Assembly (NCBI GenBank): GCA_009699205.1
Contig: WLOP01000004.1
Location: 49,212-113,211, forward strand
Direction of reading: 5' to 3'
DNA from: Actinomycetota bacterium
GTDB lineage: Bacteria > Actinomycetota > Actinomycetes > Nanopelagicales > Nanopelagicaceae
DNA: 64,000 bases
In this document: positions 1 through 64,000 of the stretch, in pieces
Layout of the letters: each line of letters starts with the position of its first letter
Position numbering within the stretch: the first letter of the stretch is position 1
Position numbers and translations under genes: made by a program
Notes under the pieces: generated by a model
The model's database searches: none
Told to the model about the DNA's origin: nothing
Seen by the model: the letters and a program-made list of their open reading frames with translations, nothing else

Positions 1-2161
1 TAGTTAATTGATGGAAGACAATGATGTCATCGATGCGGTTGAGGAACTCGGGACGGAAATGAGTCTTAAGTTCATCCCCAACCTTGGCCTTCATTCGCTC
101 ATAATTGCTCAATTCATCATCTGAATTAGCAAACCCGAGTCCTGCGCCTTTGGATATATCGCGAGTACCGAGGTTGGTAGTCATGATGATGACAGTGTTT
201 TTGAAATCCACAACGCGACCTTGTGCATCGGTGAGGCGTCCATCTTCAAGAACTTGAAGAAGTGAGTTGAAGATATCTGGGTGAGCTTTTTCGATTTCAT
301 CGAAGAGCACAACAGAGAATGGTTTGCGACGTACTTTCTCGGTCAACTGTCCGCCTTCGTCATATCCAACAAACCCTGGAGGTGCTCCAAATAGACGCGA
401 TGCTGTGTGGCGTTCGGAGTATTCAGACATATCTAATTGGATTAACGCATCGGCACTTCCAAAGAGGAATGCAGCCAAAGTGCGCGAGAGTTCGGTCTTA
501 CCAACACCTGATGGGCCAGCGAAAATAAATGAACCACCGGGGCGCTTAGGGTCTTTGAGCCCTGCGCGCGTACGACGAATCGCTTGTGAAAGCGCTTTAA
601 TCGCTTGATCTTGACCGATGACTCGGCGGTGCAATTCATCTTCCATACGGAGCAGACGCGCAGTCTCTTCTTCGGTCAACTTGAATACTGGAATTCCAGT
701 TGCGATTGAAAGTACTTCCGCAATGAGCTCTTCATCAACTTCGGTAACCATGTCGAGGTCGCCAGCTTTCCAAGTTTTTTCGCGCTCGGCTTTCTCAAGA
801 ATTAAGTTCTTTTCTGTATCGCGAAGAGCGGCTGCTTTCTCGAAATCTTGCCCATCAATTGCAGATTCCTTCTCCTTGCGGGCGGTTGCGATTTTTTCAT
901 CGAATTCGCGTAGCTCAGGAGGTGCGGTCATGCGACGGATACGAAGTCGTGATCCGGCTTCATCGATGAGGTCAATAGCTTTATCTGGCAGGAAGCGATC
1001 AGATACATAACGATCTGCCAAGGTTGCAGCAGAAACAAGTGCTGCATCGGAGATTGAAACTCGGTGATGGGTTTCGTAGCGATCGCGAAGACCTTTCAGA
1101 ATTTCAATAGTGTGAGCAAGAGATGGTTCTGCCACTTGAATTGGCTGGAAACGACGTTCTAGCGCAGCATCTTTTTCAAGGTGCTTGCGATATTCATCCA
1201 AAGTTGTAGCACCGATTGTCTGGAGCTCTCCACGAGCCAACATTGGTTTAAGAATGCTAGCTGCATCGATTGCGCCTTCAGCAGCGCCTGCGCCCACAAG
1301 GGTGTGAATTTCATCGATAAACAAGATGATGTCACCGCGTGTGCGGATCTCCTTCAAAACTTTCTTTAGGCGTTCTTCAAAATCTCCACGGTAACGACTT
1401 CCAGCAACAAGGGCGCCAAGATCAAGTGAGTAGAGCTGCTTATCCTTAAGGGTTTCAGGAACATCGCCCTTCACAATTGCTTGAGCAAGACCTTCAACAA
1501 CGGCTGTTTTACCAACACCTGGTTCGCCAATGAGCACTGGGTTATTTTTTGTACGGCGAGAAAGAACTTGCATCACACGTTCGATCTCTTTTTCGCGACC
1601 AATAACTGGATCTAACTTACCTTCACGTGCTGCTTGTGTGAGGTTGCGACCAAATTGATCAAGAACCAACGAGGTTGAAGGCGTACCTTCGGCTGGACCA
1701 CCAGTGGTGACAGTCTCTTTGCCTTGATAACCCGAAAGAAGTTGAATTACTTGTTGGCGAACGCGAGCAAGATCTGCGCCGAGTTTCATTAAGACTTGAG
1801 CGGCAACGCCTTCACCTTCGCGAATAAGGCCGAGCAAAATATGTTCTGTGCCAATGTAGTTGTGTCCCAGCTGCAACGCTTCGCGGAGAGAGAGTTCGAG
1901 AACTTTCTTTGCGCGTGGAGTAAAGGGAATGTGACCGCTTGGTGCTTGTTGTCCTTGGCCGATAATTTCTTCAACTTGCGAACGAACTGCCTCAAGTGAA
2001 ATTCCTAGCGATTCAAGAGCTTTTGCAGCAACGCCTTCACCTTCGTGTATCAGACCAAGGAGAATGTGCTCGGTGCCGATGTAATTGTGGTTGAGCATGC
2101 GTGCTTCTTCTTGAGCCAAGACAACAACTCGTCGGGCTCGGTCTGTAAAGCGCTCAAACAT
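1..2161 (-). CDS. clpC: ATP-dependent Clp protease ATP-binding subunit ClpC (5' part; C-terminus lies beyond window start)
   Basis: My own minus-strand translation from the ATG at 2161-2159 gives [37 protein letters not shown]..., with a duplicated Clp_N repeat. Walker [10 protein letters not shown] and a second GPSGVGKTE are present. The ORF runs off base 1, so it is missing from the ORF track. The + strand ORFs 319-1999 are antisense artefacts. Confidence 0.95.
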
Positions 2162-2298
2162 GTAGTACTCCTTCATCGACTAATCAGATAAGCCTAATGC
2201 CACGCGGGGTAAGCATGCGAGGCGAGGTTTGGTCCTGCCCTCTACAACCCTAGATATGGGCTTTTTATGCCCGTATGCCCCAGATATTGAGGAGCAGG

Positions 2299-2793
2299 TT
2301 AGAGGTGTTTGAGCATTCGGGTATTGCCCAAGGTGTTGGGTTTTACGCTCTCAAGATCGAGGAACTCAGCGATACCTGTGTCATATGAGTGGAGAAGTTG
2401 GCTATATACCTCAGGGTCCACAGGTGTTCCTTCAATTGCTTCGAAACCATGGCGCCCAAAAAACTCTGTTTCGAATGTCAGGCAGAAAATTCTCTTCACA
2501 CCAATAGCTCGAGCTCGATCAATAACTGCTTCGAGAATTTGGTGGCCAACGCCTTTGCCTCGCAAATGCTCAGCAACTGCAACGGTGCGAACTTCTGCTA
2601 GATCTTCCCAGAGAACATGGAGCGCGCCGCACCCAACGACCGCTCCATCTTCGATTGCAACTGTGAATTCCTGAACGCTTTCATAGAGCGTTACCGTTTC
2701 CTTCGAAAGCAAGCGACGTTGTGGTGCGTATGTATCAATAAGTTTGCGGATGCCTTTAATGTCAGTTGATTTTGCTGGCCTGATTTCTAGCAT
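2299..2793 (-). CDS. GNAT-family N-acetyltransferase (short ArgA-like amino-acid acetyltransferase type)
   Basis: 164 aa with the GNAT acetyl-CoA motif RGKGVGHQIL. Its size and layout resemble the short actinobacterial N-acetylglutamate-synthase-like enzymes. It lies 2 nt from the lysS stop. Confidence 0.7.
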   Translation of the reverse strand: MLEIRPAKSTDIKGIRKLIDTYAPQRRLLSKETVTLYESVQEFTVAIEDGAVVGCGALHVLWEDLAEVRTVAVAEHLRGKGVGHQILEAVIDRARAIGVKRIFCLTFETEFFGRHGFEAIEGTPVDPEVYSQLLHSYDTGIAEFLDLESVKPNTLGNTRMLKHL

Positions 2794-2795
2794 CG

Positions 2796-4298
2796 TTACT
2801 CAACCTCAGGCTTAACTAGCGGGAAGAGAATTGTTTCACGAATACCTAAACCAGTAAGCGCCATTAATAAGCGATCGACTCCCATACCGAGTCCACCCAT
2901 TGGGGGCATTCCAAATTCCATTGCACGTAAGAAATCTTCGTCAACGCTCATTGCTTCGACATCGCCCTTTGCACCCAAGCGCGCTTGCTCGACAAGACGT
3001 TCACGTTGAATAACCGGATCAATAAGTTCGGAATATCCTGTTGCCAACTCAAACCCATCTACATAGAGGTCCCACTTTTCTACAACGCCAGGGAGTTCGC
3101 GATGTGCCCTAACAAGTGGTGCATTGTCGATAGGGAAGCCCATAACAAATGTTGGTTCTGTTAACTTTCCAGCGGTCACATGTTCAAAAATCTCTTCGGC
3201 CAATTTGCCGGTGATCCAATTAGGATCCATTTTGATACCTAGTTTGGTGGCGATCTTCTTCAATTCTTCGTGTGGAGTAAGGGCCGTAACGCTCTCCCCT
3301 ACACCATCAGAAATTGCATCATAAAGAGAAATCTCTTTCCACGTTCCGCCGAGATCTGATTCGCGACCATCATGGTGCTTAGCCACATGAGACCCGAAGA
3401 TAGCCATGGAAGCGTTCTGAACTAAAGCGCGAGCAAGATCGGCTTTAGTTCGCCAATCTGCGTACGCTTCATAACTTTCAATCATCGCAAACTCTGGCGA
3501 ATGGCTTGAGTCCGCTCCTTCGTTTCGGAAGTTACGGTTAATCTCAAAGACTCGTTCGATTCCACCAACAACGCAACGCTTCAAGAAAAGTTCAGGCGCA
3601 ATCCGCAAGAAAAGTTCCATGTCATATGCATTGCTTAAAGTCTTAAAAGGTCGAGCTGCAGCGCCACCATGTTGAACTTGTAACATTGGTGTTTCGACTT
3701 CGAGATAGTCGCGTGAGTGGAAAGTTTCGCGCAAGGAACGCATAACGGCAGGGCGCATGCGAGCATTAGTTCGCGCTTCTGGCCGAACAATTAAATCTAC
3801 ATAGCGCATGCGAACTCGAGTCTCTTCAGACATCGGCTTGTGATCGTTTGGTAGTGGGCGTAGTGATTTTGCAGCGAGCTTCCAGCTATTAGCTAGAATT
3901 GAAAGCTCGCCTCGTTTAGAAGTGATGATCTCACCAGTCACGCTGACAATGTCACCTAAATCAATTTCGCTCTTCCAAGCATCTAGCGAAGTTTCGCCAA
4001 CTTTATCTAGCGAGAACATAGCTTGGAGTTCTGTGCCATCGCCTTCACGAAGCGTCGCAAAACATAACTTGCCTGTGTCGCGCTTGAAGATAATCCGACC
4101 AGTAAGGCTTTCGATATCCCCTGTTGCTACATCAATTTCTAGCGCTGCATATTTGCTGCGGACGTGCGAGAGAGAAGATGTGCGGGGGACAGAGACGGGA
4201 TATGGCTCAATACCTTGTTCGAGGAGCCCGGCACGCTTTTCGCGTCGGATGCGTAATTGCTCAGGTAGATCTTCGTCTGGGATTTCGTTCTCGGCCAT
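2796..4298 (-). CDS. lysS: lysine--tRNA ligase, class II
   Basis: 500 aa with an N-terminal OB anticodon-binding region. Class II motifs are present (..NRNFRNEGADSSHSPEF.., ..GGLGMGVDRLLMAL..). Confidence 0.95.
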   Translation of the reverse strand: MAENEIPDEDLPEQLRIRREKRAGLLEQGIEPYPVSVPRTSSLSHVRSKYAALEIDVATGDIESLTGRIIFKRDTGKLCFATLREGDGTELQAMFSLDKVGETSLDAWKSEIDLGDIVSVTGEIITSKRGELSILANSWKLAAKSLRPLPNDHKPMSEETRVRMRYVDLIVRPEARTNARMRPAVMRSLRETFHSRDYLEVETPMLQVQHGGAAARPFKTLSNAYDMELFLRIAPELFLKRCVVGGIERVFEINRNFRNEGADSSHSPEFAMIESYEAYADWRTKADLARALVQNASMAIFGSHVAKHHDGRESDLGGTWKEISLYDAISDGVGESVTALTPHEELKKIATKLGIKMDPNWITGKLAEEIFEHVTAGKLTEPTFVMGFPIDNAPLVRAHRELPGVVEKWDLYVDGFELATGYSELIDPVIQRERLVEQARLGAKGDVEAMSVDEDFLRAMEFGMPPMGGLGMGVDRLLMALTGLGIRETILFPLVKPEVE

Positions 4299-4318
4299 AG
4301 TGCGGTAAGCCTACCTAT

Positions 4319-5086
4319 CTATGCATTTCTCTCGTGAATTAAACGCAGCCCAGTCAAGGTCAGATCTGGCTCGTAGTGCTCAATACTCTCTGCAATCCCG
4401 AAAACTAGCGGTGCAAGGCCACCAGTCGCAATTACCGTGGGTTTGCCTTCATAACTCTCTGCTAATTCTTCAGTAATTCGCTTCACAAGACCATCTACTT
4501 GCCCGGCAAAGCCAAATATCGTGCCAGATTGCAAAGCCTCAACAGTGTTCTTGCCAATTACTGATCTCGGCCGAACTAACTCCACTTTACGCAGCTGCGC
4601 GGCGCGAGCAGCTAGAGCATCTACTGAGATTTCGATTCCAGGAGCGAGTGCACCACCTAAGAACTCACCTTTAGGCGAAACAACATCTAAGTTGGTAGAA
4701 GTTCCAAAATCTACAACGATCGCTGGACCATTGGGATAAAGCGTGTGTGCTGCCAAGGTATTAACAATTCGGTCTGCCCCAATTTCCTTAGGGTTATCAA
4801 CCAAGAGCGGGACGCCGGTTTTGATACCGGGTTCGACTATGGAAGTGGGAATATTTGGATAATAGTTATTAATCATCGTCCTGAGTTCTCGCAACGTTGC
4901 TGGAACTGTAGAGCAAACCGCTAATCCAGTTATTTCATACTGTGCGACGAGGGCACCAAATTGCAGCCACAACTCATCTGCAGTATTGCGAGCATCAGTC
5001 TTTACGCGCCAAGATCGGATGAGCTCTTTATCTTTGAATACGCCAAGAACTGTATTTGTATTTCCTACATCGATTGTAAGTAGCAT
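4319..5086 (-). CDS. coaX: type III pantothenate kinase
   Basis: 255 aa. It has the N-terminal MLLTIDVGNTNT phosphate-binding motif of the ASKHA fold and a conserved GADR segment. Confidence 0.9.
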   Translation of the reverse strand: MLLTIDVGNTNTVLGVFKDKELIRSWRVKTDARNTADELWLQFGALVAQYEITGLAVCSTVPATLRELRTMINNYYPNIPTSIVEPGIKTGVPLLVDNPKEIGADRIVNTLAAHTLYPNGPAIVVDFGTSTNLDVVSPKGEFLGGALAPGIEISVDALAARAAQLRKVELVRPRSVIGKNTVEALQSGTIFGFAGQVDGLVKRITEELAESYEGKPTVIATGGLAPLVFGIAESIEHYEPDLTLTGLRLIHERNA

Positions 5087-5947
5087 TTAGATCTCCGCCT
5101 TAAGGTCGAGTCCGATATCTAGAACTGGTGCTGAGTGTGTAAGAGCGCCAACTGCAAGAAAGTCAACGCCGGTTTCTGCATACTTCTTAGCGTTCTCTAG
5201 AGTGAGACCGCCTGAAGCTTCGAGCTTTACTTTTCCACCACTAAGGGAGACTGCTTGCTGGCACTGCTCTGGGCTCATATTGTCGAGCAGAATCAAATCT
5301 GGGTTAAGGGAAAGAGCCTCATTTAACTGTTCGAAGGTATCAACTTCGATTTCGATTTCGATATCTGGGTATTTTCCACGGACGCTGTTAAAAGCTTGAG
5401 TAACGCCACCTGCCGCTTCAACGTGATTGTCCTTAATTAACGCTGATTGGCTGAGGGAAAGTCGGTGGTTAGTTCCACCGCCCATGAGTACTGCGTATTT
5501 TTCAAGTTTGCGCAAACCAGGGGTTGTTTTGCGAGTATCCCTGATCTTCGTGGATGTCCCTGCGACTGCATCTACCCATGCACGCGTCAACGTTGCAATA
5601 CCGCTTAGATGAGAGAGGAAGTTCAGCGCAGTGCGTTCTGCAAGCAAGAGTGCGCGCGTATTTCCTCGGGCTCGCAAAATCACCGTTCCTGCTTCTACTT
5701 TAGATCCATCTCCTACCAAAATTTCGATATCTGTAATTCCCAAATATTCAAGAACTTCTTGTACGACACCGACTCCAGCTATGACTCCTGGTTTTCTGTT
5801 GATGAACTCTGCAACTACTTTTTCGTTTCCTGTAAGAGTTGCCATTGAGGTTACATCTTCTCCGCCAGCTAGATCTTCTGCTAATGCGGCTTTAATTAAC
5901 TCTGTGTACTGATTCAATTTGCCACCTCCTGCAGTGTTGAATTCCAT
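5087..5947 (-). CDS. nadC: nicotinate-nucleotide diphosphorylase (quinolinate phosphoribosyltransferase)
   Basis: The ORF is 5087-6022. The NadC-like sequence (ALAEDLAGGEDVTS.., LIKDNH) starts after the ATG at 5947 (MEFNT..), which gives about 286 aa. Either start overlaps the nadB 3' end. Confidence 0.85.
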   Translation of the reverse strand: MEFNTAGGGKLNQYTELIKAALAEDLAGGEDVTSMATLTGNEKVVAEFINRKPGVIAGVGVVQEVLEYLGITDIEILVGDGSKVEAGTVILRARGNTRALLLAERTALNFLSHLSGIATLTRAWVDAVAGTSTKIRDTRKTTPGLRKLEKYAVLMGGGTNHRLSLSQSALIKDNHVEAAGGVTQAFNSVRGKYPDIEIEIEVDTFEQLNEALSLNPDLILLDNMSPEQCQQAVSLSGGKVKLEASGGLTLENAKKYAETGVDFLAVGALTHSAPVLDIGLDLKAEI

Positions 5948-7524
5948 GTCCCATCCTTTTCCAGATGTTGCAAAATTCGTTTGCTCCACTGAGGAGAGGT
6001 TTCGGGGAAGTCTTCGCGCCAATGAGAGCCGCGTGTTTCTTCTCTCTCAAGAGCTGAACGAACAATCGCTTGTGCTAGTTGTAGAAGATTGCTTGTTTCC
6101 CAAGCTTCGACACATGGGTTTGTACTAGTGCTTGTTGCAACAATTGCCAATTCTTTTTCGGTCTCTTCTAAAGAATGGGCCGAGCGCAATACACCGGCTC
6201 CACGGCTCATGCTCGATTGCAAATGTTTACGTGCTTGTGGCTCTATAAGAAACGATGAATCTACTTCATGAATTGGCTCTGTAAATTCCGGAAGGTTCTT
6301 TGCAATATCAGCTGCGATTCGAGCGCTAAAGACCAAGCCTTCAAGAAGTGAATTGGAGGCCAATCGATTAGCGCCATGGACTCCAGAACATGCAGTTTCA
6401 CCACAGGCATAAAGTCCTTTCACGCTTGTATGTCCGTTGAGGTCAACCCTTGCACCACCGGATGCATAGTGTGAAGCGGGCGCTACCGGTATCAAATCTC
6501 TCAGCGGATCTATTCCATGCGCCAAACATGAAGCGTAAATAGTTGGGAATCGATCAGTAAATCCTTCGATGTGGCGAACATCGAGCCAGACATGATGTGC
6601 ACCTGTTTCATTCATGCGACGCATGATTGCAATTGCTACAACATCTCGTGGAGCAAGCTCGGCCAAAGGATGCAGTCCCACCATAAATCTTTCACCTGCG
6701 TCGTCTAACAGGTATGCACCTTCTCCTCGCACCGCTTCGCTAATGAGTGGTTGCTGCCCCTTTGAGCCATCGCCTAACCAGAGCACGGTCGGATGGAATT
6801 GGATGAATTCAACATCAGCAACTTGCGCACCCGCGCGCAAGGCGAGAGCGACTCCATCGCCCGTGGAAACTGGCGGATTTGTTGTTTGTGCGAAAACTTG
6901 TCCTAATCCCCCAGTAGCAAGTACAACTGCGCGACCAATCGCTTGACCTACCCCATCACGTGTTCCTGCCCCAATAACGTGGAGAGTCACTCCACAAACT
7001 GCACCGCTTTCGTTCTTGAGTGCATCTAATACAAGTGCGTGCTCGACTACTTCAATATCTGGATCATTACGAACGGCAGCAAGGAGCGCACGCGAAACTT
7101 CTGCACCAGTTGCATCTCCTCCTGCATGCAGAATTCGATTGCGCAGGTGTCCACCTTCTCGCGTTAAAGCAATCTCGCCAGTGGCTTCTTTATCAAAAAC
7201 TGCGCCTCTTGCAATGAGTTTTCGTACGGCTTCTGGCCCTTCTGAAACTAAAACTTTGACTGCATCAAAATCACAGAGCCCTGCACCTGCAACAAGGGTG
7301 TCTTTCTCATGCTGATCCGGAGAATCGCCTGGCCCTAGCGCCGCTGCGATACCGCCTTGTGCCCATTTAGTAGAGCCCGCATCTACCCGAGCTTTAGTAA
7401 CAAGCAGAACCGAAAGTCCGAAGGTTCGAATTTGAAGTGCAGTTGTTAATCCCGCAACTCCCGATCCAACAACAATCACATCGGCACGAGCAGTCCAACC
7501 CGGCTTAGGGGCAAGAAGTTTCAT
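5914..7524 (-). CDS. nadB: L-aspartate oxidase
   Basis: 536 aa with an N-terminal FAD dinucleotide fold (DVIVVGSGVAGL). It has the succinate dehydrogenase/fumarate reductase flavoprotein-like core and the C-terminal ..ETRGSHWREDFP.. segment. Confidence 0.93.
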   Translation of the reverse strand: MKLLAPKPGWTARADVIVVGSGVAGLTTALQIRTFGLSVLLVTKARVDAGSTKWAQGGIAAALGPGDSPDQHEKDTLVAGAGLCDFDAVKVLVSEGPEAVRKLIARGAVFDKEATGEIALTREGGHLRNRILHAGGDATGAEVSRALLAAVRNDPDIEVVEHALVLDALKNESGAVCGVTLHVIGAGTRDGVGQAIGRAVVLATGGLGQVFAQTTNPPVSTGDGVALALRAGAQVADVEFIQFHPTVLWLGDGSKGQQPLISEAVRGEGAYLLDDAGERFMVGLHPLAELAPRDVVAIAIMRRMNETGAHHVWLDVRHIEGFTDRFPTIYASCLAHGIDPLRDLIPVAPASHYASGGARVDLNGHTSVKGLYACGETACSGVHGANRLASNSLLEGLVFSARIAADIAKNLPEFTEPIHEVDSSFLIEPQARKHLQSSMSRGAGVLRSAHSLEETEKELAIVATSTSTNPCVEAWETSNLLQLAQAIVRSALEREETRGSHWREDFPETSPQWSKRILQHLEKDGTWNSTLQEVAN

Positions 7525-8327
7525 GCGTGTGCCTGACTCATGGGTCTATTGTCAATCAAACGGACTCCATTTATCCAACCGGCAATGATTGCGCGCTTAG
7601 ATTTGCTCTCATTAGTAGCAATTCCAAAAGTTTCTTCATCGATTATGACGGCATACTCACAGGTGAAGGCTGGTTCAGTAGCTAGCGCTAGCTTCATCGC
7701 CTCTGTCGCTTGATGAACATCTGCAGATGTATCTGCCGCGCTGAGAGCCCGCCATATCACCAAAGCCGCTCTTTTATCCTTGTGATCCAAGTGAATATTT
7801 CGAGAAGAAAGGGCGAGTCCACCTTCGCTACGGATTGTTTTGGCCCTGATTATTTTCACTTTTAGATTCTCTTCTTTCACCATCTTTTCAATTAAGAATA
7901 ATTGCTGAAAATCTTTCTCTCCAAATATCGCCCATTCAGGTTTTGCTAAATCAAATAGCCTCTTCACGACGGTGAGCACACCTGAAAAATGACCGGGGCG
8001 ACCTAAACCTTCAAACTTTTCACCTACAACACCTGCAGATAATTTCTCTATTTCGCCAGGGTAAATCTCATCTTCTTGAGGAAGCCATAAAGTCGATGCT
8101 CCAGATTCTCGAGCAAGATTTTCGTCGCTCTCTGGAGTGCGTGGATACTTAAGTAAATCGCTTGTATCGTTAAATTGAAGTGGGTTCACGAAAATGCTCA
8201 CGACAACATTTTCAGATATTTCACGCGCTTGGCGAATGAGGGATGCATGGCCTTCATGAAGAGCGCCCATCGTCGGAACAAGCGCTGACGCTGAAGGCAA
8301 TTGCGCCGATTTCTCTACTATTTGCAT
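7521..8327 (-). CDS. panC: pantoate--beta-alanine ligase
   Basis: 268 aa with the PTMGALHEGH (HIGH-type) motif. An ATGA overlap joins it to nadB. Confidence 0.92.
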   Translation of the reverse strand: MQIVEKSAQLPSASALVPTMGALHEGHASLIRQAREISENVVVSIFVNPLQFNDTSDLLKYPRTPESDENLARESGASTLWLPQEDEIYPGEIEKLSAGVVGEKFEGLGRPGHFSGVLTVVKRLFDLAKPEWAIFGEKDFQQLFLIEKMVKEENLKVKIIRAKTIRSEGGLALSSRNIHLDHKDKRAALVIWRALSAADTSADVHQATEAMKLALATEPAFTCEYAVIIDEETFGIATNESKSKRAIIAGWINGVRLIDNRPMSQAHA

Positions 8328-8368
8328 CCGCTCCAGTCCTTTCGGGGTACCGGGCCAAGAGGTAAAGG

Positions 8369-8824
8369 TTACTGCGAAGGCGGCAGTTCTTCCAAAATCT
8401 GCTCAATCAAACCTCGTCCTACGAGGTGAGCGGTAGGTTCTATTTCAAGCCAAGGTTCAAGAACAAATCGTCTTTCATGCGCACGAGGATGTGGAAGGGT
8501 TAAATGCGGATCACTGCTTTGAATATCTCCAAAGGTAATGAGGTCGAGATCGATGATGCGTGGGCCCCAGCGTTCAACTCGAATACGCCCCATACTTTTT
8601 TCAATACCTTGGAGCATATGTAAGAAATCAGTTGCAGAAACTTCGCTTTGAATAATACATACAGCGTTGAAATAATCAGGTTGTTCTGGGCCACCTACTG
8701 GTTTTGTTTTATATAAAGATGAAACTGCTAAGACTTCAGTGGCTTCACGTAAAAGCGCTACTGCAAGTTCGATTGCGCCTTGTGGATCATCAAGATTTGC
8801 GCCAAGCGCCACTACCGCTTTCAA
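8369..8824 (-). CDS. folK: 2-amino-4-hydroxy-6-hydroxymethyldihydropteridine diphosphokinase
   Basis: 151 aa with the ..RWGPRIIDLDL.. motif. It sits in the folK-folB-folP-folE gene order. Confidence 0.9.
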   Translation of the reverse strand: MKAVVALGANLDDPQGAIELAVALLREATEVLAVSSLYKTKPVGGPEQPDYFNAVCIIQSEVSATDFLHMLQGIEKSMGRIRVERWGPRIIDLDLITFGDIQSSDPHLTLPHPRAHERRFVLEPWLEIEPTAHLVGRGLIEQILEELPPSQ

Positions 8825-9183
8825 CGAGAGCGTTCAATCGAAACAGAAATATCTAGTACTTCCACTGCGACTGGAGCTTGTGGCTTATGTACCGTGACAA
8901 CCACTTTGTTTAGGAGTGGGAATATAGTTAACAAACGATCAGCAATAGCACCGGCAAGTGCTTCGATTAGCGAAAAGGGCGGACCAACAATTTCTTCAAG
9001 AACGCAATCGCAAACCTTGGCATAGTTAATTGTTTGAGATAAATCATCACTTATTGATGCCTCTTGAAGATTAAGTTCAAGGAGCACATCAACGTAAAAA
9101 TCTTGACCAGTTTTTCTCTCTTCTTCAAATACTCCGTGGTATCCGAAGCCATGAATCCCATTGATTCTGATTGCATCGCTCAT
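8821..9183 (-). CDS. folB: dihydroneopterin aldolase
   Basis: 120 aa, beginning IRINGIHGFGYHGVFEEERKTGQ. A 4-nt overlap on each side links it to folK and folP. Confidence 0.9.
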   Translation of the reverse strand: MSDAIRINGIHGFGYHGVFEEERKTGQDFYVDVLLELNLQEASISDDLSQTINYAKVCDCVLEEIVGPPFSLIEALAGAIADRLLTIFPLLNKVVVTVHKPQAPVAVEVLDISVSIERSR

Positions 9184-9998
9184 GCAAGTTCTCCTGCCAC
9201 TGCAATTGCATCGCGATGTGGTTTCACGCTATGAACTCTAACTCCCCATGTGCCACGTTGTGCCAAGAAATGAGTGAGAGCAATTGTCGCAGCTTCGCGG
9301 TCATCTGGATTTTGTGCTCCAGTGAGATTACCTAAGAATCGTTTACGAGATGCTCCAACTAATACCGGGAACCCCAACTCTTCAAGTGCGGGAAGGTTTG
9401 CGAGAAGAGTCCAATTATCTTCCGCCTCTTTGGCAAAACCCAACCCTGGATCAACAATTAAAGAGTCGCGTTTGATCCCAGCATTTAGCGCCGAGGTAAC
9501 TCTTTGTGAAATTTCTTCAGTAACTTCTCTCACCACATCAGAGTAAGTTGCCATTGACTGCATCTGTTGTGAATCCCCTCGCGTATGCATCGCAATATAA
9601 ACACACCCGAGAGATGCAACTTTTGAGAACATCGCTGAGTCGGAGAGCCCTCCGCTCACATCATTGACTATTTGCGCACCAGCGGAAATGGCTTTTTCGG
9701 CAGTAATCGCTCTCTTGGTATCGATGCTTATGATTGCTCCCGCTTTGGCTAAGACTGTAACCACGGGCAAAATGCGCGCTAATTCTTCATCGACATCTAC
9801 GCGATCAGCGCCAGGCCGTGTTGATTCTCCACCGATATCAATTATGTCTGCGCCTTCTTCAAGCATGACCAATCCACGTTCTATTGCACTCGCAGTGGTT
9901 TGATACCTACCGCCATCAGCAAAAGAATCTGGAGTCACATTCAATATGCCCATAACAATCGTGCGATCTGTGGGTAAATTTAAATCTTTTACTGACAT
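9180..9998 (-). CDS. folP: dihydropteroate synthase
   Basis: 272 aa with the pterin-binding domain (GILNVTPDSFADGG, DIGGESTRPG). Confidence 0.93.
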   Translation of the reverse strand: MSVKDLNLPTDRTIVMGILNVTPDSFADGGRYQTTASAIERGLVMLEEGADIIDIGGESTRPGADRVDVDEELARILPVVTVLAKAGAIISIDTKRAITAEKAISAGAQIVNDVSGGLSDSAMFSKVASLGCVYIAMHTRGDSQQMQSMATYSDVVREVTEEISQRVTSALNAGIKRDSLIVDPGLGFAKEAEDNWTLLANLPALEELGFPVLVGASRKRFLGNLTGAQNPDDREAATIALTHFLAQRGTWGVRVHSVKPHRDAIAVAGELA

Positions 9999-10003
9999 TT
10001 CAA

Positions 10004-10615
10004 CTACCTACGGGTAATAAGGCTGATTGCTTCTGCGCGAGTAGCAGCATCACGCAATTTGCCGCGCACAGCACTTGTCACGGTACGCGCTTGAGTCTTT
10101 CTGACTCCTCGCATCGACATACATAGGTGTTCACATTCGATTATGACAATTACGCCTGCTGGTTCAAGAATTTCGACAAGGGCATCAGCGATTTGAGATG
10201 TCATACGCTCTTGAACTTGTGGGCGTCGAGCAAAGAGATCAACTAGGCGAGCGATTTTCGATAGACCAGTAATCCGTCCCGACGGGATATACCCGACGTG
10301 TGCGACGCCATGAAAAGGAGTGAGGTGGTGCTCACAATGCGAGAAAACATCTATATCTCTAATAATTACCAACTCTTCATGCCCAATATCAAAAGTAGTT
10401 GTCAGCACATCTTCTGGCGACTGCCATAGGCCCGCGAAATTTTCGCTTAACGCCCGAGCAACTCGTGCTGGTGTTTCTCGGAGTCCATCGCGATCTGGAT
10501 CTTCACCCAGCGCTAAGAGCAGTTCTTTTACAGCTCTTTCAGCACGTGCTTGGTCATAAGGGTGTTGGGCCCGACCATCTTGTGGGCCCATAGATACTGA
10601 ATTAATTTCACTCAC
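10004..10615 (-). CDS. folE: GTP cyclohydrolase I
   Basis: 203 aa with the zinc site [12 protein letters not shown]. Confidence 0.93.
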
Positions 10616-12629
10616 TAGTTTTCTTTGTCTTTCGAACTTTCTTCACAGGCGCTTCGACTTCAGCAACACTGGCTGGGTGAGTAGGAATTGGTGGGATTGT
10701 TGAAGGTTTGCGCGTAGGAGAACCTGTCCAAGCTGGTCGCGTTGGATAAGACTTTACCCGCTTAAAGATTAAGGAAATCTCATCCTTGTTAAGAGTTTCC
10801 TTATCTAGTAACTCCAAGACCATTTCATCAAGAACTTGGCGATTTTCAGCCAAAATATCGAAAGCTTCTTGGTGAGCATTCTCAATCAAGGTTCGAATCT
10901 CTTGATCAACCAGCGCTGCAACACTTTCAGAGAAATCTCTTGTGTGCCCATAATCGCGCCCCATAAATGGCTCGGCTGCATCGGTACCTAATTTAATTGC
11001 TCCGATTGCTTCAGTCATTCCATATTGAGTGACCATCGCACGTGCTAGCGCTGTTGCTTTTTCAATGTCGTTACTGGCGCCTGTTGATGGATCATGGAAA
11101 ATCAATTCTTCAGCTGCACGGCCGCCTAACGCATATGAAAGTTGATCTAGCAGTTGGTTACGGGTCGTCGAGTATTTATCTTCATCTGGAAGAACCATCG
11201 TGTACCCAAGTGCGCGCCCGCGCGGCATGATCGTAATTTTGTGAACCGGATCGGTATGCGGCAGCGCATGAGCTACAAGTGCGTGACCTGCTTCGTGATA
11301 GGCAGTGACGCGACGCTCTTCTTCGCTCATTAAACGGCTCTTACGCTGAGGTCCCGCCATCACTCTGTCGATTGCTTCGTCCAACTCAGAATTGCCGATT
11401 ACCTTCTTCTCTTCACGCGCCGTTAACAGCGCTGCTTCGTTAAGAACGTTGGCAAGGTCAGCGCCAGTAAATCCTGGAGTACGGCGTGCATACGAAATCA
11501 ATTCAACGTTCGAATCTAATGGTTTGCCTTTCGCATGAACTTTAAGAATTTCTTCACGGCCTTTGAGGTCCGGACGTTCTACAGGAATCTGTCGGTCGAA
11601 TCGGCCGGGACGCAAGAGCGCAGGGTCAAGAACATCTGGACGGTTAGTTGCAGCAATTAAAATTACTTGTCCGTTTGATTCAAAACCATCCATCTCGACG
11701 AGGAGTTGGTTCAGGGTTTGTTCGCGTTCATCATGTCCGCCACCCATACCCGCACCACGCTGACGTCCCACTGCATCAATTTCATCAACGAAAACAATTG
11801 CTGGTGCATTTTCGCGAGCTTGCAAGAAGAGATCGCGTACACGTGATGCTCCAACGCCAACAAACATTTCAACAAAATCTGAACCAGATATTGAGTAGAA
11901 AGGTACGTTCGCTTCTCCTGCAACAGCGCGCGCTAAGAGTGTTTTACCTGTTCCTGGAGGGCCATAAAGGAGTACGCCCTTGGGAATCTTCGCTCCCAAG
12001 GCGACATACTTTGGAGGGTTGGCAAGGAAGTCTTTGATTTCAAGTAACTCCGCTACTGCTTCTTGTGCACCAGCGACATCCGCAAAAGTTGTCTTAGGAA
12101 CATCATTTGTTTGGAGTTTCGCGCGAGAACGGCCAAAGGAAAATGCTTTTCCGCCTCCTTGGGCATTGCTCATCATCAAGAAGAACAAGAACCCAATAAC
12201 TAATATCGGCCCAAAGGAGAAGAAGAGCGAGAGCAGTAGGGATTGGCTAGAAACCTTTACATTCCACGCTTTGGGCGGAGGATTGCTGGTCAGTGCATCA
12301 ACAAGAGTTGGTTCTTCCCCTGTTAAGTAAGAAGCTTCAACTTTGGTTGCACCGCTGATCGATGAGCCAGATTTAAGAATCACTTGAATTGTTTGTGCTC
12401 GATCGAGAATTAAGACTGATTCCACTTCACTTTTTGCAATCGCATCAAGGATTTCAGAAGTCTTGACTTTCGTATATTGATTTCCAGCGCTAGATATCTG
12501 CCCGAAAACAGTGACGCCGATGATGGCGGCAATAATCCAGAAAAGAGGCCCTCGCAGTAATTTTTGACCACGAGTTTGTGGCTTTTTGCGAGGTTCCTTT
12601 TTCTTCTGCGCCATCTTTTTCTCTTTCAT
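10608..12629 (-). CDS. ftsH: ATP-dependent zinc metalloprotease FtsH
   Basis: 673 aa with two N-terminal TM segments. It has the AAA Walker A GPPGTGKT and the HEAGHA zinc motif. Confidence 0.96.
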
Positions 12630-13180
12630 TAGGAATACATGTGCTTAGCTAGGACTGCGATGAAAGGAAGGTTGCGATATTTCTCATTGAAATCTAAACC
12701 GTAGCCGACAACAAAATCTGGTGGGATTTCAAATCCAACGTATTCGCAATGGACATCTACTTTGGCTGCTTCAGGTTTTCTTAGAATCGCAAGAATCTTT
12801 ACGCTCTTAGCTCCACGGGATTCGAGGTTTGATTTCAGCCATGAAAGTGTTAGACCGGAATCGACGATATCTTCAACAATGAGAACTTCGCGTCCGGTGA
12901 TGTCGCGATCGAGATCCTTTAGAATTCTTACGACGCCGCTAGATTTTGTTCCAGAACCATAAGATGAAACGGCCATCCAATCCATTTCAACATGGCGTTG
13001 TAGTGCGCGTGCTAAATCTGCCATCGCCATGACGGCGCCTTTTAAAACGCCAACTAAAATTAGATCTCGCCCTTGATAATCTGCATCAATACGTGCAGCA
13101 AGTTCTTTGACCTTCATTTTTAGCTCTTCTTCGGTGACGATGATTCTTTCTACATCGGTTCCTACGGCTGTTAGGTCCAC
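12629..13180 (-). CDS. hpt: hypoxanthine phosphoribosyltransferase
   Basis: It carries the PRPP motif VLIVEDIVDSGLT. The ORF extends to 13291, but that part overlaps tilS. The GTG at 13180 is preceded by a GAGAGG-like SD and gives about 184 aa. Confidence 0.88.
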   Translation of the reverse strand: MDLTAVGTDVERIIVTEEELKMKVKELAARIDADYQGRDLILVGVLKGAVMAMADLARALQRHVEMDWMAVSSYGSGTKSSGVVRILKDLDRDITGREVLIVEDIVDSGLTLSWLKSNLESRGAKSVKILAILRKPEAAKVDVHCEYVGFEIPPDFVVGYGLDFNEKYRNLPFIAVLAKHMYS

Positions 13181-13200
13181 GGTGCCTCTCAAGAATTCTC

Positions 13201-14178
13201 TTAGTTGGATGGATGTGAGAGCGAAAGTCTGCCCGAAATTCGGGAAACCTTCACACCACCGGGCATATCTAAGGCTCCCTGCCCATGCCATGAGGTGACA
13301 AGAGCCTCAATTGCGCTCACATGATCGGCCGAAACCGACCCTTGAGGGGCGCCAGCGGCATAAAGGGCCAGTTTGAGAACCCTCGTCCGGACCGCTCGAG
13401 GGAGGGCTACAAGGTTTTCAATGGCAATCGATTCCACTTCTACTCCGCTAAACGCCTCAAGCGCCCAACCATCAAGTGCGTCGGCATCATCGCGAAGGAG
13501 CGCCGCACTGCGAGCTAGTGCCGCACTAATCCCCGGCCCAATCGTTTCTTCTAGTACTGGCAAAGATTGTGTGCGCACCCGAACGCGCAAGAATTGTTGA
13601 TCGCTGTTGTGTGGATCAATCCATGGAATTAAACCAACTTCACTGCATGCGTTAACTGTTTCTTCACGAGTAATGGATAACAATGGACGCACATACTTGC
13701 CAGCGTTCGAAGCCATACCGGAAAGCGAACGTGTACCAGACCCCCGAGCCAGCCCTAGTAAAACACTTTCCGCTTGATCGTCACGAGTGTGTCCTAGAAA
13801 AACTTTACTCGCTCCATACTTTTTACTCGCTGCATCGAGTGCACCATAGCGCGCTTTGCGAGCCGAAGCTTCGAGTCCATCTTTCAACTCAACTTGTACA
13901 TCAATAATTTCTGAGACCGCAATACCCATCATGTGGAATTGCTCGATAACTTTCTCGGCTTGCTGTCGCGATTGATCCTGGAGCTGATGGTTAATGGTGA
14001 TTCCGATTACTTGAAGAGTTAGTTTTTGCGCCTCTTTAATCAATGCGTAACTTAAAGCAAGTGAGTCGGCACCACCCGAACATGCAACAATTACTTTATC
14101 TCCAGGTTCGCATGTGGCTAATTCGGAACGAACCGCGCTGCGAATTGCCACCATAGAACTACTGGTGGGAGTGGACAT
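13201..14178 (-). CDS. tilS: tRNA(Ile)-lysidine synthase
   Basis: 325 aa with the PP-loop motif ACSGGADS. Confidence 0.9.
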   Translation of the reverse strand: MSTPTSSSMVAIRSAVRSELATCEPGDKVIVACSGGADSLALSYALIKEAQKLTLQVIGITINHQLQDQSRQQAEKVIEQFHMMGIAVSEIIDVQVELKDGLEASARKARYGALDAASKKYGASKVFLGHTRDDQAESVLLGLARGSGTRSLSGMASNAGKYVRPLLSITREETVNACSEVGLIPWIDPHNSDQQFLRVRVRTQSLPVLEETIGPGISAALARSAALLRDDADALDGWALEAFSGVEVESIAIENLVALPRAVRTRVLKLALYAAGAPQGSVSADHVSAIEALVTSWHGQGALDMPGGVKVSRISGRLSLSHPSN

Positions 14179-14187
14179 GGGTTAAGA

Positions 14188-15390
14188 CTAGACCCGACCG
14201 CCCCACGGCATAAGCCCATTAATGCTGTACATATTGGAGTAAATCAAACCCCTGCTGCGTGAATTGGCTTCCCACATCATGCCCCCACCAGCATAAATAG
14301 TGATGTGATGAATCGTCGAAATTGAGTTTTTATAAGCGTAGAAAAGTAGATCTCCTGGTTGAAGTTCGGTCAGCTTTACGTGCATCGTTGCCACCGAATA
14401 AAGAGCGGCATTAAGACGATCCCAGTTTGGGTAACCAAGTCCTGCAGATTTATATGCAGCATAAACAAGTCCAGAACAATCATATGAATTTGGGCCTTGC
14501 GCACCCCACACATAAGGCTTGCGCGCCAAAACTTGCTTCTTCGCATAAGCAACTGCAGCGAGGCGTTGTGCAGGTGTTGCGCGAGTCCATGTGCGACCTT
14601 TAAATCCTAAATCTGGCCACACTTTCTTCTGTCCTGGAGTCTGTGTGGCTTTTTTCGCTTGTGCCTCTTCAAGGAGGGCAAGTTGCCGCTGTTGCTCGAG
14701 GGTGGTTCTAAATTTCTTTGCACTTGCCAATTGCTTCATTAAATCATCTTGCACTGCTTGTAACTTATTAACTTCCTGTTGTTGCGCATATCGTGCAGAG
14801 TCGGCAACTTTCTTTGCCGCCGCAACTCTTGCAGTCGCCTTTTCTTGTTCGCTTTGCGCTGCGTCGGCCTCTGTTTTTGCTTGACGCGCTACAACTTCGG
14901 CAGTTTTATATCGATCTAAGGCTGTTGAGTTATGTGCACCAAGGGTGGAAAGGGTTGAAAGTTGATCTACTAAGTCTTGTGGTCCGGTTGAACTTAATAG
15001 TGGGACTAAATCATTAAGCCCACCACCCATGATGTAGGCATTTGTTGCCAACTGGCCAATAGTTCGATGCGCTGCGCTAACGGCTGCTGCAGTAATTTGT
15101 GCATGTTTGGCCGCGGCTTTGGCGACTTTAGTTGCTGCTGCCAGCTCACGGAGCGCTTGTTCATATTTCGCCCGCGCATCATTTGCAATCTGAGTTAAAC
15201 CGCGAAGAGTTTGATTAGCCTTTGCTAATTTTGCAGCCGCGGCTTTTGCAGCTTCTGCTTTTGCAGCTTCTGCTTTTTTGGCCGCAGCAATTTGGGCCAA
15301 CGTTGGTTTAGGTGTCTTGGCATAAGAAGGGGTCGCAGAACAGAGCAGGCCAAGAACGATGGCGCTCACAAGCAGGCGATTGCGTTTCAT
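14188..15390 (-). CDS. secreted coiled-coil NlpC/P60 (C40) peptidoglycan endopeptidase, RipA/RipC-like
   Basis: 400 aa with a signal peptide. A roughly 250-aa Ala/Lys/Gln-rich coiled-coil precedes the C-terminal NlpC/P60 domain, which has the catalytic DCSGL Cys and the HHITIY His. Confidence 0.88.
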   Translation of the reverse strand: MKRNRLLVSAIVLGLLCSATPSYAKTPKPTLAQIAAAKKAEAAKAEAAKAAAAKLAKANQTLRGLTQIANDARAKYEQALRELAAATKVAKAAAKHAQITAAAVSAAHRTIGQLATNAYIMGGGLNDLVPLLSSTGPQDLVDQLSTLSTLGAHNSTALDRYKTAEVVARQAKTEADAAQSEQEKATARVAAAKKVADSARYAQQQEVNKLQAVQDDLMKQLASAKKFRTTLEQQRQLALLEEAQAKKATQTPGQKKVWPDLGFKGRTWTRATPAQRLAAVAYAKKQVLARKPYVWGAQGPNSYDCSGLVYAAYKSAGLGYPNWDRLNAALYSVATMHVKLTELQPGDLLFYAYKNSISTIHHITIYAGGGMMWEANSRSRGLIYSNMYSINGLMPWGGRV

Positions 15391-15461
15391 TGGGGACCCT
15401 CCTAGGAACGCTAAGAATAGAGGAGGAATCCGGGAAAACTTATTAAGACAGGTATGTGTCT

Positions 15462-16253
15462 CTAGTTTGATACATCTCGGCGGCGAAAGAGCACGCCAAC
15501 AATTAAGGATCCGGCGAGAAGGAATACAGAAACACTCACAATGGCATGGGAGTAAGAAGAGTTAAAATCTCCCCCTGCAGCGATGCTATTAATCATCTGA
15601 CCGGGCAACCATTTTCCAGAATTCTTTACAGTTGCCGCAATAATATTTTCGATGATGAGCAACCAGGCTACACCAATAGAAATCGCTGTAATTGGAGATC
15701 TAAATAGAAGACCTAAAATCATTCCGATTGTTCCTGACGCTAAAACCGAGATAAATACATTCAAAAGAGTGTGAGCAAAGGCGCTCGAGGCCGCAGTAGT
15801 AGTCCATGCACTGTTATCTACTTTTGCTCTTCCCGAGAGTGCAAATGCAAGGCTAATACTGACAACTGCCGAGATAAGAACGGTGAGTAGCGCAAAAACT
15901 TTCATTGCGATGAATTTTCCGAGCAAAAGAGTCAAACGTTTAGGTTGGCGAACCAATAGGTTTCGCAGAGTTCCGTATGTGTATTCCTGCGCAGTTTGCG
16001 CAGCGAATACGCAAAGCGCAACCAGCCCAAGCAGACCCGCAGATCCGCTAAATCCAACTGTTATTCCTGTGGGTAGCGCCAAGATTCCTCGGTTGATGAT
16101 TGCACCACGATCAGAATTTCCTTGAGGCGAATCGATTAATAGGAACAAGAGCGATGTGACAAGTGCTGTGACAGCAATTACCGCAAGACTTGCACCAAGG
16201 AAGAGGGTCGGCCGACGCAATTTTCGCCATTCGGCAAAGAAGACGCGAATCAT
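15462..16253 (-). CDS. ABC-2 type transporter permease
   Basis: 263 aa with six predicted TM segments. A 4-nt overlap joins it to the upstream ATPase gene. Confidence 0.75.
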   Translation of the reverse strand: MIRVFFAEWRKLRRPTLFLGASLAVIAVTALVTSLLFLLIDSPQGNSDRGAIINRGILALPTGITVGFSGSAGLLGLVALCVFAAQTAQEYTYGTLRNLLVRQPKRLTLLLGKFIAMKVFALLTVLISAVVSISLAFALSGRAKVDNSAWTTTAASSAFAHTLLNVFISVLASGTIGMILGLLFRSPITAISIGVAWLLIIENIIAATVKNSGKWLPGQMINSIAAGGDFNSSYSHAIVSVSVFLLAGSLIVGVLFRRRDVSN

Positions 16254-17158
16254 TCGTCATCTCCTGTCATCTCAAAGAATGTTTCTTCCAAAGAAGGTAG
16301 CACTGGCGAAATTTGAGAGAGTGTGATTCCGGAGTCAAAAGCCAATTTATTGAGGGTCGGAGCCCACTCAGCTGCTGCAAGAATATGGGCGACGCCATCA
16401 ATCTCACTTCCTTTATGGCCTGATGATTCGGCAATTGCAAGCAACTTACCGATGTCTTCAGGATTCTCGCATTTAGCAATAATTGTTGGCTGTTGACGTT
16501 CGAGAAGATCTTGCGTTTTACCAGCAAAAATTACCTTCCCTTTTCGCAACATCACAAGTGAATCACTAATCATTTCAATTTCAGAGAGTAAATGCGATGA
16601 GATAAATACTGTTGTCCCCTGCGTTGCTAGCGAGCGCAACAGTTCGCGAATCTCTTGAATACCTGCTGGGTCTAGCCCGTTTGTTGGTTCATCGAGCATT
16701 AAAAGGTGAGGGTTGGGCAGCAGCGCCGCGGCAATGCCAAGTCTTTGCTTCATTCCAAGTGAATAAGTCTTGTACTTAGAGCCCCCGCGATCTCCGAGTC
16801 CGACTCGATCGAGCAAGCTCTGGACAGAGTTGATGTCATGTCCGCCTAAAGTTGCAAGTACTCGCAAGTTTTCGGCGCCGGTCAATGCCGGATAAAAAGC
16901 TGGTCCTTCAATCATTGCGCCAACGCGATGGAGATAGCGCTCGGGATGATTAATGGGTTCACCAAGGATGGTGCCCGAGCCTGCGGTCGGTGTAATCAAA
17001 CCTAAAAGCATTCTCATTGTTGTGGTTTTGCCAGAGCCATTTGGCCCAACGAATCCGCAGACCGTACCTAAAGGCACTTCAAAACTGGCATGAGAAACCG
17101 CCATGCGATTGCCATATTTCTTACTTAGGTCTTTCACGCTGATGGCTAGTGTGGACAC
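16250..17158 (-). CDS. ABC transporter ATP-binding protein
   Basis: It has Walker A GPNGSGKTT, the signature YSLGMKQRL and Walker B LLMLDEPT. The ORF extends to 17281, but a GTG at 17158 or 17167 gives the usual short N-terminus (VSTLAISVKDLSKKYG) and avoids overlap with metZ. Confidence 0.88.
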   Translation of the reverse strand: MSTLAISVKDLSKKYGNRMAVSHASFEVPLGTVCGFVGPNGSGKTTTMRMLLGLITPTAGSGTILGEPINHPERYLHRVGAMIEGPAFYPALTGAENLRVLATLGGHDINSVQSLLDRVGLGDRGGSKYKTYSLGMKQRLGIAAALLPNPHLLMLDEPTNGLDPAGIQEIRELLRSLATQGTTVFISSHLLSEIEMISDSLVMLRKGKVIFAGKTQDLLERQQPTIIAKCENPEDIGKLLAIAESSGHKGSEIDGVAHILAAAEWAPTLNKLAFDSGITLSQISPVLPSLEETFFEMTGDDE

Positions 17159-17181
17159 GGTTGCCACCTTACACTTTCCCC

Positions 17182-18399
17182 ATGAGTAAACGTCCATGGG
17201 GTTACCAACCACTTCCGGAGCGACCAGACCCAACGTGGCCGCTTCATAGCCAAACGCATGCAGTTCGCGCAGGGTTGGCACGCTCAGGATTCGGCGAAAC
17301 TTCTGAAGCCCTTTACCTTAATAGTGGTTTTACCTATGCGAGCGCAGAACAAGCTGCCCAATCCTTTGGCGATGAAATAGATCATTTTGTTTACGGAAGA
17401 TTTGCCAACCCAACCATTGCAATGTTTGAAGAGCGTTTAGCGGCAATCGAAGGCGCTGAATTTTGTGTCGGTACAGGGTCTGGAATGTCAGCCATCTTTG
17501 CATCCATCGCATGCATGGTTAAAAGTGGCGATCACATTGTTGCAGCAGCTGCAATGTTTAGTTCATGTTATGTAATTCTTACCGAAATCTTGCCCAAGTG
17601 GGGCGTCACCGTTGAAATGGTCGATGGCAGCAACGCCGAGCAATGGGCCGCCGCACTTTCCAAACCAACAAAAGTAGTTTTCATTGAATCCCCAAGTAAT
17701 CCAATGTTAGAAATTGTAGATATCCGAATGGTCAGCGACCTCGCTCATAAAGTTGGTGCAACAGTCATCGTAGATAACGTGATGGCCTCACCAATTCTGC
17801 AGAAACCATTAGCACTTGGCGCAGATGTCGTTATGTATTCGGCTACCAAACATATTGATGGCCAAGGTCGAGTTCTGGCTGGGGCAATACTTGGGAGCAA
17901 TTCGTATCTGCAAGAACATCTCAGCCAATTTGTTCGCCATACCGGACCATCTCTTAGTCCATTTAATGCTTGGGTGCTCCTTAAATCATTGGAAACAATG
18001 AGTATGCGTGTTGAGCAAATGAGCAACAGCGCCCAGAAAGTAGCCGAGTTTCTTGAATCTCGTTCTGAAATTAAGACCGTTCTCTATCCAGGTTTGAAAT
18101 CCCATCCTGGCTATGAAGTTGCGCAGAAGCAGATGACGGCGGGCGGCACGACCATGGGCCTCGAATTTGCGGGTGGTCAGGCAGCGGCCTTTAAATTCAT
18201 GAACGCGCTGCGCGTTATTGATATCTCTAATAATTTGGGTGATAGCAAGTCATTAATTACCCACCCTGCATCAAGTACCCACCGCAGAATTCCGCCTGAA
18301 GTAAGAGCAGAGATGGGTATTACTGATGGAATCCTTAGACTTTCAGTGGGCTTAGAACACTCATCTGACCTATTGAAAGATCTAGAACAAGCTTTCTAA
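17182..18399 (+). CDS. metZ: O-succinylhomoserine sulfhydrylase / Cys-Met-metabolism PLP enzyme
   Basis: It has the PLP-lysine motif YSATKHIDGQGR and an N-terminus ..AVRAGLARSGFGETSEALYLNSGFTY typical of MetZ. I placed the start at the ATG at 17182. Confidence 0.85.
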   Translation: MSKRPWGYQPLPERPDPTWPLHSQTHAVRAGLARSGFGETSEALYLNSGFTYASAEQAAQSFGDEIDHFVYGRFANPTIAMFEERLAAIEGAEFCVGTGSGMSAIFASIACMVKSGDHIVAAAAMFSSCYVILTEILPKWGVTVEMVDGSNAEQWAAALSKPTKVVFIESPSNPMLEIVDIRMVSDLAHKVGATVIVDNVMASPILQKPLALGADVVMYSATKHIDGQGRVLAGAILGSNSYLQEHLSQFVRHTGPSLSPFNAWVLLKSLETMSMRVEQMSNSAQKVAEFLESRSEIKTVLYPGLKSHPGYEVAQKQMTAGGTTMGLEFAGGQAAAFKFMNALRVIDISNNLGDSKSLITHPASSTHRRIPPEVRAEMGITDGILRLSVGLEHSSDLLKDLEQAF

Positions 18400-19286
18400 A
18401 GTAGCTGCGCGACGACCAAAAGGGCAGAAAACAAACTCAAGTAGCTAATCGACCATTGGAATATCTTTCCGGCAGCCTTTTCATAATTATCTGAACTTTC
18501 ACGAAGCCCCGTCATCGCACGCGCAAAAACTAACCCGAGAGCGATAGTGATTATCAATGACCAAACCGGAAGTTTTGCAGTTTCAATGAGGGCAATCGAC
18601 GAAATAATCATCGCAATTGTATGAAACCACATTTGACGTTGGACATTTGATTTTGTCGCAACTACCGGCAGCATTGGAATTCCGGCTGCCGCGTAATCTT
18701 CTTTATATTTAATTGCGAGCGCCCAAAAATGAGGGGGCGTCCAAAAGAAGATCACAAGAAAGAATGCAAGAGCAGACCATGACAATGAATCGGTGACCGC
18801 TGCCCAACCGATAAACACTGGCATACAACCTGCTGCGCCACCCCAGACAATATTTTGCGCAGTACGGCGTTTTAGAGCCATCGTATAAATCAGAACGTAG
18901 AACGCGATTGCGATTAAAGTTAAAAGTGTTGCAAGTGGTGTGGTAAAAAACCAAAAGATTGCGAGTGCAAGCGCGCCGACAAGAGTTGAGAAAACTAATG
19001 CTTGATTATTATTTAATACGCCAGTAACTAATGGACGTTTTGATGTTCGTGCCATCAAACGATCAAGATCGCTTTCAATAACCATGTTGTATGCATTAGC
19101 CGAACCAGCAGCTAACGTTCCGCCAATAATTGTCGCCGCAGTTAAACCAAAGGAGGGTAAACCTTTCTGGGCAAGCACCATTGCAGGAAGAGTTGAGACC
19201 AGCAGAAGCTCAACCACCCTCAATTTCATGAGGTCCAGGTAGCCGCGGATCAATACACGCGGAGTCACGCTTAGAGGTTTAGTCAC
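18396..19286 (-). CDS. ctaB: protoheme IX farnesyltransferase (heme O synthase)
   Basis: 296 aa UbiA-family polytopic membrane protein. The sequence has the typical CtaB/CyoE layout. Confidence 0.88.
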   Translation of the reverse strand: MTKPLSVTPRVLIRGYLDLMKLRVVELLLVSTLPAMVLAQKGLPSFGLTAATIIGGTLAAGSANAYNMVIESDLDRLMARTSKRPLVTGVLNNNQALVFSTLVGALALAIFWFFTTPLATLLTLIAIAFYVLIYTMALKRRTAQNIVWGGAAGCMPVFIGWAAVTDSLSWSALAFFLVIFFWTPPHFWALAIKYKEDYAAAGIPMLPVVATKSNVQRQMWFHTIAMIISSIALIETAKLPVWSLIITIALGLVFARAMTGLRESSDNYEKAAGKIFQWSISYLSLFSALLVVAQLL

Positions 19287-19376
19287 TGGTTAAGATTACT
19301 CAGCAACGTTAGGTCGCGTTCCCAGCCCTCTCCCAGTTTCGCCAGTTACTTTGCGCTTAATCGAAGGGATAAAAAG

Positions 19377-19922
19377 ATGACATCGCAAGAGCAGAAGCCC
19401 GAATGGTTCGAAATGGCCGAGAACGATCTCACTCCACGTCCAAAGTTCTCACGCGGGGTCAGAATTTTCGCTCTCAGCGCACCTCTATTGGCCCTTGGCA
19501 TAGGTTTTGTATTCGCCCAAACTCAAGATGGCGCTCCCGCGACAGCGAGTGAAAGCACAGTTAACGCTTCGGCTACGCCCGTAACTGCTGACGTTCCCGC
19601 GCCTGGCTCTGCTTCGATGGAATCAATCAATGTTGATCCTCTTCCTGTTGCTGCCAACACTTCGGCAAGCACGGTCGCAACGACTGCATCGACAGTTACA
19701 CCGACCACACCTGCTCCTCCTACCGCTGGAGTATCTACGCCTCCACAAATTGCTCAACCTCCAGCGATGGGTGGGGGCGAAGATGACGGTTTAGAAGGTA
19801 ACGAAGGTAGCGAACATTCAAAAATAAAAACAGGTAAACATAAATCTGGAGATATTTCCAAGCTCCCTGTTGGTGGTGGCGAAAGCAATGAAGGTTCTGA
19901 GGGTGGCGAGGACGACGATTAG
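19377..19922 (+). CDS. single-pass membrane protein with Pro/Thr/Ala-rich and acidic Gly/Glu-rich low-complexity ectodomain
   Basis: 181 aa with one TM segment (IFALSAPLLALGIGFVFA). A PT-rich linker follows, then two GGGE..NEGSE acidic motifs. I recognised no family. Confidence 0.55.
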   Translation: MTSQEQKPEWFEMAENDLTPRPKFSRGVRIFALSAPLLALGIGFVFAQTQDGAPATASESTVNASATPVTADVPAPGSASMESINVDPLPVAANTSASTVATTASTVTPTTPAPPTAGVSTPPQIAQPPAMGGGEDDGLEGNEGSEHSKIKTGKHKSGDISKLPVGGGESNEGSEGGEDDD

Positions 19923-19945
19923 ATAGTTTGAGATTACGCAGTTAA

Positions 19946-19981
19946 GGTAGGGCGGTGCGCAACCGCCCTACCTTTCTCTTT
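19946..19981 (+). terminator. intrinsic terminator-like hairpin
   Basis: A perfect 10-bp stem GGTAGGGCGG (19946-19955) pairs with CCGCCCTACC (19963-19972). The loop is 7 nt (TGCGCAA) and the hairpin is followed by TTTCTCTTTG. It starts 24 nt after the stop at 19922. Confidence 0.7.
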
Positions 19982-21040
19982 GTAGCAATAATTGCGCTTT
20001 CCCCTTTTTTCACACCAGACTCATCGGCGCAATCAACATCAGCTTCTACTAAAATGGTTTTAGTAAATACAATCAATGGAAATATCACTCCAAAATCAGT
20101 GACTGCTTCTGGTACCGGAATCGTTAGCGCGCAGAACATGATGTATCGACATTCAGTCACAATTTACGACGCCACAACAATGAAGTTACTTAAAACAATT
20201 CCAGACACAGTGAAACTATCCAAATTCGGTCTGACACAATATTCAGGGAGCTACCAAGGTGCGCCAGTTGAAGGCGCCTATTCCCCCGATGGCCAATATC
20301 TTTATGTCACCAATTACTCGATGTATGGCAAAGGATTCAATAAAGAAGGACATGACGTCTGCAGTCCTTCTTCGAATTACGACAAGAGCTATCTTTACAG
20401 AATTAATCTAAAAACCTATCGGATTGATGCCGTGTATCCAGTTGGGGTTGTGCCAAAAGTTGTTGCAGTAACACCAGATAATAGGTTCATTTTGGTGAGC
20501 AATTGGTGTTCATATGACCTCAATGTGATTTCAGTGGCAAAGCAGAAGGTCTACAAGACAATCAAGATCGGCCCATATCCTCGCGGCATCGTAGTTTCAC
20601 CTGATTCAAAGAGTGCTTACGTAGCAGAAATGGGCGGGACAACTGTTCATGAGATTAACCTGACAACTTTCAAACAGAGACTTATCGAAGTTGGTATTAA
20701 TCCCCGCGCGATCGTGCTCTCCCCTAATGGAGCTAATCTTTATGTAACTTTAAATAGTTCCGGAAAAGTTGCTGGTTTCCAATTAAGTACGAGAAAAAGA
20801 ATTGGAACGGTAACAACAGGCAAAGCAGCTCGTAGCCTCGCAATATCAACTGACGGAACAGCGCTCTTTGTGGTCAACTATGAGAGCGGCACCATGAGCA
20901 AAGTGCGCACCTCGGATTTCAAAGTGATGCAGACTGTTGATGCGTGCACACATCCAATTGGTGTAACTTACGAGCCACTTACAGATAGAACCTGGGTTGC
21001 GTGTTACCTCGGGCAGATAAAGATTTACGCCAACAAATAG
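19955..21040 (+). CDS. secreted YVTN-family beta-propeller repeat protein
   Basis: 361 aa with a signal peptide (FLFVAIIALSPFFTPDSSAQS). It has repeated motifs of about 40 aa (LYVTNYS.., ILVSNWCS.., AYVAEMGG.., LYVTLNSS.., LFVVNYES..). The GTG start lies inside the upstream hairpin, so the start is uncertain. Confidence 0.75.
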   Translation: MRNRPTFLFVAIIALSPFFTPDSSAQSTSASTKMVLVNTINGNITPKSVTASGTGIVSAQNMMYRHSVTIYDATTMKLLKTIPDTVKLSKFGLTQYSGSYQGAPVEGAYSPDGQYLYVTNYSMYGKGFNKEGHDVCSPSSNYDKSYLYRINLKTYRIDAVYPVGVVPKVVAVTPDNRFILVSNWCSYDLNVISVAKQKVYKTIKIGPYPRGIVVSPDSKSAYVAEMGGTTVHEINLTTFKQRLIEVGINPRAIVLSPNGANLYVTLNSSGKVAGFQLSTRKRIGTVTTGKAARSLAISTDGTALFVVNYESGTMSKVRTSDFKVMQTVDACTHPIGVTYEPLTDRTWVACYLGQIKIYANK

Positions 21041-21058
21041 CCAGTTCGCGGAAGCTTC

Positions 21059-21430
21059 CTACCAGAATATTGCTATAAGCAGGTTTGTAGTTACTAGGCC
21101 AATCATCGCCAACCATACGCTGTTCTTCACTTCGCTCTTTTTAGCGTTGCGATAACCAAGAACGAGAACGGCAATCAAAATCGTGAACTTTATTGCGACC
21201 CACGCGTTATTGAGTTCTGGCCATTTATCTGGATTTTCAATTGTAAGTGGCGTGCGTATCCCAACCATTACTAAACCTGCTAGCAAAGCGGTGGCTCCAC
21301 TGTGAAGCACGCCAGGGTGAATAATCCTGGGAGATTTCTTGATTTGATGGAGCAAGAGGGATAGAACTGCAACAACGGAGAGGATGTGAAGAACGAGAGC
21401 AATAGCTTGTACCCATGCGAGTGTGGTCAT
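21059..21430 (-). CDS. small four-TM membrane protein, function unknown
   Basis: 123 aa with four hydrophobic segments. It has no recognisable motif. Confidence 0.5.
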   Translation of the reverse strand: MTTLAWVQAIALVLHILSVVAVLSLLLHQIKKSPRIIHPGVLHSGATALLAGLVMVGIRTPLTIENPDKWPELNNAWVAIKFTILIAVLVLGYRNAKKSEVKNSVWLAMIGLVTTNLLIAIFW

Positions 21431-21487
21431 GAAAAATCCCCTTCAAAGGTTATCTATAGATAGCGTTTCTAATGTATTCAGTTTAGA

Positions 21488-22135
21488 GTGCCAACCATGC
21501 TTCCACCTGCAACTATCGGCCCGGGCGAATTTTTCCCTGTGGTTGGCGTTGGACCTCATCCCAAACCTTGGCCAGAGGGCGCTGAATTTGACCCTGAACT
21601 CCTTGAAAACGGAGATCGTCGAAATGTTCTCGATCATTATCGTTATTGGTCGGTTGCAGCAATTGTTGCTGACTTGAATACCAAACGACATAAACTGCAG
21701 ATCGCTATTGAGAATTGGCAGCATGATCTCAATATTGGTTCGATTGTGAGAACTGCAAATGCCTTTAATGTTTCTTCTGTACACATTGTCGGCAAGCGCG
21801 ATTGGAATAAACGTGGCGCGATGGTCACAGATCGCTATCTCACCGTTATGCACCACCCAACGATTGCTGATTTCGCAATGTGGGCAAAAGAAAACCAAGT
21901 ACCGATTATTGGTATAGATAATGTTCCAGGATCTAAGCAATTGGAAAGCGCAGAATTGCCAGAGTCATGTGTCCTGCTCTTCGGGCAAGAAGGCGCAGGG
22001 ATGTCCGATGAAGGAATTGAAATCTGTTCAGTTCTGTACGCCATCGAACAATATGGGTCTACTCGTTCAATGAATGCCTCTGCTGCAGGAGCAATCGCCA
22101 TGTATCACTGGGCGCTGCAGCATCTACCTCGATGA
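21488..22135 (+). CDS. SpoU/TrmH-family RNA 2'-O-methyltransferase
   Basis: It has the SPOUT motifs IVRTANAFNV, LLFGQEGAGMS and STRSMNASAAGAIAMY. The start is the GTG at 21488 or the ATG at 21497. Confidence 0.82.
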   Translation: MPTMLPPATIGPGEFFPVVGVGPHPKPWPEGAEFDPELLENGDRRNVLDHYRYWSVAAIVADLNTKRHKLQIAIENWQHDLNIGSIVRTANAFNVSSVHIVGKRDWNKRGAMVTDRYLTVMHHPTIADFAMWAKENQVPIIGIDNVPGSKQLESAELPESCVLLFGQEGAGMSDEGIEICSVLYAIEQYGSTRSMNASAAGAIAMYHWALQHLPR

Positions 22136-23292
22136 AATCTCGTTGGTTAACTCGCAACTTAATAATCCTTACCTTGGTCTCCTTGGCGCAAGATGCTGCA
22201 AGTGAACTCCTCTATCCGCTACTACCTCTTTTGCTCACCGGAGTCATCGGTGTTGCTCCCTTTGCGCTTGGACTTATTGAAGGTTGCGCAGAAGCTGCGG
22301 CAGGTTTTACAAAGCTTTTTGCCGGTAAAGCCAGTGATCGCTTAGGTCGCAAACCATTTGTAATGGCGGGCTACGGCGTTGCTGGAATCGGAAAAGCTCT
22401 TGTAGTAACAGCAACTATCTGGCCATTGGTATTTCTAGGACGCGTAACAGATCGCATTGGGAAAGGTTTACGTAGCACTCCAAGAGATGCACTCATCAAT
22501 GATGGCGTCGAGAAGAAAGATTTAGGAAAAGCTTTTGGCTTCCATAGAGCTGGAGATAACTTAGGGGCAGTTATTGGTCCACTACTTGCACTCCTTGGTT
22601 TATCGCTCCTTAATGACGATATTCGTCAAGTAGCTAAGTGGGCTTTGATTCCAGCAGCAATTTCTGCACTCCTCACCTTCTTTGTAAGGGACTCTGCAAG
22701 AATTCCAACGACACAGAAAAGAGAAATTATTCCCACCGGCGTGCTGCCGGCCCACCTCAAGCGCGCGATCTCGGTATTAGTTCTCATTCAATTAACAAAT
22801 ATCCCGGATGTTCTCCTACTTCTGCGATTGCATGACATTGGTTTTTCGACTCGTGGAGTTGTATTGGCATATGTTCTATTTAGCGCCGTAACAATGCTCT
22901 TTGCATTTCCAGCAGGATACTTAGCCGACCGATTTTCTCCCCATGTAATTTATGCGGTTGGACTCGTTGCGTTTGCACTCAGCTACTGCCTACTTGGCTT
23001 GACGCAGAACCATGCGATTGCAGTAGGTGCGCTCATTCTTTACGGGCTATTCCCAGCGCTTACTGATGGAGTTGGTAAAGCGTGGATTGCAGGACTGAGT
23101 CAAGATGACCATCGCGGTAGGGCACAAGGTGTGTATCAAGCATCAATGAACTTTGCAGTACTTGGCGCAGGTATTTGGGGTGGCGCGCTCTGGAGCCAAA
23201 GTTCGCGCGAGTGGCCATTAGTCATTGCAGGAGTTGGAGCAGTGCTAGGAGCTCTCGCTATCCTCATCGAGAACGTCAGAAACAGCCGCTAA
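22132..23292 (+). CDS. MFS transporter
   Basis: 386 aa with about 12 TM segments and the MFS loop motif GKASDRLGRKP. An ATGA overlap joins it to the preceding gene. Confidence 0.85.
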   Translation: MKSRWLTRNLIILTLVSLAQDAASELLYPLLPLLLTGVIGVAPFALGLIEGCAEAAAGFTKLFAGKASDRLGRKPFVMAGYGVAGIGKALVVTATIWPLVFLGRVTDRIGKGLRSTPRDALINDGVEKKDLGKAFGFHRAGDNLGAVIGPLLALLGLSLLNDDIRQVAKWALIPAAISALLTFFVRDSARIPTTQKREIIPTGVLPAHLKRAISVLVLIQLTNIPDVLLLLRLHDIGFSTRGVVLAYVLFSAVTMLFAFPAGYLADRFSPHVIYAVGLVAFALSYCLLGLTQNHAIAVGALILYGLFPALTDGVGKAWIAGLSQDDHRGRAQGVYQASMNFAVLGAGIWGGALWSQSSREWPLVIAGVGAVLGALAILIENVRNSR

Positions 23293-24192
23293 ACGCCGCT
23301 CAATTTCATCTGCTTCAGCAATCCGTCCTTGTGCACGCATCACCGTTGCAATGCGCTTTTCTACCTCAACAATAAGTTCGAAATCTTTAGGTTCATCTTC
23401 TGTGGCGTTCTGTAAGACTTCTTCGAGGGTAGCGATTCCTGCTTCTGCCTTGCCGAGAAGTACTTGTGCTTTACCGTATTCCAGTAAAGCGTAAATTTCA
23501 CGTCGCTCATCATGAGCAGTCTGGAAAACATCTAGCGCCTTGCGGGCAGATTCCAGGGCTAGTTCACCTTCTTCTAGCGCATTAAGGCATGATGCGATTT
23601 TCTGATCAGAGCGTCCTACATTGATTACATCGTGGTTTTTCTTAAAGAGCGAGCGCGCTTCGCGAAAGGTTTCCATCGCTTCAGAATAATTCTTTATCTG
23701 GCGATATGCGCAACCGATCAAATATAGATCGTTAGCTGCGCCAATTTCATTTCCGTCGACAAGATGCTCTTGTGCGCATTCGCGCATCGTTTCAATTACT
23801 TTCTCATAATTTTTAGAGGTGTACCACCATTCACCCAATGTGCAGGCAAGCTCGAGCGCAATCGGAGATTTGTTAGTCCGTAATATTTCTACAGCTTTAC
23901 TCATAGCTGTGGCTGCTTCGTCCATACGTTTTAATTGATTGAGATTAAAACCAATTGCCGAATATGTTTGCGCTAAACCTTCAGTGGGTGCGCTGGTACC
24001 AAGTCCCATGTAGATATCGCACGCAGTTTCAGCCAGAGCAAGCGCTTCGTCATATTGTCCACGAGCATAAATGCGAGCGCTGAGTTCGTAGTAGGTGCTC
24101 GCACGTTCGACACCATCAACTTCTGGAATACGATCCCAGAGCATCTCCTCGGTAATGAGTTCGTCTTGGCCGTTATCGTCATCGTCGCTCAA
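23245..24192 (-). CDS. tetratricopeptide-repeat protein with acidic termini
   Basis: 315 aa with repeated 34-aa A/Y/L-patterned helical units (..YDEALALAE.., ..YSEAMETFREA..). The N-terminus is MSDDDDNGQDE and the C-terminus is DEDSESS. Confidence 0.7.
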   Translation of the reverse strand: MSDDDDNGQDELITEEMLWDRIPEVDGVERASTYYELSARIYARGQYDEALALAETACDIYMGLGTSAPTEGLAQTYSAIGFNLNQLKRMDEAATAMSKAVEILRTNKSPIALELACTLGEWWYTSKNYEKVIETMRECAQEHLVDGNEIGAANDLYLIGCAYRQIKNYSEAMETFREARSLFKKNHDVINVGRSDQKIASCLNALEEGELALESARKALDVFQTAHDERREIYALLEYGKAQVLLGKAEAGIATLEEVLQNATEDEPKDFELIVEVEKRIATVMRAQGRIAEADEIERRLAAVSDVLDEDSESS

Positions 24193-24245
24193 GGTGCTCC
24201 CCTCTCCGTTACCCCGAAACTCTATACTGACCTAGCGAAGGCGGT

Positions 24246-24836
24246 GTGGCTCTTGCCTCCCGCTCACTGCTACTGGTTGGAACGATAGATGTCCTAACTG
24301 CAACTTTTCGCCCACTCAATACTCGATTGCACTCAATTGCGACTCCATTGGCAGATATTTGGCCAACGATCGCAACGGCGGGGGTAATAATCGATGGGGT
24401 CATTCTTATTGCGCTTTCTTTTTCATTGAACCGGAGAAGTCACACTGGTTATCTTATTACTCAGATCGCGCTAACTTTAAATATCCCACTTCACCTAATC
24501 ACTGGGCATCTACTTTTTTTGCTTTCCGTCATACCTATTACCTTTCTTCTCCATATTCGCCACGAGTTTTACGCCGAAGCACACACAAAGATTCTCACAC
24601 GGGCTTCCATAGTTTTCAGCCAAATTCTTGCTTTAAGCGTCGGGATCGGTATCTTTCTCATCCTCGCTCCCGAACGGCTTTTTGGTGGAGAAGTAACAGC
24701 CCAACAGGTGATGAGGACTGTCCTTAATGGGTTATTTGGGAATCCTGATTCCTGCCTTAGGCTAATTTCAAGTGGACAGAGCCAAAGAGCTCCTTTATGC
24801 TTTATACTTGCAAACCATTCGCATCTAGGGAGGGCC
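24246..24836 (+). pseudogene. MprF/LysX-type N-terminal membrane-domain fragment, in frame with the downstream NiCoT gene (remnant or N-terminal fusion)
   Basis: The 197 codons have the spacing typical of LysX/MprF membrane domains. Compare ..LLLVGTIDVLTATFRPLNTRL.., ..GVILIALSFSLNRRSH.. and ..LLHIRHEFYAEAHTKILTRASIVFSQILALSVGIG... The synthase and tRNA-ligase parts are absent. No stop codon occurs before 24837. Confidence 0.4.
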
Positions 24837-26027
24837 ATGAATCTTGTTGCTCAGGTGAACCCTCCTCGCACCCCTCTGCGCGATCGACTTAACCCCGATG
24901 AATGGCGTCGCCTCTATGCCATGTTTGGCTTTATAGCCCTTCTGCACGTATCTGGCGCCCTTTTAATGTGGGCTGCAACAAGTGGCAATTACAAACTCGC
25001 CGACGGCTCTCTCTTTGGTTGGGGTACAGCAGCGTTGGCCTACACACTCGGCATGCGCCATGCATTTGATGCCGACCATATCTCTGCAATTGATAACACG
25101 ACGCGAAAGTTAATGAGTGAGGGAAAACGTCCCTTAGCTGTTGGTTTTTTCTTCTCACTCGGGCATTCATCAGTCGTTGCGGCACTTGCAATCTTATTGA
25201 ACTTCGGAATTAAAGCCCTTGGCGTGCAGCTCAACGACAAAAACTCTTCACTGCACCATTACACAGGGTTGATTGGAATAACTGTCAGCGGAACATTCCT
25301 AATGTTGATCGCGATACTAAACCTGGTCATTCTCATTTCCATCGTGCGCGTCTTCGTCGCAATGCGCAAAGGAATGTACAGCGAAGAAGAATTAGAGAAG
25401 CATTTGAATTCTCGTGGTCTCTTGATGCGCTTCTTTGGCCCTATTGCCCGTCGCATTGATGCAAGTTGGAAAATGTATCCGTTGGGAATTCTCTTTGGAT
25501 TGGGTTTTGATACTGCCACTGAAATAGGCTTGCTCGTTCTCGCAGGCTCTTCTGTTATTGCCGGTCTACCTTGGTGGGCAATACTTTCCTTGCCTCTGTT
25601 CTTCGCTGGTGGAATGAGTTTGCTAGATACAATCGATGGCTCTTTTATGAACTTTGCCTACGGCTGGGCATTCTCTAAACCAGTTCGCAAGGTTTACTAC
25701 AACATCGTTATTACATCTCTATCCGTCGCCGTAGCGCTTTTTGTTGGGGGCCTCGAACTTCTTCAAGTTTTGGCAAAGCAATTGGAATTAACTGGTGGCT
25801 TCTGGAACTACGCAGCGAGTTTTAACTTGAATTCAGCTGGTTACATCATCGTTGCAACCTTTGCTGTTGTATGGATAATCGCGCTACTTCTCTGGCGCTA
25901 CGGAAAGATTGAAGAGCGTTGGCATGACAAGGCTCATGCGGCACAGCTTTCCCGTGGTGAAAATACAGATCACGCTAAAGCGGGTATTGAATTGGGACCC
26001 ATCCGCGGAGCATTCAAGCTCGATTAA
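24837..26027 (+). CDS. NiCoT-family (HoxN/HupN/NixA) nickel/cobalt transporter
   Basis: It has the signature RHAFDADHISAIDNTTRKL and LGFDTATEI. The ATG at 24837 follows the purine tract AGGGAGGG (24827-24834) and gives 396 aa, the normal NiCoT size. The ORF track extends it to 24246. Confidence 0.85.
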   Translation: MNLVAQVNPPRTPLRDRLNPDEWRRLYAMFGFIALLHVSGALLMWAATSGNYKLADGSLFGWGTAALAYTLGMRHAFDADHISAIDNTTRKLMSEGKRPLAVGFFFSLGHSSVVAALAILLNFGIKALGVQLNDKNSSLHHYTGLIGITVSGTFLMLIAILNLVILISIVRVFVAMRKGMYSEEELEKHLNSRGLLMRFFGPIARRIDASWKMYPLGILFGLGFDTATEIGLLVLAGSSVIAGLPWWAILSLPLFFAGGMSLLDTIDGSFMNFAYGWAFSKPVRKVYYNIVITSLSVAVALFVGGLELLQVLAKQLELTGGFWNYAASFNLNSAGYIIVATFAVVWIIALLLWRYGKIEERWHDKAHAAQLSRGENTDHAKAGIELGPIRGAFKLD

Positions 26028-26931
26028 TTTTGATGCGGCCCTGGCTTATTGCCGCACCTAAAAGAACAATCAACGCCCCTAAAGGTTCGTTCCATGTCAC
26101 TGATTCGTCTAAGAAAACAATTCCAACAATTACCGCAACTACAGGCGTCACATACGTAACAGAACTTGCTACTGCACTTCCGGCGGCGGCCATGATTTGA
26201 AAATTCCAGATGTAGGCATATCCGCTACCAAAGATTCCTAAGGCGAGCATGGCAAGCACTGGTCCCGGGCGGTATTCATCTTTGGCGATACCATCGATGA
26301 GATAGAACGGTAGCAAAGTTGTTGCAGCCAAAGTTAATTGCGTTGCGGCAAGTGCCGTAGGTTGCAGGTTAAGCGGTAGAACAAATTTTCTTGAATAGGG
26401 AAAAGAAATTCCGTAACAACCCACAGCAAAAATCAAAGCGAGTACAGCAAATACTGGGTTGCTTCCGAGCCCATGCCAAACTCCAAGAACTGTGAGAACG
26501 CCTGAGAATCCAATACCAAGGCCAATGAGTTGAAAGCTTTTCACTTTCTCTTGCCTGAAAACAATCATGATTGCCAGAAGCGTCATAAGGGGCGTAACCG
26601 CATTAATAATTCCGGCCAGGATGGAAGTCACTTTAGTTTCAGCGAGGGCGAAGAGAAAACCTGGGACAACATTAAGGAGCATCGCAATGACCCAAAGGTG
26701 GGCCCACACTTTTTTATCTTTCGGTAAGGCAATCTTCTTTGATTTAGCAATCGTTAGAAGTGCCATCGCGCCCAAGGATGTGCGCCCAAAAGCAACACCT
26801 ACTGGCGTGAGGAACTCAAGCCCTAACTTGATGAAGATAAAGGAACAGCCCCATACAACGCCTAAGGCGATGTAGAGGCTGACCCAGTTGGGAGTAGATT
26901 GTTTACGAGAATGAAAGGGCGAATGCACCAA
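26014..26931 (-). CDS. DMT/EamA-family transporter
   Basis: 305 aa with ten TM segments arranged as two EamA-like halves. Confidence 0.8.
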   Translation of the reverse strand: MVHSPFHSRKQSTPNWVSLYIALGVVWGCSFIFIKLGLEFLTPVGVAFGRTSLGAMALLTIAKSKKIALPKDKKVWAHLWVIAMLLNVVPGFLFALAETKVTSILAGIINAVTPLMTLLAIMIVFRQEKVKSFQLIGLGIGFSGVLTVLGVWHGLGSNPVFAVLALIFAVGCYGISFPYSRKFVLPLNLQPTALAATQLTLAATTLLPFYLIDGIAKDEYRPGPVLAMLALGIFGSGYAYIWNFQIMAAAGSAVASSVTYVTPVVAVIVGIVFLDESVTWNEPLGALIVLLGAAISQGRIKINRA

Positions 26932-27517
26932 GCAATGATGACACAGTCATCCAGACCCACCACACATTTACGATATCTACGTGCCAGTGATCAGCTTTGT
27001 AAATACCAAGGCGTGAGCGGTTCCAGTTGCCAATCGCAATAAATACCGTGAGCACTAAGTGCAGGGTATTTAGGCCGGCAATCAAGAAATAACAAGAGGC
27101 ATATGCACCTGACGTTGTAGTAAATGGAGCGCCACTGATTTGAATGAACTGATAAATAAGTGCGCCGATACTAAATAGAGCTGCCAAGCCACCACCAAGA
27201 ACCAATTGCGTCTGATTCTTAGCACGGACGCCTTTGAGGCCGTAGAAATGTGTCAGTAAGCCAAGAGCAGCTAAGCCTGTGACATACCACGTGCCCTTTG
27301 GTGAAAGTGCAACAACTGCAGGATTATCTGAAGTCGCAGCAGGCAACCACATATTGTTGACGTTTTGTTGTCTCAGATAAAAATAGACAAAGAGAACACT
27401 GAGCGCCATTGCAATATCAGCAACGAGAATCAGAATCACTCCAAGGCGATTGCGGCTTCCAACGACATCAGGGTGCTCGTGATGTGGGTTGGAATGTGCG
27501 TGTGTCTCGACGCTCAT
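26903..27517 (-). CDS. ctaE: heme-copper oxidase subunit III
   Basis: 204 aa five-TM protein with a His-rich N-terminus. It lies immediately downstream of subunit I with a 4-nt overlap. Confidence 0.8.
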   Translation of the reverse strand: MSVETHAHSNPHHEHPDVVGSRNRLGVILILVADIAMALSVLFVYFYLRQQNVNNMWLPAATSDNPAVVALSPKGTWYVTGLAALGLLTHFYGLKGVRAKNQTQLVLGGGLAALFSIGALIYQFIQISGAPFTTTSGAYASCYFLIAGLNTLHLVLTVFIAIGNWNRSRLGIYKADHWHVDIVNVWWVWMTVSSLLGAFALSFS

Positions 27518-29394
27518 GACTGTGCCTTTCCATAACCATAAGGATCAGATGTAATAACAGGCAACGTTTCAAAGTTCTCTAGAGGAACTGGGTTTGCAAC
27601 AGTCCATTCGAGAGTCTTTGCTTGCCAAGGGTTCATCGGTGCTTTAACACCACTTCGCCATGAGGAGATAACTCCATGGAGTAGGACGAGCATGCCCGCC
27701 ATAATTGTGTATGCACCTATCGTGGTGACAAGGTTTCCCTTATTGAAGATTTCAGCATATGACTCGACACGTCGAGGTTGTCCTGCAAGGCCAACCATAA
27801 ACATGCCCATGAAGGCAACGTTGAAACCAATCTGGACGAGCCAGAAAGAAACCCAGCTAAGAGTCTTATCAAACATGCGACCAGTCATCTTTGGGAACCA
27901 GTAGACCAATGATGCAAGGGCGCCAGTTAAACCTGCACCCATCAAGGTGTAATGGAAGTGCGCGGTGACATACATTGAACCGTGCAAGAAAGCATCAGCG
28001 GGCACATCCGAAAGATAAATTCCAGTGATTCCGCCAATCATGAAGTTCCACAAGAGCGCAAAGATTGACATCAAAGGCATTGTCATCCAGAGACGGCCAC
28101 GCCAAAGTGTTCCGATGAGCACCAAGAACAACATTCCTGTTGGGATGGAGATTAATTCGGTGGTCAACATAAATGGTGCGTTAAGTAATGGTGCCCATCC
28201 GCTGATATACATATGGTGCGCCCAGACAAGTACTGAAAGCCCAGAGATGCCAGCGATACCCATAATCGCTAAGTTGAAGCTAAAGAGTGGGCGACGTGTA
28301 AAGACTGGCGCCATCTCCATAAGTGCTGCAACAGAAGGAATAAGGATTACATAAACTTCAGGATGACCCATAATCCAAAAGAGGTTCTCGTAGAGCCAAC
28401 CACTTCCGCCACCGGCAACGTTGTAAAACGAAGTTGCAAATGCGCGATCTAGTCCAGACATAATCTGGGATAAGAAGAAGACTGGGAATGCGGGAAGAGC
28501 TAGCGCTACAGAAGCAACGACACCGTAGATAAAGATTGGTGTGCGATTCCAGGTCATACCCTTTGCGCGCATCTTCACGACAGTTGTAGTGATATTCGCT
28601 CCAGCAACCATTGTCGAGATTGCGAATATACAGATAAATGCGATGTAACCATTCATGCCTAGCGCAGATTGAGAAGCCAACGGGTTATAGGCGGACCATC
28701 CGGTAGTGATTCCCCCTGTGAAGAAGGAGATAAATACTGGTGGCACTGCAGCAACAATCAACCAGAAGCTCAACGCGTTAAGGCGAGGGAAGGCCATATC
28801 GCGAGCGCCGATCATGATCGGCATAATGAAGTTTCCGAATGGTCCGGTGACCATGATAATTGTTGCGACAATCATGATAATTCCATGCCAGCCAACAATT
28901 GCGTTATACGTCTGAGGTTCAATCCAGCCGCCTTGGGCATGGCCCAAGTTGGTGCGAATGAGCATGGCAAGAATTCCGCCGACAAGGAAGATAATAATTG
29001 TGATCACTAAGTATTGGATTCCAACAACTTTGTGGTCAGTTGTGTAGCGGAAATATCTCTTTACGCCTTGCTCTTTACCAGCTAAGAACATGTTCTCGTC
29101 ATGGTTGAGGTCTTTGCCCATTAGCCAGCGGAACGGGCCAATGAGAGCACCAATGCCGGTCATAAATCCGACAAACCAGGCGATCAATGCAAGCAACATA
29201 ATTTTGTCTTCGCGGTTAAAGAAGAAAGCAGTATCTGCATCCTGTGGAAGCAACTTAAGCGCAAGTTGCCAAACGACAACAGAACTTACTGCACCAAGAA
29301 CTAGAGCGGTGACAATATTTAATCTTTCGATTAAAGGTTTTCTACTTGCGGTGTGTCCCGCAGATGCTGCTGGGCGATCCATCACTGTTGTCAT
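27514..29394 (-). CDS. ctaD: cytochrome c oxidase subunit I (A1-type)
   Basis: 626 aa carrying all six canonical His ligands (..GWHGIIMI.., GHPEVYVILIP, WAHHMY, TAHFHYTLMG). The Glu and Tyr of the GHPEVY motif are retained. Confidence 0.95.
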   Translation of the reverse strand: MTTVMDRPAASAGHTASRKPLIERLNIVTALVLGAVSSVVVWQLALKLLPQDADTAFFFNREDKIMLLALIAWFVGFMTGIGALIGPFRWLMGKDLNHDENMFLAGKEQGVKRYFRYTTDHKVVGIQYLVITIIIFLVGGILAMLIRTNLGHAQGGWIEPQTYNAIVGWHGIIMIVATIIMVTGPFGNFIMPIMIGARDMAFPRLNALSFWLIVAAVPPVFISFFTGGITTGWSAYNPLASQSALGMNGYIAFICIFAISTMVAGANITTTVVKMRAKGMTWNRTPIFIYGVVASVALALPAFPVFFLSQIMSGLDRAFATSFYNVAGGGSGWLYENLFWIMGHPEVYVILIPSVAALMEMAPVFTRRPLFSFNLAIMGIAGISGLSVLVWAHHMYISGWAPLLNAPFMLTTELISIPTGMLFLVLIGTLWRGRLWMTMPLMSIFALLWNFMIGGITGIYLSDVPADAFLHGSMYVTAHFHYTLMGAGLTGALASLVYWFPKMTGRMFDKTLSWVSFWLVQIGFNVAFMGMFMVGLAGQPRRVESYAEIFNKGNLVTTIGAYTIMAGMLVLLHGVISSWRSGVKAPMNPWQAKTLEWTVANPVPLENFETLPVITSDPYGYGKAQS

Positions 29395-30170
29395 TAGGCA
29401 GCTCCTTCAATCGTAGATTTAGCAGTAAGCCAAGCGTCGTAATCTGCCTGGCTCAATACATGCACCTTTGTCTGCATATACGCGTGGAGCAACCCGCAAA
29501 GTTCGGCGCATCGAATATCAAAGACGCCAATCTTGTTTGGGGTAACAGCGGTCTCTGTGACATAGCCAGGATTTGCATCCATCTTGATTCCCATTTGCAC
29601 AATCCAAAATGAGTGCTTCACATCAACTGATGTCACGTGAAATACCACTGGCTTATCAACTGGTAGATAAAGATCAGCGCTGCGAACACCATTGCTTTCA
29701 ACGTAATCAAAGTTCCAGACCCATTGCTGGCCGGTGACATTAACGTTCATGGCGGTTGCATCGAGGATAGATTCATTATCTTTCTGCAAAACAACGAGCC
29801 CTGTGATGAGGGCGAAGAGGCAGAGAAGAGTTGAAACAACTACCCACGTCGAAGCTACACGAGGACTATTGGAAATCTGGTGGTCAGCTTCTGCTGGCGG
29901 ATTATCACCATAGTGGCGTTTACCTGAAAGTGAAGTGAGCGCAAGAGCTGCTACTAGAGCTGCGACTGGCGATGCTGCCCAAGTAAAGACACCCATCAAA
30001 GTCTTCACTGATGCCATTACTTCAGATGCAGGGGCACCGATTGAGCGAAGTTGCACTGTCGTTCCGACATATCCAATTATTGGAGTAAGGATTAACCAAA
30101 GGAGGAAAGTTTTTTTGACATCGGATTTCTTCCACCATTTGGTGGTTTGAGGAGTCTGAAGGTTTGTCAT
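29394..30170 (-). CDS. ctaC: cytochrome c oxidase subunit II (CuA)
   Basis: 258 aa with TM segments followed by a cupredoxin domain. The CuA ligands are HSFW ... CAELCGLLHAYM. Confidence 0.93.
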   Translation of the reverse strand: MTNLQTPQTTKWWKKSDVKKTFLLWLILTPIIGYVGTTVQLRSIGAPASEVMASVKTLMGVFTWAASPVAALVAALALTSLSGKRHYGDNPPAEADHQISNSPRVASTWVVVSTLLCLFALITGLVVLQKDNESILDATAMNVNVTGQQWVWNFDYVESNGVRSADLYLPVDKPVVFHVTSVDVKHSFWIVQMGIKMDANPGYVTETAVTPNKIGVFDIRCAELCGLLHAYMQTKVHVLSQADYDAWLTAKSTIEGAA

Positions 30171-30181
30171 TTCGCGCCCCC

Positions 30182-30868
30182 TTATGAATTCACGACGTTG
30201 AAGTGGCCGGACATGTAACCCATGCTTGACATCGCGTTGCCGAATTTAGCAACAGTGCCATCGCCACATGGATATTCGCAGTTCCAGACATACTCGCCTG
30301 CATCACCAGTGATCACTGTAAAGACAGTCACGTTTGGTGTGGCGGTATAACCCTCTTCCGGCATATCTTCTTCTGCTACTGCTTGCATTGGAACGCTAAA
30401 GAAAAGCTCGCTCTGCTTGCTTGCGATTCCATGCACGGTAAATGTGTGGCCAACATGATCAGGAGCAACATTTGTTATGGTTACTCCGTTCAGTGTTGCC
30501 GTTCCGCCAATTGTTCCGCGGACCTTTCCAAAGAAATCGTTATTCAAAGTTTCGCCACCGTCATAGTTTGAAACGGTGATGGTGATGGCCGAATGCGCTG
30601 GGACTTCAAAGTTAGTAACCGGCCCGTAGCTCACCCATCCAGGATGTCCGCCACCAGTACCGTGGCCGCCAAACATCGCATCTGGATATACAGACATATC
30701 TAAGGTGTAGTGGGGCAGCGTGCCTTGCGGAGTTTCCATAGTTCCCGCTGCTGTAGCTGCAAGCACTCGTGAATCATTCTTTGCAGATGCGACATATGTG
30801 CCGATGCCAGCGATTGCCGCTGCGCCAAGAATGACAGTTCCGAGTGCGGCGAATAACCGCTTATTCAT
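30182..30868 (-). CDS. membrane-anchored/secreted cupredoxin-like protein with variant ligand loop
   Basis: The probable start is the ATG at 30868 (MNKRLFAALGTVILGAAAIAG.. anchor). It has a VGHTFTVHG strand and a C-terminal YVWNCEYPCGDG..MSSMGYMSGHFNVV. That tail resembles the cupredoxin Y-x-x-C-x-x-P-H...M-x-G loop, but with C-x3-C-G. It is the first gene of the oxidase operon. Confidence 0.5.
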   Translation of the reverse strand: MNKRLFAALGTVILGAAAIAGIGTYVASAKNDSRVLAATAAGTMETPQGTLPHYTLDMSVYPDAMFGGHGTGGGHPGWVSYGPVTNFEVPAHSAITITVSNYDGGETLNNDFFGKVRGTIGGTATLNGVTITNVAPDHVGHTFTVHGIASKQSELFFSVPMQAVAEEDMPEEGYTATPNVTVFTVITGDAGEYVWNCEYPCGDGTVAKFGNAMSSMGYMSGHFNVVNS

Positions 30869-30961
30869 TTGACCCCCAGTAGTGAGCCACGCCACAGAGG
30901 CGCGCTTAACTTCGCAAGGGTAAGGGCTACTTCCAAGTATTCCAAGCCTATTCTCAGCCTT

Positions 30962-30983
30962 ACGTGAGTGCTAGCCCTCACGT
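30962..30983. promoter_or_regulatory. inverted repeat ACGTGAG-N8-CTCACGT in the divergent oxidase/ctaG control region
   Basis: The 7-bp arms at 30962-30968 and 30977-30983 are perfect. The right arm is part of the 10-bp perfect palindrome CTCACGTGAG (30977-30986). Confidence 0.4.
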
Positions 30984-31064
30984 GAGCCTGAGGTTGTCTT
31001 GCGCCTGCGCCTCTTCTACCGATTGCGCCAGAGGGCTAACCTGCTCACCTATGAGTCACATATG

Positions 31065-31844
31065 GATATGAGCCATGGAGCTAATTTCTGGGCGAGTTGG
31101 CAACTCGCCCCAGAGATCACTGCCCCGCTCCTATTAATTGAATACCTCTATTTACGTTTTGCCCACGCTCACATCCCCCATAGCGATCCCATCGCCCAGC
31201 GCCAACGCCGCTTTTTTCTTGCTGGCCTTACCTCAATCGCCTTAGTAGTCATCACTCCAATTGGTGTTTTCTCGGGTCAATATTTCTGGTGCCATATGGT
31301 TCAGCACGTTACCTTGATGATGATCTCGGGGCCGTTGCTTGTCTTGGGCACGCCTTCTAATTTTCACCCTAAGAATCTGCTTTTCAAAACATTAACCCGC
31401 CCCGTTGTGAGTTGGCTCGTTTATGCGACGCTAATGATCGGCGTGCATCTTCCATTGCCGCACGTCTACATCATGGAACGACCTTGGTTACATAACTACG
31501 TAGAAATTCCAGCGTATTTTATTGTCGCTTACCTTTTCTATTTCAACCTTCTCGATCGCAATTTAGTTGGTAGGCGAATCTCGCCCGCATTTGCAGTCAT
31601 CTCACTATTTCTTATGATGGTTCCTGAAACTCTGACAGGATTCTTTATCTACGCTTCCCCTAAATCGCTTTACCAAAATATGTTCACACTCAGCGACCAA
31701 CAACGTGGTGGATCAATCATGTGGTCGGGTGGAATGATTATTGATGCAGTATGGATTGCATTTGCGGTGCATCATTGGCTAAAAAGTGAAGAACGCCGAT
31801 CGAAAGAAATTGACGCAGAGATTGCCGCTGATGAGCAACGATAA
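31065..31844 (+). CDS. ctaG: cytochrome c oxidase assembly protein (Caa3_CtaG family)
   Basis: It is a polytopic membrane protein with ..YFWCHMVQHVTLMMISGPLLVLGTP.., typical of the Caa3_CtaG family. The ORF starts at 30999 (TTG), but the ATG at 31065 (MDMSHGANFW) is more plausible. Confidence 0.75.
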   Translation, partial: DMSHGANFWASWQLAPEITAPLLLIEYLYLRFAHAHIPHSDPIAQRQRRFFLAGLTSIALVVITPIGVFSGQYFWCHMVQHVTLMMISGPLLVLGTPSNFHPKNLLFKTLTRPVVSWLVYATLMIGVHLPLPHVYIMERPWLHNYVEIPAYFIVAYLFYFNLLDRNLVGRRISPAFAVISLFLMMVPETLTGFFIYASPKSLYQNMFTLSDQQRGGSIMWSGGMIIDAVWIAFAVHHWLKSEERRSKEIDAEIAADEQR

Positions 31845-32181
31845 ACCAGAAAAGAAATTCGAGGCACCGCAGTGGGTGTTAGATGAAAACAATCCAGATC
31901 TTCCCGAACCATCTGCTGAAGTAAGCAAAAAACAGCGGATAGTGCTTGTAATAACGCTGATATTCGTCTTTCCATTTTGTATGTGGGCTGGCTGGTTCGA
32001 ATTCGGCAGAGCTCAAAGTGGGAATTGGCGTGCATGGGTTTACACATTCGAATGGCCATTCTTTGGTGGGATTGCAATTTATCTATTCAGACGACTTATG
32101 CGCGGCGATGTTCCAAAAATTCCTCGTCCAGATCTAGATGCGCTGGCACGAGCCCAAGATGAAGAGGCTAGTGAAAAGTAA
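31831..32181 (+). CDS. small two-TM membrane protein, unknown function
   Basis: The ATG at 31831 (MSNDKPEKK..) overlaps the ctaG stop by 14 nt. The protein has two hydrophobic segments and charged termini. Confidence 0.5.
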   Translation: MSNDKPEKKFEAPQWVLDENNPDLPEPSAEVSKKQRIVLVITLIFVFPFCMWAGWFEFGRAQSGNWRAWVYTFEWPFFGGIAIYLFRRLMRGDVPKIPRPDLDALARAQDEEASEK

Positions 32182-33436
32182 ACCAGAGCATGCAACTTAC
32201 GCAGATTCCCACCATTGCGATGATGAGCGCATAAACGCTTTGCATACGTGCAGAGGCTTTAAATTCACCCATAAGGCGCTTATCTCTAGCAATGCCAAAC
32301 ATGTAACAAAGTAGCGGAAGCAATAACACCGCATTAAGTACTTGAGTCCAGAGCAAAATCGTAATCAACGGAGCGCCAGGCAAAAGAATTAAACCGGCGC
32401 TAATAATCGTGATTGCGGCAAAAGTTCCGTAGAAAAGAGGGGCTTCTTTAAAGTGATCATCTAGGGCCGCAGGGCGCCCTGTTAAATCGCTCACTGAATA
32501 TGCAGTCGATAAAGGCAAAATTGAAGCTGCTAACAGCGCCGCACCAATAAGTCCGATTGCAAATAGCTCTTTAGCGAGCGTTCCAGCAAGTGGCTCGAGT
32601 GCCTGAGCGGCTTGAGATGCATCTGTAATGCTAAATATTCCTTGATGGTTAAGGGTTGCTGCGCAAGTAACAACTACAAAGAAACCGATCACACCAGTTA
32701 GCAACGAACCCGTCCAAACATCAACACGCAAAAGTCGCAAATCATCGCGGGTGAGACGTTTATCAACTGCATAGGACTGAATGAATGCAAGCCCCCATGG
32801 CGCCAAAGTAGTACCAAGAGTTGCTGTTGCTAGGAAGATTGCGTCGTGATCAAAGGGCATCGAAGGTACAACCATGCCGTGTAAGGCCTGGCCCCAATCT
32901 GGATGCGCCAAGAAGCCAGCAAGAATGTAAGAAAGAAATACTGCAGAGAGAAGGAAGAACACTTTCTCAACTCTTCCGAAAGATCCGCGAAGCACTAAGA
33001 AAGTAACAAGGAGTGCTCCGATAGGAACTGAAACGTATTTAGATATTCCGAATAGCTGTCCTGCTGCGGCAATGCCAGCAAACTCTGCTGTCATAGTTCC
33101 AATGTTTGCAAGAATTAATGACGATGCGCTAAAAACACCAGAGCGTGCACCATATTTTTGGCGAACTAAACCAATAAGTCCTTGGCGGGTGACAACGCCA
33201 ATGCGCGCGCCGAGATCTTGAAAAAGAATCAGCGCCAAAGTGGAGAGCACTAAGACCCAGAGAAGTCGGTACCCATATTTAGCGCCGAGTTGCGAATAAG
33301 TGGTAATGCCCGCTGGGTCATCATCTGAAAGTCCGGCAATGATTCCTGGACCCATCACTGCAAGAAGTGCTGCTAAACGAATCTTGCGGTGTGAAATTAC
33401 GGGCGCCTTACTTGGCGCCTTCTTTAGATCGCTCAT
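32168..33436 (-). CDS. NRAMP-fold divalent cation transporter with NRMT-like (Mg-type) binding-site substitutions
   Basis: 422 aa. TM1 reads GPGIIAGLSDDDPAGITTY (DPAG in place of DPGN). TM6 reads GTTLAPWGLAF (LAPW in place of (A/V)MPH). Confidence 0.8.
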   Translation of the reverse strand: MSDLKKAPSKAPVISHRKIRLAALLAVMGPGIIAGLSDDDPAGITTYSQLGAKYGYRLLWVLVLSTLALILFQDLGARIGVVTRQGLIGLVRQKYGARSGVFSASSLILANIGTMTAEFAGIAAAGQLFGISKYVSVPIGALLVTFLVLRGSFGRVEKVFFLLSAVFLSYILAGFLAHPDWGQALHGMVVPSMPFDHDAIFLATATLGTTLAPWGLAFIQSYAVDKRLTRDDLRLLRVDVWTGSLLTGVIGFFVVVTCAATLNHQGIFSITDASQAAQALEPLAGTLAKELFAIGLIGAALLAASILPLSTAYSVSDLTGRPAALDDHFKEAPLFYGTFAAITIISAGLILLPGAPLITILLWTQVLNAVLLLPLLCYMFGIARDKRLMGEFKASARMQSVYALIIAMVGICVSCMLWFTFH

Positions 33437-34773
33437 GCCAGCGCACCGCTTCCTTGAGCAAAGCCCCGGCGTCCAGTGCGCGCGACAAGTGCATCCACCA
33501 AGTCATCGGCCATGATTCGACCCACTGGTTTATTAGATTCATCAACAATCACAATTGAAGAACCTCTGTTATTTGAGAACTCTTCAATGACCTCATCCAG
33601 CGGTGTATCGATATTCACCGCCATGGGCAATGGGGCCCCGATTAAAGTGCTCAAAAGTGCGCTTGATTTCGCTGAAACTAGTTCGATCATTTGAATGTGA
33701 TCGAGTAATTTGCCCTTTGAATCAACGACGACAACGCCATCGGAGATATCACGTTCTCGATTTTCAACTAGAAGTTTAAGAGCGGCTCCGACAGTATCTG
33801 TTTCACGCGCGATGACCATATGTGTTGTCATAACACCACCAGCAAGTGTTTCGTCGAATGAAACAAGTGTGCGAAGAGCTTTTGCAGTTTCTTTCGCCAT
33901 TGCGCTCAAAATAGATTCGCGGTGTTCTTCATCCAAATCACGCAATACTTCTGCTGACTCATCTGGTTCCATGCGTACTATTAATTCGGCAGCGCGATCA
34001 GCAGATAAACCACGAAGTAAGCCAAGCAAATCTTCGTCTTCCATTTCTTCCAAAACGTCGGCCGCGAGATCTGGATCAAGTAATTCGATAAGCGCACCCT
34101 GTTCGCGACCTACTAAATCTTCAATCAAGTCAGCTAAGTCGGCGGGACGCAATTGGCTCAACGCAGAACGTGGACCCGCAGTGCGCACTTGTCCAGTGCT
34201 ATCGGTAAGAGAAGCAACGCTCGCCCAGTCAACTACGCGATCTGGTGTGGGGCGACGGCGAATTGTGCCGGGGAATACTCGGCGCAAAAATGAAACGAAA
34301 GATACATCCACGCCGACAAGGCGGATTTCTCGATCAAGAGGTGCTAAGTAAAGATCGGCAGAGCGGACAACACGCAAACCATTAACATCAACAATTTGGT
34401 GATCAATAACGTCGGCATCGAGCAGTGATTCTCCGGGACGTCGTGTGTATTCGCGCAAATTAACTTTTGTTGAAGAAAGTCGGATTTCGCTTTTTGTTAA
34501 TTTCGAAATGCGAGCGCCATCGATAAATGATTTGCGAGCGCCAACTTTTACAATGAGCCCAGACACCGCTGGATATGTTTCTTCACCGTGACGAACAACA
34601 ATGTCAACAAGTTTTCCTAAATCGCGTCCGTCGTTGTCACGAACCGGACGACCAATAAGGCCAGCAACTGATACAAGTGATTCACGGATATTTTTACGTG
34701 CCAAGACCGATTCCCCGCGAGTAACCAGACGCTTTGCTCGCACAGCAACAGTGGTAATAGGTTTGGCTTTCAC
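33433..34773 (-). CDS. soluble PRC-barrel / MgtE-N / CBS-pair protein (no membrane pore domain)
   Basis: 446 aa with a GTG start. An N-terminal PRC-barrel-like region is followed by an acidic MgtE_N helical bundle (..DPDLAADVLEEMEDEDLLGLLRGL..) and two CBS motifs. There are no TM segments. An ATGA overlap joins it to the transporter gene. Confidence 0.8.
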   Translation of the reverse strand: MKAKPITTVAVRAKRLVTRGESVLARKNIRESLVSVAGLIGRPVRDNDGRDLGKLVDIVVRHGEETYPAVSGLIVKVGARKSFIDGARISKLTKSEIRLSSTKVNLREYTRRPGESLLDADVIDHQIVDVNGLRVVRSADLYLAPLDREIRLVGVDVSFVSFLRRVFPGTIRRRPTPDRVVDWASVASLTDSTGQVRTAGPRSALSQLRPADLADLIEDLVGREQGALIELLDPDLAADVLEEMEDEDLLGLLRGLSADRAAELIVRMEPDESAEVLRDLDEEHRESILSAMAKETAKALRTLVSFDETLAGGVMTTHMVIARETDTVGAALKLLVENRERDISDGVVVVDSKGKLLDHIQMIELVSAKSSALLSTLIGAPLPMAVNIDTPLDEVIEEFSNNRGSSIVIVDESNKPVGRIMADDLVDALVARTGRRGFAQGSGALA

Positions 34774-34925
34774 GCGCTGATTTTAGCCGTCGGGTGGTGG
34801 TAAATGGCGCTAATAATCCAAGGTAGACTTGCCCACGTTGCTTCACCCGAAGCAGTGATCACTTCCCCCAAAGTGCAGCAAATGCCGCACTTACTTGCGA
34901 GTCTTATCACCACCTGACAGGCCCA
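34774..34925 (-). promoter_or_regulatory. structured 5' leader (candidate metal-sensing riboswitch-like element)
   Basis: A closing helix GGUGGUG/CACCACC (34908-34914 with 34793-34799) encloses at least two hairpins, at 34873-34890 and 34839-34854. The first contains a G-U pair that exists only on the minus-strand RNA. The closing helix ends 19 nt before the GTG start. Confidence 0.35.
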
Positions 34926-35045
34926 GCACGACCGGATTGCATTGAATGCAAACCAGCACGACCGCTAGTTGAAGAGATAACTAGCCCGCAACAATTGGCC
35001 AGTCATACCGAGACGCGCTTGTCGTCTCGATTGGTGTCTTAAAAC

Positions 35046-37121
35046 ATGTCCGTGCAACCACGCTCAAAATCCGCTGCGCCTAAACGCGTCAAATCTGACA
35101 AGCCTGCTCGTCGAGGCACAGCAGCAAAAACCTTTTCTCGCGATCGCGAAGAATCAGCAACAGCTGCGCCAGCTAAATCCACGTGGATTAAAGGCACACC
35201 TAAAGCTGGCAAGCTAACAGGTAAAACAACTGCTCGCGCAGGAAGCAAAGCTCCAGCGCGCAAACCAAAACCTTCTGCAACAACTCCTGCAAAGCGCGCC
35301 AAGAACAGCGCACGTTCGATTGATCGCGCCAAGCGTTTTGCTGATACTCGTGGCCCTTCAATAATTCGTACACCTCGTGCCGAGGCAACAGAAACAACGC
35401 CAACAACGCCAACAACGCGTCCAACAAGATTCACACCAGCTCGTCGCGTCGATACACGAGTTGATACTCGTAATGACACGCGTCCAACTACTCGTCGCGA
35501 TGCACGGATTGCTGAAGTTGCCCGCGGAGATGGTCGACCAAACTTTGAACCAAAAAAGCGCACCAAATTTATCCCCGGTGGAAAACGCACAGGCGCACCT
35601 GCAGCCCGCACTTCGACCCGAAGTGCGCACACAGGAATCGCAACGCCTCATAAGGGCTCAACATTTCGTCCAAGTCCTTCACGCAATACAGATCATGTTC
35701 GTGAAAATAATTCTGGTCCACGTTCACATAACGGTCGCGGTTCAGCTAACAATTACTCAAATAGCCAATATGTTGAAGATTTCGGCGCCGATGACAACTA
35801 CATCAACGATGTAGAACAGGAGACCACTGAGGTCGCGCTACATCACAAACCAACTGAAGGTACCGGCAAGACTTGGACCGAACTTGGTATTGCACCAGCA
35901 CTTGTACAGGCGCTCACAGCGCAAGGAATTACTGCACCATTTCCTATTCAAGTTGCCACACTTCCTGATGCACTTAAAGGTCATGACATCTTGGGACGCG
36001 GACAAACAGGATCAGGTAAGACACTTGCATTCGGTCTTGCGCTTCTGACTAATCTCGAAGGTAAACAAGCAGCGCCACATCGCCCACTTGGATTGATTCT
36101 TACCCCAACACGCGAATTAGCACTGCAGATCAACGATGTAATCACGCCTCTTGCGCGTGCAATACGTCTTGATTCTGTTGTTATTGCAGGTGGAATGCCC
36201 TACGCAAAACAGATCACTGCAATGCGCAAGAGCTGCCCAATCCTTGTTGCTACACCTGGTCGCTTGATCGACTTGCTTGATAAGGGCGAAGTACAGCTTG
36301 ATGATCTACAAATCACCATTCTTGATGAAGCCGATCAAATGGCTGACATGGGATTCTTACCAGTGGTTAAGGAAATTCTTGATCAAGCTCGACCAAATGG
36401 CCAGCGTTTGCTTTTCAGTGCAACTCTTGATCGCGGCGTTGATTCTCTTGTCAAAAAATATCTCAATAATCCAAAGACTCACTCGCTACAGAACGATCGC
36501 GCTTCAGTAAGCACAATGGAGCACCATGTTCTTGTGATGCACCCAGGTGACAAGGACGAGATCACTGCTCAAATCGCAGCTCGCGATGGCCGCACAATCT
36601 TGTTCGTGAAAACACAACGTGGAGCAGATCGTCTTGCTGACAAACTTGCCAGCGTTGGTGTAGCCGTCGGTGCACTACACGGTGGAAAATCACAAGCAGT
36701 TCGAACCCGCACCCTTGCACATTTCAAGGCAAGTGAAACTGCAGCCCTTGTTGCAACAGATGTTGCGGCGCGTGGTATCCATGTTGATGGAATCTCATTG
36801 GTTGTGCACGTTGATGCACCAACCGATCACAAGGATTATTTGCACCGCGCTGGTCGAACAGCTCGTGCCGGAGAAGCAGGCGTTGTTGTAACGCTCGCAA
36901 CTTCTAAGCAACAGAGCGCTGTTCGTGGCTTAACATCACGAGCTGGGGTATTTCCTAAGTTTGTTGATGTACGTCCACACCATGCAGAGTTGGTATCAAT
37001 CACTGGCTCTAAAGAGCCAAGCGGAATTGCATACATCGCTCCTGTGATGGCTAGCGATGGACCTCGCCGCACTGGCAAGCCACGTCCTCGCAGTGATCAG
37101 CGTCGCCGTCGCCCAAGATAG
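35046..37121 (+). CDS. DEAD-box ATP-dependent RNA helicase with ~275-aa basic low-complexity N-terminal extension
   Basis: It has the Q-motif region ..FPIQ, motif I GRGQTGSGKT, DEAD (LDEADQM), SAT (FSATL) and motif VI HRAGRTARAG. The N-terminal extension has no internal Met, so the start is uncertain. Confidence 0.85.
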   Translation: MSVQPRSKSAAPKRVKSDKPARRGTAAKTFSRDREESATAAPAKSTWIKGTPKAGKLTGKTTARAGSKAPARKPKPSATTPAKRAKNSARSIDRAKRFADTRGPSIIRTPRAEATETTPTTPTTRPTRFTPARRVDTRVDTRNDTRPTTRRDARIAEVARGDGRPNFEPKKRTKFIPGGKRTGAPAARTSTRSAHTGIATPHKGSTFRPSPSRNTDHVRENNSGPRSHNGRGSANNYSNSQYVEDFGADDNYINDVEQETTEVALHHKPTEGTGKTWTELGIAPALVQALTAQGITAPFPIQVATLPDALKGHDILGRGQTGSGKTLAFGLALLTNLEGKQAAPHRPLGLILTPTRELALQINDVITPLARAIRLDSVVIAGGMPYAKQITAMRKSCPILVATPGRLIDLLDKGEVQLDDLQITILDEADQMADMGFLPVVKEILDQARPNGQRLLFSATLDRGVDSLVKKYLNNPKTHSLQNDRASVSTMEHHVLVMHPGDKDEITAQIAARDGRTILFVKTQRGADRLADKLASVGVAVGALHGGKSQAVRTRTLAHFKASETAALVATDVAARGIHVDGISLVVHVDAPTDHKDYLHRAGRTARAGEAGVVVTLATSKQQSAVRGLTSRAGVFPKFVDVRPHHAELVSITGSKEPSGIAYIAPVMASDGPRRTGKPRPRSDQRRRRPR

Positions 37122-37139
37122 GTGTGGTAGCTGTACTTC

Positions 37140-38309
37140 CTAATTAAAGCGAGAAATATCAAATGGTTGTAGATCTCGATCTACTTGCTCTCCATTAACC
37201 AACGCAGCAAGTACTTTGCCAAGCAGCGGTCCTGCCGATAAACCCATGTACGGGAACATCCCGATGTAGGCACCTTTATATCCAGGTACTTCACCGATTA
37301 TTGGCCGCTGATCTGGTGTTCCATTTCCGACGCCTATCCATGTTCTGATAATTCGCACGGGCGCAATAGAAGGAACAACCTTCACTGCAACGCGCATATT
37401 CGAACGTAAGGAATCTGGATTGAATACTGGGATCCCTTCGGAGTTGAAACGTGCGGGCCAACCGCCACCAATTAATAGCGAACCAGATTTGGCTTGCTTG
37501 AAAGTTAATTTCTCACCTGAAAAGTAAACAAGATGTTTTACCAACGGCTCAATAATCTCGGAGACGCTCACTTGTACGGGTTCGTCAGTAATCGGAAGAG
37601 TTAGTCCGAAATTCTTGCCCAACGTCGCCAACCCGGCATTAGATGTGAGGATTATTTTCTTGCACGTAAATTCACCATCAGATGTTGTTAAGCGATAGAT
37701 ATCACCATCTTTTACAATGGAGTGCACTGTTACCCCTGTAAAAATCTTTGCGCCATGCTTCTTTGCTGCAGCAGCAAAAGCTGGGGCGGCCAAAAGCGGA
37801 TTGGCTTTGCCTTCTATGGGAGAAAAAGCTGCACCCAGCATCTTCTCCGAAATATAGGGAGCTTTCTCTCGTAATTGATTTCCATCAAGTAGTTCGGCGG
37901 CAATCCCTAAGGTTTGTTCGAGTCTTACTTTTTCTGCCAACAAATCCATCTCTTGCTTTGTCTCGGCAACCATCAACCCGCCATTGCGAAACACTTCAAG
38001 ATCAGTCTCGAGCTCTGCTGATAGAGAGCCCCATATATCTAATGAATCTGCCATAAATTTCAATGCAGGCAAGAAACTCTTAGCCCACTCCATGCCCATC
38101 TGATGGAAAGCTTCAAATTGAATTTGGCCGTGCAAGCTTCCTGCATTGCGACCAGATGCTTGCGTGTTTAAATCGAATTGTTCACATAGCGCAATTTCGC
38201 AACCGCTCTTAGCGAGAAAATACGCTGCAGCAGTGCCGGCTATTCCGCCACCAACAATAATGTTTTCAAAATCGCGCTTTGTTTTAATTGCGCTCTTCTC
38301 TAAAAGCAT
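37140..38309 (-). CDS. FAD-dependent oxidoreductase, DAO family (opine oxidase B / HcnC / D-hydroxyproline dehydrogenase beta-like)
   Basis: 389 aa with the N-terminal dinucleotide fold NIIVGGGIAGTAAAYFLAKSG. The length and layout match the DAO family. Confidence 0.8.
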   Translation of the reverse strand: MLLEKSAIKTKRDFENIIVGGGIAGTAAAYFLAKSGCEIALCEQFDLNTQASGRNAGSLHGQIQFEAFHQMGMEWAKSFLPALKFMADSLDIWGSLSAELETDLEVFRNGGLMVAETKQEMDLLAEKVRLEQTLGIAAELLDGNQLREKAPYISEKMLGAAFSPIEGKANPLLAAPAFAAAAKKHGAKIFTGVTVHSIVKDGDIYRLTTSDGEFTCKKIILTSNAGLATLGKNFGLTLPITDEPVQVSVSEIIEPLVKHLVYFSGEKLTFKQAKSGSLLIGGGWPARFNSEGIPVFNPDSLRSNMRVAVKVVPSIAPVRIIRTWIGVGNGTPDQRPIIGEVPGYKGAYIGMFPYMGLSAGPLLGKVLAALVNGEQVDRDLQPFDISRFN

Positions 38310-38353
38310 ATTTCTATTATAGGGTCTACTTAAGCGAAATTAACATGAAATGA

Positions 38354-39298
38354 ATGAAGGAAAAAATGAGCCATGATTTCCGGGGAAGTTATTCTGTCTT
38401 AGTTACGCCCTTTACTTCCGATCGCAAACAAATCGATGAGGGTGCACTTAAATCATTCCTGGACTGGCAAATCAGTGTTGGGGTGCCCGGAGTAATTATG
38501 TTGGGTACGACTGGCGAATTTTTAACTCTTTCAGATGATGAACGCCGCCAAGTCGTAGATGTAACTGTCAAACACGTCAATAAGAGAATTCCTGTTTTAG
38601 TGGGAACAATGAATGCCTACACGCCAAATGCCGTTCGTTATAGCAAAGAAGCAGAAGAATTGGGGGCAGACGGGTTAATGATCCTGCCTCCTTATTACTA
38701 CACCCCTACCCATGACGAGATTTTCAACTACTACAAGGCAATCTGTGAAGCTATCCAGATTCCAATCATGATTTACAATAATCCGTATACATCTAATGTA
38801 GATATGCCTGCCAAGTTGATTGCGAGTTTGGCACGTAGGCTTGAGCAGATTCGCTACATCAAAGAAGCAAGTACCGATGTTGCTCGAGTGCGCGATGTAA
38901 TTGAAGAATCTGAAGGACTCGTAAAGGTATTTGCTGGCGAGCGCGTTGTTGATTCTTACCTATTAGGTGCAATTGGCTATGTAAATCCTTACGGTAACTA
39001 CATTCCTCACGCATCTTCAGAAATTTGTAACTTGATGGATGCCGGCCGCGTTGATGATGCTCGAAAAGTGCAAAGATTGATCGACAAGATTGATCACATC
39101 ATCGCTGAGGGGCACCCAACTTATGGGCACCAGTGTTATTCCAAGGCTCTGGCAGCACTTGCTGGCTACCCTGTTGGAGATGTGCGTCCGCCACTGACAA
39201 CTTTTTCTGAACTAGGTGCAGAAGGTGTTGCACGGGTCGAGAAAATTAAGCCACTTATGGCCCAGCTTGATACTTTGATGGCGGAGTTAGCTAAGTAA
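38354..39298 (+). CDS. DapA/NAL-family class I aldolase/lyase
   Basis: 314 aa with the GTTGEFLTLS motif. The Schiff-base lysine context is IRYIKEAS. Confidence 0.82.
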   Translation: MKEKMSHDFRGSYSVLVTPFTSDRKQIDEGALKSFLDWQISVGVPGVIMLGTTGEFLTLSDDERRQVVDVTVKHVNKRIPVLVGTMNAYTPNAVRYSKEAEELGADGLMILPPYYYTPTHDEIFNYYKAICEAIQIPIMIYNNPYTSNVDMPAKLIASLARRLEQIRYIKEASTDVARVRDVIEESEGLVKVFAGERVVDSYLLGAIGYVNPYGNYIPHASSEICNLMDAGRVDDARKVQRLIDKIDHIIAEGHPTYGHQCYSKALAALAGYPVGDVRPPLTTFSELGAEGVARVEKIKPLMAQLDTLMAELAK

Positions 39299-39301
39299 CT
39301 T

Positions 39302-40390
39302 TTACTGTGGCGAAGGACGTGGCGCAATTCTGCGAGCACGTTCAAATTGTTTCTGCCAAACAATCCTGACGCCCAGCTCTTCCGCGGCGGCCATCGGCCA
39401 GTGAGGGTCACGTAACATGGCCCGTCCTAGCATGACTGCGTCGGCTTGATCTGATTGCAGAATCTGTTCTGCTTGAGGGGCATCGGTGATTAAGCCAACA
39501 GCAGAAGTCAGAATTCCTGTTTCCTTCTTTATCTCTTCTGCAAACCGCACTTGATATCCGGGGCCTGTGGTGATTTTTGCATAATGGACGAGACCGCCAG
39601 TTGAAACATCCAAGAGATCCACACCGATTACTTTGAGAGCTTTGGCTAATTCAATCGAATCCTCTAGCGACCAGCCGCCATCTACCCAGTCTGTCGCTGA
39701 GATGCGGACAAAGAGCGGGTGTGATGCAGGAACAATGGCCCGAACTTTTGTCGCAACCTCGCATAAGAAGCGAATACGATTTTCGAGAGATCCGCCATAT
39801 TCATCGCTGCGCTCATTTGAAAGTGGCGACATGAATTGATGAAATAGGTAGCCATGGGCTGCATGCAGTTCGAGAACGTCAAATCCAACTTTTAGTGCGC
39901 GTTGGGCCGCTTGGACAAACTTTTCGGTGAGCGCATGAATCTCATCTACTGTCATTGCGTGTGGGACGGGGAAATCTTGGTAAGAAATTGCACTCGGTGC
40001 ATCAGTGATCCAGCCGCCTTCATCACTCGTTGCAATGACGTGATCATCCCAAGGCAACAGCGTTGAACCTTTACGTCCTGCATGTGCCAACTGGATTCCA
40101 ATTCGCGTACCCATGGAATGAGCAAAATTAACCATGGGAGCAAAAGCTTCAGCGTGCTTATCGCTCCACAAACCAGGGCATCCTGTAGAAATTCGCCCTT
40201 CCGGAACAACGCCAGTGGCTTCGACCATGACTAAGCCGGCTCCCCCAGATGCAAATGCACCAAGGTGGATGCGGTGCCATTCGCCGACAACTCCATCAAT
40301 AGATGAGTACTGGCACATTGGGCTCACCCAAACACGGTTAGAGAATTCCATATCCCTAATTTTCAAACTATCAAATATTGAATTGGCCAT
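39302..40390 (-). CDS. NADH:flavin oxidoreductase (Old Yellow Enzyme family)
   Basis: 362 aa with ..VSPMCQYS.. and ..LELHAAHGYLFHQFMSPLSN.., both typical of OYE/NamA-type enzymes. Confidence 0.88.
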   Translation of the reverse strand: MANSIFDSLKIRDMEFSNRVWVSPMCQYSSIDGVVGEWHRIHLGAFASGGAGLVMVEATGVVPEGRISTGCPGLWSDKHAEAFAPMVNFAHSMGTRIGIQLAHAGRKGSTLLPWDDHVIATSDEGGWITDAPSAISYQDFPVPHAMTVDEIHALTEKFVQAAQRALKVGFDVLELHAAHGYLFHQFMSPLSNERSDEYGGSLENRIRFLCEVATKVRAIVPASHPLFVRISATDWVDGGWSLEDSIELAKALKVIGVDLLDVSTGGLVHYAKITTGPGYQVRFAEEIKKETGILTSAVGLITDAPQAEQILQSDQADAVMLGRAMLRDPHWPMAAAEELGVRIVWQKQFERARRIAPRPSPQ

Positions 40391-40440
40391 GTTTTCATCT
40401 ACTCCGTTGATCGTTGGGTCTGCAGTTTTCTAACATTTCA

Positions 40441-41205
40441 TTACCGAACATATGTGGCGCCGTTGATATCAATTGTCGCTCCTGTGAGGTGGCGACACTT
40501 TCCGGTTGCTAGGAATACAACAAGATCGCCAACGTCACTGGTTGGGACAAGTTCTCCAAGTACAAGAGCTGCTTTCATTTTATCTTCACCACCACGTGCA
40601 ATTGCAGCGGCATCGGCCATTCGCGTCTTCACGATTCCTGGTGCGATGACATATGCGAAGATACCTTGCTTGGCGTAATTCTGCGCGACAGTTTGTGTTA
40701 CCGCTTTAGCGGCAGCTTTAGAAGCGGCATATGCTGAAAGTTCAGCGATAGCGGAGCCTCGTTGACCAGACCAGCTCGACATCGAAATCAAAATTCCACC
40801 ACCATTTGCTAGAAAGTGTTGAACTGCTTCTTTGATGAGATTAGAAGACTCAAAGACATTGACGCGCATGGTTGTTTCCCAATTCTCATCCCATATCTTG
40901 TTATCGCCAGTAAATGATGTATCTAAGTTGACTGCAGCGTTGTTGAGGACAATATCAACACGTCCTACTTTGGCTAGCGCTTTTATGAATAATTCGCGTC
41001 CACTACCTGGCACAGATAGATCTTCACCAATAAATACTTTGCGCTCCTCAGGAATATCCTTAAGAACTTCGCGAGCGCCTTCTTCGAAAGAACTAAAATG
41101 TGCAATCACCTTTGCTCCAGCGTCGGCTAGCGCTTTGGCAGAAGCAGCTCCGATACCACGCGAAGCACCAGTTACCAGCACTGTCTTGCCAGTTAAGTCA
41201 TACAT
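40441..41205 (-). CDS. SDR-family oxidoreductase
   Basis: 254 aa with TGASRGIG and the catalytic YAASKAA. It is a clear paralogue of 46365-47129. Confidence 0.88.
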   Translation of the reverse strand: MYDLTGKTVLVTGASRGIGAASAKALADAGAKVIAHFSSFEEGAREVLKDIPEERKVFIGEDLSVPGSGRELFIKALAKVGRVDIVLNNAAVNLDTSFTGDNKIWDENWETTMRVNVFESSNLIKEAVQHFLANGGGILISMSSWSGQRGSAIAELSAYAASKAAAKAVTQTVAQNYAKQGIFAYVIAPGIVKTRMADAAAIARGGEDKMKAALVLGELVPTSDVGDLVVFLATGKCRHLTGATIDINGATYVR

Positions 41206-41223
41206 GCGATTTCCTCACTTTAG

Positions 41224-41991
41224 TTACATCACTCCAGCATCAACATTGACAATTTGTCCTGTAATCCCGTTGGCCAATTCACTGCTTAAGAAAAGAACGG
41301 TATTGGCTACATCTTCGGCAGTGGCCAGACGTCCCAGCGCCGTTGATTGAGCAAGTCGCTCTAGGGCCTCATCAAATACTTTTTCATCGCCCGCACTGCG
41401 AGTTTTAACCCGCGACAAGAGAGCTTCCGTTGCAATAGGTCCTGGAGCGATCGCATTAACTCGGATTCCACTCTTACCAAAATCAATAGCAGCAGAGCGA
41501 ACGATTCCGAGCGCGGCATGCTTGCTCGCGACATAAGGCACTATGTTGCCATCGCCTTTCCAGGCATTGAGAGACGCGGTAACCACTACGCATCCGCCAG
41601 GTTTGCGAAGTAAATCAAAACTTTCCTTAAGTGTTGCAAAGAGCGCGCGTGAGTTAAGCGCCATCACTTCATCCCACACTTGCATGGATGTTGTAGCAAT
41701 CGAAGACCAACTTGGGACTCTTCCTGCATTCGCAAGTAACACATCAATTGCACGAAATTCTTCTGGAATTGATGCAAATGCGTTTTTAGTTGAATTGTCA
41801 TCGGTGAGATCACAATGAATATAAATCCAACCTATTGGTAATTCATTTGGTGCAATTACATCTATCACAACACCTGTTGCGCCCTGCGAACTAAATGTGC
41901 GCATCATCATTTCTCCGAGGCCGCGAGCACCGCCTGTCAATAAAACACGTTTACCAATCATCGAAATGTTCGGCATACGCACCTCTTTCAT
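41224..41991 (-). CDS. SDR-family oxidoreductase
   Basis: It has LTGGARGLG and YVASKHA. The true start may be the ATG at 41976 or 41961. Confidence 0.85.
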   Translation of the reverse strand: MKEVRMPNISMIGKRVLLTGGARGLGEMMMRTFSSQGATGVVIDVIAPNELPIGWIYIHCDLTDDNSTKNAFASIPEEFRAIDVLLANAGRVPSWSSIATTSMQVWDEVMALNSRALFATLKESFDLLRKPGGCVVVTASLNAWKGDGNIVPYVASKHAALGIVRSAAIDFGKSGIRVNAIAPGPIATEALLSRVKTRSAGDEKVFDEALERLAQSTALGRLATAEDVANTVLFLSSELANGITGQIVNVDAGVM

Positions 41992-42102
41992 CGAAGAATA
42001 AGTTTCTTGAATATTATCTTTCCCTCACAACATATATCAGTTATATTCTAGTCAAGAAATTAATATATGGAAGGTTTCTCAACACGTGATAATCGGAGAT
42101 AA

Positions 42103-42909
42103 ATGAGTAAGTTCAAAAGTCTCGAAGAGGCTATTAAGGAACTTGTTCATGATGGCGACACAATCGCCATGGAAGGTTTCACGCACCTCATTCCATTTGC
42201 TGCTGCTAATGAAATCATTCGACAAGGCTTAAGTGATTTAACACTTGTGCGCATGACGCCCGATTTAATTTATGATCGTTTAATTGGCGCAGGCTGCGCA
42301 TCAAAATTAGTTTTCTCATGGGGTGGAAATCCTGGAGTTGGCTCTCTCAATCGCTTTCGTGATGCTGTTCAAAATGGCTGGCCTAAACCTTTAGAGATCG
42401 AAGAACACACACACGCCGGACTTTCTAATCGTTATCTAGCTGGCGCAACAGGCCTTCCATTTGCAGTGATACGCGGATATCAGGGCACAGATCTTATTAG
42501 CGTCACAAATAACGTAGCTGAAATTACCTGCCCCTTCACAGGCGAACGACTAACCGCTGTAGCTGCCCTTAATCCAGATGTGACAATCATTCACGCCCAA
42601 CAAGCCGATCGTGAAGGAAATATCTGCTTGTGGGGAATTACAGGAATTCAAAAGGAAGCAGCACTCGCGGCTAAAAAAGTAATCGTGACAGTCGAAGAAG
42701 TTGTCGATGCTTTTGCGCCACGATCCAACTCAACAGTCATTCCATCATTTGTAGTTTCGGCGATTGCGATTGCTCCACACGGAGCAAGCCCTTCATACGC
42801 CTTGGATTATTACATCCGTGATAACGATGCCTACATTGCCTGGAATGCAATTAGCAAAGAACGTGAAAGTTTCGAAGCCTGGCTAGTGAGTGAAGGGCTA
42901 CGTAAGTGA
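42103..42909 (+). CDS. class I CoA-transferase subunit A (glutaconate-CoA-transferase-like)
   Basis: 268 aa with the N-terminus ..SLEEAIKELVHDGDTIAMEGF.., typical of alpha subunits. A 4-nt overlap joins it to the subunit B gene. Confidence 0.85.
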   Translation: MSKFKSLEEAIKELVHDGDTIAMEGFTHLIPFAAANEIIRQGLSDLTLVRMTPDLIYDRLIGAGCASKLVFSWGGNPGVGSLNRFRDAVQNGWPKPLEIEEHTHAGLSNRYLAGATGLPFAVIRGYQGTDLISVTNNVAEITCPFTGERLTAVAALNPDVTIIHAQQADREGNICLWGITGIQKEAALAAKKVIVTVEEVVDAFAPRSNSTVIPSFVVSAIAIAPHGASPSYALDYYIRDNDAYIAWNAISKERESFEAWLVSEGLRK

Positions 42910-43673
42910 CTCAAGAGCAAAGCTGGAGCGCCGATGAGATGATGACCGTTTCAGCGGCACGCACACTTAAGAATGGTGATTCCTGCTTTGTTGGAATCGG
43001 CATACCAAGCACCGCAGCAATCTTGGCTAAAGCAACTCACGCACCCGACCTTGTACTTATTTACGAATCCGGCACGATTGATACAAATCCAACGCGCCTT
43101 CCTCTCTCTATTGGAGATGGCGAATTAGCCCAAACTGCGCTTACTGTTGTAAGCATCCCTGAGATTTTCAATTACTGGCTCCAACCTGGTCGAATCAAGA
43201 TCGGGTTCCTTGGCGCAGCTCAAGTAGATAAATTCGGAAATATCAATACAACATTTATTGGTGGCACATACAAGAACCCCACAGTCCGCCTACCTGGCGC
43301 AGGTGGCGCAACTGAGATTGCTGGCGCTTGCCAAGATACGACGATTATCTGCCGTCAGAGCACTCGCACATTCCTAGAGAAGATCGATTTCATTACCTCT
43401 GTCGGATATGGCAGTGGACCAAATTCGCGAAAATCTTATGGACTTATCGGTAACGGCCCAACAACTGTCATCACCGACTTAGGAATCCTCGAACCTGATC
43501 CAGATAGTTGCGAATTAACGCTTACAAAGATCCATCAAAACGTAGATGTTGACGCCGTCATTGCTGCCACCGGTTGGAAATTAAAGATTTCCAAGGATTT
43601 AGAAGTAACAACACCGCCGACAGATCAAGAATTGCTCTTTCTACGCAAACTCAATCCGCCTAAAAAGAGTTAA
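42906..43673 (+). CDS. class I CoA-transferase subunit B
   Basis: 255 aa. It has the IYESG motif, with Glu at residue 54 by my count. Confidence 0.85.
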   Translation: MTQEQSWSADEMMTVSAARTLKNGDSCFVGIGIPSTAAILAKATHAPDLVLIYESGTIDTNPTRLPLSIGDGELAQTALTVVSIPEIFNYWLQPGRIKIGFLGAAQVDKFGNINTTFIGGTYKNPTVRLPGAGGATEIAGACQDTTIICRQSTRTFLEKIDFITSVGYGSGPNSRKSYGLIGNGPTTVITDLGILEPDPDSCELTLTKIHQNVDVDAVIAATGWKLKISKDLEVTTPPTDQELLFLRKLNPPKKS

Positions 43674-44540
43674 CTACGATTTAGCCCTTGCAGAAATTGC
43701 AAGATAGGTGCCTGTAACAATCAATGGAAAACTTGCCAGTATCCCGGTTGTCATCGGTTCATTTGCAACGAGTACTCCTACAAGTACTGCGACCATTGGA
43801 TTGGTAAATGCTAGGTAAGTAGTTCTAATCGGCCCCACTTCTCTGATGAGTTCAAAGAAAATCCAAAATGCCAACGCGGTACAAAGTGAGCCAATTACGA
43901 GAGCTGCAAGAATGATTCGTAGGTTTATCCCGTGATCTGGCCACGTTGCAATTGCAGGAACGCTCCAGAAAATAGAAGTGATAAGTACCGTTAAAGAAAC
44001 TGCACCTAAAGATGGCACATCTTTCAGATGGCGATTTACGACTCGCGGTGAATACGCATAGCCACATGTACCAATCAATACCATCGCCACTGCTGTCATA
44101 TTGATGCGCCCGCTGAGGCTATCAAAACCAATCAAAGTACCAACGCCAAGCAAGCCAAGAAGTAGACCAGCGATTCCTCGCTTACTAAATACTTGTTTGT
44201 CGCCTGATACAAATGCATAAAAGAGTCCAATAATCGGAATCGCGGTCATCATTAAGCCAGTAAATGCCGAATCAAGATGGCGTTGTGCGAAGTTCGTTAA
44301 GCCCCAGGGAATCGTCATCTGCGCAAGCGCAAAGACAAGAACCCATCGCCAACTCTTGAGCGCTTTTCGGAATTCACCTGATCGCCAAGTAAAGGGCAAT
44401 AAAATCGCGGCAGCGATTCCGGCGCGAAGGAAAACAATTGTGCTCGGTGAAAAAGCTGTAAGCAAATACTTCGTCAACCAAAACGGGATGCCCCAAATCA
44501 AGGAGTTAGAAAGAAAAAGAACCCATCCTCTTTTGCTCAT
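43674..44540 (-). CDS. DMT/EamA-family transporter
   Basis: 288 aa with ten TM segments. A 4-nt overlap joins it to the upstream flavoprotein gene. Confidence 0.8.
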   Translation of the reverse strand: MSKRGWVLFLSNSLIWGIPFWLTKYLLTAFSPSTIVFLRAGIAAAILLPFTWRSGEFRKALKSWRWVLVFALAQMTIPWGLTNFAQRHLDSAFTGLMMTAIPIIGLFYAFVSGDKQVFSKRGIAGLLLGLLGVGTLIGFDSLSGRINMTAVAMVLIGTCGYAYSPRVVNRHLKDVPSLGAVSLTVLITSIFWSVPAIATWPDHGINLRIILAALVIGSLCTALAFWIFFELIREVGPIRTTYLAFTNPMVAVLVGVLVANEPMTTGILASFPLIVTGTYLAISARAKS

Positions 44541-46276
44541 TTTTGTATGACTGACTCGGCAATTATTCCAATGGCAGTAGGTTTAAAAGGTGCCTGCGGT
44601 GCAAAGCCGGAGTACTCGGAGGGTATTTCGCCCGCATTTTCTGCAGTTTTACTTACAACGAAAGAGGTGCAATACCTGCCCTGGCATATACCCATGCCAG
44701 CGCGTGAGACTCGTTTGAGGGCACCAGCGGTACGCAGTTCCTCTGATATCTGCCCAGAGATTTCGCTTTTGCTCAGTGATAGACATCGACAAATAATCGT
44801 TGACGGTTCGTTCAATTCATCAAGTGAAATTGTTCCACTGAAAACTTTCCAAAGTTTACTTTGGAATTTCACATTCCTTCTATAACTTCGACTTGCTTTC
44901 TTCTTTTCCTGTAGTAGCTGTGAAGATATTGTCTTACTGCTACCGAGTAGAATCGAATACCCGGCGAGTACTCCCACGGCCTTTGCCACCTGAGCGCCAG
45001 CAACTCCACCGCTATCTCCGATGACGTAAACGTTCTTTATGCTTGTGCGTCCATAGCCATCACGCACAACTTGCAGTGTTTGACTCTTTTGATCAAATTC
45101 ATGTTTGCACCCGAGCGAGCGCGCAATTTCATTTGATGGCATAAATCCAAACCCAAGAGCTAACGCATCTATTGAAAAGATCTTGACGCTATTAGATGAT
45201 GTGCAGCCATCGCTTCCTATTTTCTTGACCTCGATTTGCTTGATAGATTCTTCTCCGCTGACTCGGGTGACCGCCTGCGAAAGGAGGATGGGGACCTTAG
45301 CCTTTGCTAACGTGAAGAAGTACCCGATGCCGTTGAAAACTAACTTGGGTGAATACCAAGCAAGTGCGAGCGATGTCAGCGCATTCTTGATACGGAATGG
45401 ATTGCTCAGCTCAGCAAGTCCTTCTACTTTCACTCCCGCACGCACAAGTTCAGCAGCCATTTGAATATTGAGTGGCCCGTTTCCAGAAATAAATACGCGC
45501 GAACCTAAGGGCACTTGATAAGAACGCAAGAGCGTTTGAGCAGCGCCAGTTGTCATAACACCAGGAAGCGTCCAACCTGGAATCTGAAATCCTTTTTCAT
45601 ATGCACCTGTTGCGATTACCAGGTTCTTTGGCCGCAGAACCCATCGCGAAGTTGCGCTGGCGGCAACAAGATGATCTGGCGCAAATGCACCCCAGATAGT
45701 GGCTCCGCTTAATATCTCAACTCCAGCAGCCTTTACTCGCGCAATCAGCGCCCTGCCTTCGCGGAATTGAGCATCGAGGTGCCCTTCATCAAGAAATGCA
45801 TCAGCAGGTTGCTTGAAGTATTGCCCTCCGAGTTTTCCTCGCTCATCAATGAGTAGAACGCGCAAACCTGCTTCAGCGCTCACTGCAGCTGCCGCTAAAC
45901 CTGCGGGACCTGCGCCGATTACTAAAAGGTCGGGTGCGATTTCTAATTCAGGAAGTGCGACTGCCGAACTTGTAGCAACGTGTGCTGCTGCAGGTTGTCG
46001 TGATACTTCATCACCATCACAAACTGAAGTCATGCAGGCGAGCTTTCCAGAATCACCGTTGACAACAATTGCGCATTCATTGCATACGCCCATACCGCAG
46101 TAAAGTCCGCGGCGCGATCCATCAAGACTTTCCTTTAAATCATAAATTCCTGCGCTCGTTAATGCAGATGCAAAACTATCTCCATCTTTAGCCAAAACTT
46201 TTTCGCCGGCAAAGTTAAATGAAATATTCCGCGCGCTATCTCGCTTAGTAGGTTTTGCAACCACGCGCGCCTCCAA
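44537..46276 (-). CDS. fused [2Fe-2S] / FAD-NAD(P) pyridine-nucleotide-disulfide oxidoreductase / BFD-like [2Fe-2S] protein (opine oxidase A, HcnA+HcnB-like)
   Basis: 579 aa. The N-terminus is ..GLYCGMGVCNECAIVVNG...LACMTSVCDGD (Fer2_4-like). It also has the dinucleotide fold LLVIGAGPAGLAAA and a C-terminal CRC...CQGRYC BFD-like cluster. Confidence 0.8.
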   Translation of the reverse strand: MEARVVAKPTKRDSARNISFNFAGEKVLAKDGDSFASALTSAGIYDLKESLDGSRRGLYCGMGVCNECAIVVNGDSGKLACMTSVCDGDEVSRQPAAAHVATSSAVALPELEIAPDLLVIGAGPAGLAAAAVSAEAGLRVLLIDERGKLGGQYFKQPADAFLDEGHLDAQFREGRALIARVKAAGVEILSGATIWGAFAPDHLVAASATSRWVLRPKNLVIATGAYEKGFQIPGWTLPGVMTTGAAQTLLRSYQVPLGSRVFISGNGPLNIQMAAELVRAGVKVEGLAELSNPFRIKNALTSLALAWYSPKLVFNGIGYFFTLAKAKVPILLSQAVTRVSGEESIKQIEVKKIGSDGCTSSNSVKIFSIDALALGFGFMPSNEIARSLGCKHEFDQKSQTLQVVRDGYGRTSIKNVYVIGDSGGVAGAQVAKAVGVLAGYSILLGSSKTISSQLLQEKKKASRSYRRNVKFQSKLWKVFSGTISLDELNEPSTIICRCLSLSKSEISGQISEELRTAGALKRVSRAGMGICQGRYCTSFVVSKTAENAGEIPSEYSGFAPQAPFKPTAIGIIAESVIQK

Positions 46277-46364
46277 GGTTTCTCATCTATTGCTAAATAT
46301 GCTTGTTATCTCTTAACCTTGACTCTACGAGGTTTATAGAGTTTATTCTAGAAGGGCAATAGCC

Positions 46365-47129
46365 ATGGGAAGTTTAAGCGGAAAAACAATTCTCTTAACT
46401 GGTGCATCTAAAGGAATTGGTTGTGCGACTGCCGAACTTCTAGGCGAAGAGGGCGCATTCGTTATTGCTCACTATGGATCAGATCGTCAAGGTGCAATCG
46501 AGGCAACGAAAGATATTGCCGATGATCATAAACTCTTATTGCAAGCCGACCTTGCACATCCTGTAAGTGCGCGCAAACTTTGGCAAGAGGCACTTGCTTG
46601 GCGTGGAAGCATCGACGTCGTCGTCGCAAACGCAGCGATTATGCCCGAAGCTGCTTTTACAGATTCGGATGAACTTTGGGATTCAACCTGGGAATCAGCT
46701 CTAGCTGTAAATGCAACTGCTCCTGCGCTTTTGCTTCGAGAAGCTGTTAACTATTTTCTTAAGAATTCTGGCGGCACCATCATCGGTATCTCCAGTTGGG
46801 CCGCCCAACGAGGGTCAGGAAATGTGAAATTAGGAGCGTATTCCGCATCTAAGGCCGCTATTGCAGCGCTCGTGAAAACAATTGCCCGCGCCTATGGCCG
46901 TGACGGAATATATGCCTATTTAATTTCTCCGGGTGTTGTCCGCACTGGGATGTCTGTAACTTCGGCGATTACCCAAGGTGGCGAAGATAAAATCACCGCC
47001 ACTTTAGCAATGGGAGAATGGGTTCCACCTAGAGAGATTGCCGAGATGGTTGCATTTCTAGCAACTGGAAAGAACAAACATCTTTCAGGCAGCACCATTG
47101 ATATCAATGGGGCCTCTTATATACGCTAA
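46365..47129 (+). CDS. SDR-family oxidoreductase
   Basis: 254 aa with TGASKGIG and YSASKAA. It is collinear with 40441-41205 over its full length. Confidence 0.88.
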   Translation: MGSLSGKTILLTGASKGIGCATAELLGEEGAFVIAHYGSDRQGAIEATKDIADDHKLLLQADLAHPVSARKLWQEALAWRGSIDVVVANAAIMPEAAFTDSDELWDSTWESALAVNATAPALLLREAVNYFLKNSGGTIIGISSWAAQRGSGNVKLGAYSASKAAIAALVKTIARAYGRDGIYAYLISPGVVRTGMSVTSAITQGGEDKITATLAMGEWVPPREIAEMVAFLATGKNKHLSGSTIDINGASYIR

Positions 47130-47132
47130 GAA

Positions 47133-47486
47133 TTAAGGCAAATAAATATCGTCGCCTTCTTGAAATGCTGGACCATTGATTACTAGGTACTTTCCTTTAC
47201 CGAAAAAGTCGTAAGCCTTGGAACGGCCAATAACAACAACATCGCCTGCACTTGCGCAAATCTCTGCCTCAGAAACTACATGGAAAGTAAATATACCTTC
47301 GAGTATGTAATAAACCCGCGTGCTCTTGTTGGTCATGAGCCGACGATGCTTCCCATCAATTTCTACCCATGTGAGACTCAGGTCAAGGCCATGGTTTTTT
47401 GTAGATACCAACTGCCGGAAACTTAAGTCATTAGATTCTTCATGTACTAGTTCTACTTCTTTGGCGACTATGTGGTTAACGCTCAT
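47133..47486 (-). CDS. cupin-domain protein
   Basis: 117 aa small beta-barrel protein of the cupin_2 type. I recognised no metal-site residues with confidence. Confidence 0.6.
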   Translation of the reverse strand: MSVNHIVAKEVELVHEESNDLSFRQLVSTKNHGLDLSLTWVEIDGKHRRLMTNKSTRVYYILEGIFTFHVVSEAEICASAGDVVVIGRSKAYDFFGKGKYLVINGPAFQEGDDIYLP

Positions 47487-47520
47487 GATTTATTCCCATT
47501 CTTGAGCTAGCAGCGAATTG

Positions 47521-47565
47521 CGTGAAAGAAAAGAAATGGCCTTCGGCAATCATTCGCCGAAGGCC
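47521..47565 (-). terminator. Rho-independent terminator after the ABC substrate-binding protein gene
   Basis: A perfect 10-bp stem GGCCTTCGGC (47538-47547) pairs with GCCGAAGGCC (47556-47565) around an 8-nt loop. On the minus strand the hairpin is followed by ATTTCTTTTCTTTC. Confidence 0.8.
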
Positions 47566-47584
47566 ACTTCTCACCGTATGTTGA

Positions 47585-48520
47585 TTAGGTCCAGGAGGAT
47601 GTAACCGATACAGATTGGAGACCCATCTTGCGAGCATCGTTGCCCACATACTTGTCCCAAAGTCCTGCGAGGTTGTTATGTGAAGTCTCGTAGCGCAACC
47701 ATGTGTCTACGTAGTGCTTCATTGCGAAATCGCCTGCTGGCATAAAGAAGCTGTTCTCATCAACGAAAACAGGCTTGCCTTTGAAAACAGTCAACTTAGG
47801 TTGGTTCTTAACTGCATCTGCAACTTCGAATTCTCCGACGACCATCGCGCTTGAACGTCCTGCGCTAACATCTGCAAGAGCTGCTTGGTTAGCAAGCTTC
47901 TTGAGCTTGGCTTTTGGATAGAGAATCTTTGCAGCAGACTCTTGGGATGACCCAAGGACTACAGCGATTGTTACTGATGCACTATTGAGTTGGCTCAATG
48001 AGGTGATCTTAAAGCCAGGCTTCAAGAGCACAACGTTTGATTCAACGAATGCTGGTGCGCCAGCGAAGAGAACCTTCTGCGCACGCTCTGGCTTGATAGT
48101 GGCAGCGATACCTGACATATCAAACTTTCCTGCAGCCTGTCCGGCGAAAAGTTCTCCGAATGGAATTTCAACCCATTTTGGAGTAGCGCCGAGTGATGCT
48201 GCCAACTTATTTGCAAGATCAACAATGTATCCGGTTGGAACTCCTGCTGCAGTCTTGTACTGAAGTGGCTTGAAAGTTAAGTCAACACCAAAGCTGATTT
48301 CCTTGGTTGCTAATACTTTGTCAAGAATTGAATCATAGCTAGTTGCGTTTACTCCACCTTTGCGAGGTGTTGCAGTTACTGCACTCGCAGTTGATGGCAT
48401 TGCAAGTCCTGTGAGTGCACTAGCACCTAGTGCGAGTCCGGCGCCTTTGATAAAACGACGACGATCTGTTACCTGGGAAGTGCTTGTTGCATCATCTGTC
48501 GTAGGTACAACTTTAGACAT
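47585..48520 (-). CDS. polar amino acid ABC transporter substrate-binding protein, Tat-exported
   Basis: 311 aa with the twin-arginine signal TDRRRFIKGAGLALGASA. The mature part has the type 3 SBP layout. Confidence 0.85.
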   Translation of the reverse strand: MSKVVPTTDDATSTSQVTDRRRFIKGAGLALGASALTGLAMPSTASAVTATPRKGGVNATSYDSILDKVLATKEISFGVDLTFKPLQYKTAAGVPTGYIVDLANKLAASLGATPKWVEIPFGELFAGQAAGKFDMSGIAATIKPERAQKVLFAGAPAFVESNVVLLKPGFKITSLSQLNSASVTIAVVLGSSQESAAKILYPKAKLKKLANQAALADVSAGRSSAMVVGEFEVADAVKNQPKLTVFKGKPVFVDENSFFMPAGDFAMKHYVDTWLRYETSHNNLAGLWDKYVGNDARKMGLQSVSVTSSWT

Positions 48521-48656
48521 GTAGCTCCCTCTCGTATTCGGAAATCGGTCAGTCGAGACACGCTGACCTATTCGGTTTCAAGCAATTCAATACTTGCGCA
48601 AGTGAAGTGTCAATAAGTAAATGCAAAAAAGAAATGCAAATCTTCGTTACAAAGCC

Positions 48657-49358
48657 CTACGAAGCAGTATTTACAGGGGTTTGTGCGCTATGCGCAGAAA
48701 GTTTCTTTTCTAGAATTGCAATACCTCTCGAAACGGTTAGTACTGCAAGCAAGTAAAGAAATCCTGCGAATGTGTAAAACTCAAATGGCCGGTAATGTAA
48801 ATCAGCAAGTTGTTGTGTTTCGCGCATTAATTCTGGAACGCCAACGATACTTAGGATTGCAGTGTCTTTAATTGCATCTACATATTGATTTCCAAGAGGT
48901 GGAATTATTATTCGGAATGCTTGAGGCAAAACAATTGTCCGCGTAACTTCACGCTTGCTCAAGCCAAGTGCCATACCAGCTTCAACCTGGCCTCGATCAA
49001 TGGCTGTGATTCCAGATCTAAAAGTTTCTGCTAAATAGCCACTGTTCAATAGGCCTAGCGTTACTACCCCAGCCATGATTGCGGGCATATTTATTCCAAC
49101 CGCGATTGCAAGGCCGAAGTAAACCCAAATTACTAAGACATATAGCGGGATTCCGCGAAAGAGTTGCGTATATATGAATGCAAAAGTCTTTATCGCCTTC
49201 ACTGATGACAGGCGCATAAGAGCAACAATAAGACCAAGAATGATCGCAATAATAATTGCTGCCGTTGCGCAGAACATCGCAAGACCGAAACCTTTGAGAA
49301 GGATTCCCATGCTTGACCAGACTGAGGTGAAATCAAAGAAAGGTTCGGCGCTAACCAT
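48657..49358 (-). CDS. amino acid ABC transporter permease (His/Glu/Gln/Arg/opine family)
   Basis: 233 aa with the EAA-loop-like ..EAGMALGLSKREVTRTIVLPQA.. Confidence 0.88.
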   Translation of the reverse strand: MVSAEPFFDFTSVWSSMGILLKGFGLAMFCATAAIIIAIILGLIVALMRLSSVKAIKTFAFIYTQLFRGIPLYVLVIWVYFGLAIAVGINMPAIMAGVVTLGLLNSGYLAETFRSGITAIDRGQVEAGMALGLSKREVTRTIVLPQAFRIIIPPLGNQYVDAIKDTAILSIVGVPELMRETQQLADLHYRPFEFYTFAGFLYLLAVLTVSRGIAILEKKLSAHSAQTPVNTAS

Positions 49359-50034
49359 GTGCGCGACTCCTTCCTAGACGGCGTTCTAAGAGATAAGCAA
49401 AACCTGAAATCGACAAGGTCAAACAGACGAAAATTAAACCAGCGACCGTGTAGAGCTCGAAGGGTGTGAAGGTATCCAGGGAAACATATTGAGCGACATA
49501 AATCATGTCCGATACACCAATTACAGAAACAATTGTCGCACCTTTAAGCAAACCGACATATACGTTCACAGTTGGAGGAATAACTACACGCAAAGCTTGG
49601 GGCAAAACTACTCCGCGAAAAACTTGTCCTTTATTTAACCCGATTGCTAAGCCTGCCTCGGTCTGCCCGACGGAGACAGCGAGTAAACCGCCACGGAAAA
49701 CTTCCGCCATATACGCGCCACCCGTTATTCCGAGGGCAAGTGCGCCCGCCTGAAATTCAGTGAGAAGTATGTTGAACTTCAGAGATAGGCCGTAATAAAC
49801 CCAAAAAAGAAGGACAAAGAGTGGAATCGAGCGACATAGTTGCACGGCAGCATTAGAGATCCGGCTTACAAACTTGTTCGTGCTTAGTCGACCAACGGCC
49901 ATCATCAAACCAAAGATAAGCGCTAGCGCCATTCCCACTGCCGAGATTTCTAAAGTTATCGACAAGCCCTTGAGCAATTCGGGCATGTATTTATCGATGA
50001 CATTCCAGTCAATCTTGTACGAGTTTGTTTTCAT
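49351..50034 (-). CDS. amino acid ABC transporter permease (His/Glu/Gln/Arg/opine family)
   Basis: 227 aa with ..EAGLAIGLNKGQVFRGVVLPQA... It overlaps both neighbouring genes. Confidence 0.88.
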   Translation of the reverse strand: MKTNSYKIDWNVIDKYMPELLKGLSITLEISAVGMALALIFGLMMAVGRLSTNKFVSRISNAAVQLCRSIPLFVLLFWVYYGLSLKFNILLTEFQAGALALGITGGAYMAEVFRGGLLAVSVGQTEAGLAIGLNKGQVFRGVVLPQALRVVIPPTVNVYVGLLKGATIVSVIGVSDMIYVAQYVSLDTFTPFELYTVAGLIFVCLTLSISGFAYLLERRLGRSRAHG

Positions 50035-50855
50035 TAGTTCAAAATGGCCGAAAGGAAGGCTTTAGTCCGAGCCTCAATTGGATTGCGGATTTGCTCAGGT
50101 GTACCAATTTCCACGATCTTGCCTTGGTCCATGAAAACAATGCGGTGAGCAACCTGGAATGCAAAGTTCATTTCGTGCGTAACGATCACCATCGTCATTC
50201 CTGTTCCTGCGAGGCGTCTGATTTCTTCAAGAATTCCACTCACGAGTTCTGGGTCTAGCGATGAGGTGGCTTCATCAAAGAGCATCACCTTCGGCTTAAG
50301 TGCAAGCGCACGTGCAATCGCCACGCGTTGTTTCTGGCCACCAGATAATTTCTCAGGGTACTGATCAAATTTATCTGATAGCCCTACCTGGCTCAATGCA
50401 CTCTCTGCAGCTTTACGCGCTTCGGCCTTGCTCATCTTGCGCACTTTGGTGAGACCGAGCATTACGTTTTGGGCTGCAGTCATATGTGGGAAAACGTTGA
50501 AGTTCTGAAAAACCATTCCAATGTCACTGCGAAGGGTCGTCAACTTCTTTTGATACCTCTTATTAGCTAAAAAATTGATCTTTGAATGGAAAGTCTTCCA
50601 AGTATGTCCTTCAAAAATTACAGCGCCCGTATCTGGTGCGGCGATAAAGTTGATGCATCGTAATAATGTGCTCTTACCTGACCCACTTGGTCCGATGATC
50701 GCAACAACTTCGCCTTCGGCAACATCAAGAGTGATTCCATCTAATACTTTATGGGTTCCGAAGCTCTTCGAGACATCTTTTAATTGGAGAAAAAAGGTAG
50801 ACCCGGTGCTCGTAGTTGAAGTGTTGTCATTCATTGCGTCAAAGAACTCCCTCAC
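50034..50855 (-). CDS. amino acid ABC transporter ATP-binding protein
   Basis: It has Walker [10 protein letters not shown], the signature [15 protein letters not shown] and Walker [14 protein letters not shown]. Confidence 0.92.
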
Positions 50856-51008
50856 GAGATCAAAGTGAGTGAGAAATATTATCTCGCTCCTATTCTTACT
50901 GTAACGAGAATATTTTTTCTATTCAAGGAAGTAACGCATGACTCGACCTAATTAGGCGTGGATTCTGGCCGTGGTTCGCTAGCCGTACAAGTGAGCGAAA
51001 AAGCAGAA

Positions 51009-52838
51009 CTACAGCCCCATTAGTTTTGCTTGTCGGTCAAAATCAGGAACACTCTTGCGGACTTCCTCAAAGGTGCCCTGAGCTAATACTTTTCCTTCAG
51101 AGAGATAAACCACGATATCGGCATTTCTTACTGTCGAAAGTCGATGAGCGATCATGACAACAGTTGTAGAACCTCGCAACGCGTGGATTGCCTCCGAGAT
51201 GCTTGCTTCCGTTTCACCATCGAGTGAACTTGTTGCTTCATCAAGCACCAACAAATGCGGTTTGGTAAACATCGCACGAGCAATCCCGAGACGTTGTCGT
51301 TGTCCCCCACTGATTTTCGCGCCACGTTCGCCAACCTGCGTATCAACTCCATCTGGTAATTCAGCAACGAATCTATCAAGGTGAGCAACCTTCAAAGCAC
51401 TCATAACTAACTCGTCAGTAGCAACTTCCGCTGGATAACCCAGAGCGACATTTTCGCGGATTGTCCCGGCAGCAATCACAACATCTTGCGGGACATACGA
51501 GACGGCACCTGGCCATTTTGCAACTGCAAGCAATGGAGGTAATCCAGAAATCAATACAGACCCTTCGTCTGGATTTAGGACTCCAAGTAAAACATCGATA
51601 ATTGTGGTTTTGCCAGCACCTGATGGACCGACAAAAGCGACGGAGGCTCCAGTTGGTATGTGCAGAGATATTTCTGAGATTGCTTTGTTGGCCTTGCTTT
51701 CATACGTGAAACTAACCTTATCTACCTGAATTTGTGCGACAAAACCTTCGTGTACCGTATTAACTGAATCATCTACATTTTCTATGTTTGGCTCAGTACC
51801 CAGTTCTGCGATTAGTTCCAATGTCGGCGTTGCTTGGCCTAAGGCAATGCTAATTGCAATCATCGCTTGTTGAACTCTGAGGACCGCCGGCGCTATACGG
51901 GTTCCTGCGGCGAGAAAAATGGCAAACGAAGATGCGGCTTCTGATGCATCCAACATGAGAAATTCAGCCGCTCCAACTAACAAAGCACCAAAAATTACTG
52001 TAGTTTCAATAACATATTTACTCACGTAGGGCATGAAATTCATCTCCGCCGAAGTTTCAGCTAAATCAATTCTGAGCTTAGTGATTTCACGCGCATAGTA
52101 GGCACGACGGTTACGAACTACTGATTCTCGATAAGAAGAAAATACTTCTACAACTTTCTCATTGCTCTTAATATTTAATTCGGAGTTCTTTGTTCCCACC
52201 TCTTGAGCTCTTACATGCATAATCTTGTATAACGCGAAACCGATAAAGAGGACTAGTAATAGTATCCCCATAGAAGTTACTGGATCAAGGATAAACAAAC
52301 CTATCCCCAAAATTATCAGAAGTGAAAAATCCGCGATGAGGACGATTGAAGTAGCCAAGACTTGGAGAGCCACCAATTCAACACCCCGGGTCGCTGCGTA
52401 CAAAGTCTCTTGCGAAGTGCGAGATTGAACTTTCTCTAAAGGTCTCGCGAGTAATGCAGAGATCAAGTTAGCTGAAATTTCGGCTCCACGACCGCTGAGA
52501 AAAAATAGAGTTCGTCGTGTAAAAAAGATTGAAAGTACAGTACGACTAACTAATATTAATACCGCCCCGATTCCCAAAATGGCGACCTGAGACTGTAATG
52601 GCTGATTAGATATACCCAGGAACTCAAGCGTAGACATCATTCGTCCATTTGACTGAGTTGATTGCAGGCTTTGGACCGAAAGTGCCACGAGCATTCCGAT
52701 GGCTATCACGCCAAAGAGGTCAAGAATATTTAAGAAAGTCTGTAAGCACGCGACAACGAACATCCGACGTTGATCACGTTTATTAAGAATGCGGAAACAA
52801 CGCAGAAAACCATCTCTCTGTTGTTTGGAGCGCGTCAT
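51009..52838 (-). CDS. ABC exporter, fused permease/ATPase (MsbA-like)
   Basis: 609 aa. A six-TM N-terminal half is followed by GPSGAGKTT, ISGGQRQRLGIARA and [11 protein letters not shown]. Confidence 0.88.
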   Translation of the reverse strand: MTRSKQQRDGFLRCFRILNKRDQRRMFVVACLQTFLNILDLFGVIAIGMLVALSVQSLQSTQSNGRMMSTLEFLGISNQPLQSQVAILGIGAVLILVSRTVLSIFFTRRTLFFLSGRGAEISANLISALLARPLEKVQSRTSQETLYAATRGVELVALQVLATSIVLIADFSLLIILGIGLFILDPVTSMGILLLVLFIGFALYKIMHVRAQEVGTKNSELNIKSNEKVVEVFSSYRESVVRNRRAYYAREITKLRIDLAETSAEMNFMPYVSKYVIETTVIFGALLVGAAEFLMLDASEAASSFAIFLAAGTRIAPAVLRVQQAMIAISIALGQATPTLELIAELGTEPNIENVDDSVNTVHEGFVAQIQVDKVSFTYESKANKAISEISLHIPTGASVAFVGPSGAGKTTIIDVLLGVLNPDEGSVLISGLPPLLAVAKWPGAVSYVPQDVVIAAGTIRENVALGYPAEVATDELVMSALKVAHLDRFVAELPDGVDTQVGERGAKISGGQRQRLGIARAMFTKPHLLVLDEATSSLDGETEASISEAIHALRGSTTVVMIAHRLSTVRNADIVVYLSEGKVLAQGTFEEVRKSVPDFDRQAKLMGL

Positions 52839-52915
52839 AATTTACAATCCTAGCAATATGTCACGCCGAAACCTATCAACCTACAATTCCTAAATTTAGA
52901 TACAATTCTCGAATC

Positions 52916-54028
52916 ATGAGAATTCTTATTTCGATCGGAACCTTGGGGTTGGGCGGGGCTGAAAAGCAGGCAGTTTGGCTTGCAAATCAATTATCCAAAA
53001 CTCATGAAGTACTCCTGGTAACCATGCAAGCTGGACCTCGAGAATCGAATCTCTCTTCAAACCTTACTTGGAGAAACCTATCTGCATCTAGCGAAAGCAA
53101 ATTTTCAAAAAATCTATTTCGCTTCCGTAGAAAGCGAGTCGCAAGAAGCGTCGAAGGGTTCACGCTCTTCCTAAAATCATGGGCGATTTTGCAAAGGTAT
53201 CAACCGGATATTGTCATCACATTCCTACTTCACGATACAATTATTGTAGGTCTTGGAACAATTCTCAGTTTTCATCGAACCAAACTATTGGTTGGCCGTA
53301 GATCCTCGATCGGCTACGGGATCAAAGGCCAGGCGCCTATAAAGAGAATGCTCCTGCGACTTGTTTATCTTCGCGCCAATTTAGCAATTACTAATTCTGA
53401 AAGTAGTTTTCCAGCAGCAATCGCAGACGGTATCTCAAAAAGCAAATTACTAACCATTCCCAATTATGTTGAACCAATCAGTGCTAGGCATCAAAAAAAT
53501 GATGGTGGTCCTATAAAGTTATTATGCGTCGCAAATTTTTTCGATTACAAGAATCACATTGCAATTGTTGAAGCTATTTCGTTAAGTGAAGAGCTAATTA
53601 GCAATATACAAATATCCTTTGTGGGAGAAGGACCACTGCGGGAAGAAATTTCAAACCTTTGTTCAAGCAAGGATCTGAATTGCAAATTCTTTGACCGTAT
53701 GGTTCCGGATTCGGCATTTTATTGCGGGTATGATGCGTTCGTATTAACAAGTTTCCACGAGGGATCGAGCAACGCATTGCTAGAAGCATTGGCAGCCGGC
53801 CTTCCGGCAGTTGTTTCAAATGTAGGATTTGTCCCACAGCTTTTGCTTGATGGCGCACCATTAATTGTTGTTGATCCAAAATCAACTGAAAGCATACTAA
53901 AAGGCCTCATCAGTTTGACTTCTAATTATCAAGAATATGAAATCTCTGCTAAAGAATATCAGCGTCCATTTTACGGACTTTACGGTGAAGAAAACGTATT
54001 AAGTAAATGGAATGAAATTCTTATTTAA
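52916..54028 (+). CDS. glycosyltransferase family 4 (GT-B)
   Basis: 370 aa with the N-terminal GGAEKQ motif and the C-terminal EGSSNALLEALAAGLP (E-x7-E). Confidence 0.85.
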   Translation: MRILISIGTLGLGGAEKQAVWLANQLSKTHEVLLVTMQAGPRESNLSSNLTWRNLSASSESKFSKNLFRFRRKRVARSVEGFTLFLKSWAILQRYQPDIVITFLLHDTIIVGLGTILSFHRTKLLVGRRSSIGYGIKGQAPIKRMLLRLVYLRANLAITNSESSFPAAIADGISKSKLLTIPNYVEPISARHQKNDGGPIKLLCVANFFDYKNHIAIVEAISLSEELISNIQISFVGEGPLREEISNLCSSKDLNCKFFDRMVPDSAFYCGYDAFVLTSFHEGSSNALLEALAAGLPAVVSNVGFVPQLLLDGAPLIVVDPKSTESILKGLISLTSNYQEYEISAKEYQRPFYGLYGEENVLSKWNEILI

Positions 54029-54127
54029 TTCCAATTATTCGATTTCATGTATATCGGCTAAAACCAAAATTCAAACTTGATTTTTGCTAATTACTTTTTT
54101 GGGGAGATTACTCTGTGCAAGACATTC

Positions 54128-54916
54128 TCAGCGTCTTTTAAATAGCCGAAATACCTGTCTCGCAAACAGAACGAGCTTAAAGCGAAAAAATGGTCGCTCC
54201 TGTTCCAAAATTAAAGTTGCCCATTTATAAAATAACTCTGAGCCTTTAGGTCGCCGTAATTCTCGTCGGAAGTTCTCTTTTGAATCGATTCGAAGGGGCA
54301 ATTGGGAGATTACTCTCTGAAGCGTTACAGAATACTGACGCAAATCTATGGTGAACGAATCAGGTCCACCCTTTTCCGTGAAAAGTAATTTTGGATAAAT
54401 ATCTTTGATCACTTTGTGCAAAACACTTTTTCGCCCAGCAAGCCCTCTTCCCCAACCAGGGATAATCGCATACTGCGTATCTTCGATCATTATAAAGCCG
54501 CCAACCTTCAACAGCTCAGAATAAATCTGGAAATTTTGCCACACGTCATTTTGAATATGGGAGGCATCTTCAATAATCAAATCGTATGGACCAAATTCAC
54601 TAGCCTTAGTCCAAATTTCCGGATGTGTTGAGTTTCCTTTAATAAAATTAATTCCATCCGGTAATTTGCCGCTGGGTGGGTGAATGTCTATTCCAATCAC
54701 AGTGCTACCCGCAGGCAGAATATTTCTTAGAAAAACTAGGTTTCCTCCACGTTGGGTGCCAATTTCAAGCACTGTGACCGAGCGCCCATTAAATGTATTG
54801 AAAATTTCGGATAATGTTTCGAAATAGACATTCAACTTATCGCTACCTAGGCTTGAGGACGTGTCTAGCCATTTTTCCAATAAATATTGCGAGCTATAAG
54901 TTATCTCAGAAGTCAT
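54128..54916 (-). CDS. class I SAM-dependent methyltransferase, CmcI/rhamnosyl-O-methyltransferase-like
   Basis: 262 aa with ..VTVLEIGTQRGGNLVFL.. and ..DLIIEDASH.., which resemble the CmcI (cephalosporin hydroxylase) family. Confidence 0.65.
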   Translation of the reverse strand: MTSEITYSSQYLLEKWLDTSSSLGSDKLNVYFETLSEIFNTFNGRSVTVLEIGTQRGGNLVFLRNILPAGSTVIGIDIHPPSGKLPDGINFIKGNSTHPEIWTKASEFGPYDLIIEDASHIQNDVWQNFQIYSELLKVGGFIMIEDTQYAIIPGWGRGLAGRKSVLHKVIKDIYPKLLFTEKGGPDSFTIDLRQYSVTLQRVISQLPLRIDSKENFRRELRRPKGSELFYKWATLILEQERPFFRFKLVLFARQVFRLFKRR

Positions 54917-54995
54917 TGCAATTTTGCTTTTCTGAAGTACATACGCTTCGAGCCTAAAGAAGAATTATCCAGAAATGGATTCAGAAAAGTGAAGT

Positions 54996-55883
54996 TCATA
55001 AGTTCACCAATCCGGTTGCGGGTTCAAGCATTAGTAAGAGTTTTTTTCCATAGTCCGAATTCTGATAATTACCAATGTTTTTTATGAACTTTTGCGTGCT
55101 TATTAAACCTAACCGCCACGCTACTTCGTCTGGACTTCCTATGAGTAAGCCCTGTCGCTCTTGCAAAACTTGAACGAAATTCGAAGCTCCCAATAATCCA
55201 TTGGACGTGCCTGTGTCTAACCAAGCGGTGCCGCGTGCCAGCATTCTTAGGTCTAAGCGCTTTTTGTCGATATAAGAATTTAGTAAATCTGCTATTTCTA
55301 ATTCATTTCTAGCGGACGGCTTTAATTCGATTACTCTTTCAAAAACATCTGATGGGAAACGATACAAGCCAGGGATCGCCATTTTGCTTACAAATTCTTG
55401 CGGTTTTTCGACAATTCGCTTAGGTAGGCCAAATTCATCAAATGAAACTACGCCAAATTCTGAAGGGTTAGAAACTTCGTAGGCAAATGAAATTGCATAT
55501 CCGGGGGTCGATTCGGCGAAAATATTCTGCCCCAAACCAGGGCCGTAGAAAAAATTGTCCCCGAGAATTAGAACACAGGGTTCCGAAGTATCGAGGATTT
55601 CTGAAGCAACAGTAAAAGCATGTGGAATTCCCAACGGTTCTTCTTGGACGGCGTAGGAAATCGAAATGCCCCATTGAGAACCATTCCCTAGGAGCGCCTG
55701 ATGTGCATGCAAGGCAGATGGAGCAGTGACGACTGCTATTTTCCTGACGCCACTCAGCATTAATGTTGACAGTGGGTAATAAACTAAAGGCTTGTCATAT
55801 ACTGGTAAAAGTTGTTTGCTTGTAGCCAAAGTGATTGGCCAGAGCCGCTTACCAAGACCGCCAGAAAGGAGAATGCCCTGCAT
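54996..55883 (-). CDS. rfbA: glucose-1-phosphate thymidylyltransferase
   Basis: 295 aa, beginning MQGILLSGGLGKRLWPITLATSKQLLPVYDKPLVYYPLS, the typical RmlA N-terminus. Confidence 0.92.
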   Translation of the reverse strand: MQGILLSGGLGKRLWPITLATSKQLLPVYDKPLVYYPLSTLMLSGVRKIAVVTAPSALHAHQALLGNGSQWGISISYAVQEEPLGIPHAFTVASEILDTSEPCVLILGDNFFYGPGLGQNIFAESTPGYAISFAYEVSNPSEFGVVSFDEFGLPKRIVEKPQEFVSKMAIPGLYRFPSDVFERVIELKPSARNELEIADLLNSYIDKKRLDLRMLARGTAWLDTGTSNGLLGASNFVQVLQERQGLLIGSPDEVAWRLGLISTQKFIKNIGNYQNSDYGKKLLLMLEPATGLVNL

Positions 55884-56849
55884 AAGGCTGACGATACCAA
55901 ATTCAGTAGGCTTTTAGTGACCGGTGGGGCTGGCTTCATTGGCTCTGAATTTGTGCGCTCTTCTTTATCTGGTTCATTATTTGGTGGAAAACCATCAAAA
56001 ATTACTGTTGTCGACGCTCTTACATACGCGGGTGATATGCGCCGACTAAGTACAGTTTCAAGAAATGATGGGCTCGTTTTCGTAAAAGCCGATATCAAGG
56101 AAGAGCTTGTGATGACTTCTTTGATTGCGGAACATGATGCGATCATTCACTTTGCAGCGGAGTCACACGTCGATCGAAGTATCGAAAGAAGCAAAGATTT
56201 TATTCAGTCCAATATAGTTGGAACTCACACGATTTTGGAAATTGCTAAGAATTTGAGCAAAGTGGTTGTATTGGTTTCGACCGACGAAGTCTATGGTTCT
56301 CTTGATTCTGGTAGCGCTGACGAAACCTTTCCCTTGAAACCAGCTTCGCCTTACTCAGCTAGCAAAGCAGCGGGCGATCTTCTCGGAATGGCCTATGCCA
56401 CAACTTATGGACTCGATGTCAGAATCACAAGAAGTGCGAATAACTACGGCCGTTACCAGGATTGCGAAAAACTACTTCCCAAACTAGTAACAAATTTGTC
56501 GAAAAATGTGAAAATCCCAATTTATGGAGATGGCAGCAATATCCGGAATTGGATACACATTCAGGATCATTGCGAAGCTATTGCTCGAGTTTTGCATTTA
56601 GGTAGTGCCGGTGAAATTTACAATATCGGAAGCGAAGAATCATACAGAAATATTGATTTAGCTAAGCTTTTACTTGATTATTTCAGGCTCTCAGAAGACA
56701 TGATCGAATATGTAACGGATCGAAAGGGACACGATTTCCGCTACGCCATAAATTCGGATAAAGCCACAAAATTGCTAAATTGGAAACCAAAGAGAAAACT
56801 CCTAGATTCAATTTCCGAGATACTTGCTGGAATTCAATTCTTATCTTAG
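55878..56849 (+). CDS. rfbB: dTDP-glucose 4,6-dehydratase
   Basis: It has LLVTGGAGFIGS and the catalytic YSASKAA. There is no ATG upstream of the Rossmann strand. The ORF opens at the TTG at 55812, and candidate starts are the CTG at 55878 and the GTG at 55917. The start is therefore uncertain. Confidence 0.85.
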   Translation: MHKADDTKFSRLLVTGGAGFIGSEFVRSSLSGSLFGGKPSKITVVDALTYAGDMRRLSTVSRNDGLVFVKADIKEELVMTSLIAEHDAIIHFAAESHVDRSIERSKDFIQSNIVGTHTILEIAKNLSKVVVLVSTDEVYGSLDSGSADETFPLKPASPYSASKAAGDLLGMAYATTYGLDVRITRSANNYGRYQDCEKLLPKLVTNLSKNVKIPIYGDGSNIRNWIHIQDHCEAIARVLHLGSAGEIYNIGSEESYRNIDLAKLLLDYFRLSEDMIEYVTDRKGHDFRYAINSDKATKLLNWKPKRKLLDSISEILAGIQFLS

Positions 56850-57397
56850 AGAAGTTCCAGTGCTATTTCATTAAGTAACGGGGCGTTAGAATCTTTGGGA
56901 GACAATATATACGGCTCATCCCAGGTGATGCTCAAATCTTGATCGAATGGGTTTATTCCAATTTCTTCTTCTGGATTATATGCGCGGTCAAAGTAATAAC
57001 AAACCGTACTGTTTTCTGAAATCGTCTGATATGAGTGCCCAACACGTTCCGGGACAAGCAACAACAAGGGCTTCGAAGCGTCGATAGCTACGGACACTAC
57101 ATTTCTATAGTGAGTAGATTCTGGACGTAAATCAATCAAATAGTCTTTAATTGCACCTTCAGTACAGGTTACTATTTTTCTTTGGGGCGCGTACCTAATC
57201 GTCCGATGGATTCCACGAATAGCACCTTGATTAGATTTTACCAAATTAACTTGAACTGGAATAAAATCGGGCCACACACCTTGTTCAATGAAATTCTTCG
57301 AATTCCAGATTTCCATGAGTGACCCGCGGGAGTCGCTCCAATTCACAAGTTCAATTTTATACGCTCCAGGGATTTCAGTAACAGGTTCGAAAATCAT
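56846..57397 (-). CDS. dTDP-4-dehydro-6-deoxyhexose 3,5-epimerase-like (RmlC-family cupin)
   Basis: 183 aa with ..DSRGSLMEIW.. and ..GAIRGIHRT... The length is that of RmlC. Confidence 0.78.
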   Translation of the reverse strand: MIFEPVTEIPGAYKIELVNWSDSRGSLMEIWNSKNFIEQGVWPDFIPVQVNLVKSNQGAIRGIHRTIRYAPQRKIVTCTEGAIKDYLIDLRPESTHYRNVVSVAIDASKPLLLLVPERVGHSYQTISENSTVCYYFDRAYNPEEEIGINPFDQDLSITWDEPYILSPKDSNAPLLNEIALELL

Positions 57398-58515
57398 TAG
57401 AGTGCACTCAACAATGTTTCAATTACTTTCGATTGCTCTTCGTCAGTAATCTCAATGAACATTGGGAGAGTTAATATCCCTTCGGACAACCGCGAAGCGT
57501 TTGTAGTGCTCTTCTTAAATTGCGAATACATTTTATACTCACAATTTGAACGATAATGAACACCCATCCCAATCTGATTTACAAGAAAAGCTGAAGCAAC
57601 TTTTGATCTATCTTTCACATATACCTGAAAGAGATGCCTTGAAGACTCATTGGAGTTACTTTGTTGTATTACTTCAATTCTATTGTCGCTTTGAATTGCT
57701 TCCTGATATTTCCTGGCAATATTTCGTCTCTTTTCATTGTCCTCATCCAAATATTTTAAACTCACCAATGCTACCGCTGCCATTATTGCATTTGCATTGT
57801 ACTTATATCCGACGTGATCGACATCGTATTCCCATTTGTAGCCTCCTGATTTACTTCGAGAAAAGGTTGATTCAGATATACCAAGCCAAGATAGTTTCTT
57901 CGCTAAATCATGTTCTTCTGAGTGCAACATGGATAAGGCACCGCTATCTCCAGTTGGCAAATTCTTTACTGCCTGAAAGGAATAACAGATTGCATCGCAA
58001 CCAGTCCCGATTGGTTCGTTAAGATTCATCGATCCGGAACCATGTGATGCATCTAAAATCAATGCAATACCTTTCTCATCACAAATTGATTTGATTTCTT
58101 CAATTCTTCCAATTCCGCCACCTATTGCTACAAACATTACAGCCTTCGTTTTTTCATTAATGTTTTCAAGAAGAGCTTCTGGGCTTAGACATAAATCGTC
58201 ATCAACATCTACCAATACTGGGACTAATCCACTCCACAAGATTGCATGATTTGTTGCTACGAAAGTTAACGGAGTTGAAATGATTTCCGAATCATCAGAC
58301 CAACCTCTATTTATTTTTAAGGCTTCAAGTGCAAGGTGTAGAGCAGATGAAGCAGAATTGAGCATCAGACAGTTCTCGCGATTCACTGCTCTGGCCCATG
58401 CTTTTTCAAAATCTTCGGTTAAAAAACCCTGTCCAGTCCAACCTTTTTCAAGCGTTCCACGTATTTCATTAAGGCATTCATCGATTCGAAAATACGGCCT
58501 AAAGAGCGGGATCAT
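57397..58515 (-). CDS. DegT/DnrJ/EryC1/StrS-family sugar aminotransferase
   Basis: 372 aa. The PLP-lysine context is YSFQAVKNLPTGDSG. Confidence 0.88.
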   Translation of the reverse strand: MIPLFRPYFRIDECLNEIRGTLEKGWTGQGFLTEDFEKAWARAVNRENCLMLNSASSALHLALEALKINRGWSDDSEIISTPLTFVATNHAILWSGLVPVLVDVDDDLCLSPEALLENINEKTKAVMFVAIGGGIGRIEEIKSICDEKGIALILDASHGSGSMNLNEPIGTGCDAICYSFQAVKNLPTGDSGALSMLHSEEHDLAKKLSWLGISESTFSRSKSGGYKWEYDVDHVGYKYNANAIMAAVALVSLKYLDEDNEKRRNIARKYQEAIQSDNRIEVIQQSNSNESSRHLFQVYVKDRSKVASAFLVNQIGMGVHYRSNCEYKMYSQFKKSTTNASRLSEGILTLPMFIEITDEEQSKVIETLLSAL

Positions 58516-58614
58516 CTTGTACTCCTAATTTAAATTAAGCGATTGAATTCCGAATATTGATTGTGCCAACCTCAGATGTACCACGTTTTAAGCCTACTCG
58601 AGTAAACTGAAATC

Positions 58615-59679
58615 ATGAATGGTTTAACGGTGGTGATTCCCATGCATAATGGGGCTCGGTGGATTGCTTCGTTAATATCGAGCATGTCTTCGGCTGCGAT
58701 TGAGGCAAATGCGCCACTTGAAATTCTAATATTTGACGATAATTCAACTGATGACTCTTCCGCGAGGGGGATAAAAGTATGTCAAGATTTGCAGTTGGAC
58801 TTCAAAGTAACCCGTTGGGACTCTGCCAACAATGCAGGCAATTCATCTGCTGCCTACATGAAAGCTTTGAATAGTATTTCACCCAAGTACGATCTCATCG
58901 CACTTTCCGACCAAGATGATCTTTGGCTACCTAATCGCATTCTGCGAATTTCTGAGGCAATCAACGGGGAGAGTAACGATTCTATTCACCCGTGGCTTTA
59001 CGCGGGAAGTAGCTTCTTGTGGGATTCTATGAAATCCAATTCAATGCCATACCGAAGCCGACCTGGACCCTTAGGTACTTCTCACGTGCGAGGCCCAGAG
59101 CTTGATTATCGAAAAACAAATTTTGATGTGTCGGTCTCTACTCATAATATTGTCATCAATCGTGCCCTCCTTGCATTATTGAAATCTAATCCATTGTCAG
59201 ATTTCCAAATCAGACATGATGTTCAAATGGATTGCTGGTTGCCGAATTTAGCCAGTCACTTTGGAAAAACTGCTGTTGATTTAATTCCGAGTGTGATTTG
59301 GAGACAGCACTCGACGAATTCAAGCGGGCTATATTTACAATCTCGGGTAAGGCCTGATTTGATACGTTTCGTTATTCATCTCCTTAAGCGGATGAGGTCA
59401 ACTGCTTATATGAAGAAATACTTAGTGGCTGGCGAGGCCCTAAACAATAAGCATGAGGCATTTGTTTCACAAAATGCAAGAAATCTGAATGCTTCTTCAA
59501 ATCTTTGGCAGTTGTCCTCTTTGGAGTCACGAAAAACAAGACGTCGGTTGGCGCTGAGTAATACATGGAAACATTGGTCAATAATTAGAGATTTTTATCT
59601 TAGATTGAGGCTGATTTTAATGGGAAATTCGATGGCTCTCAGAATTCAATCCGAATTACTAAAAGTTGAGGAAAATTAA
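58615..59679 (+). CDS. glycosyltransferase family 2
   Basis: 354 aa with the N-terminal LTVVIPMHNG...LIFDDNSTDDS GT-A fold motif. Confidence 0.8.
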   Translation: MNGLTVVIPMHNGARWIASLISSMSSAAIEANAPLEILIFDDNSTDDSSARGIKVCQDLQLDFKVTRWDSANNAGNSSAAYMKALNSISPKYDLIALSDQDDLWLPNRILRISEAINGESNDSIHPWLYAGSSFLWDSMKSNSMPYRSRPGPLGTSHVRGPELDYRKTNFDVSVSTHNIVINRALLALLKSNPLSDFQIRHDVQMDCWLPNLASHFGKTAVDLIPSVIWRQHSTNSSGLYLQSRVRPDLIRFVIHLLKRMRSTAYMKKYLVAGEALNNKHEAFVSQNARNLNASSNLWQLSSLESRKTRRRLALSNTWKHWSIIRDFYLRLRLILMGNSMALRIQSELLKVEEN

Positions 59680-59732
59680 CTCTTTTTCAATAAAGTCGGC
59701 GATTAAATGCAATATCTACTAGGCACCACAAG

Positions 59733-59804
59733 AGCCCCTGGTCGGAATCGAACCGACGATCTGCTCATTACGAGTGAGCTGCTCTACCGCTGAGCCACAG
59801 GGGC
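59733..59804 (-). tRNA. tRNA-Thr (anticodon CGU)
   Basis: I folded the 72-nt cloverleaf by hand. It has a 7-bp acceptor stem GCCCCTG/CAGGGGC, D arm GCTC/GAGC, anticodon stem GCTCA/TGAGC with loop CTCGTAA, and T arm GTCGG-TTCGATT-CCGAC. CCA is not encoded. Confidence 0.92.
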
Positions 59805-59833
59805 GGACAACTGTTAAAGTGTAAAGAGTAAGA

Positions 59834-60481
59834 CTAATCCAGGCGAACTACTCCGCCTGGTGTCTCTAGGTGCACGGCTACGATTCCTGTTTCGCCATCG
59901 TTTGCAGCTGGATCAACCCAGATAACTTCGACGCCGTCGCCAATTGCAGCTGCCGCGTCAGAACCTAACCACTCGGCAATTGTCTTTTCGTTACCTGAAA
60001 TTTCAACTTTTACAATCTTTGCTGATGCTTTTCCATCTGTTGAAGGATGGTGATTTTCAATCCATTGAATAAAGAATGGGAGCTGGCGATCTTCAAGTGT
60101 TCCAAGAACACCGATTTGCTTCCAGCGAATATCGCTGCCATCTGGCTTAACACGGTGGCCATCAACTGCTGGACGACCAAGACGAGTTTCAATCGGTGCA
60201 ACATCATCAACGGAAACAACCCACGTCAACCATCCGCCGCCTTCTTGCGCGCGCAAAGAAACTGCTTTACCGAATGCAGAGGAATCAGATGCTGGGTGGT
60301 CAAGTGGGCAAACAACTTCGATGTAGTGACCACCTTGCAATGGCAACGTGAAGTTGCGCGTACCAAAACGTGGATGAATTCCACCATCAACGAAAGTAGA
60401 ACCTAATCGCGAACCGAGACGTTGCACGGTGTCAGCAAGTTGGTCATGGGAGGTCACATATGAGACATGGTCTAGGCGCAT
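59834..60481 (-). CDS. VOC/glyoxalase-like domain protein
   Basis: The N-terminus MRLDHVSYVTSHDQLADTV..GIHPRFGTRNF is typical of glyoxalase-like VOC proteins. The ORF extends to 60499. Confidence 0.7.
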   Translation of the reverse strand: MRLDHVSYVTSHDQLADTVQRLGSRLGSTFVDGGIHPRFGTRNFTLPLQGGHYIEVVCPLDHPASDSSAFGKAVSLRAQEGGGWLTWVVSVDDVAPIETRLGRPAVDGHRVKPDGSDIRWKQIGVLGTLEDRQLPFFIQWIENHHPSTDGKASAKIVKVEISGNEKTIAEWLGSDAAAAIGDGVEVIWVDPAANDGETGIVAVHLETPGGVVRLD

Positions 60482-60622
60482 AGGGAAATAATGCCCCATA
60501 CCGAGGGGTGCTAATTACCAAAATCCGAGCGATACCTTGCACCAATGGCCACTCATTACATTGCTAGTACGGGCTGAAAAATGGTCGAAAACCATCTCTG
60601 CAAGGCCGCAGGGAGGCGTTGC

Positions 60623-62128
60623 CTACAGGGAACAGGCCAGATCTTTACCCGGCAATACAGCCGTAAGGAAATATTTATCAACTGCCGAATCAACGCATTC
60701 GGAACCGCGACCGTGACCTGTGTGGCCGTCGGCGTTGAGGGAAATCAACCGCGAACCTTGAATTGTTTCGTGAAGTGATTGCGCCCATTGATACGGAGTC
60801 GCAGGATCACGTTTAGTTCCGATTACCATTATCGGTGTTGTCTTTATTGTCGTGATCTTTGTTGCGGCTGCGCCATCGGCAGGTGGCGGTAAATACTTAC
60901 ACGCAAGTGATCCATAAGCTACGTACGGGCCGAAAACTGGGGCGGCAACTGCGAAAGCTTTTGCATCCACTGCCATTTCGTCAAGCGTTCGCACCTCTGG
61001 CCAGTCGAGACAGTCGATTACAAACGCTGCGTCCGTTTCATTGTTCGCATACGTTCCGTTGGCATTACGCCCGCTGTATTCATCTGCTAATTCGAGAAAA
61101 GTGGTTCCGTTATTTTTTGCGGCTTGCCGTAGCGCTATTCGCAACTTCGGCCAACCGGAATAATCGTCATAAAGAGCGGATGCAGTGCCAAGAACAAGAA
61201 GTGATTCAGTTGCCTGTCGATTCTTCGGACCAGGTAGCGGGTGAATCGCTGCTTGATGAAAGAGATCAATAATCTGATTAATGGAATTCGCTATTGGTTT
61301 CTTCAGTGGACAATTATTTTTTTTGTAGCAGTTTCTAATGAATGCATGAAGGGCGAGATCGAAGCCCATGCCTTGAAACATCGTCTGCTCGACAGCAGAA
61401 GTTTTTGGGTCAATTGCTCCATCTAGAACCATGCGACCCACATTCGCCGGAAAGAACTTTGCATAGAGAGTGCCGAGGTATGTTCCGTAACTCTTTCCTA
61501 AGAAATTCAAGTGCGAATCACCTAACGCGTTGCGGAGAATATCCATATCTCTCGCGGAATTTGCCGTGCTGTAATTAGCCACATTCTTATTCTTGGCTAG
61601 GCACTTTGCAGCGTATTGCTTGGCTGATGCGGCCATGGCAGCGACTTCTATAGCGCTATCTGGCTTGCTATCTGCCGAGTAATTGGCATCGGTTTCATTG
61701 TTACTCAGGCATTCGATAGGTGCGCTATCGCCGACGCCTCGCGGATCAAAGCCAACAATGTCGTACTGAGCCAAAACCGCCGGGCTCAAAATGTATTCGG
61801 CGTTGTAGGCATATTGCTTTCCTGAAGCACCTGGTCCCCCAGGGTTTACCACGAGCGACCCCAAGCGATTTTTCTGATCGGTGGCTTTGTATCGAAGGAG
61901 CGCCAATCCAAAAGAACCAGACTCGGGTTTCTTGTAATCGATAGGGACTTGCAGTGTTGCGCATTGGAAATTGTCATAGCAACTAGACCATGCAAGACGT
62001 TGGTTTTGGTATTGATGCATAGTTGTCATGGATGGATATTTGTTACGCATGAACGTGCCTAATCCCGTAATTAAAGCAAAAGCAAGTATGAAGATCAGAA
62101 TTCTTTTGAGGATTTGGGAGTTTTTCAT
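60623..62128 (-). CDS. secreted alpha/beta hydrolase (tripeptidyl-aminopeptidase-like)
   Basis: 501 aa with an N-terminal signal/anchor. It has the nucleophile elbow GKSYGT and a C-terminal TAP-like segment ending ..ADGHTGHG.. Confidence 0.8.
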   Translation of the reverse strand: MKNSQILKRILIFILAFALITGLGTFMRNKYPSMTTMHQYQNQRLAWSSCYDNFQCATLQVPIDYKKPESGSFGLALLRYKATDQKNRLGSLVVNPGGPGASGKQYAYNAEYILSPAVLAQYDIVGFDPRGVGDSAPIECLSNNETDANYSADSKPDSAIEVAAMAASAKQYAAKCLAKNKNVANYSTANSARDMDILRNALGDSHLNFLGKSYGTYLGTLYAKFFPANVGRMVLDGAIDPKTSAVEQTMFQGMGFDLALHAFIRNCYKKNNCPLKKPIANSINQIIDLFHQAAIHPLPGPKNRQATESLLVLGTASALYDDYSGWPKLRIALRQAAKNNGTTFLELADEYSGRNANGTYANNETDAAFVIDCLDWPEVRTLDEMAVDAKAFAVAAPVFGPYVAYGSLACKYLPPPADGAAATKITTIKTTPIMVIGTKRDPATPYQWAQSLHETIQGSRLISLNADGHTGHGRGSECVDSAVDKYFLTAVLPGKDLACSL

Positions 62129-62140
62129 AGTTTTAGAAGG

Positions 62141-63322
62141 CTAGCGTTCTGCACTCGCCGGAGATTGGCGAGTAACAGCAAGTGTGCACATCAAAGCTTC
62201 GATAGTGAGAAGTGGAGCAGCATTGAAACTTAGGTTCGTGCGCGCATCCATAATTGCGTTGATCTTCTCGATGGTTAGCGCGGGCGCCAAAGTTTGCGCA
62301 AGAGTTTCTATCTGTGGCGCTAAGTCCTGATTGATTAGCGTTTCTGTAATTCCTGTTTGGACCAACATGACATCACGGTAAAGCGTTGCCAAATCGAGTA
62401 ATGCGCCATCGAGAGAATCACGCACCATGCGAGTCGTTCGTGACTTCTGCTCTTTCTCTAAATCTTTTAAAGCTTTTGACCCGCCCGTTGCCATGCCTCG
62501 ACCCGTTGCGCCTTGGCCCCACGCTTGCGCTAGCTCTTGGTTTTCTGCTTCGTCTTTAACTTCTGCTTGTTCCTTAGCTTCTTGCGTTGCTAAATCAACC
62601 AATGTTGAAGCAGCTTTAAATGCAGCTGAGATATCGCTCAGTGCAAAAGGTAACTTCATAATCGTGTTACGTCGCGCACGGATATTTTCATCAAGGGCTA
62701 AGTGACGTGCGCGGCCAATATGTCCTTGACTTGCACGAGCGGCAAAATCTGCCATTCCTGGTGAAACTCCATCGCGATTGGCCAATACCGCTGCGACATC
62801 AGCTGCACTTGGAGTTCGCAATTGAAGGTGGCGGCAACGTGAACGGATTGTCGGTAACAAATCGTGCAAGGTCGGGGCACAGAGCAGCCAAACCGTTCGA
62901 GCTCCCGGTTCTTCAATCGCCTTAAGAAGTGCGTTTGCTGCAGATTCCGTTAGACGGTCTGCATCTTCCATAACAACTACGCGCCATCCCCCCACACTCG
63001 GCGCCCAAGATGTTCGCTGCAAAAGTTCGCGGATTTCATCGATCTTGATTGATAAACCTTCGGTGGAAATAATTTCGACATCAGCATGACCGCCAGCTTT
63101 AGCGCTGCGGCAGTCAACACACGTGCCGCATCCGTCGTTAGGGCAGATCAGCGCTGCTGCAAATGCAATTGCTGCACTCGATCGTCCACTGCCGGGTGGA
63201 CCTGTGAAGACCCACGCATGTGTCATCTCTTGAGTTTCTTCACCACTTCGCGCTGCTGCGACTGCATCTTTGAGTATTGAGATGATGTGCTGTTGGCCTA
63301 CAAGCTCGTCAAAAACACTCAT
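62141..63322 (-). CDS. holB: DNA polymerase III subunit delta'
   Basis: 393 aa with THAWVFTGPPGSGRS and the Cys module CPNDGCGTCVDC. It also has the SRC motif (TIRSRCRHL). Confidence 0.9.
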   Translation of the reverse strand: MSVFDELVGQQHIISILKDAVAAARSGEETQEMTHAWVFTGPPGSGRSSAAIAFAAALICPNDGCGTCVDCRSAKAGGHADVEIISTEGLSIKIDEIRELLQRTSWAPSVGGWRVVVMEDADRLTESAANALLKAIEEPGARTVWLLCAPTLHDLLPTIRSRCRHLQLRTPSAADVAAVLANRDGVSPGMADFAARASQGHIGRARHLALDENIRARRNTIMKLPFALSDISAAFKAASTLVDLATQEAKEQAEVKDEAENQELAQAWGQGATGRGMATGGSKALKDLEKEQKSRTTRMVRDSLDGALLDLATLYRDVMLVQTGITETLINQDLAPQIETLAQTLAPALTIEKINAIMDARTNLSFNAAPLLTIEALMCTLAVTRQSPASAER

Positions 63323-63326
63323 GGCG

Positions 63327-64000
63327 CTATTTCTTCTTACTTGTTTTAGCTTTTACTTTGGCAATGACTTTTCTTGGGTCGGGGCGAAGATTAACCTTTT
63401 TCTTCTCTTTCTTAGGAACCTTGCTTAGCGCTGGTAATTCAGAAACCCGGGTAACAATGGCGCCATGAATTTCATCGACGCTCATCTGACCATCAACCAC
63501 TAAATATCGCTCTGGATCAAGTAAAGCCAGCTGTAGATACTCCTGGCGGATGCGTTCATGAAAAGCTAATGGCTCCGACTCGAGACGGTCGAACTTCTTT
63601 AACCGTCCTAAACCGATTTCAGCTGGTAGATCCAAAATAATTGTGAGCGTTGGGAAAAGGGATTCTGTTGCCCATCGTGAAATACGTGCAACTTCCCCTG
63701 GTTCAAGAATGCGCCCTGCGCCTTGATATGCAATTGATGAATCAAAATAGCGATCGGTAATGACAACATCGCCAGCTTCTAACGCCGGGCGAATCACGGA
63801 ATACACATGGTGCGCACGATCTGCTGCATAAAGCAAAGCTTCGGCACGCGGAGAAATAACACCCGTTCGATGGGAGAGGAGAATTTCTCGCAAATCATTA
63901 CCCAATGGAGTGCCGCCCGGTTCGCGACTGAGCACAACTCCATGTTCTCTATCTTCTAACCATTTCTTTAATAATTTAGTTTGTGTTGATTTTCCCGAAC
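63327..64000 (-). CDS. tmk: thymidylate kinase (N-terminus beyond window end)
   Basis: The ORF continues past 63935. Minus-strand translation at the window edge reads ..SGKSTQTKLLKKWLEDREHGVVLSREPGGTPLG.., which is the P-loop followed by the TMP-binding region. Confidence 0.88.
   Translation of the reverse strand, partial: SGKSTQTKLLKKWLEDREHGVVLSREPGGTPLGNDLREILLSHRTGVISPRAEALLYAADRAHHVYSVIRPALEAGDVVITDRYFDSSIAYQGAGRILEPGEVARISRWATESLFPTLTIILDLPAEIGLGRLKKFDRLESEPLAFHERIRQEYLQLALLDPERYLVVDGQMSVDEIHGAIVTRVSELPALSKVPKKEKKKVNLRPDPRKVIAKVKAKTSKKK

Follow-up and report, generated by a model that had tools for sequence, protein, structure and literature searches.

The window, the whole stretch of 64,000 nucleotides that was analyzed, carries a standard two-gene NRMT module of a freshwater Nanopelagicaceae-type actinobacterium, in which the gene for an NRAMP-family carrier is preceded by a gene for a soluble protein (the partner) that resembles the cytosolic part of the MgtE channel. 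The two-gene unit has been on record since 2014, this locus is a typical example of it, and nothing in it is categorically new; the new details concern, among other things, the make-up of the partner (a pair of PRC-like barrels followed by an N domain, CBS pair and basic tail) and which Mg2+ sites of MgtE are kept in it and which are lost. On balance we lean towards an explanation in which the partner is a cytosolic ancillary subunit that, when bound to Mg2+, restrains uptake by the carrier. Of the Mg2+ uptake systems of bacteria, NRMTs are understood least, and the partner gene goes with most of them, including the structure-solved EleNRMT.

Organization of the Locus

The two genes and their junction are as follows.

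33433–34773, minus strand: partner gene, 446 aa, with a GTG start at 34773 and a TGA stop at 33435–33433
32168–33436, minus strand: NRMT-type NRAMP carrier gene, 422 aa, with an ATG start
33433–33436, minus strand: ATGA overlap of the partner stop codon and the carrier start codon, read directly from the sequence

The junction reads GGC-ATGA-GCG on the minus strand (...ctCATgcc... on the plus strand, 33433–33436), and both this overlap and the 446-aa soluble open reading frame ahead of the carrier are present as a first-pass annotation of this DNA had described them. Partner and carrier overlap by either 4 or 1 nt in all 20 Nanopelagicaceae-like loci (L001–L020). The ATGA arrangement suggests translational coupling of the two genes.

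The Carrier

The carrier matches the Pfam Nramp family (PF01566, 1.1e-86), with residues 44–395 covering profile positions 1–356 of 357, and is assigned to the NRMT clade rather than to MntH, as the first-pass annotation had proposed. The assignment is based on an E-value gap, on model cut-offs and on signature residues. First, the Eggerthella lenta EleNRMT structure 7qia is matched at E=1.8e-90 with 41% identity over the full length, and other NRAMP structures at 3e-24 or weaker (~1e-24 for the Mn2+ NRAMPs MntH and DraNramp). Second, the NCBIfam MntH model NF001923 gives 134.4 bits, far under its cut-off of 430. Third, the carrier has the NRMT signature of Ramanadane et al. 2022 (eLife; PMC8806188), in which helix 1 carries DxxG and helix 6 carries TxxA/T.

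33308–33319, minus strand: helix-1 binding-site motif D40-P-A-G43 (DxxG), read from the sequence with the signature taken from PMC8806188
32795–32812, minus strand: helix-6 motif T209-T-L-A212-P-W214 (TxxA, His replaced by Trp), aligning with G-T-T-I-A-P-W of EleNRMT

The pattern G-T-T-x-[AT]-P-W is invariant across 80 of 80 related loci. W214 and I219 occupy both of the helix-6b His positions of NRAMPs, and the helix-3 Glu (E118) and helix-10 Gln (Q365) are conserved. T209 is the kept equivalent of EleNRMT T224, a residue whose change to Ala abolishes Mg2+ transport (PMC8806188).

The Partner

The domains of the partner, in order from its N-terminus, are listed here.

34438–34686, minus strand: PRC-barrel-like domain 1, residues ~30–112 (Pfam PRC 39–78; AF2 beta strands 43–99)
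34186–34437, minus strand: PRC-barrel-like domain 2, residues ~113–196 (duplicate of domain 1 by hhalign; AF2 beta strands 115–188)
33850–34152, minus strand: MgtE intracellular N domain, residues 208–308 (Pfam MgtE_N, 3.6e-23)
33484–33831, minus strand: CBS pair, residues ~315–430 (Pfam CBS in two stretches, 7.7e-14)
33436–33483, minus strand: basic C-terminal tail, residues 431–446, ARTGRRGFAQGSGALA, in place of the acidic plug helix and pore of MgtE

The PRC match (PF05239, residues 39–78) scores 18.7 bits, under the gathering score of 21.2. The same profile passes its cut-off in relatives (35–44 bits) and gives 28–44 bits on the aligned relatives, in barrel 1 or barrel 2: barrel 1 lies above the cut-off in the E. 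lenta partner (42.8 bits) and in relatives of ~600 aa (43–44 bits), and it is the second barrel that is matched in the partners of loci L077 and L025. Because residues 30–112 are homologous to residues 113–196 when family sub-alignments are compared (hhalign probability 92.6%, E=4.6e-7), the partner probably has two barrels and not one, arisen by tandem duplication. The first-pass annotation had described a poreless protein in which one PRC barrel is joined to the N domain and CBS pair of MgtE; Pfam bears out the N domain, the CBS pair and the missing pore, and the barrel count is probably two.

There are several indications that the pore is gone. The PF01769 pore domain is not found by Pfam, and there is no segment of transmembrane strength, the highest 19-residue Kyte-Doolittle mean being 1.34 (2.39 in the carrier). 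The TIGR00400 mgtE model reaches 85.1 bits, short of its cut-off of 232.75, and is covered only at positions 24–252, and the chain ends 22 residues past D424, the equivalent of D247 in Thermus thermophilus MgtE (TtMgtE). The best solved relative is the cytosolic domain of T. thermophilus MgtE (2yvy, E=1.1e-15). Structure prediction from the single sequence was uninformative (pLDDT 39.9), and an AF2 model built with a 101-sequence alignment was used instead (pLDDT 88.9, pTM 0.81); its top Foldseek matches are MgtE cytoplasmic domains, with TM(target) of 0.84–0.91 and rmsd of 1.7–2.2 Å, and ATP- and AMP-bound CBS proteins are also matched. The MgtE part dominates this search, the top 50 matches of the whole model being MgtE and CBS proteins with no PRC-fold match.

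Mapping of partner residues onto TtMgtE through HMMER alignments, with conservation scored over 101 family members, indicates that the acidic Mg2+-site cluster between the N and CBS domains is conserved and that the acidic plug helix has been swapped for a basic tail. In the N domain, D271, E272 and E275 correspond to TtMgtE D91, D92 and D95 and are acidic in 85–97% of the family; in the CBS pair, D342, D423, D424 and D427 correspond to E166, D246, D247 and D250, with an acidic residue in 62% of the family at D342 and in 84–92% at the other three. Under the site definitions of PMC10200709 for the Mg4/Mg5/Mg7 regulatory cluster, five of the seven ChMgtE ligands are present (D271, E272, D342, D424 and D427), and TtMgtE D95 is kept as E275. 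The two ligands contributed by the neighboring subunit, ChMgtE E201 and D204, are S400 and R403 in the partner. The plug-helix sites Mg2/Mg3 are absent, their ligands being replaced by Arg: R432, R435 and R436 stand opposite TtMgtE E255, E258 and D259, and 66% of the family has R or K at position 435.

The Upstream Region

A single candidate element lies immediately ahead of the partner gene.

34780–34785, minus strand: -10-like hexamer TAAAAT, located 6 nt ahead of the partner's GTG, a candidate leaderless promoter

A TAnnnT hexamer precedes the start by 6–7 nt in the window and likewise in L001, L002, L005, L006, L008, L009, L011, L013, L014, L016, L018 and L020, these being the related loci with sequence up to the start codon (L010 and L019, gapped there, were left out). 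The partner-carrier transcript is probably leaderless, judging by these hexamers. No conserved 5′ leader was found ahead of the partner in the compared relatives; the intergenic sequence there is common only to the window and L002, other relatives having a different upstream gene. A scan of 31900–35200 for sigma-70 promoters and terminators gave nothing over shuffled expectation. Neither an M-box nor any other Rfam family is present in the window at the gathering threshold, and relaxing the threshold to E<=10 in 34600–35300 yields only one chance-level match to a viral pseudoknot. There is likewise no riboswitch in 30 diverse related loci. An M-box lies upstream in many, not all, nrmT operons, and that of Acidobacterium capsulatum is without one (Shin et al. 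2014), so the M-box does not define the pairing of nrmT with the MgtE-like gene.

These findings bear on whether the system is mainly a manganese importer, with a carrier that prefers Mn2+ in vivo and a partner that answers to Mn2+ or another signal. The A. capsulatum carrier Acp2977, the sole riboswitch-less, partner-associated NrmT tested, behaved as a Mn2+ transporter, fully rescuing a Mn2+-uptake mutant and rescuing Mg2+ uptake only at millimolar Mg2+ (Shin et al. 2014); a riboswitch-less pair such as that in the window, with no M-box, may for that reason be Mn2+-preferring. EleNRMT also carries Mn2+ (PMC8806188). Nonetheless, the window carrier keeps T209, whose EleNRMT counterpart is needed for Mg2+, together with the whole DxxG/TxxA site, and its partner retains the acidic cluster with which MgtE binds Mg2+, and a system dedicated mainly to manganese seems unlikely.

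Conservation of the Gene Pair

A gene for an 'MgtE-like fragment' was reported by Shin et al. 2014 (PLoS Genet) to precede most nrmT genes, and our surveys show that the NRMT-partner pair is widespread. The partner lies directly upstream on the same strand in 56 of 80 actinobacterial-type NRMT loci, and a partner with PRC, MgtE_N and CBS domains is present in 77 of 80 EleNRMT-type loci. In the reverse direction, nine of ten distant poreless relatives of the partner (24–39% identity) adjoin an NRMT-type gene, the exception, P0165, having none nearby. The neighborhood survey that the first-pass annotation had suggested thus returns a conserved pair, and the adjacency spans phyla. The distance matrices of partner and carrier are correlated (r=0.86, a value reached in 0 of 2000 Mantel permutations), as is expected for any co-inherited neighbors, and locus L031 indicates that the two lineages can re-assort.

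The association has exceptions of three kinds. First, among NRMT loci for which at least 1.5 kb of upstream sequence is available, 21, most of them from Solirubrobacterales, have no partner within ~6 kb, and one Solirubrobacterales NRMT clade is without a partner. Second, in 27 loci the partner has no CBS pair, and CBS-less partners that keep the PRC and N domains occur in Mycobacterium-type loci. Third, at L174 a 599-aa relative that retains the MgtE pore is located 17 nt upstream of an NRMT gene, and the expectation that pore-bearing PRC-MgtE relatives never pair with NRMTs was rejected. CBS-less partners, partnerless clades and pore-bearing relatives beside NRMTs constitute natural 'experiments'. 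The 27 CBS-less loci, the 21 partnerless loci and P0165 are also counterpoints to the mechanism considered below. No natural partner-carrier fusion was found in the 150 best representatives or in ~175 loci; 700-aa open reading frames that resemble fusions in high-GC loci were rejected as longest-ORF artefacts of overlapping frames.

Role of the Partner

The first-pass annotation had taken the partnership to be uncharacterized. This does not hold for the gene context or the regulatory idea, as Shin et al. 2014 described the former and proposed either a chaperone role ('metal chaperone activity') or 'cytoplasmic feedback regulation of transport'; it does hold for the functional role, the sole test being one in which they expressed A. 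capsulatum Acp2976 together with Acp2977 and saw no gain in rescue. Since feedback regulation has already been proposed, gating in trans counts as an existing hypothesis, and a plausible one. Our literature search found no later paper on the partner and none on the combination of a PRC barrel with MgtE, and the partner gene goes unmentioned in the 2022 paper on the EleNRMT structure.

The carrier, a LeuT-fold protein with an enlarged site devoid of Met and Asn, should by analogy with EleNRMT import Mg2+ (and Mn2+) without proton coupling, EleNRMT transport being H+-independent (PMC8806188; PMC9606685). EleNRMT is seemingly uncoupled, and uncontrolled transport of this kind would load the cell with too much Mg2+. 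The partner, equivalent to the 'MgtE-like fragment' of Shin et al., would be a translationally coupled cytosolic ancillary subunit that dimerizes through its CBS pairs as MgtE does; closed in its Mg2+-bound form, it would dock onto the cytoplasmic face of the carrier and restrain uptake, supplying an uncoupled carrier with the negative feedback that is built into MgtE and CorA. The locus has no M-box, and if its mRNA is leaderless, as is probable, the response to Mg2+ here would be exerted mainly through this control at the level of the protein. More tentatively, the PRC-PRC-MgtE_N-CBS protein may be a detachable sensor of Mg2+ that acts in trans to gate a carrier of the unrelated LeuT fold, with the PRC barrels and the tail as the docking element, an arrangement that would explain the Mycobacterium-type partners with PRC and N domains but no CBS pair. 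Gating in trans, if true, would be the first instance in which a different transporter superfamily has taken over the MgtE regulatory module as a soluble subunit, and the structures and kinetics published for NRMTs would cover no more than the unregulated half of the native complex. As further counterpoints to this mechanism, C. acetobutylicum NrmT (Shin et al. 2014) and EleNRMT, the latter also in liposomes (PMC8806188), transport without a partner, and the A. capsulatum co-expression was null; the two changed cluster ligands (S400 and R403), the missing Mg2/Mg3 sites, the failure to find natural fusions and the re-assortment at L031 also count against it.

The partner could instead be a positive factor that helps the carrier to assemble or keeps it stable, serves as a metal chaperone, or activates the carrier, the last for example through adenine-nucleotide sensing by its CBS domains. 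CBS pairs commonly bind adenine nucleotides, ATP modulates MgtE, and the Foldseek matches noted above include nucleotide-bound CBS proteins. The CBS-less variants retain only PRC and N domains, which suggests docking, and not sensing, as the core role that is conserved. The chaperone alternative was put forward by Shin et al., and EleNRMT alone is unstable in detergent, such that consensus mutations were required (PMC8806188). Against a positive role, NRMTs work without a partner in heterologous hosts and liposomes, and the conserved acidic N/CBS cluster is the one that closes MgtE at high Mg2+; we therefore regard this role as quite unlikely.

It is improbable that the partner is a carrier-independent Mg2+ or nucleotide sensor or regulator, merely co-transcribed as the legacy of an ancestral mgtE-nrmT operon. 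Linkage to NRMTs may be older than the loss of the pore, given the pore-bearing relative 17 nt upstream of an NRMT at L174; P0165 lacks a neighboring NRMT, and many NRMTs are partnerless. Yet the adjacency is tight, with overlapping start and stop codons, it spans phyla and is retained down to ~25% identity and in the reverse survey (9/10), and the poreless soluble remnant has been kept under selection across 318 representative clusters (E<=1e-30). That the upstream frame is a functionless, decaying mgtE remnant, as its missing pore domain might suggest, is effectively refuted by the conservation data, namely an intact frame with a confident AF2 model (pLDDT 88.9), hundreds of family clusters, conserved key residues and a conserved overlap with the carrier start codon. 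Restraint of the carrier by a Mg2+-bound partner remains the reading that we favor.

Comparison with Known Systems

The closest characterized system is EleNRMT (PDB 7QIA), which shares with the window carrier its clade, the DxxG...TxxA site, the Thr, Glu and Gln residues and the loss of the His pair, and whose gene is likewise preceded by one for a PRC, MgtE_N and CBS protein. The two differ in helix 1, which is D-D-D-P-A-G in the window carrier and G-N-D-A-G-G in EleNRMT, and at the second helix-6b position, which is Ile in the former and Asn in the latter. A gene for MgtE cytoplasmic domains is also directly upstream of nrmT in C. acetobutylicum (Ca_c0685) and A. capsulatum (Acp2976/Acp2977). 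The window resembles A. capsulatum in the absence of an M-box and differs from C. acetobutylicum in that its partner is a single 446-aa gene and not split. PRC barrels are present in the window partner and go unmentioned for the examples of Shin et al., which were compared by that paper's description only.

Relative to the MgtE channel (T. thermophilus, PDB 2YVX/2ZY9), the partner shares the fold of the N domain and CBS pair and keeps the acidic N/CBS interface (TtMgtE D91, D92, D95, D246, D247 and D250), but it lacks the C-terminal five-helix transmembrane pore, and it has a basic tail in place of the acidic plug helix and two extra N-terminal PRC barrels. Among its nearest pore-bearing relatives are the PRC-bearing MgtE channels P0171 and P0178, metagenomic proteins of ~600 aa with PRC, MgtE_N, CBS and MgtE transmembrane domains. 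Such channels align over partner residues 36–430 and retain the PF01769 pore that the partner lacks, and at least one, that of L174, lies directly upstream of an NRMT. MntH, DraNramp and ScaDMT have in common with the window carrier the PF01566 family, the LeuT fold and the metal-binding Asp of helix 1. However, the MntH-type DPGN and A-x-x-M-P-H motifs are replaced in the window carrier by DPAG and T-T-L-A-P-W, and its PDB matches to proton-coupled NRAMPs are ~65 orders of magnitude weaker than that to EleNRMT.

Organization of the gene pair

The two overlapping open reading frames (ORFs) that the first-pass annotation had described are confirmed; they lie on the minus strand, and the overlap consists of an ATGA tetranucleotide. 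The upstream gene encodes a soluble protein, referred to here as the partner, and the downstream gene an NRAMP-fold carrier. The following elements are read directly from the sequence:

33433-34773, minus strand: partner ORF, 446 aa, GTG start
32168-33436, minus strand: carrier ORF, 422 aa, ATG start
33433-33436, minus strand: ATGA common to the partner stop codon and the carrier start codon
33308-33319, minus strand: carrier motif D40-P-A-G43
32795-32812, minus strand: carrier motif T209-T-L-A-P-W214

Several neighboring ORFs have features of their own. A 131-aa ORF without a Pfam match (31786-32181, plus strand) is convergent with the carrier gene, with which it shares the last 14 nt; its reality is uncertain because it runs across the end of the caa3 CtaG assembly-factor gene (30999-31844) as well. 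Between the latter and the cytochrome oxidase subunit II gene (29394-30170) is a 237-aa ORF (30182-30895, minus strand), also without a Pfam match, whose C-terminus has a C-x-x-x-C...M pattern (NCEYPCG...MSSMGYM) that resembles a CuA/cupredoxin site. The DEAD-box helicase gene at 35046-37121 (plus strand) encodes a basic, low-complexity N-terminal extension of about 290 aa, with the helicase core starting at about residue 300.

The carrier

The carrier matches the Pfam Nramp family (1.1e-86), and its best match among all PDB sequences is the Eggerthella lenta NRAMP-related Mg2+ transporter (NRMT) EleNRMT (7QIA, E=1.8e-90), whereas Mn2+/Fe2+ NRAMPs, DMT1, NRAMP1 and the plant Al3+ transporter in the PDB all match at 3e-24 or weaker; the NCBI MntH model scores 134 bits, below its cut-off of 430. 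Placement with the NRMTs rather than with MntH is thus borne out. The NRMT binding site has been described as DxxG...TxxA/T, with Asp55, Gly58, Thr224 and Gln379 important in EleNRMT and both helix-6b histidines substituted in NRMTs (Ramanadane et al. 2022, PMC8806188). The carrier has the equivalents D40, G43, T209, A212 and Q365 as well as the helix-3 E118, and W214 and I219 occupy the two helix-6b histidine positions. The motifs DPAG and TTLAPW had therefore been read correctly, and by sequence the carrier is an NRMT.

Architecture of the partner

The partner contains a Pfam MgtE_N domain (residues 208-308, 3.6e-23) and two CBS stretches (7.7e-14), with neither an MgtE pore domain in the Pfam scan nor a hydrophobic stretch strong enough to span the membrane. 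Its C-terminal 250 residues resemble the MgtE cytosolic domains in sequence (2yvy, 1.1e-15). An AF2 model, poor from the single sequence (pLDDT 39.9) and good with a 101-sequence alignment (pLDDT 88.9, pTM 0.81), superimposes in Foldseek on MgtE cytoplasmic domains of four species with TM(target) of 0.84-0.91 and rmsd of 1.7-2.2 Å. The N-terminal 200 residues are all-beta, and a PRC match at residues 39-78 (18.7 bits) falls below the Pfam cut-off of 21.2. Three observations nonetheless show this region to be two predicted tandem PRC barrels. First, PRC exceeds the cut-off in aligned relatives (28-44 bits). Second, the second beta domain is itself a Pfam PRC match in two relatives. Third, hhalign comparison of the family sub-alignments 30-112 and 113-196 gives a probability of 92.6% (E=4.6e-7). 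The pore-less PRC, MgtE_N and CBS-pair composition proposed earlier therefore stands, except that two PRC barrels are predicted and not one.

Distribution of the pairing

The best 80 NRMT loci from 185,579 species genomes, mostly Actinomycetota, were surveyed by profile searches of all ORFs at each locus. A full partner (PRC, MgtE_N and CBS) is present in 29, including those of Nanopelagicaceae, Propionibacteriales, Cellulomonas, an Acidimicrobiaceae and a Thermoleophilaceae, and MAGs labelled Patescibacteria, Gammaproteobacteria and Armatimonadota. In another 27 the partner is shorter, about 280-300 aa, and stops after the N domain (Pfam PRC and MgtE_N only), so that 56 of 80 have a partner of either kind. 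No partner is found in the other 24, and for 21 of these, most of them Solirubrobacterales, the upstream sequence extends over 1.5 kb or more; this partner-less clade has the full DDDPAG / GTTLAPW signature, and no partner-like ORF was found up to about 6 kb away in either direction.

CBS-less partner loci (Mycobacterium and other actinobacterial): L024, L026-L031, L033-L041, L044, L045, L047, L051, L055, L057, L070, L071, L073, L075, L080
Partner-less NRMT loci (mostly Solirubrobacterales, Conexibacter): L042, L043, L046, L048, L050, L052, L053, L056, L058-L067, L074, L076, L079

The co-occurrence of MgtE_N-CBS and NRMT genes, for which the first-pass annotation had suggested a survey, is evident from other directions as well. 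In each of the 20 close relatives (L001-L020) the two genes overlap by 4 or 1 nt at the carrier start codon, and among 80 gut-metagenome loci for EleNRMT-like proteins, 77 have a PRC, MgtE_N and CBS gene directly upstream. In the reverse survey, nine of ten distant pore-less representatives (24-39% identity) adjoin an NRMT-type gene, in varied orders and orientations. For the pore-less PRC, MgtE_N and CBS protein P0165 (L082-L084, GCA_016183425.1) no Nramp gene was found within 4 kb; its gene is preceded by a 145-aa ORF without a Pfam match. At E<=1e-30 the partner family comprises 318 representative clusters, and at E<=1e-3 it comprises 6544. The distance matrices of partner and carrier are correlated (r=0.86; Mantel 0 of 2000), which shows co-inheritance and not contact.

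Two further loci are worth noting:

L031 (Microthrixaceae MAG), 453-3095 and 5099-7224: two tandem NRMT pairs with differing partner types
L174, 611-3389: 599-aa PRC, MgtE_N and CBS protein with an MgtE pore domain, followed after 17 nt by an NRMT gene

One L031 pair joins a full partner to an NRMT paralogue with 36% identity to the window carrier, and the other a CBS-less partner to an NRMT with 62% identity, so that similarity of partner and of carrier to the window pair is discordant between them. Some ten of the best 150 representatives are proteins of about 600 aa, and four of six scanned keep the MgtE pore domain. L174, whose NRMT motifs are DNDAGG and GTTVTPW, may represent either an evolutionary intermediate or an operon of two transporters; with a pore-bearing relative so close upstream of an NRMT gene, the linkage may have arisen before the pore was lost.

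The upstream region

An Rfam search of the window found a tRNA and no further family; no M-box was found upstream of the pair even at E<=10, nor in 30 diverse related loci. Two elements precede the partner gene:

34785-34780, minus strand: -10-like TAAAAT (TAnnnT), ending 6-7 nt before the partner start codon
34923-34964, read on the minus strand: direct repeat CGGTCGTGCTGG in two copies, flanking the palindrome TTGCATTCAATGCAA, in the intergenic region that separates the partner gene from the divergent DEAD-box helicase gene

A TAnnnT 6-7 nt before the start is also present in the Nanopelagicaceae-like loci with upstream sequence extending to the start codon, namely L001, L002, L005, L006, L008, L009, L011, L013, L014, L016, L018 and L020 (L010 and L019, gapped there in the alignment, were left out of the comparison). 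From this position we infer that the operon transcript is leaderless, which would leave no space for a riboswitch. The repeat stretch is not conserved, being deleted in L002, the closest relative with the same neighbor.

Mg2+ sites and possible function

Partner residues were mapped by HMMER alignment to the Thermus thermophilus channel TtMgtE and to a second reference, ChMgtE, using published site descriptions (PMC10200709). The acidic N-domain/CBS interface of TtMgtE (D91, D92, D95, D246, D247, D250) corresponds to partner D271, E272, E275, D423, D424 and D427, positions acidic in 84-97% of 101 family members; TtMgtE E166 corresponds to D342, acidic in 62%. The ChMgtE ligands E201 and D204, contributed by the neighboring subunit's CBS domain, are not kept (S400 and R403), and in place of the acidic plug helix (TtMgtE E255, E258, D259; sites Mg2 and Mg3) there is a short basic tail, with R or K at position 435 in 66% of the family. 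Retention of the Mg2+-dependent N/CBS clamp is therefore plausible, and something else takes the place of the element that couples it to the pore in MgtE.

The partner would sense cytosolic Mg2+ through this clamp and would dock on the carrier, limiting uptake; if so, this would give an uncoupled carrier its missing feedback. Shin et al. (2014) speculated on 'cytoplasmic feedback regulation of transport' or a metal chaperone. Against feedback gating, or leaving it open, are the function of NRMTs without a partner, the partner-less and CBS-less variants, and the single test by Shin et al. (2014), in which co-expression of the A. capsulatum partner Acp2976 with its NrmT, Acp2977, did not further improve rescue. 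Three rivals are to be weighed. A Mn2+-centred function would accord with Acp2977, which behaved as a Mn2+ transporter (Shin et al. 2014); the window carrier has the NRMT site residues. A second rival is a positive or chaperone role of the partner. The partner may also be an independent sensor; its gene nevertheless adjoins that of an NRMT in most loci surveyed. That the gene is a remnant is effectively excluded; linkage and acidic cluster are both conserved.

The earlier interpretation as a whole is partly supported: the protein identities and the linkage hold, but the partnership is not new. Shin et al. (2014) reported the pairing for most nrmT genes, with the MgtE-like gene in their examples often co-transcribed behind an M-box, and it is therefore known from gene context; functionally it is still uncharacterized, as we found no later work on the partner, which the EleNRMT structure paper (Ramanadane et al. 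2022) does not mention. The window pair is an ordinary instance of this known two-gene arrangement, and what the present analysis adds is the architectural detail of the partner, including the PRC barrels, of which Shin et al. (2014) make no mention.
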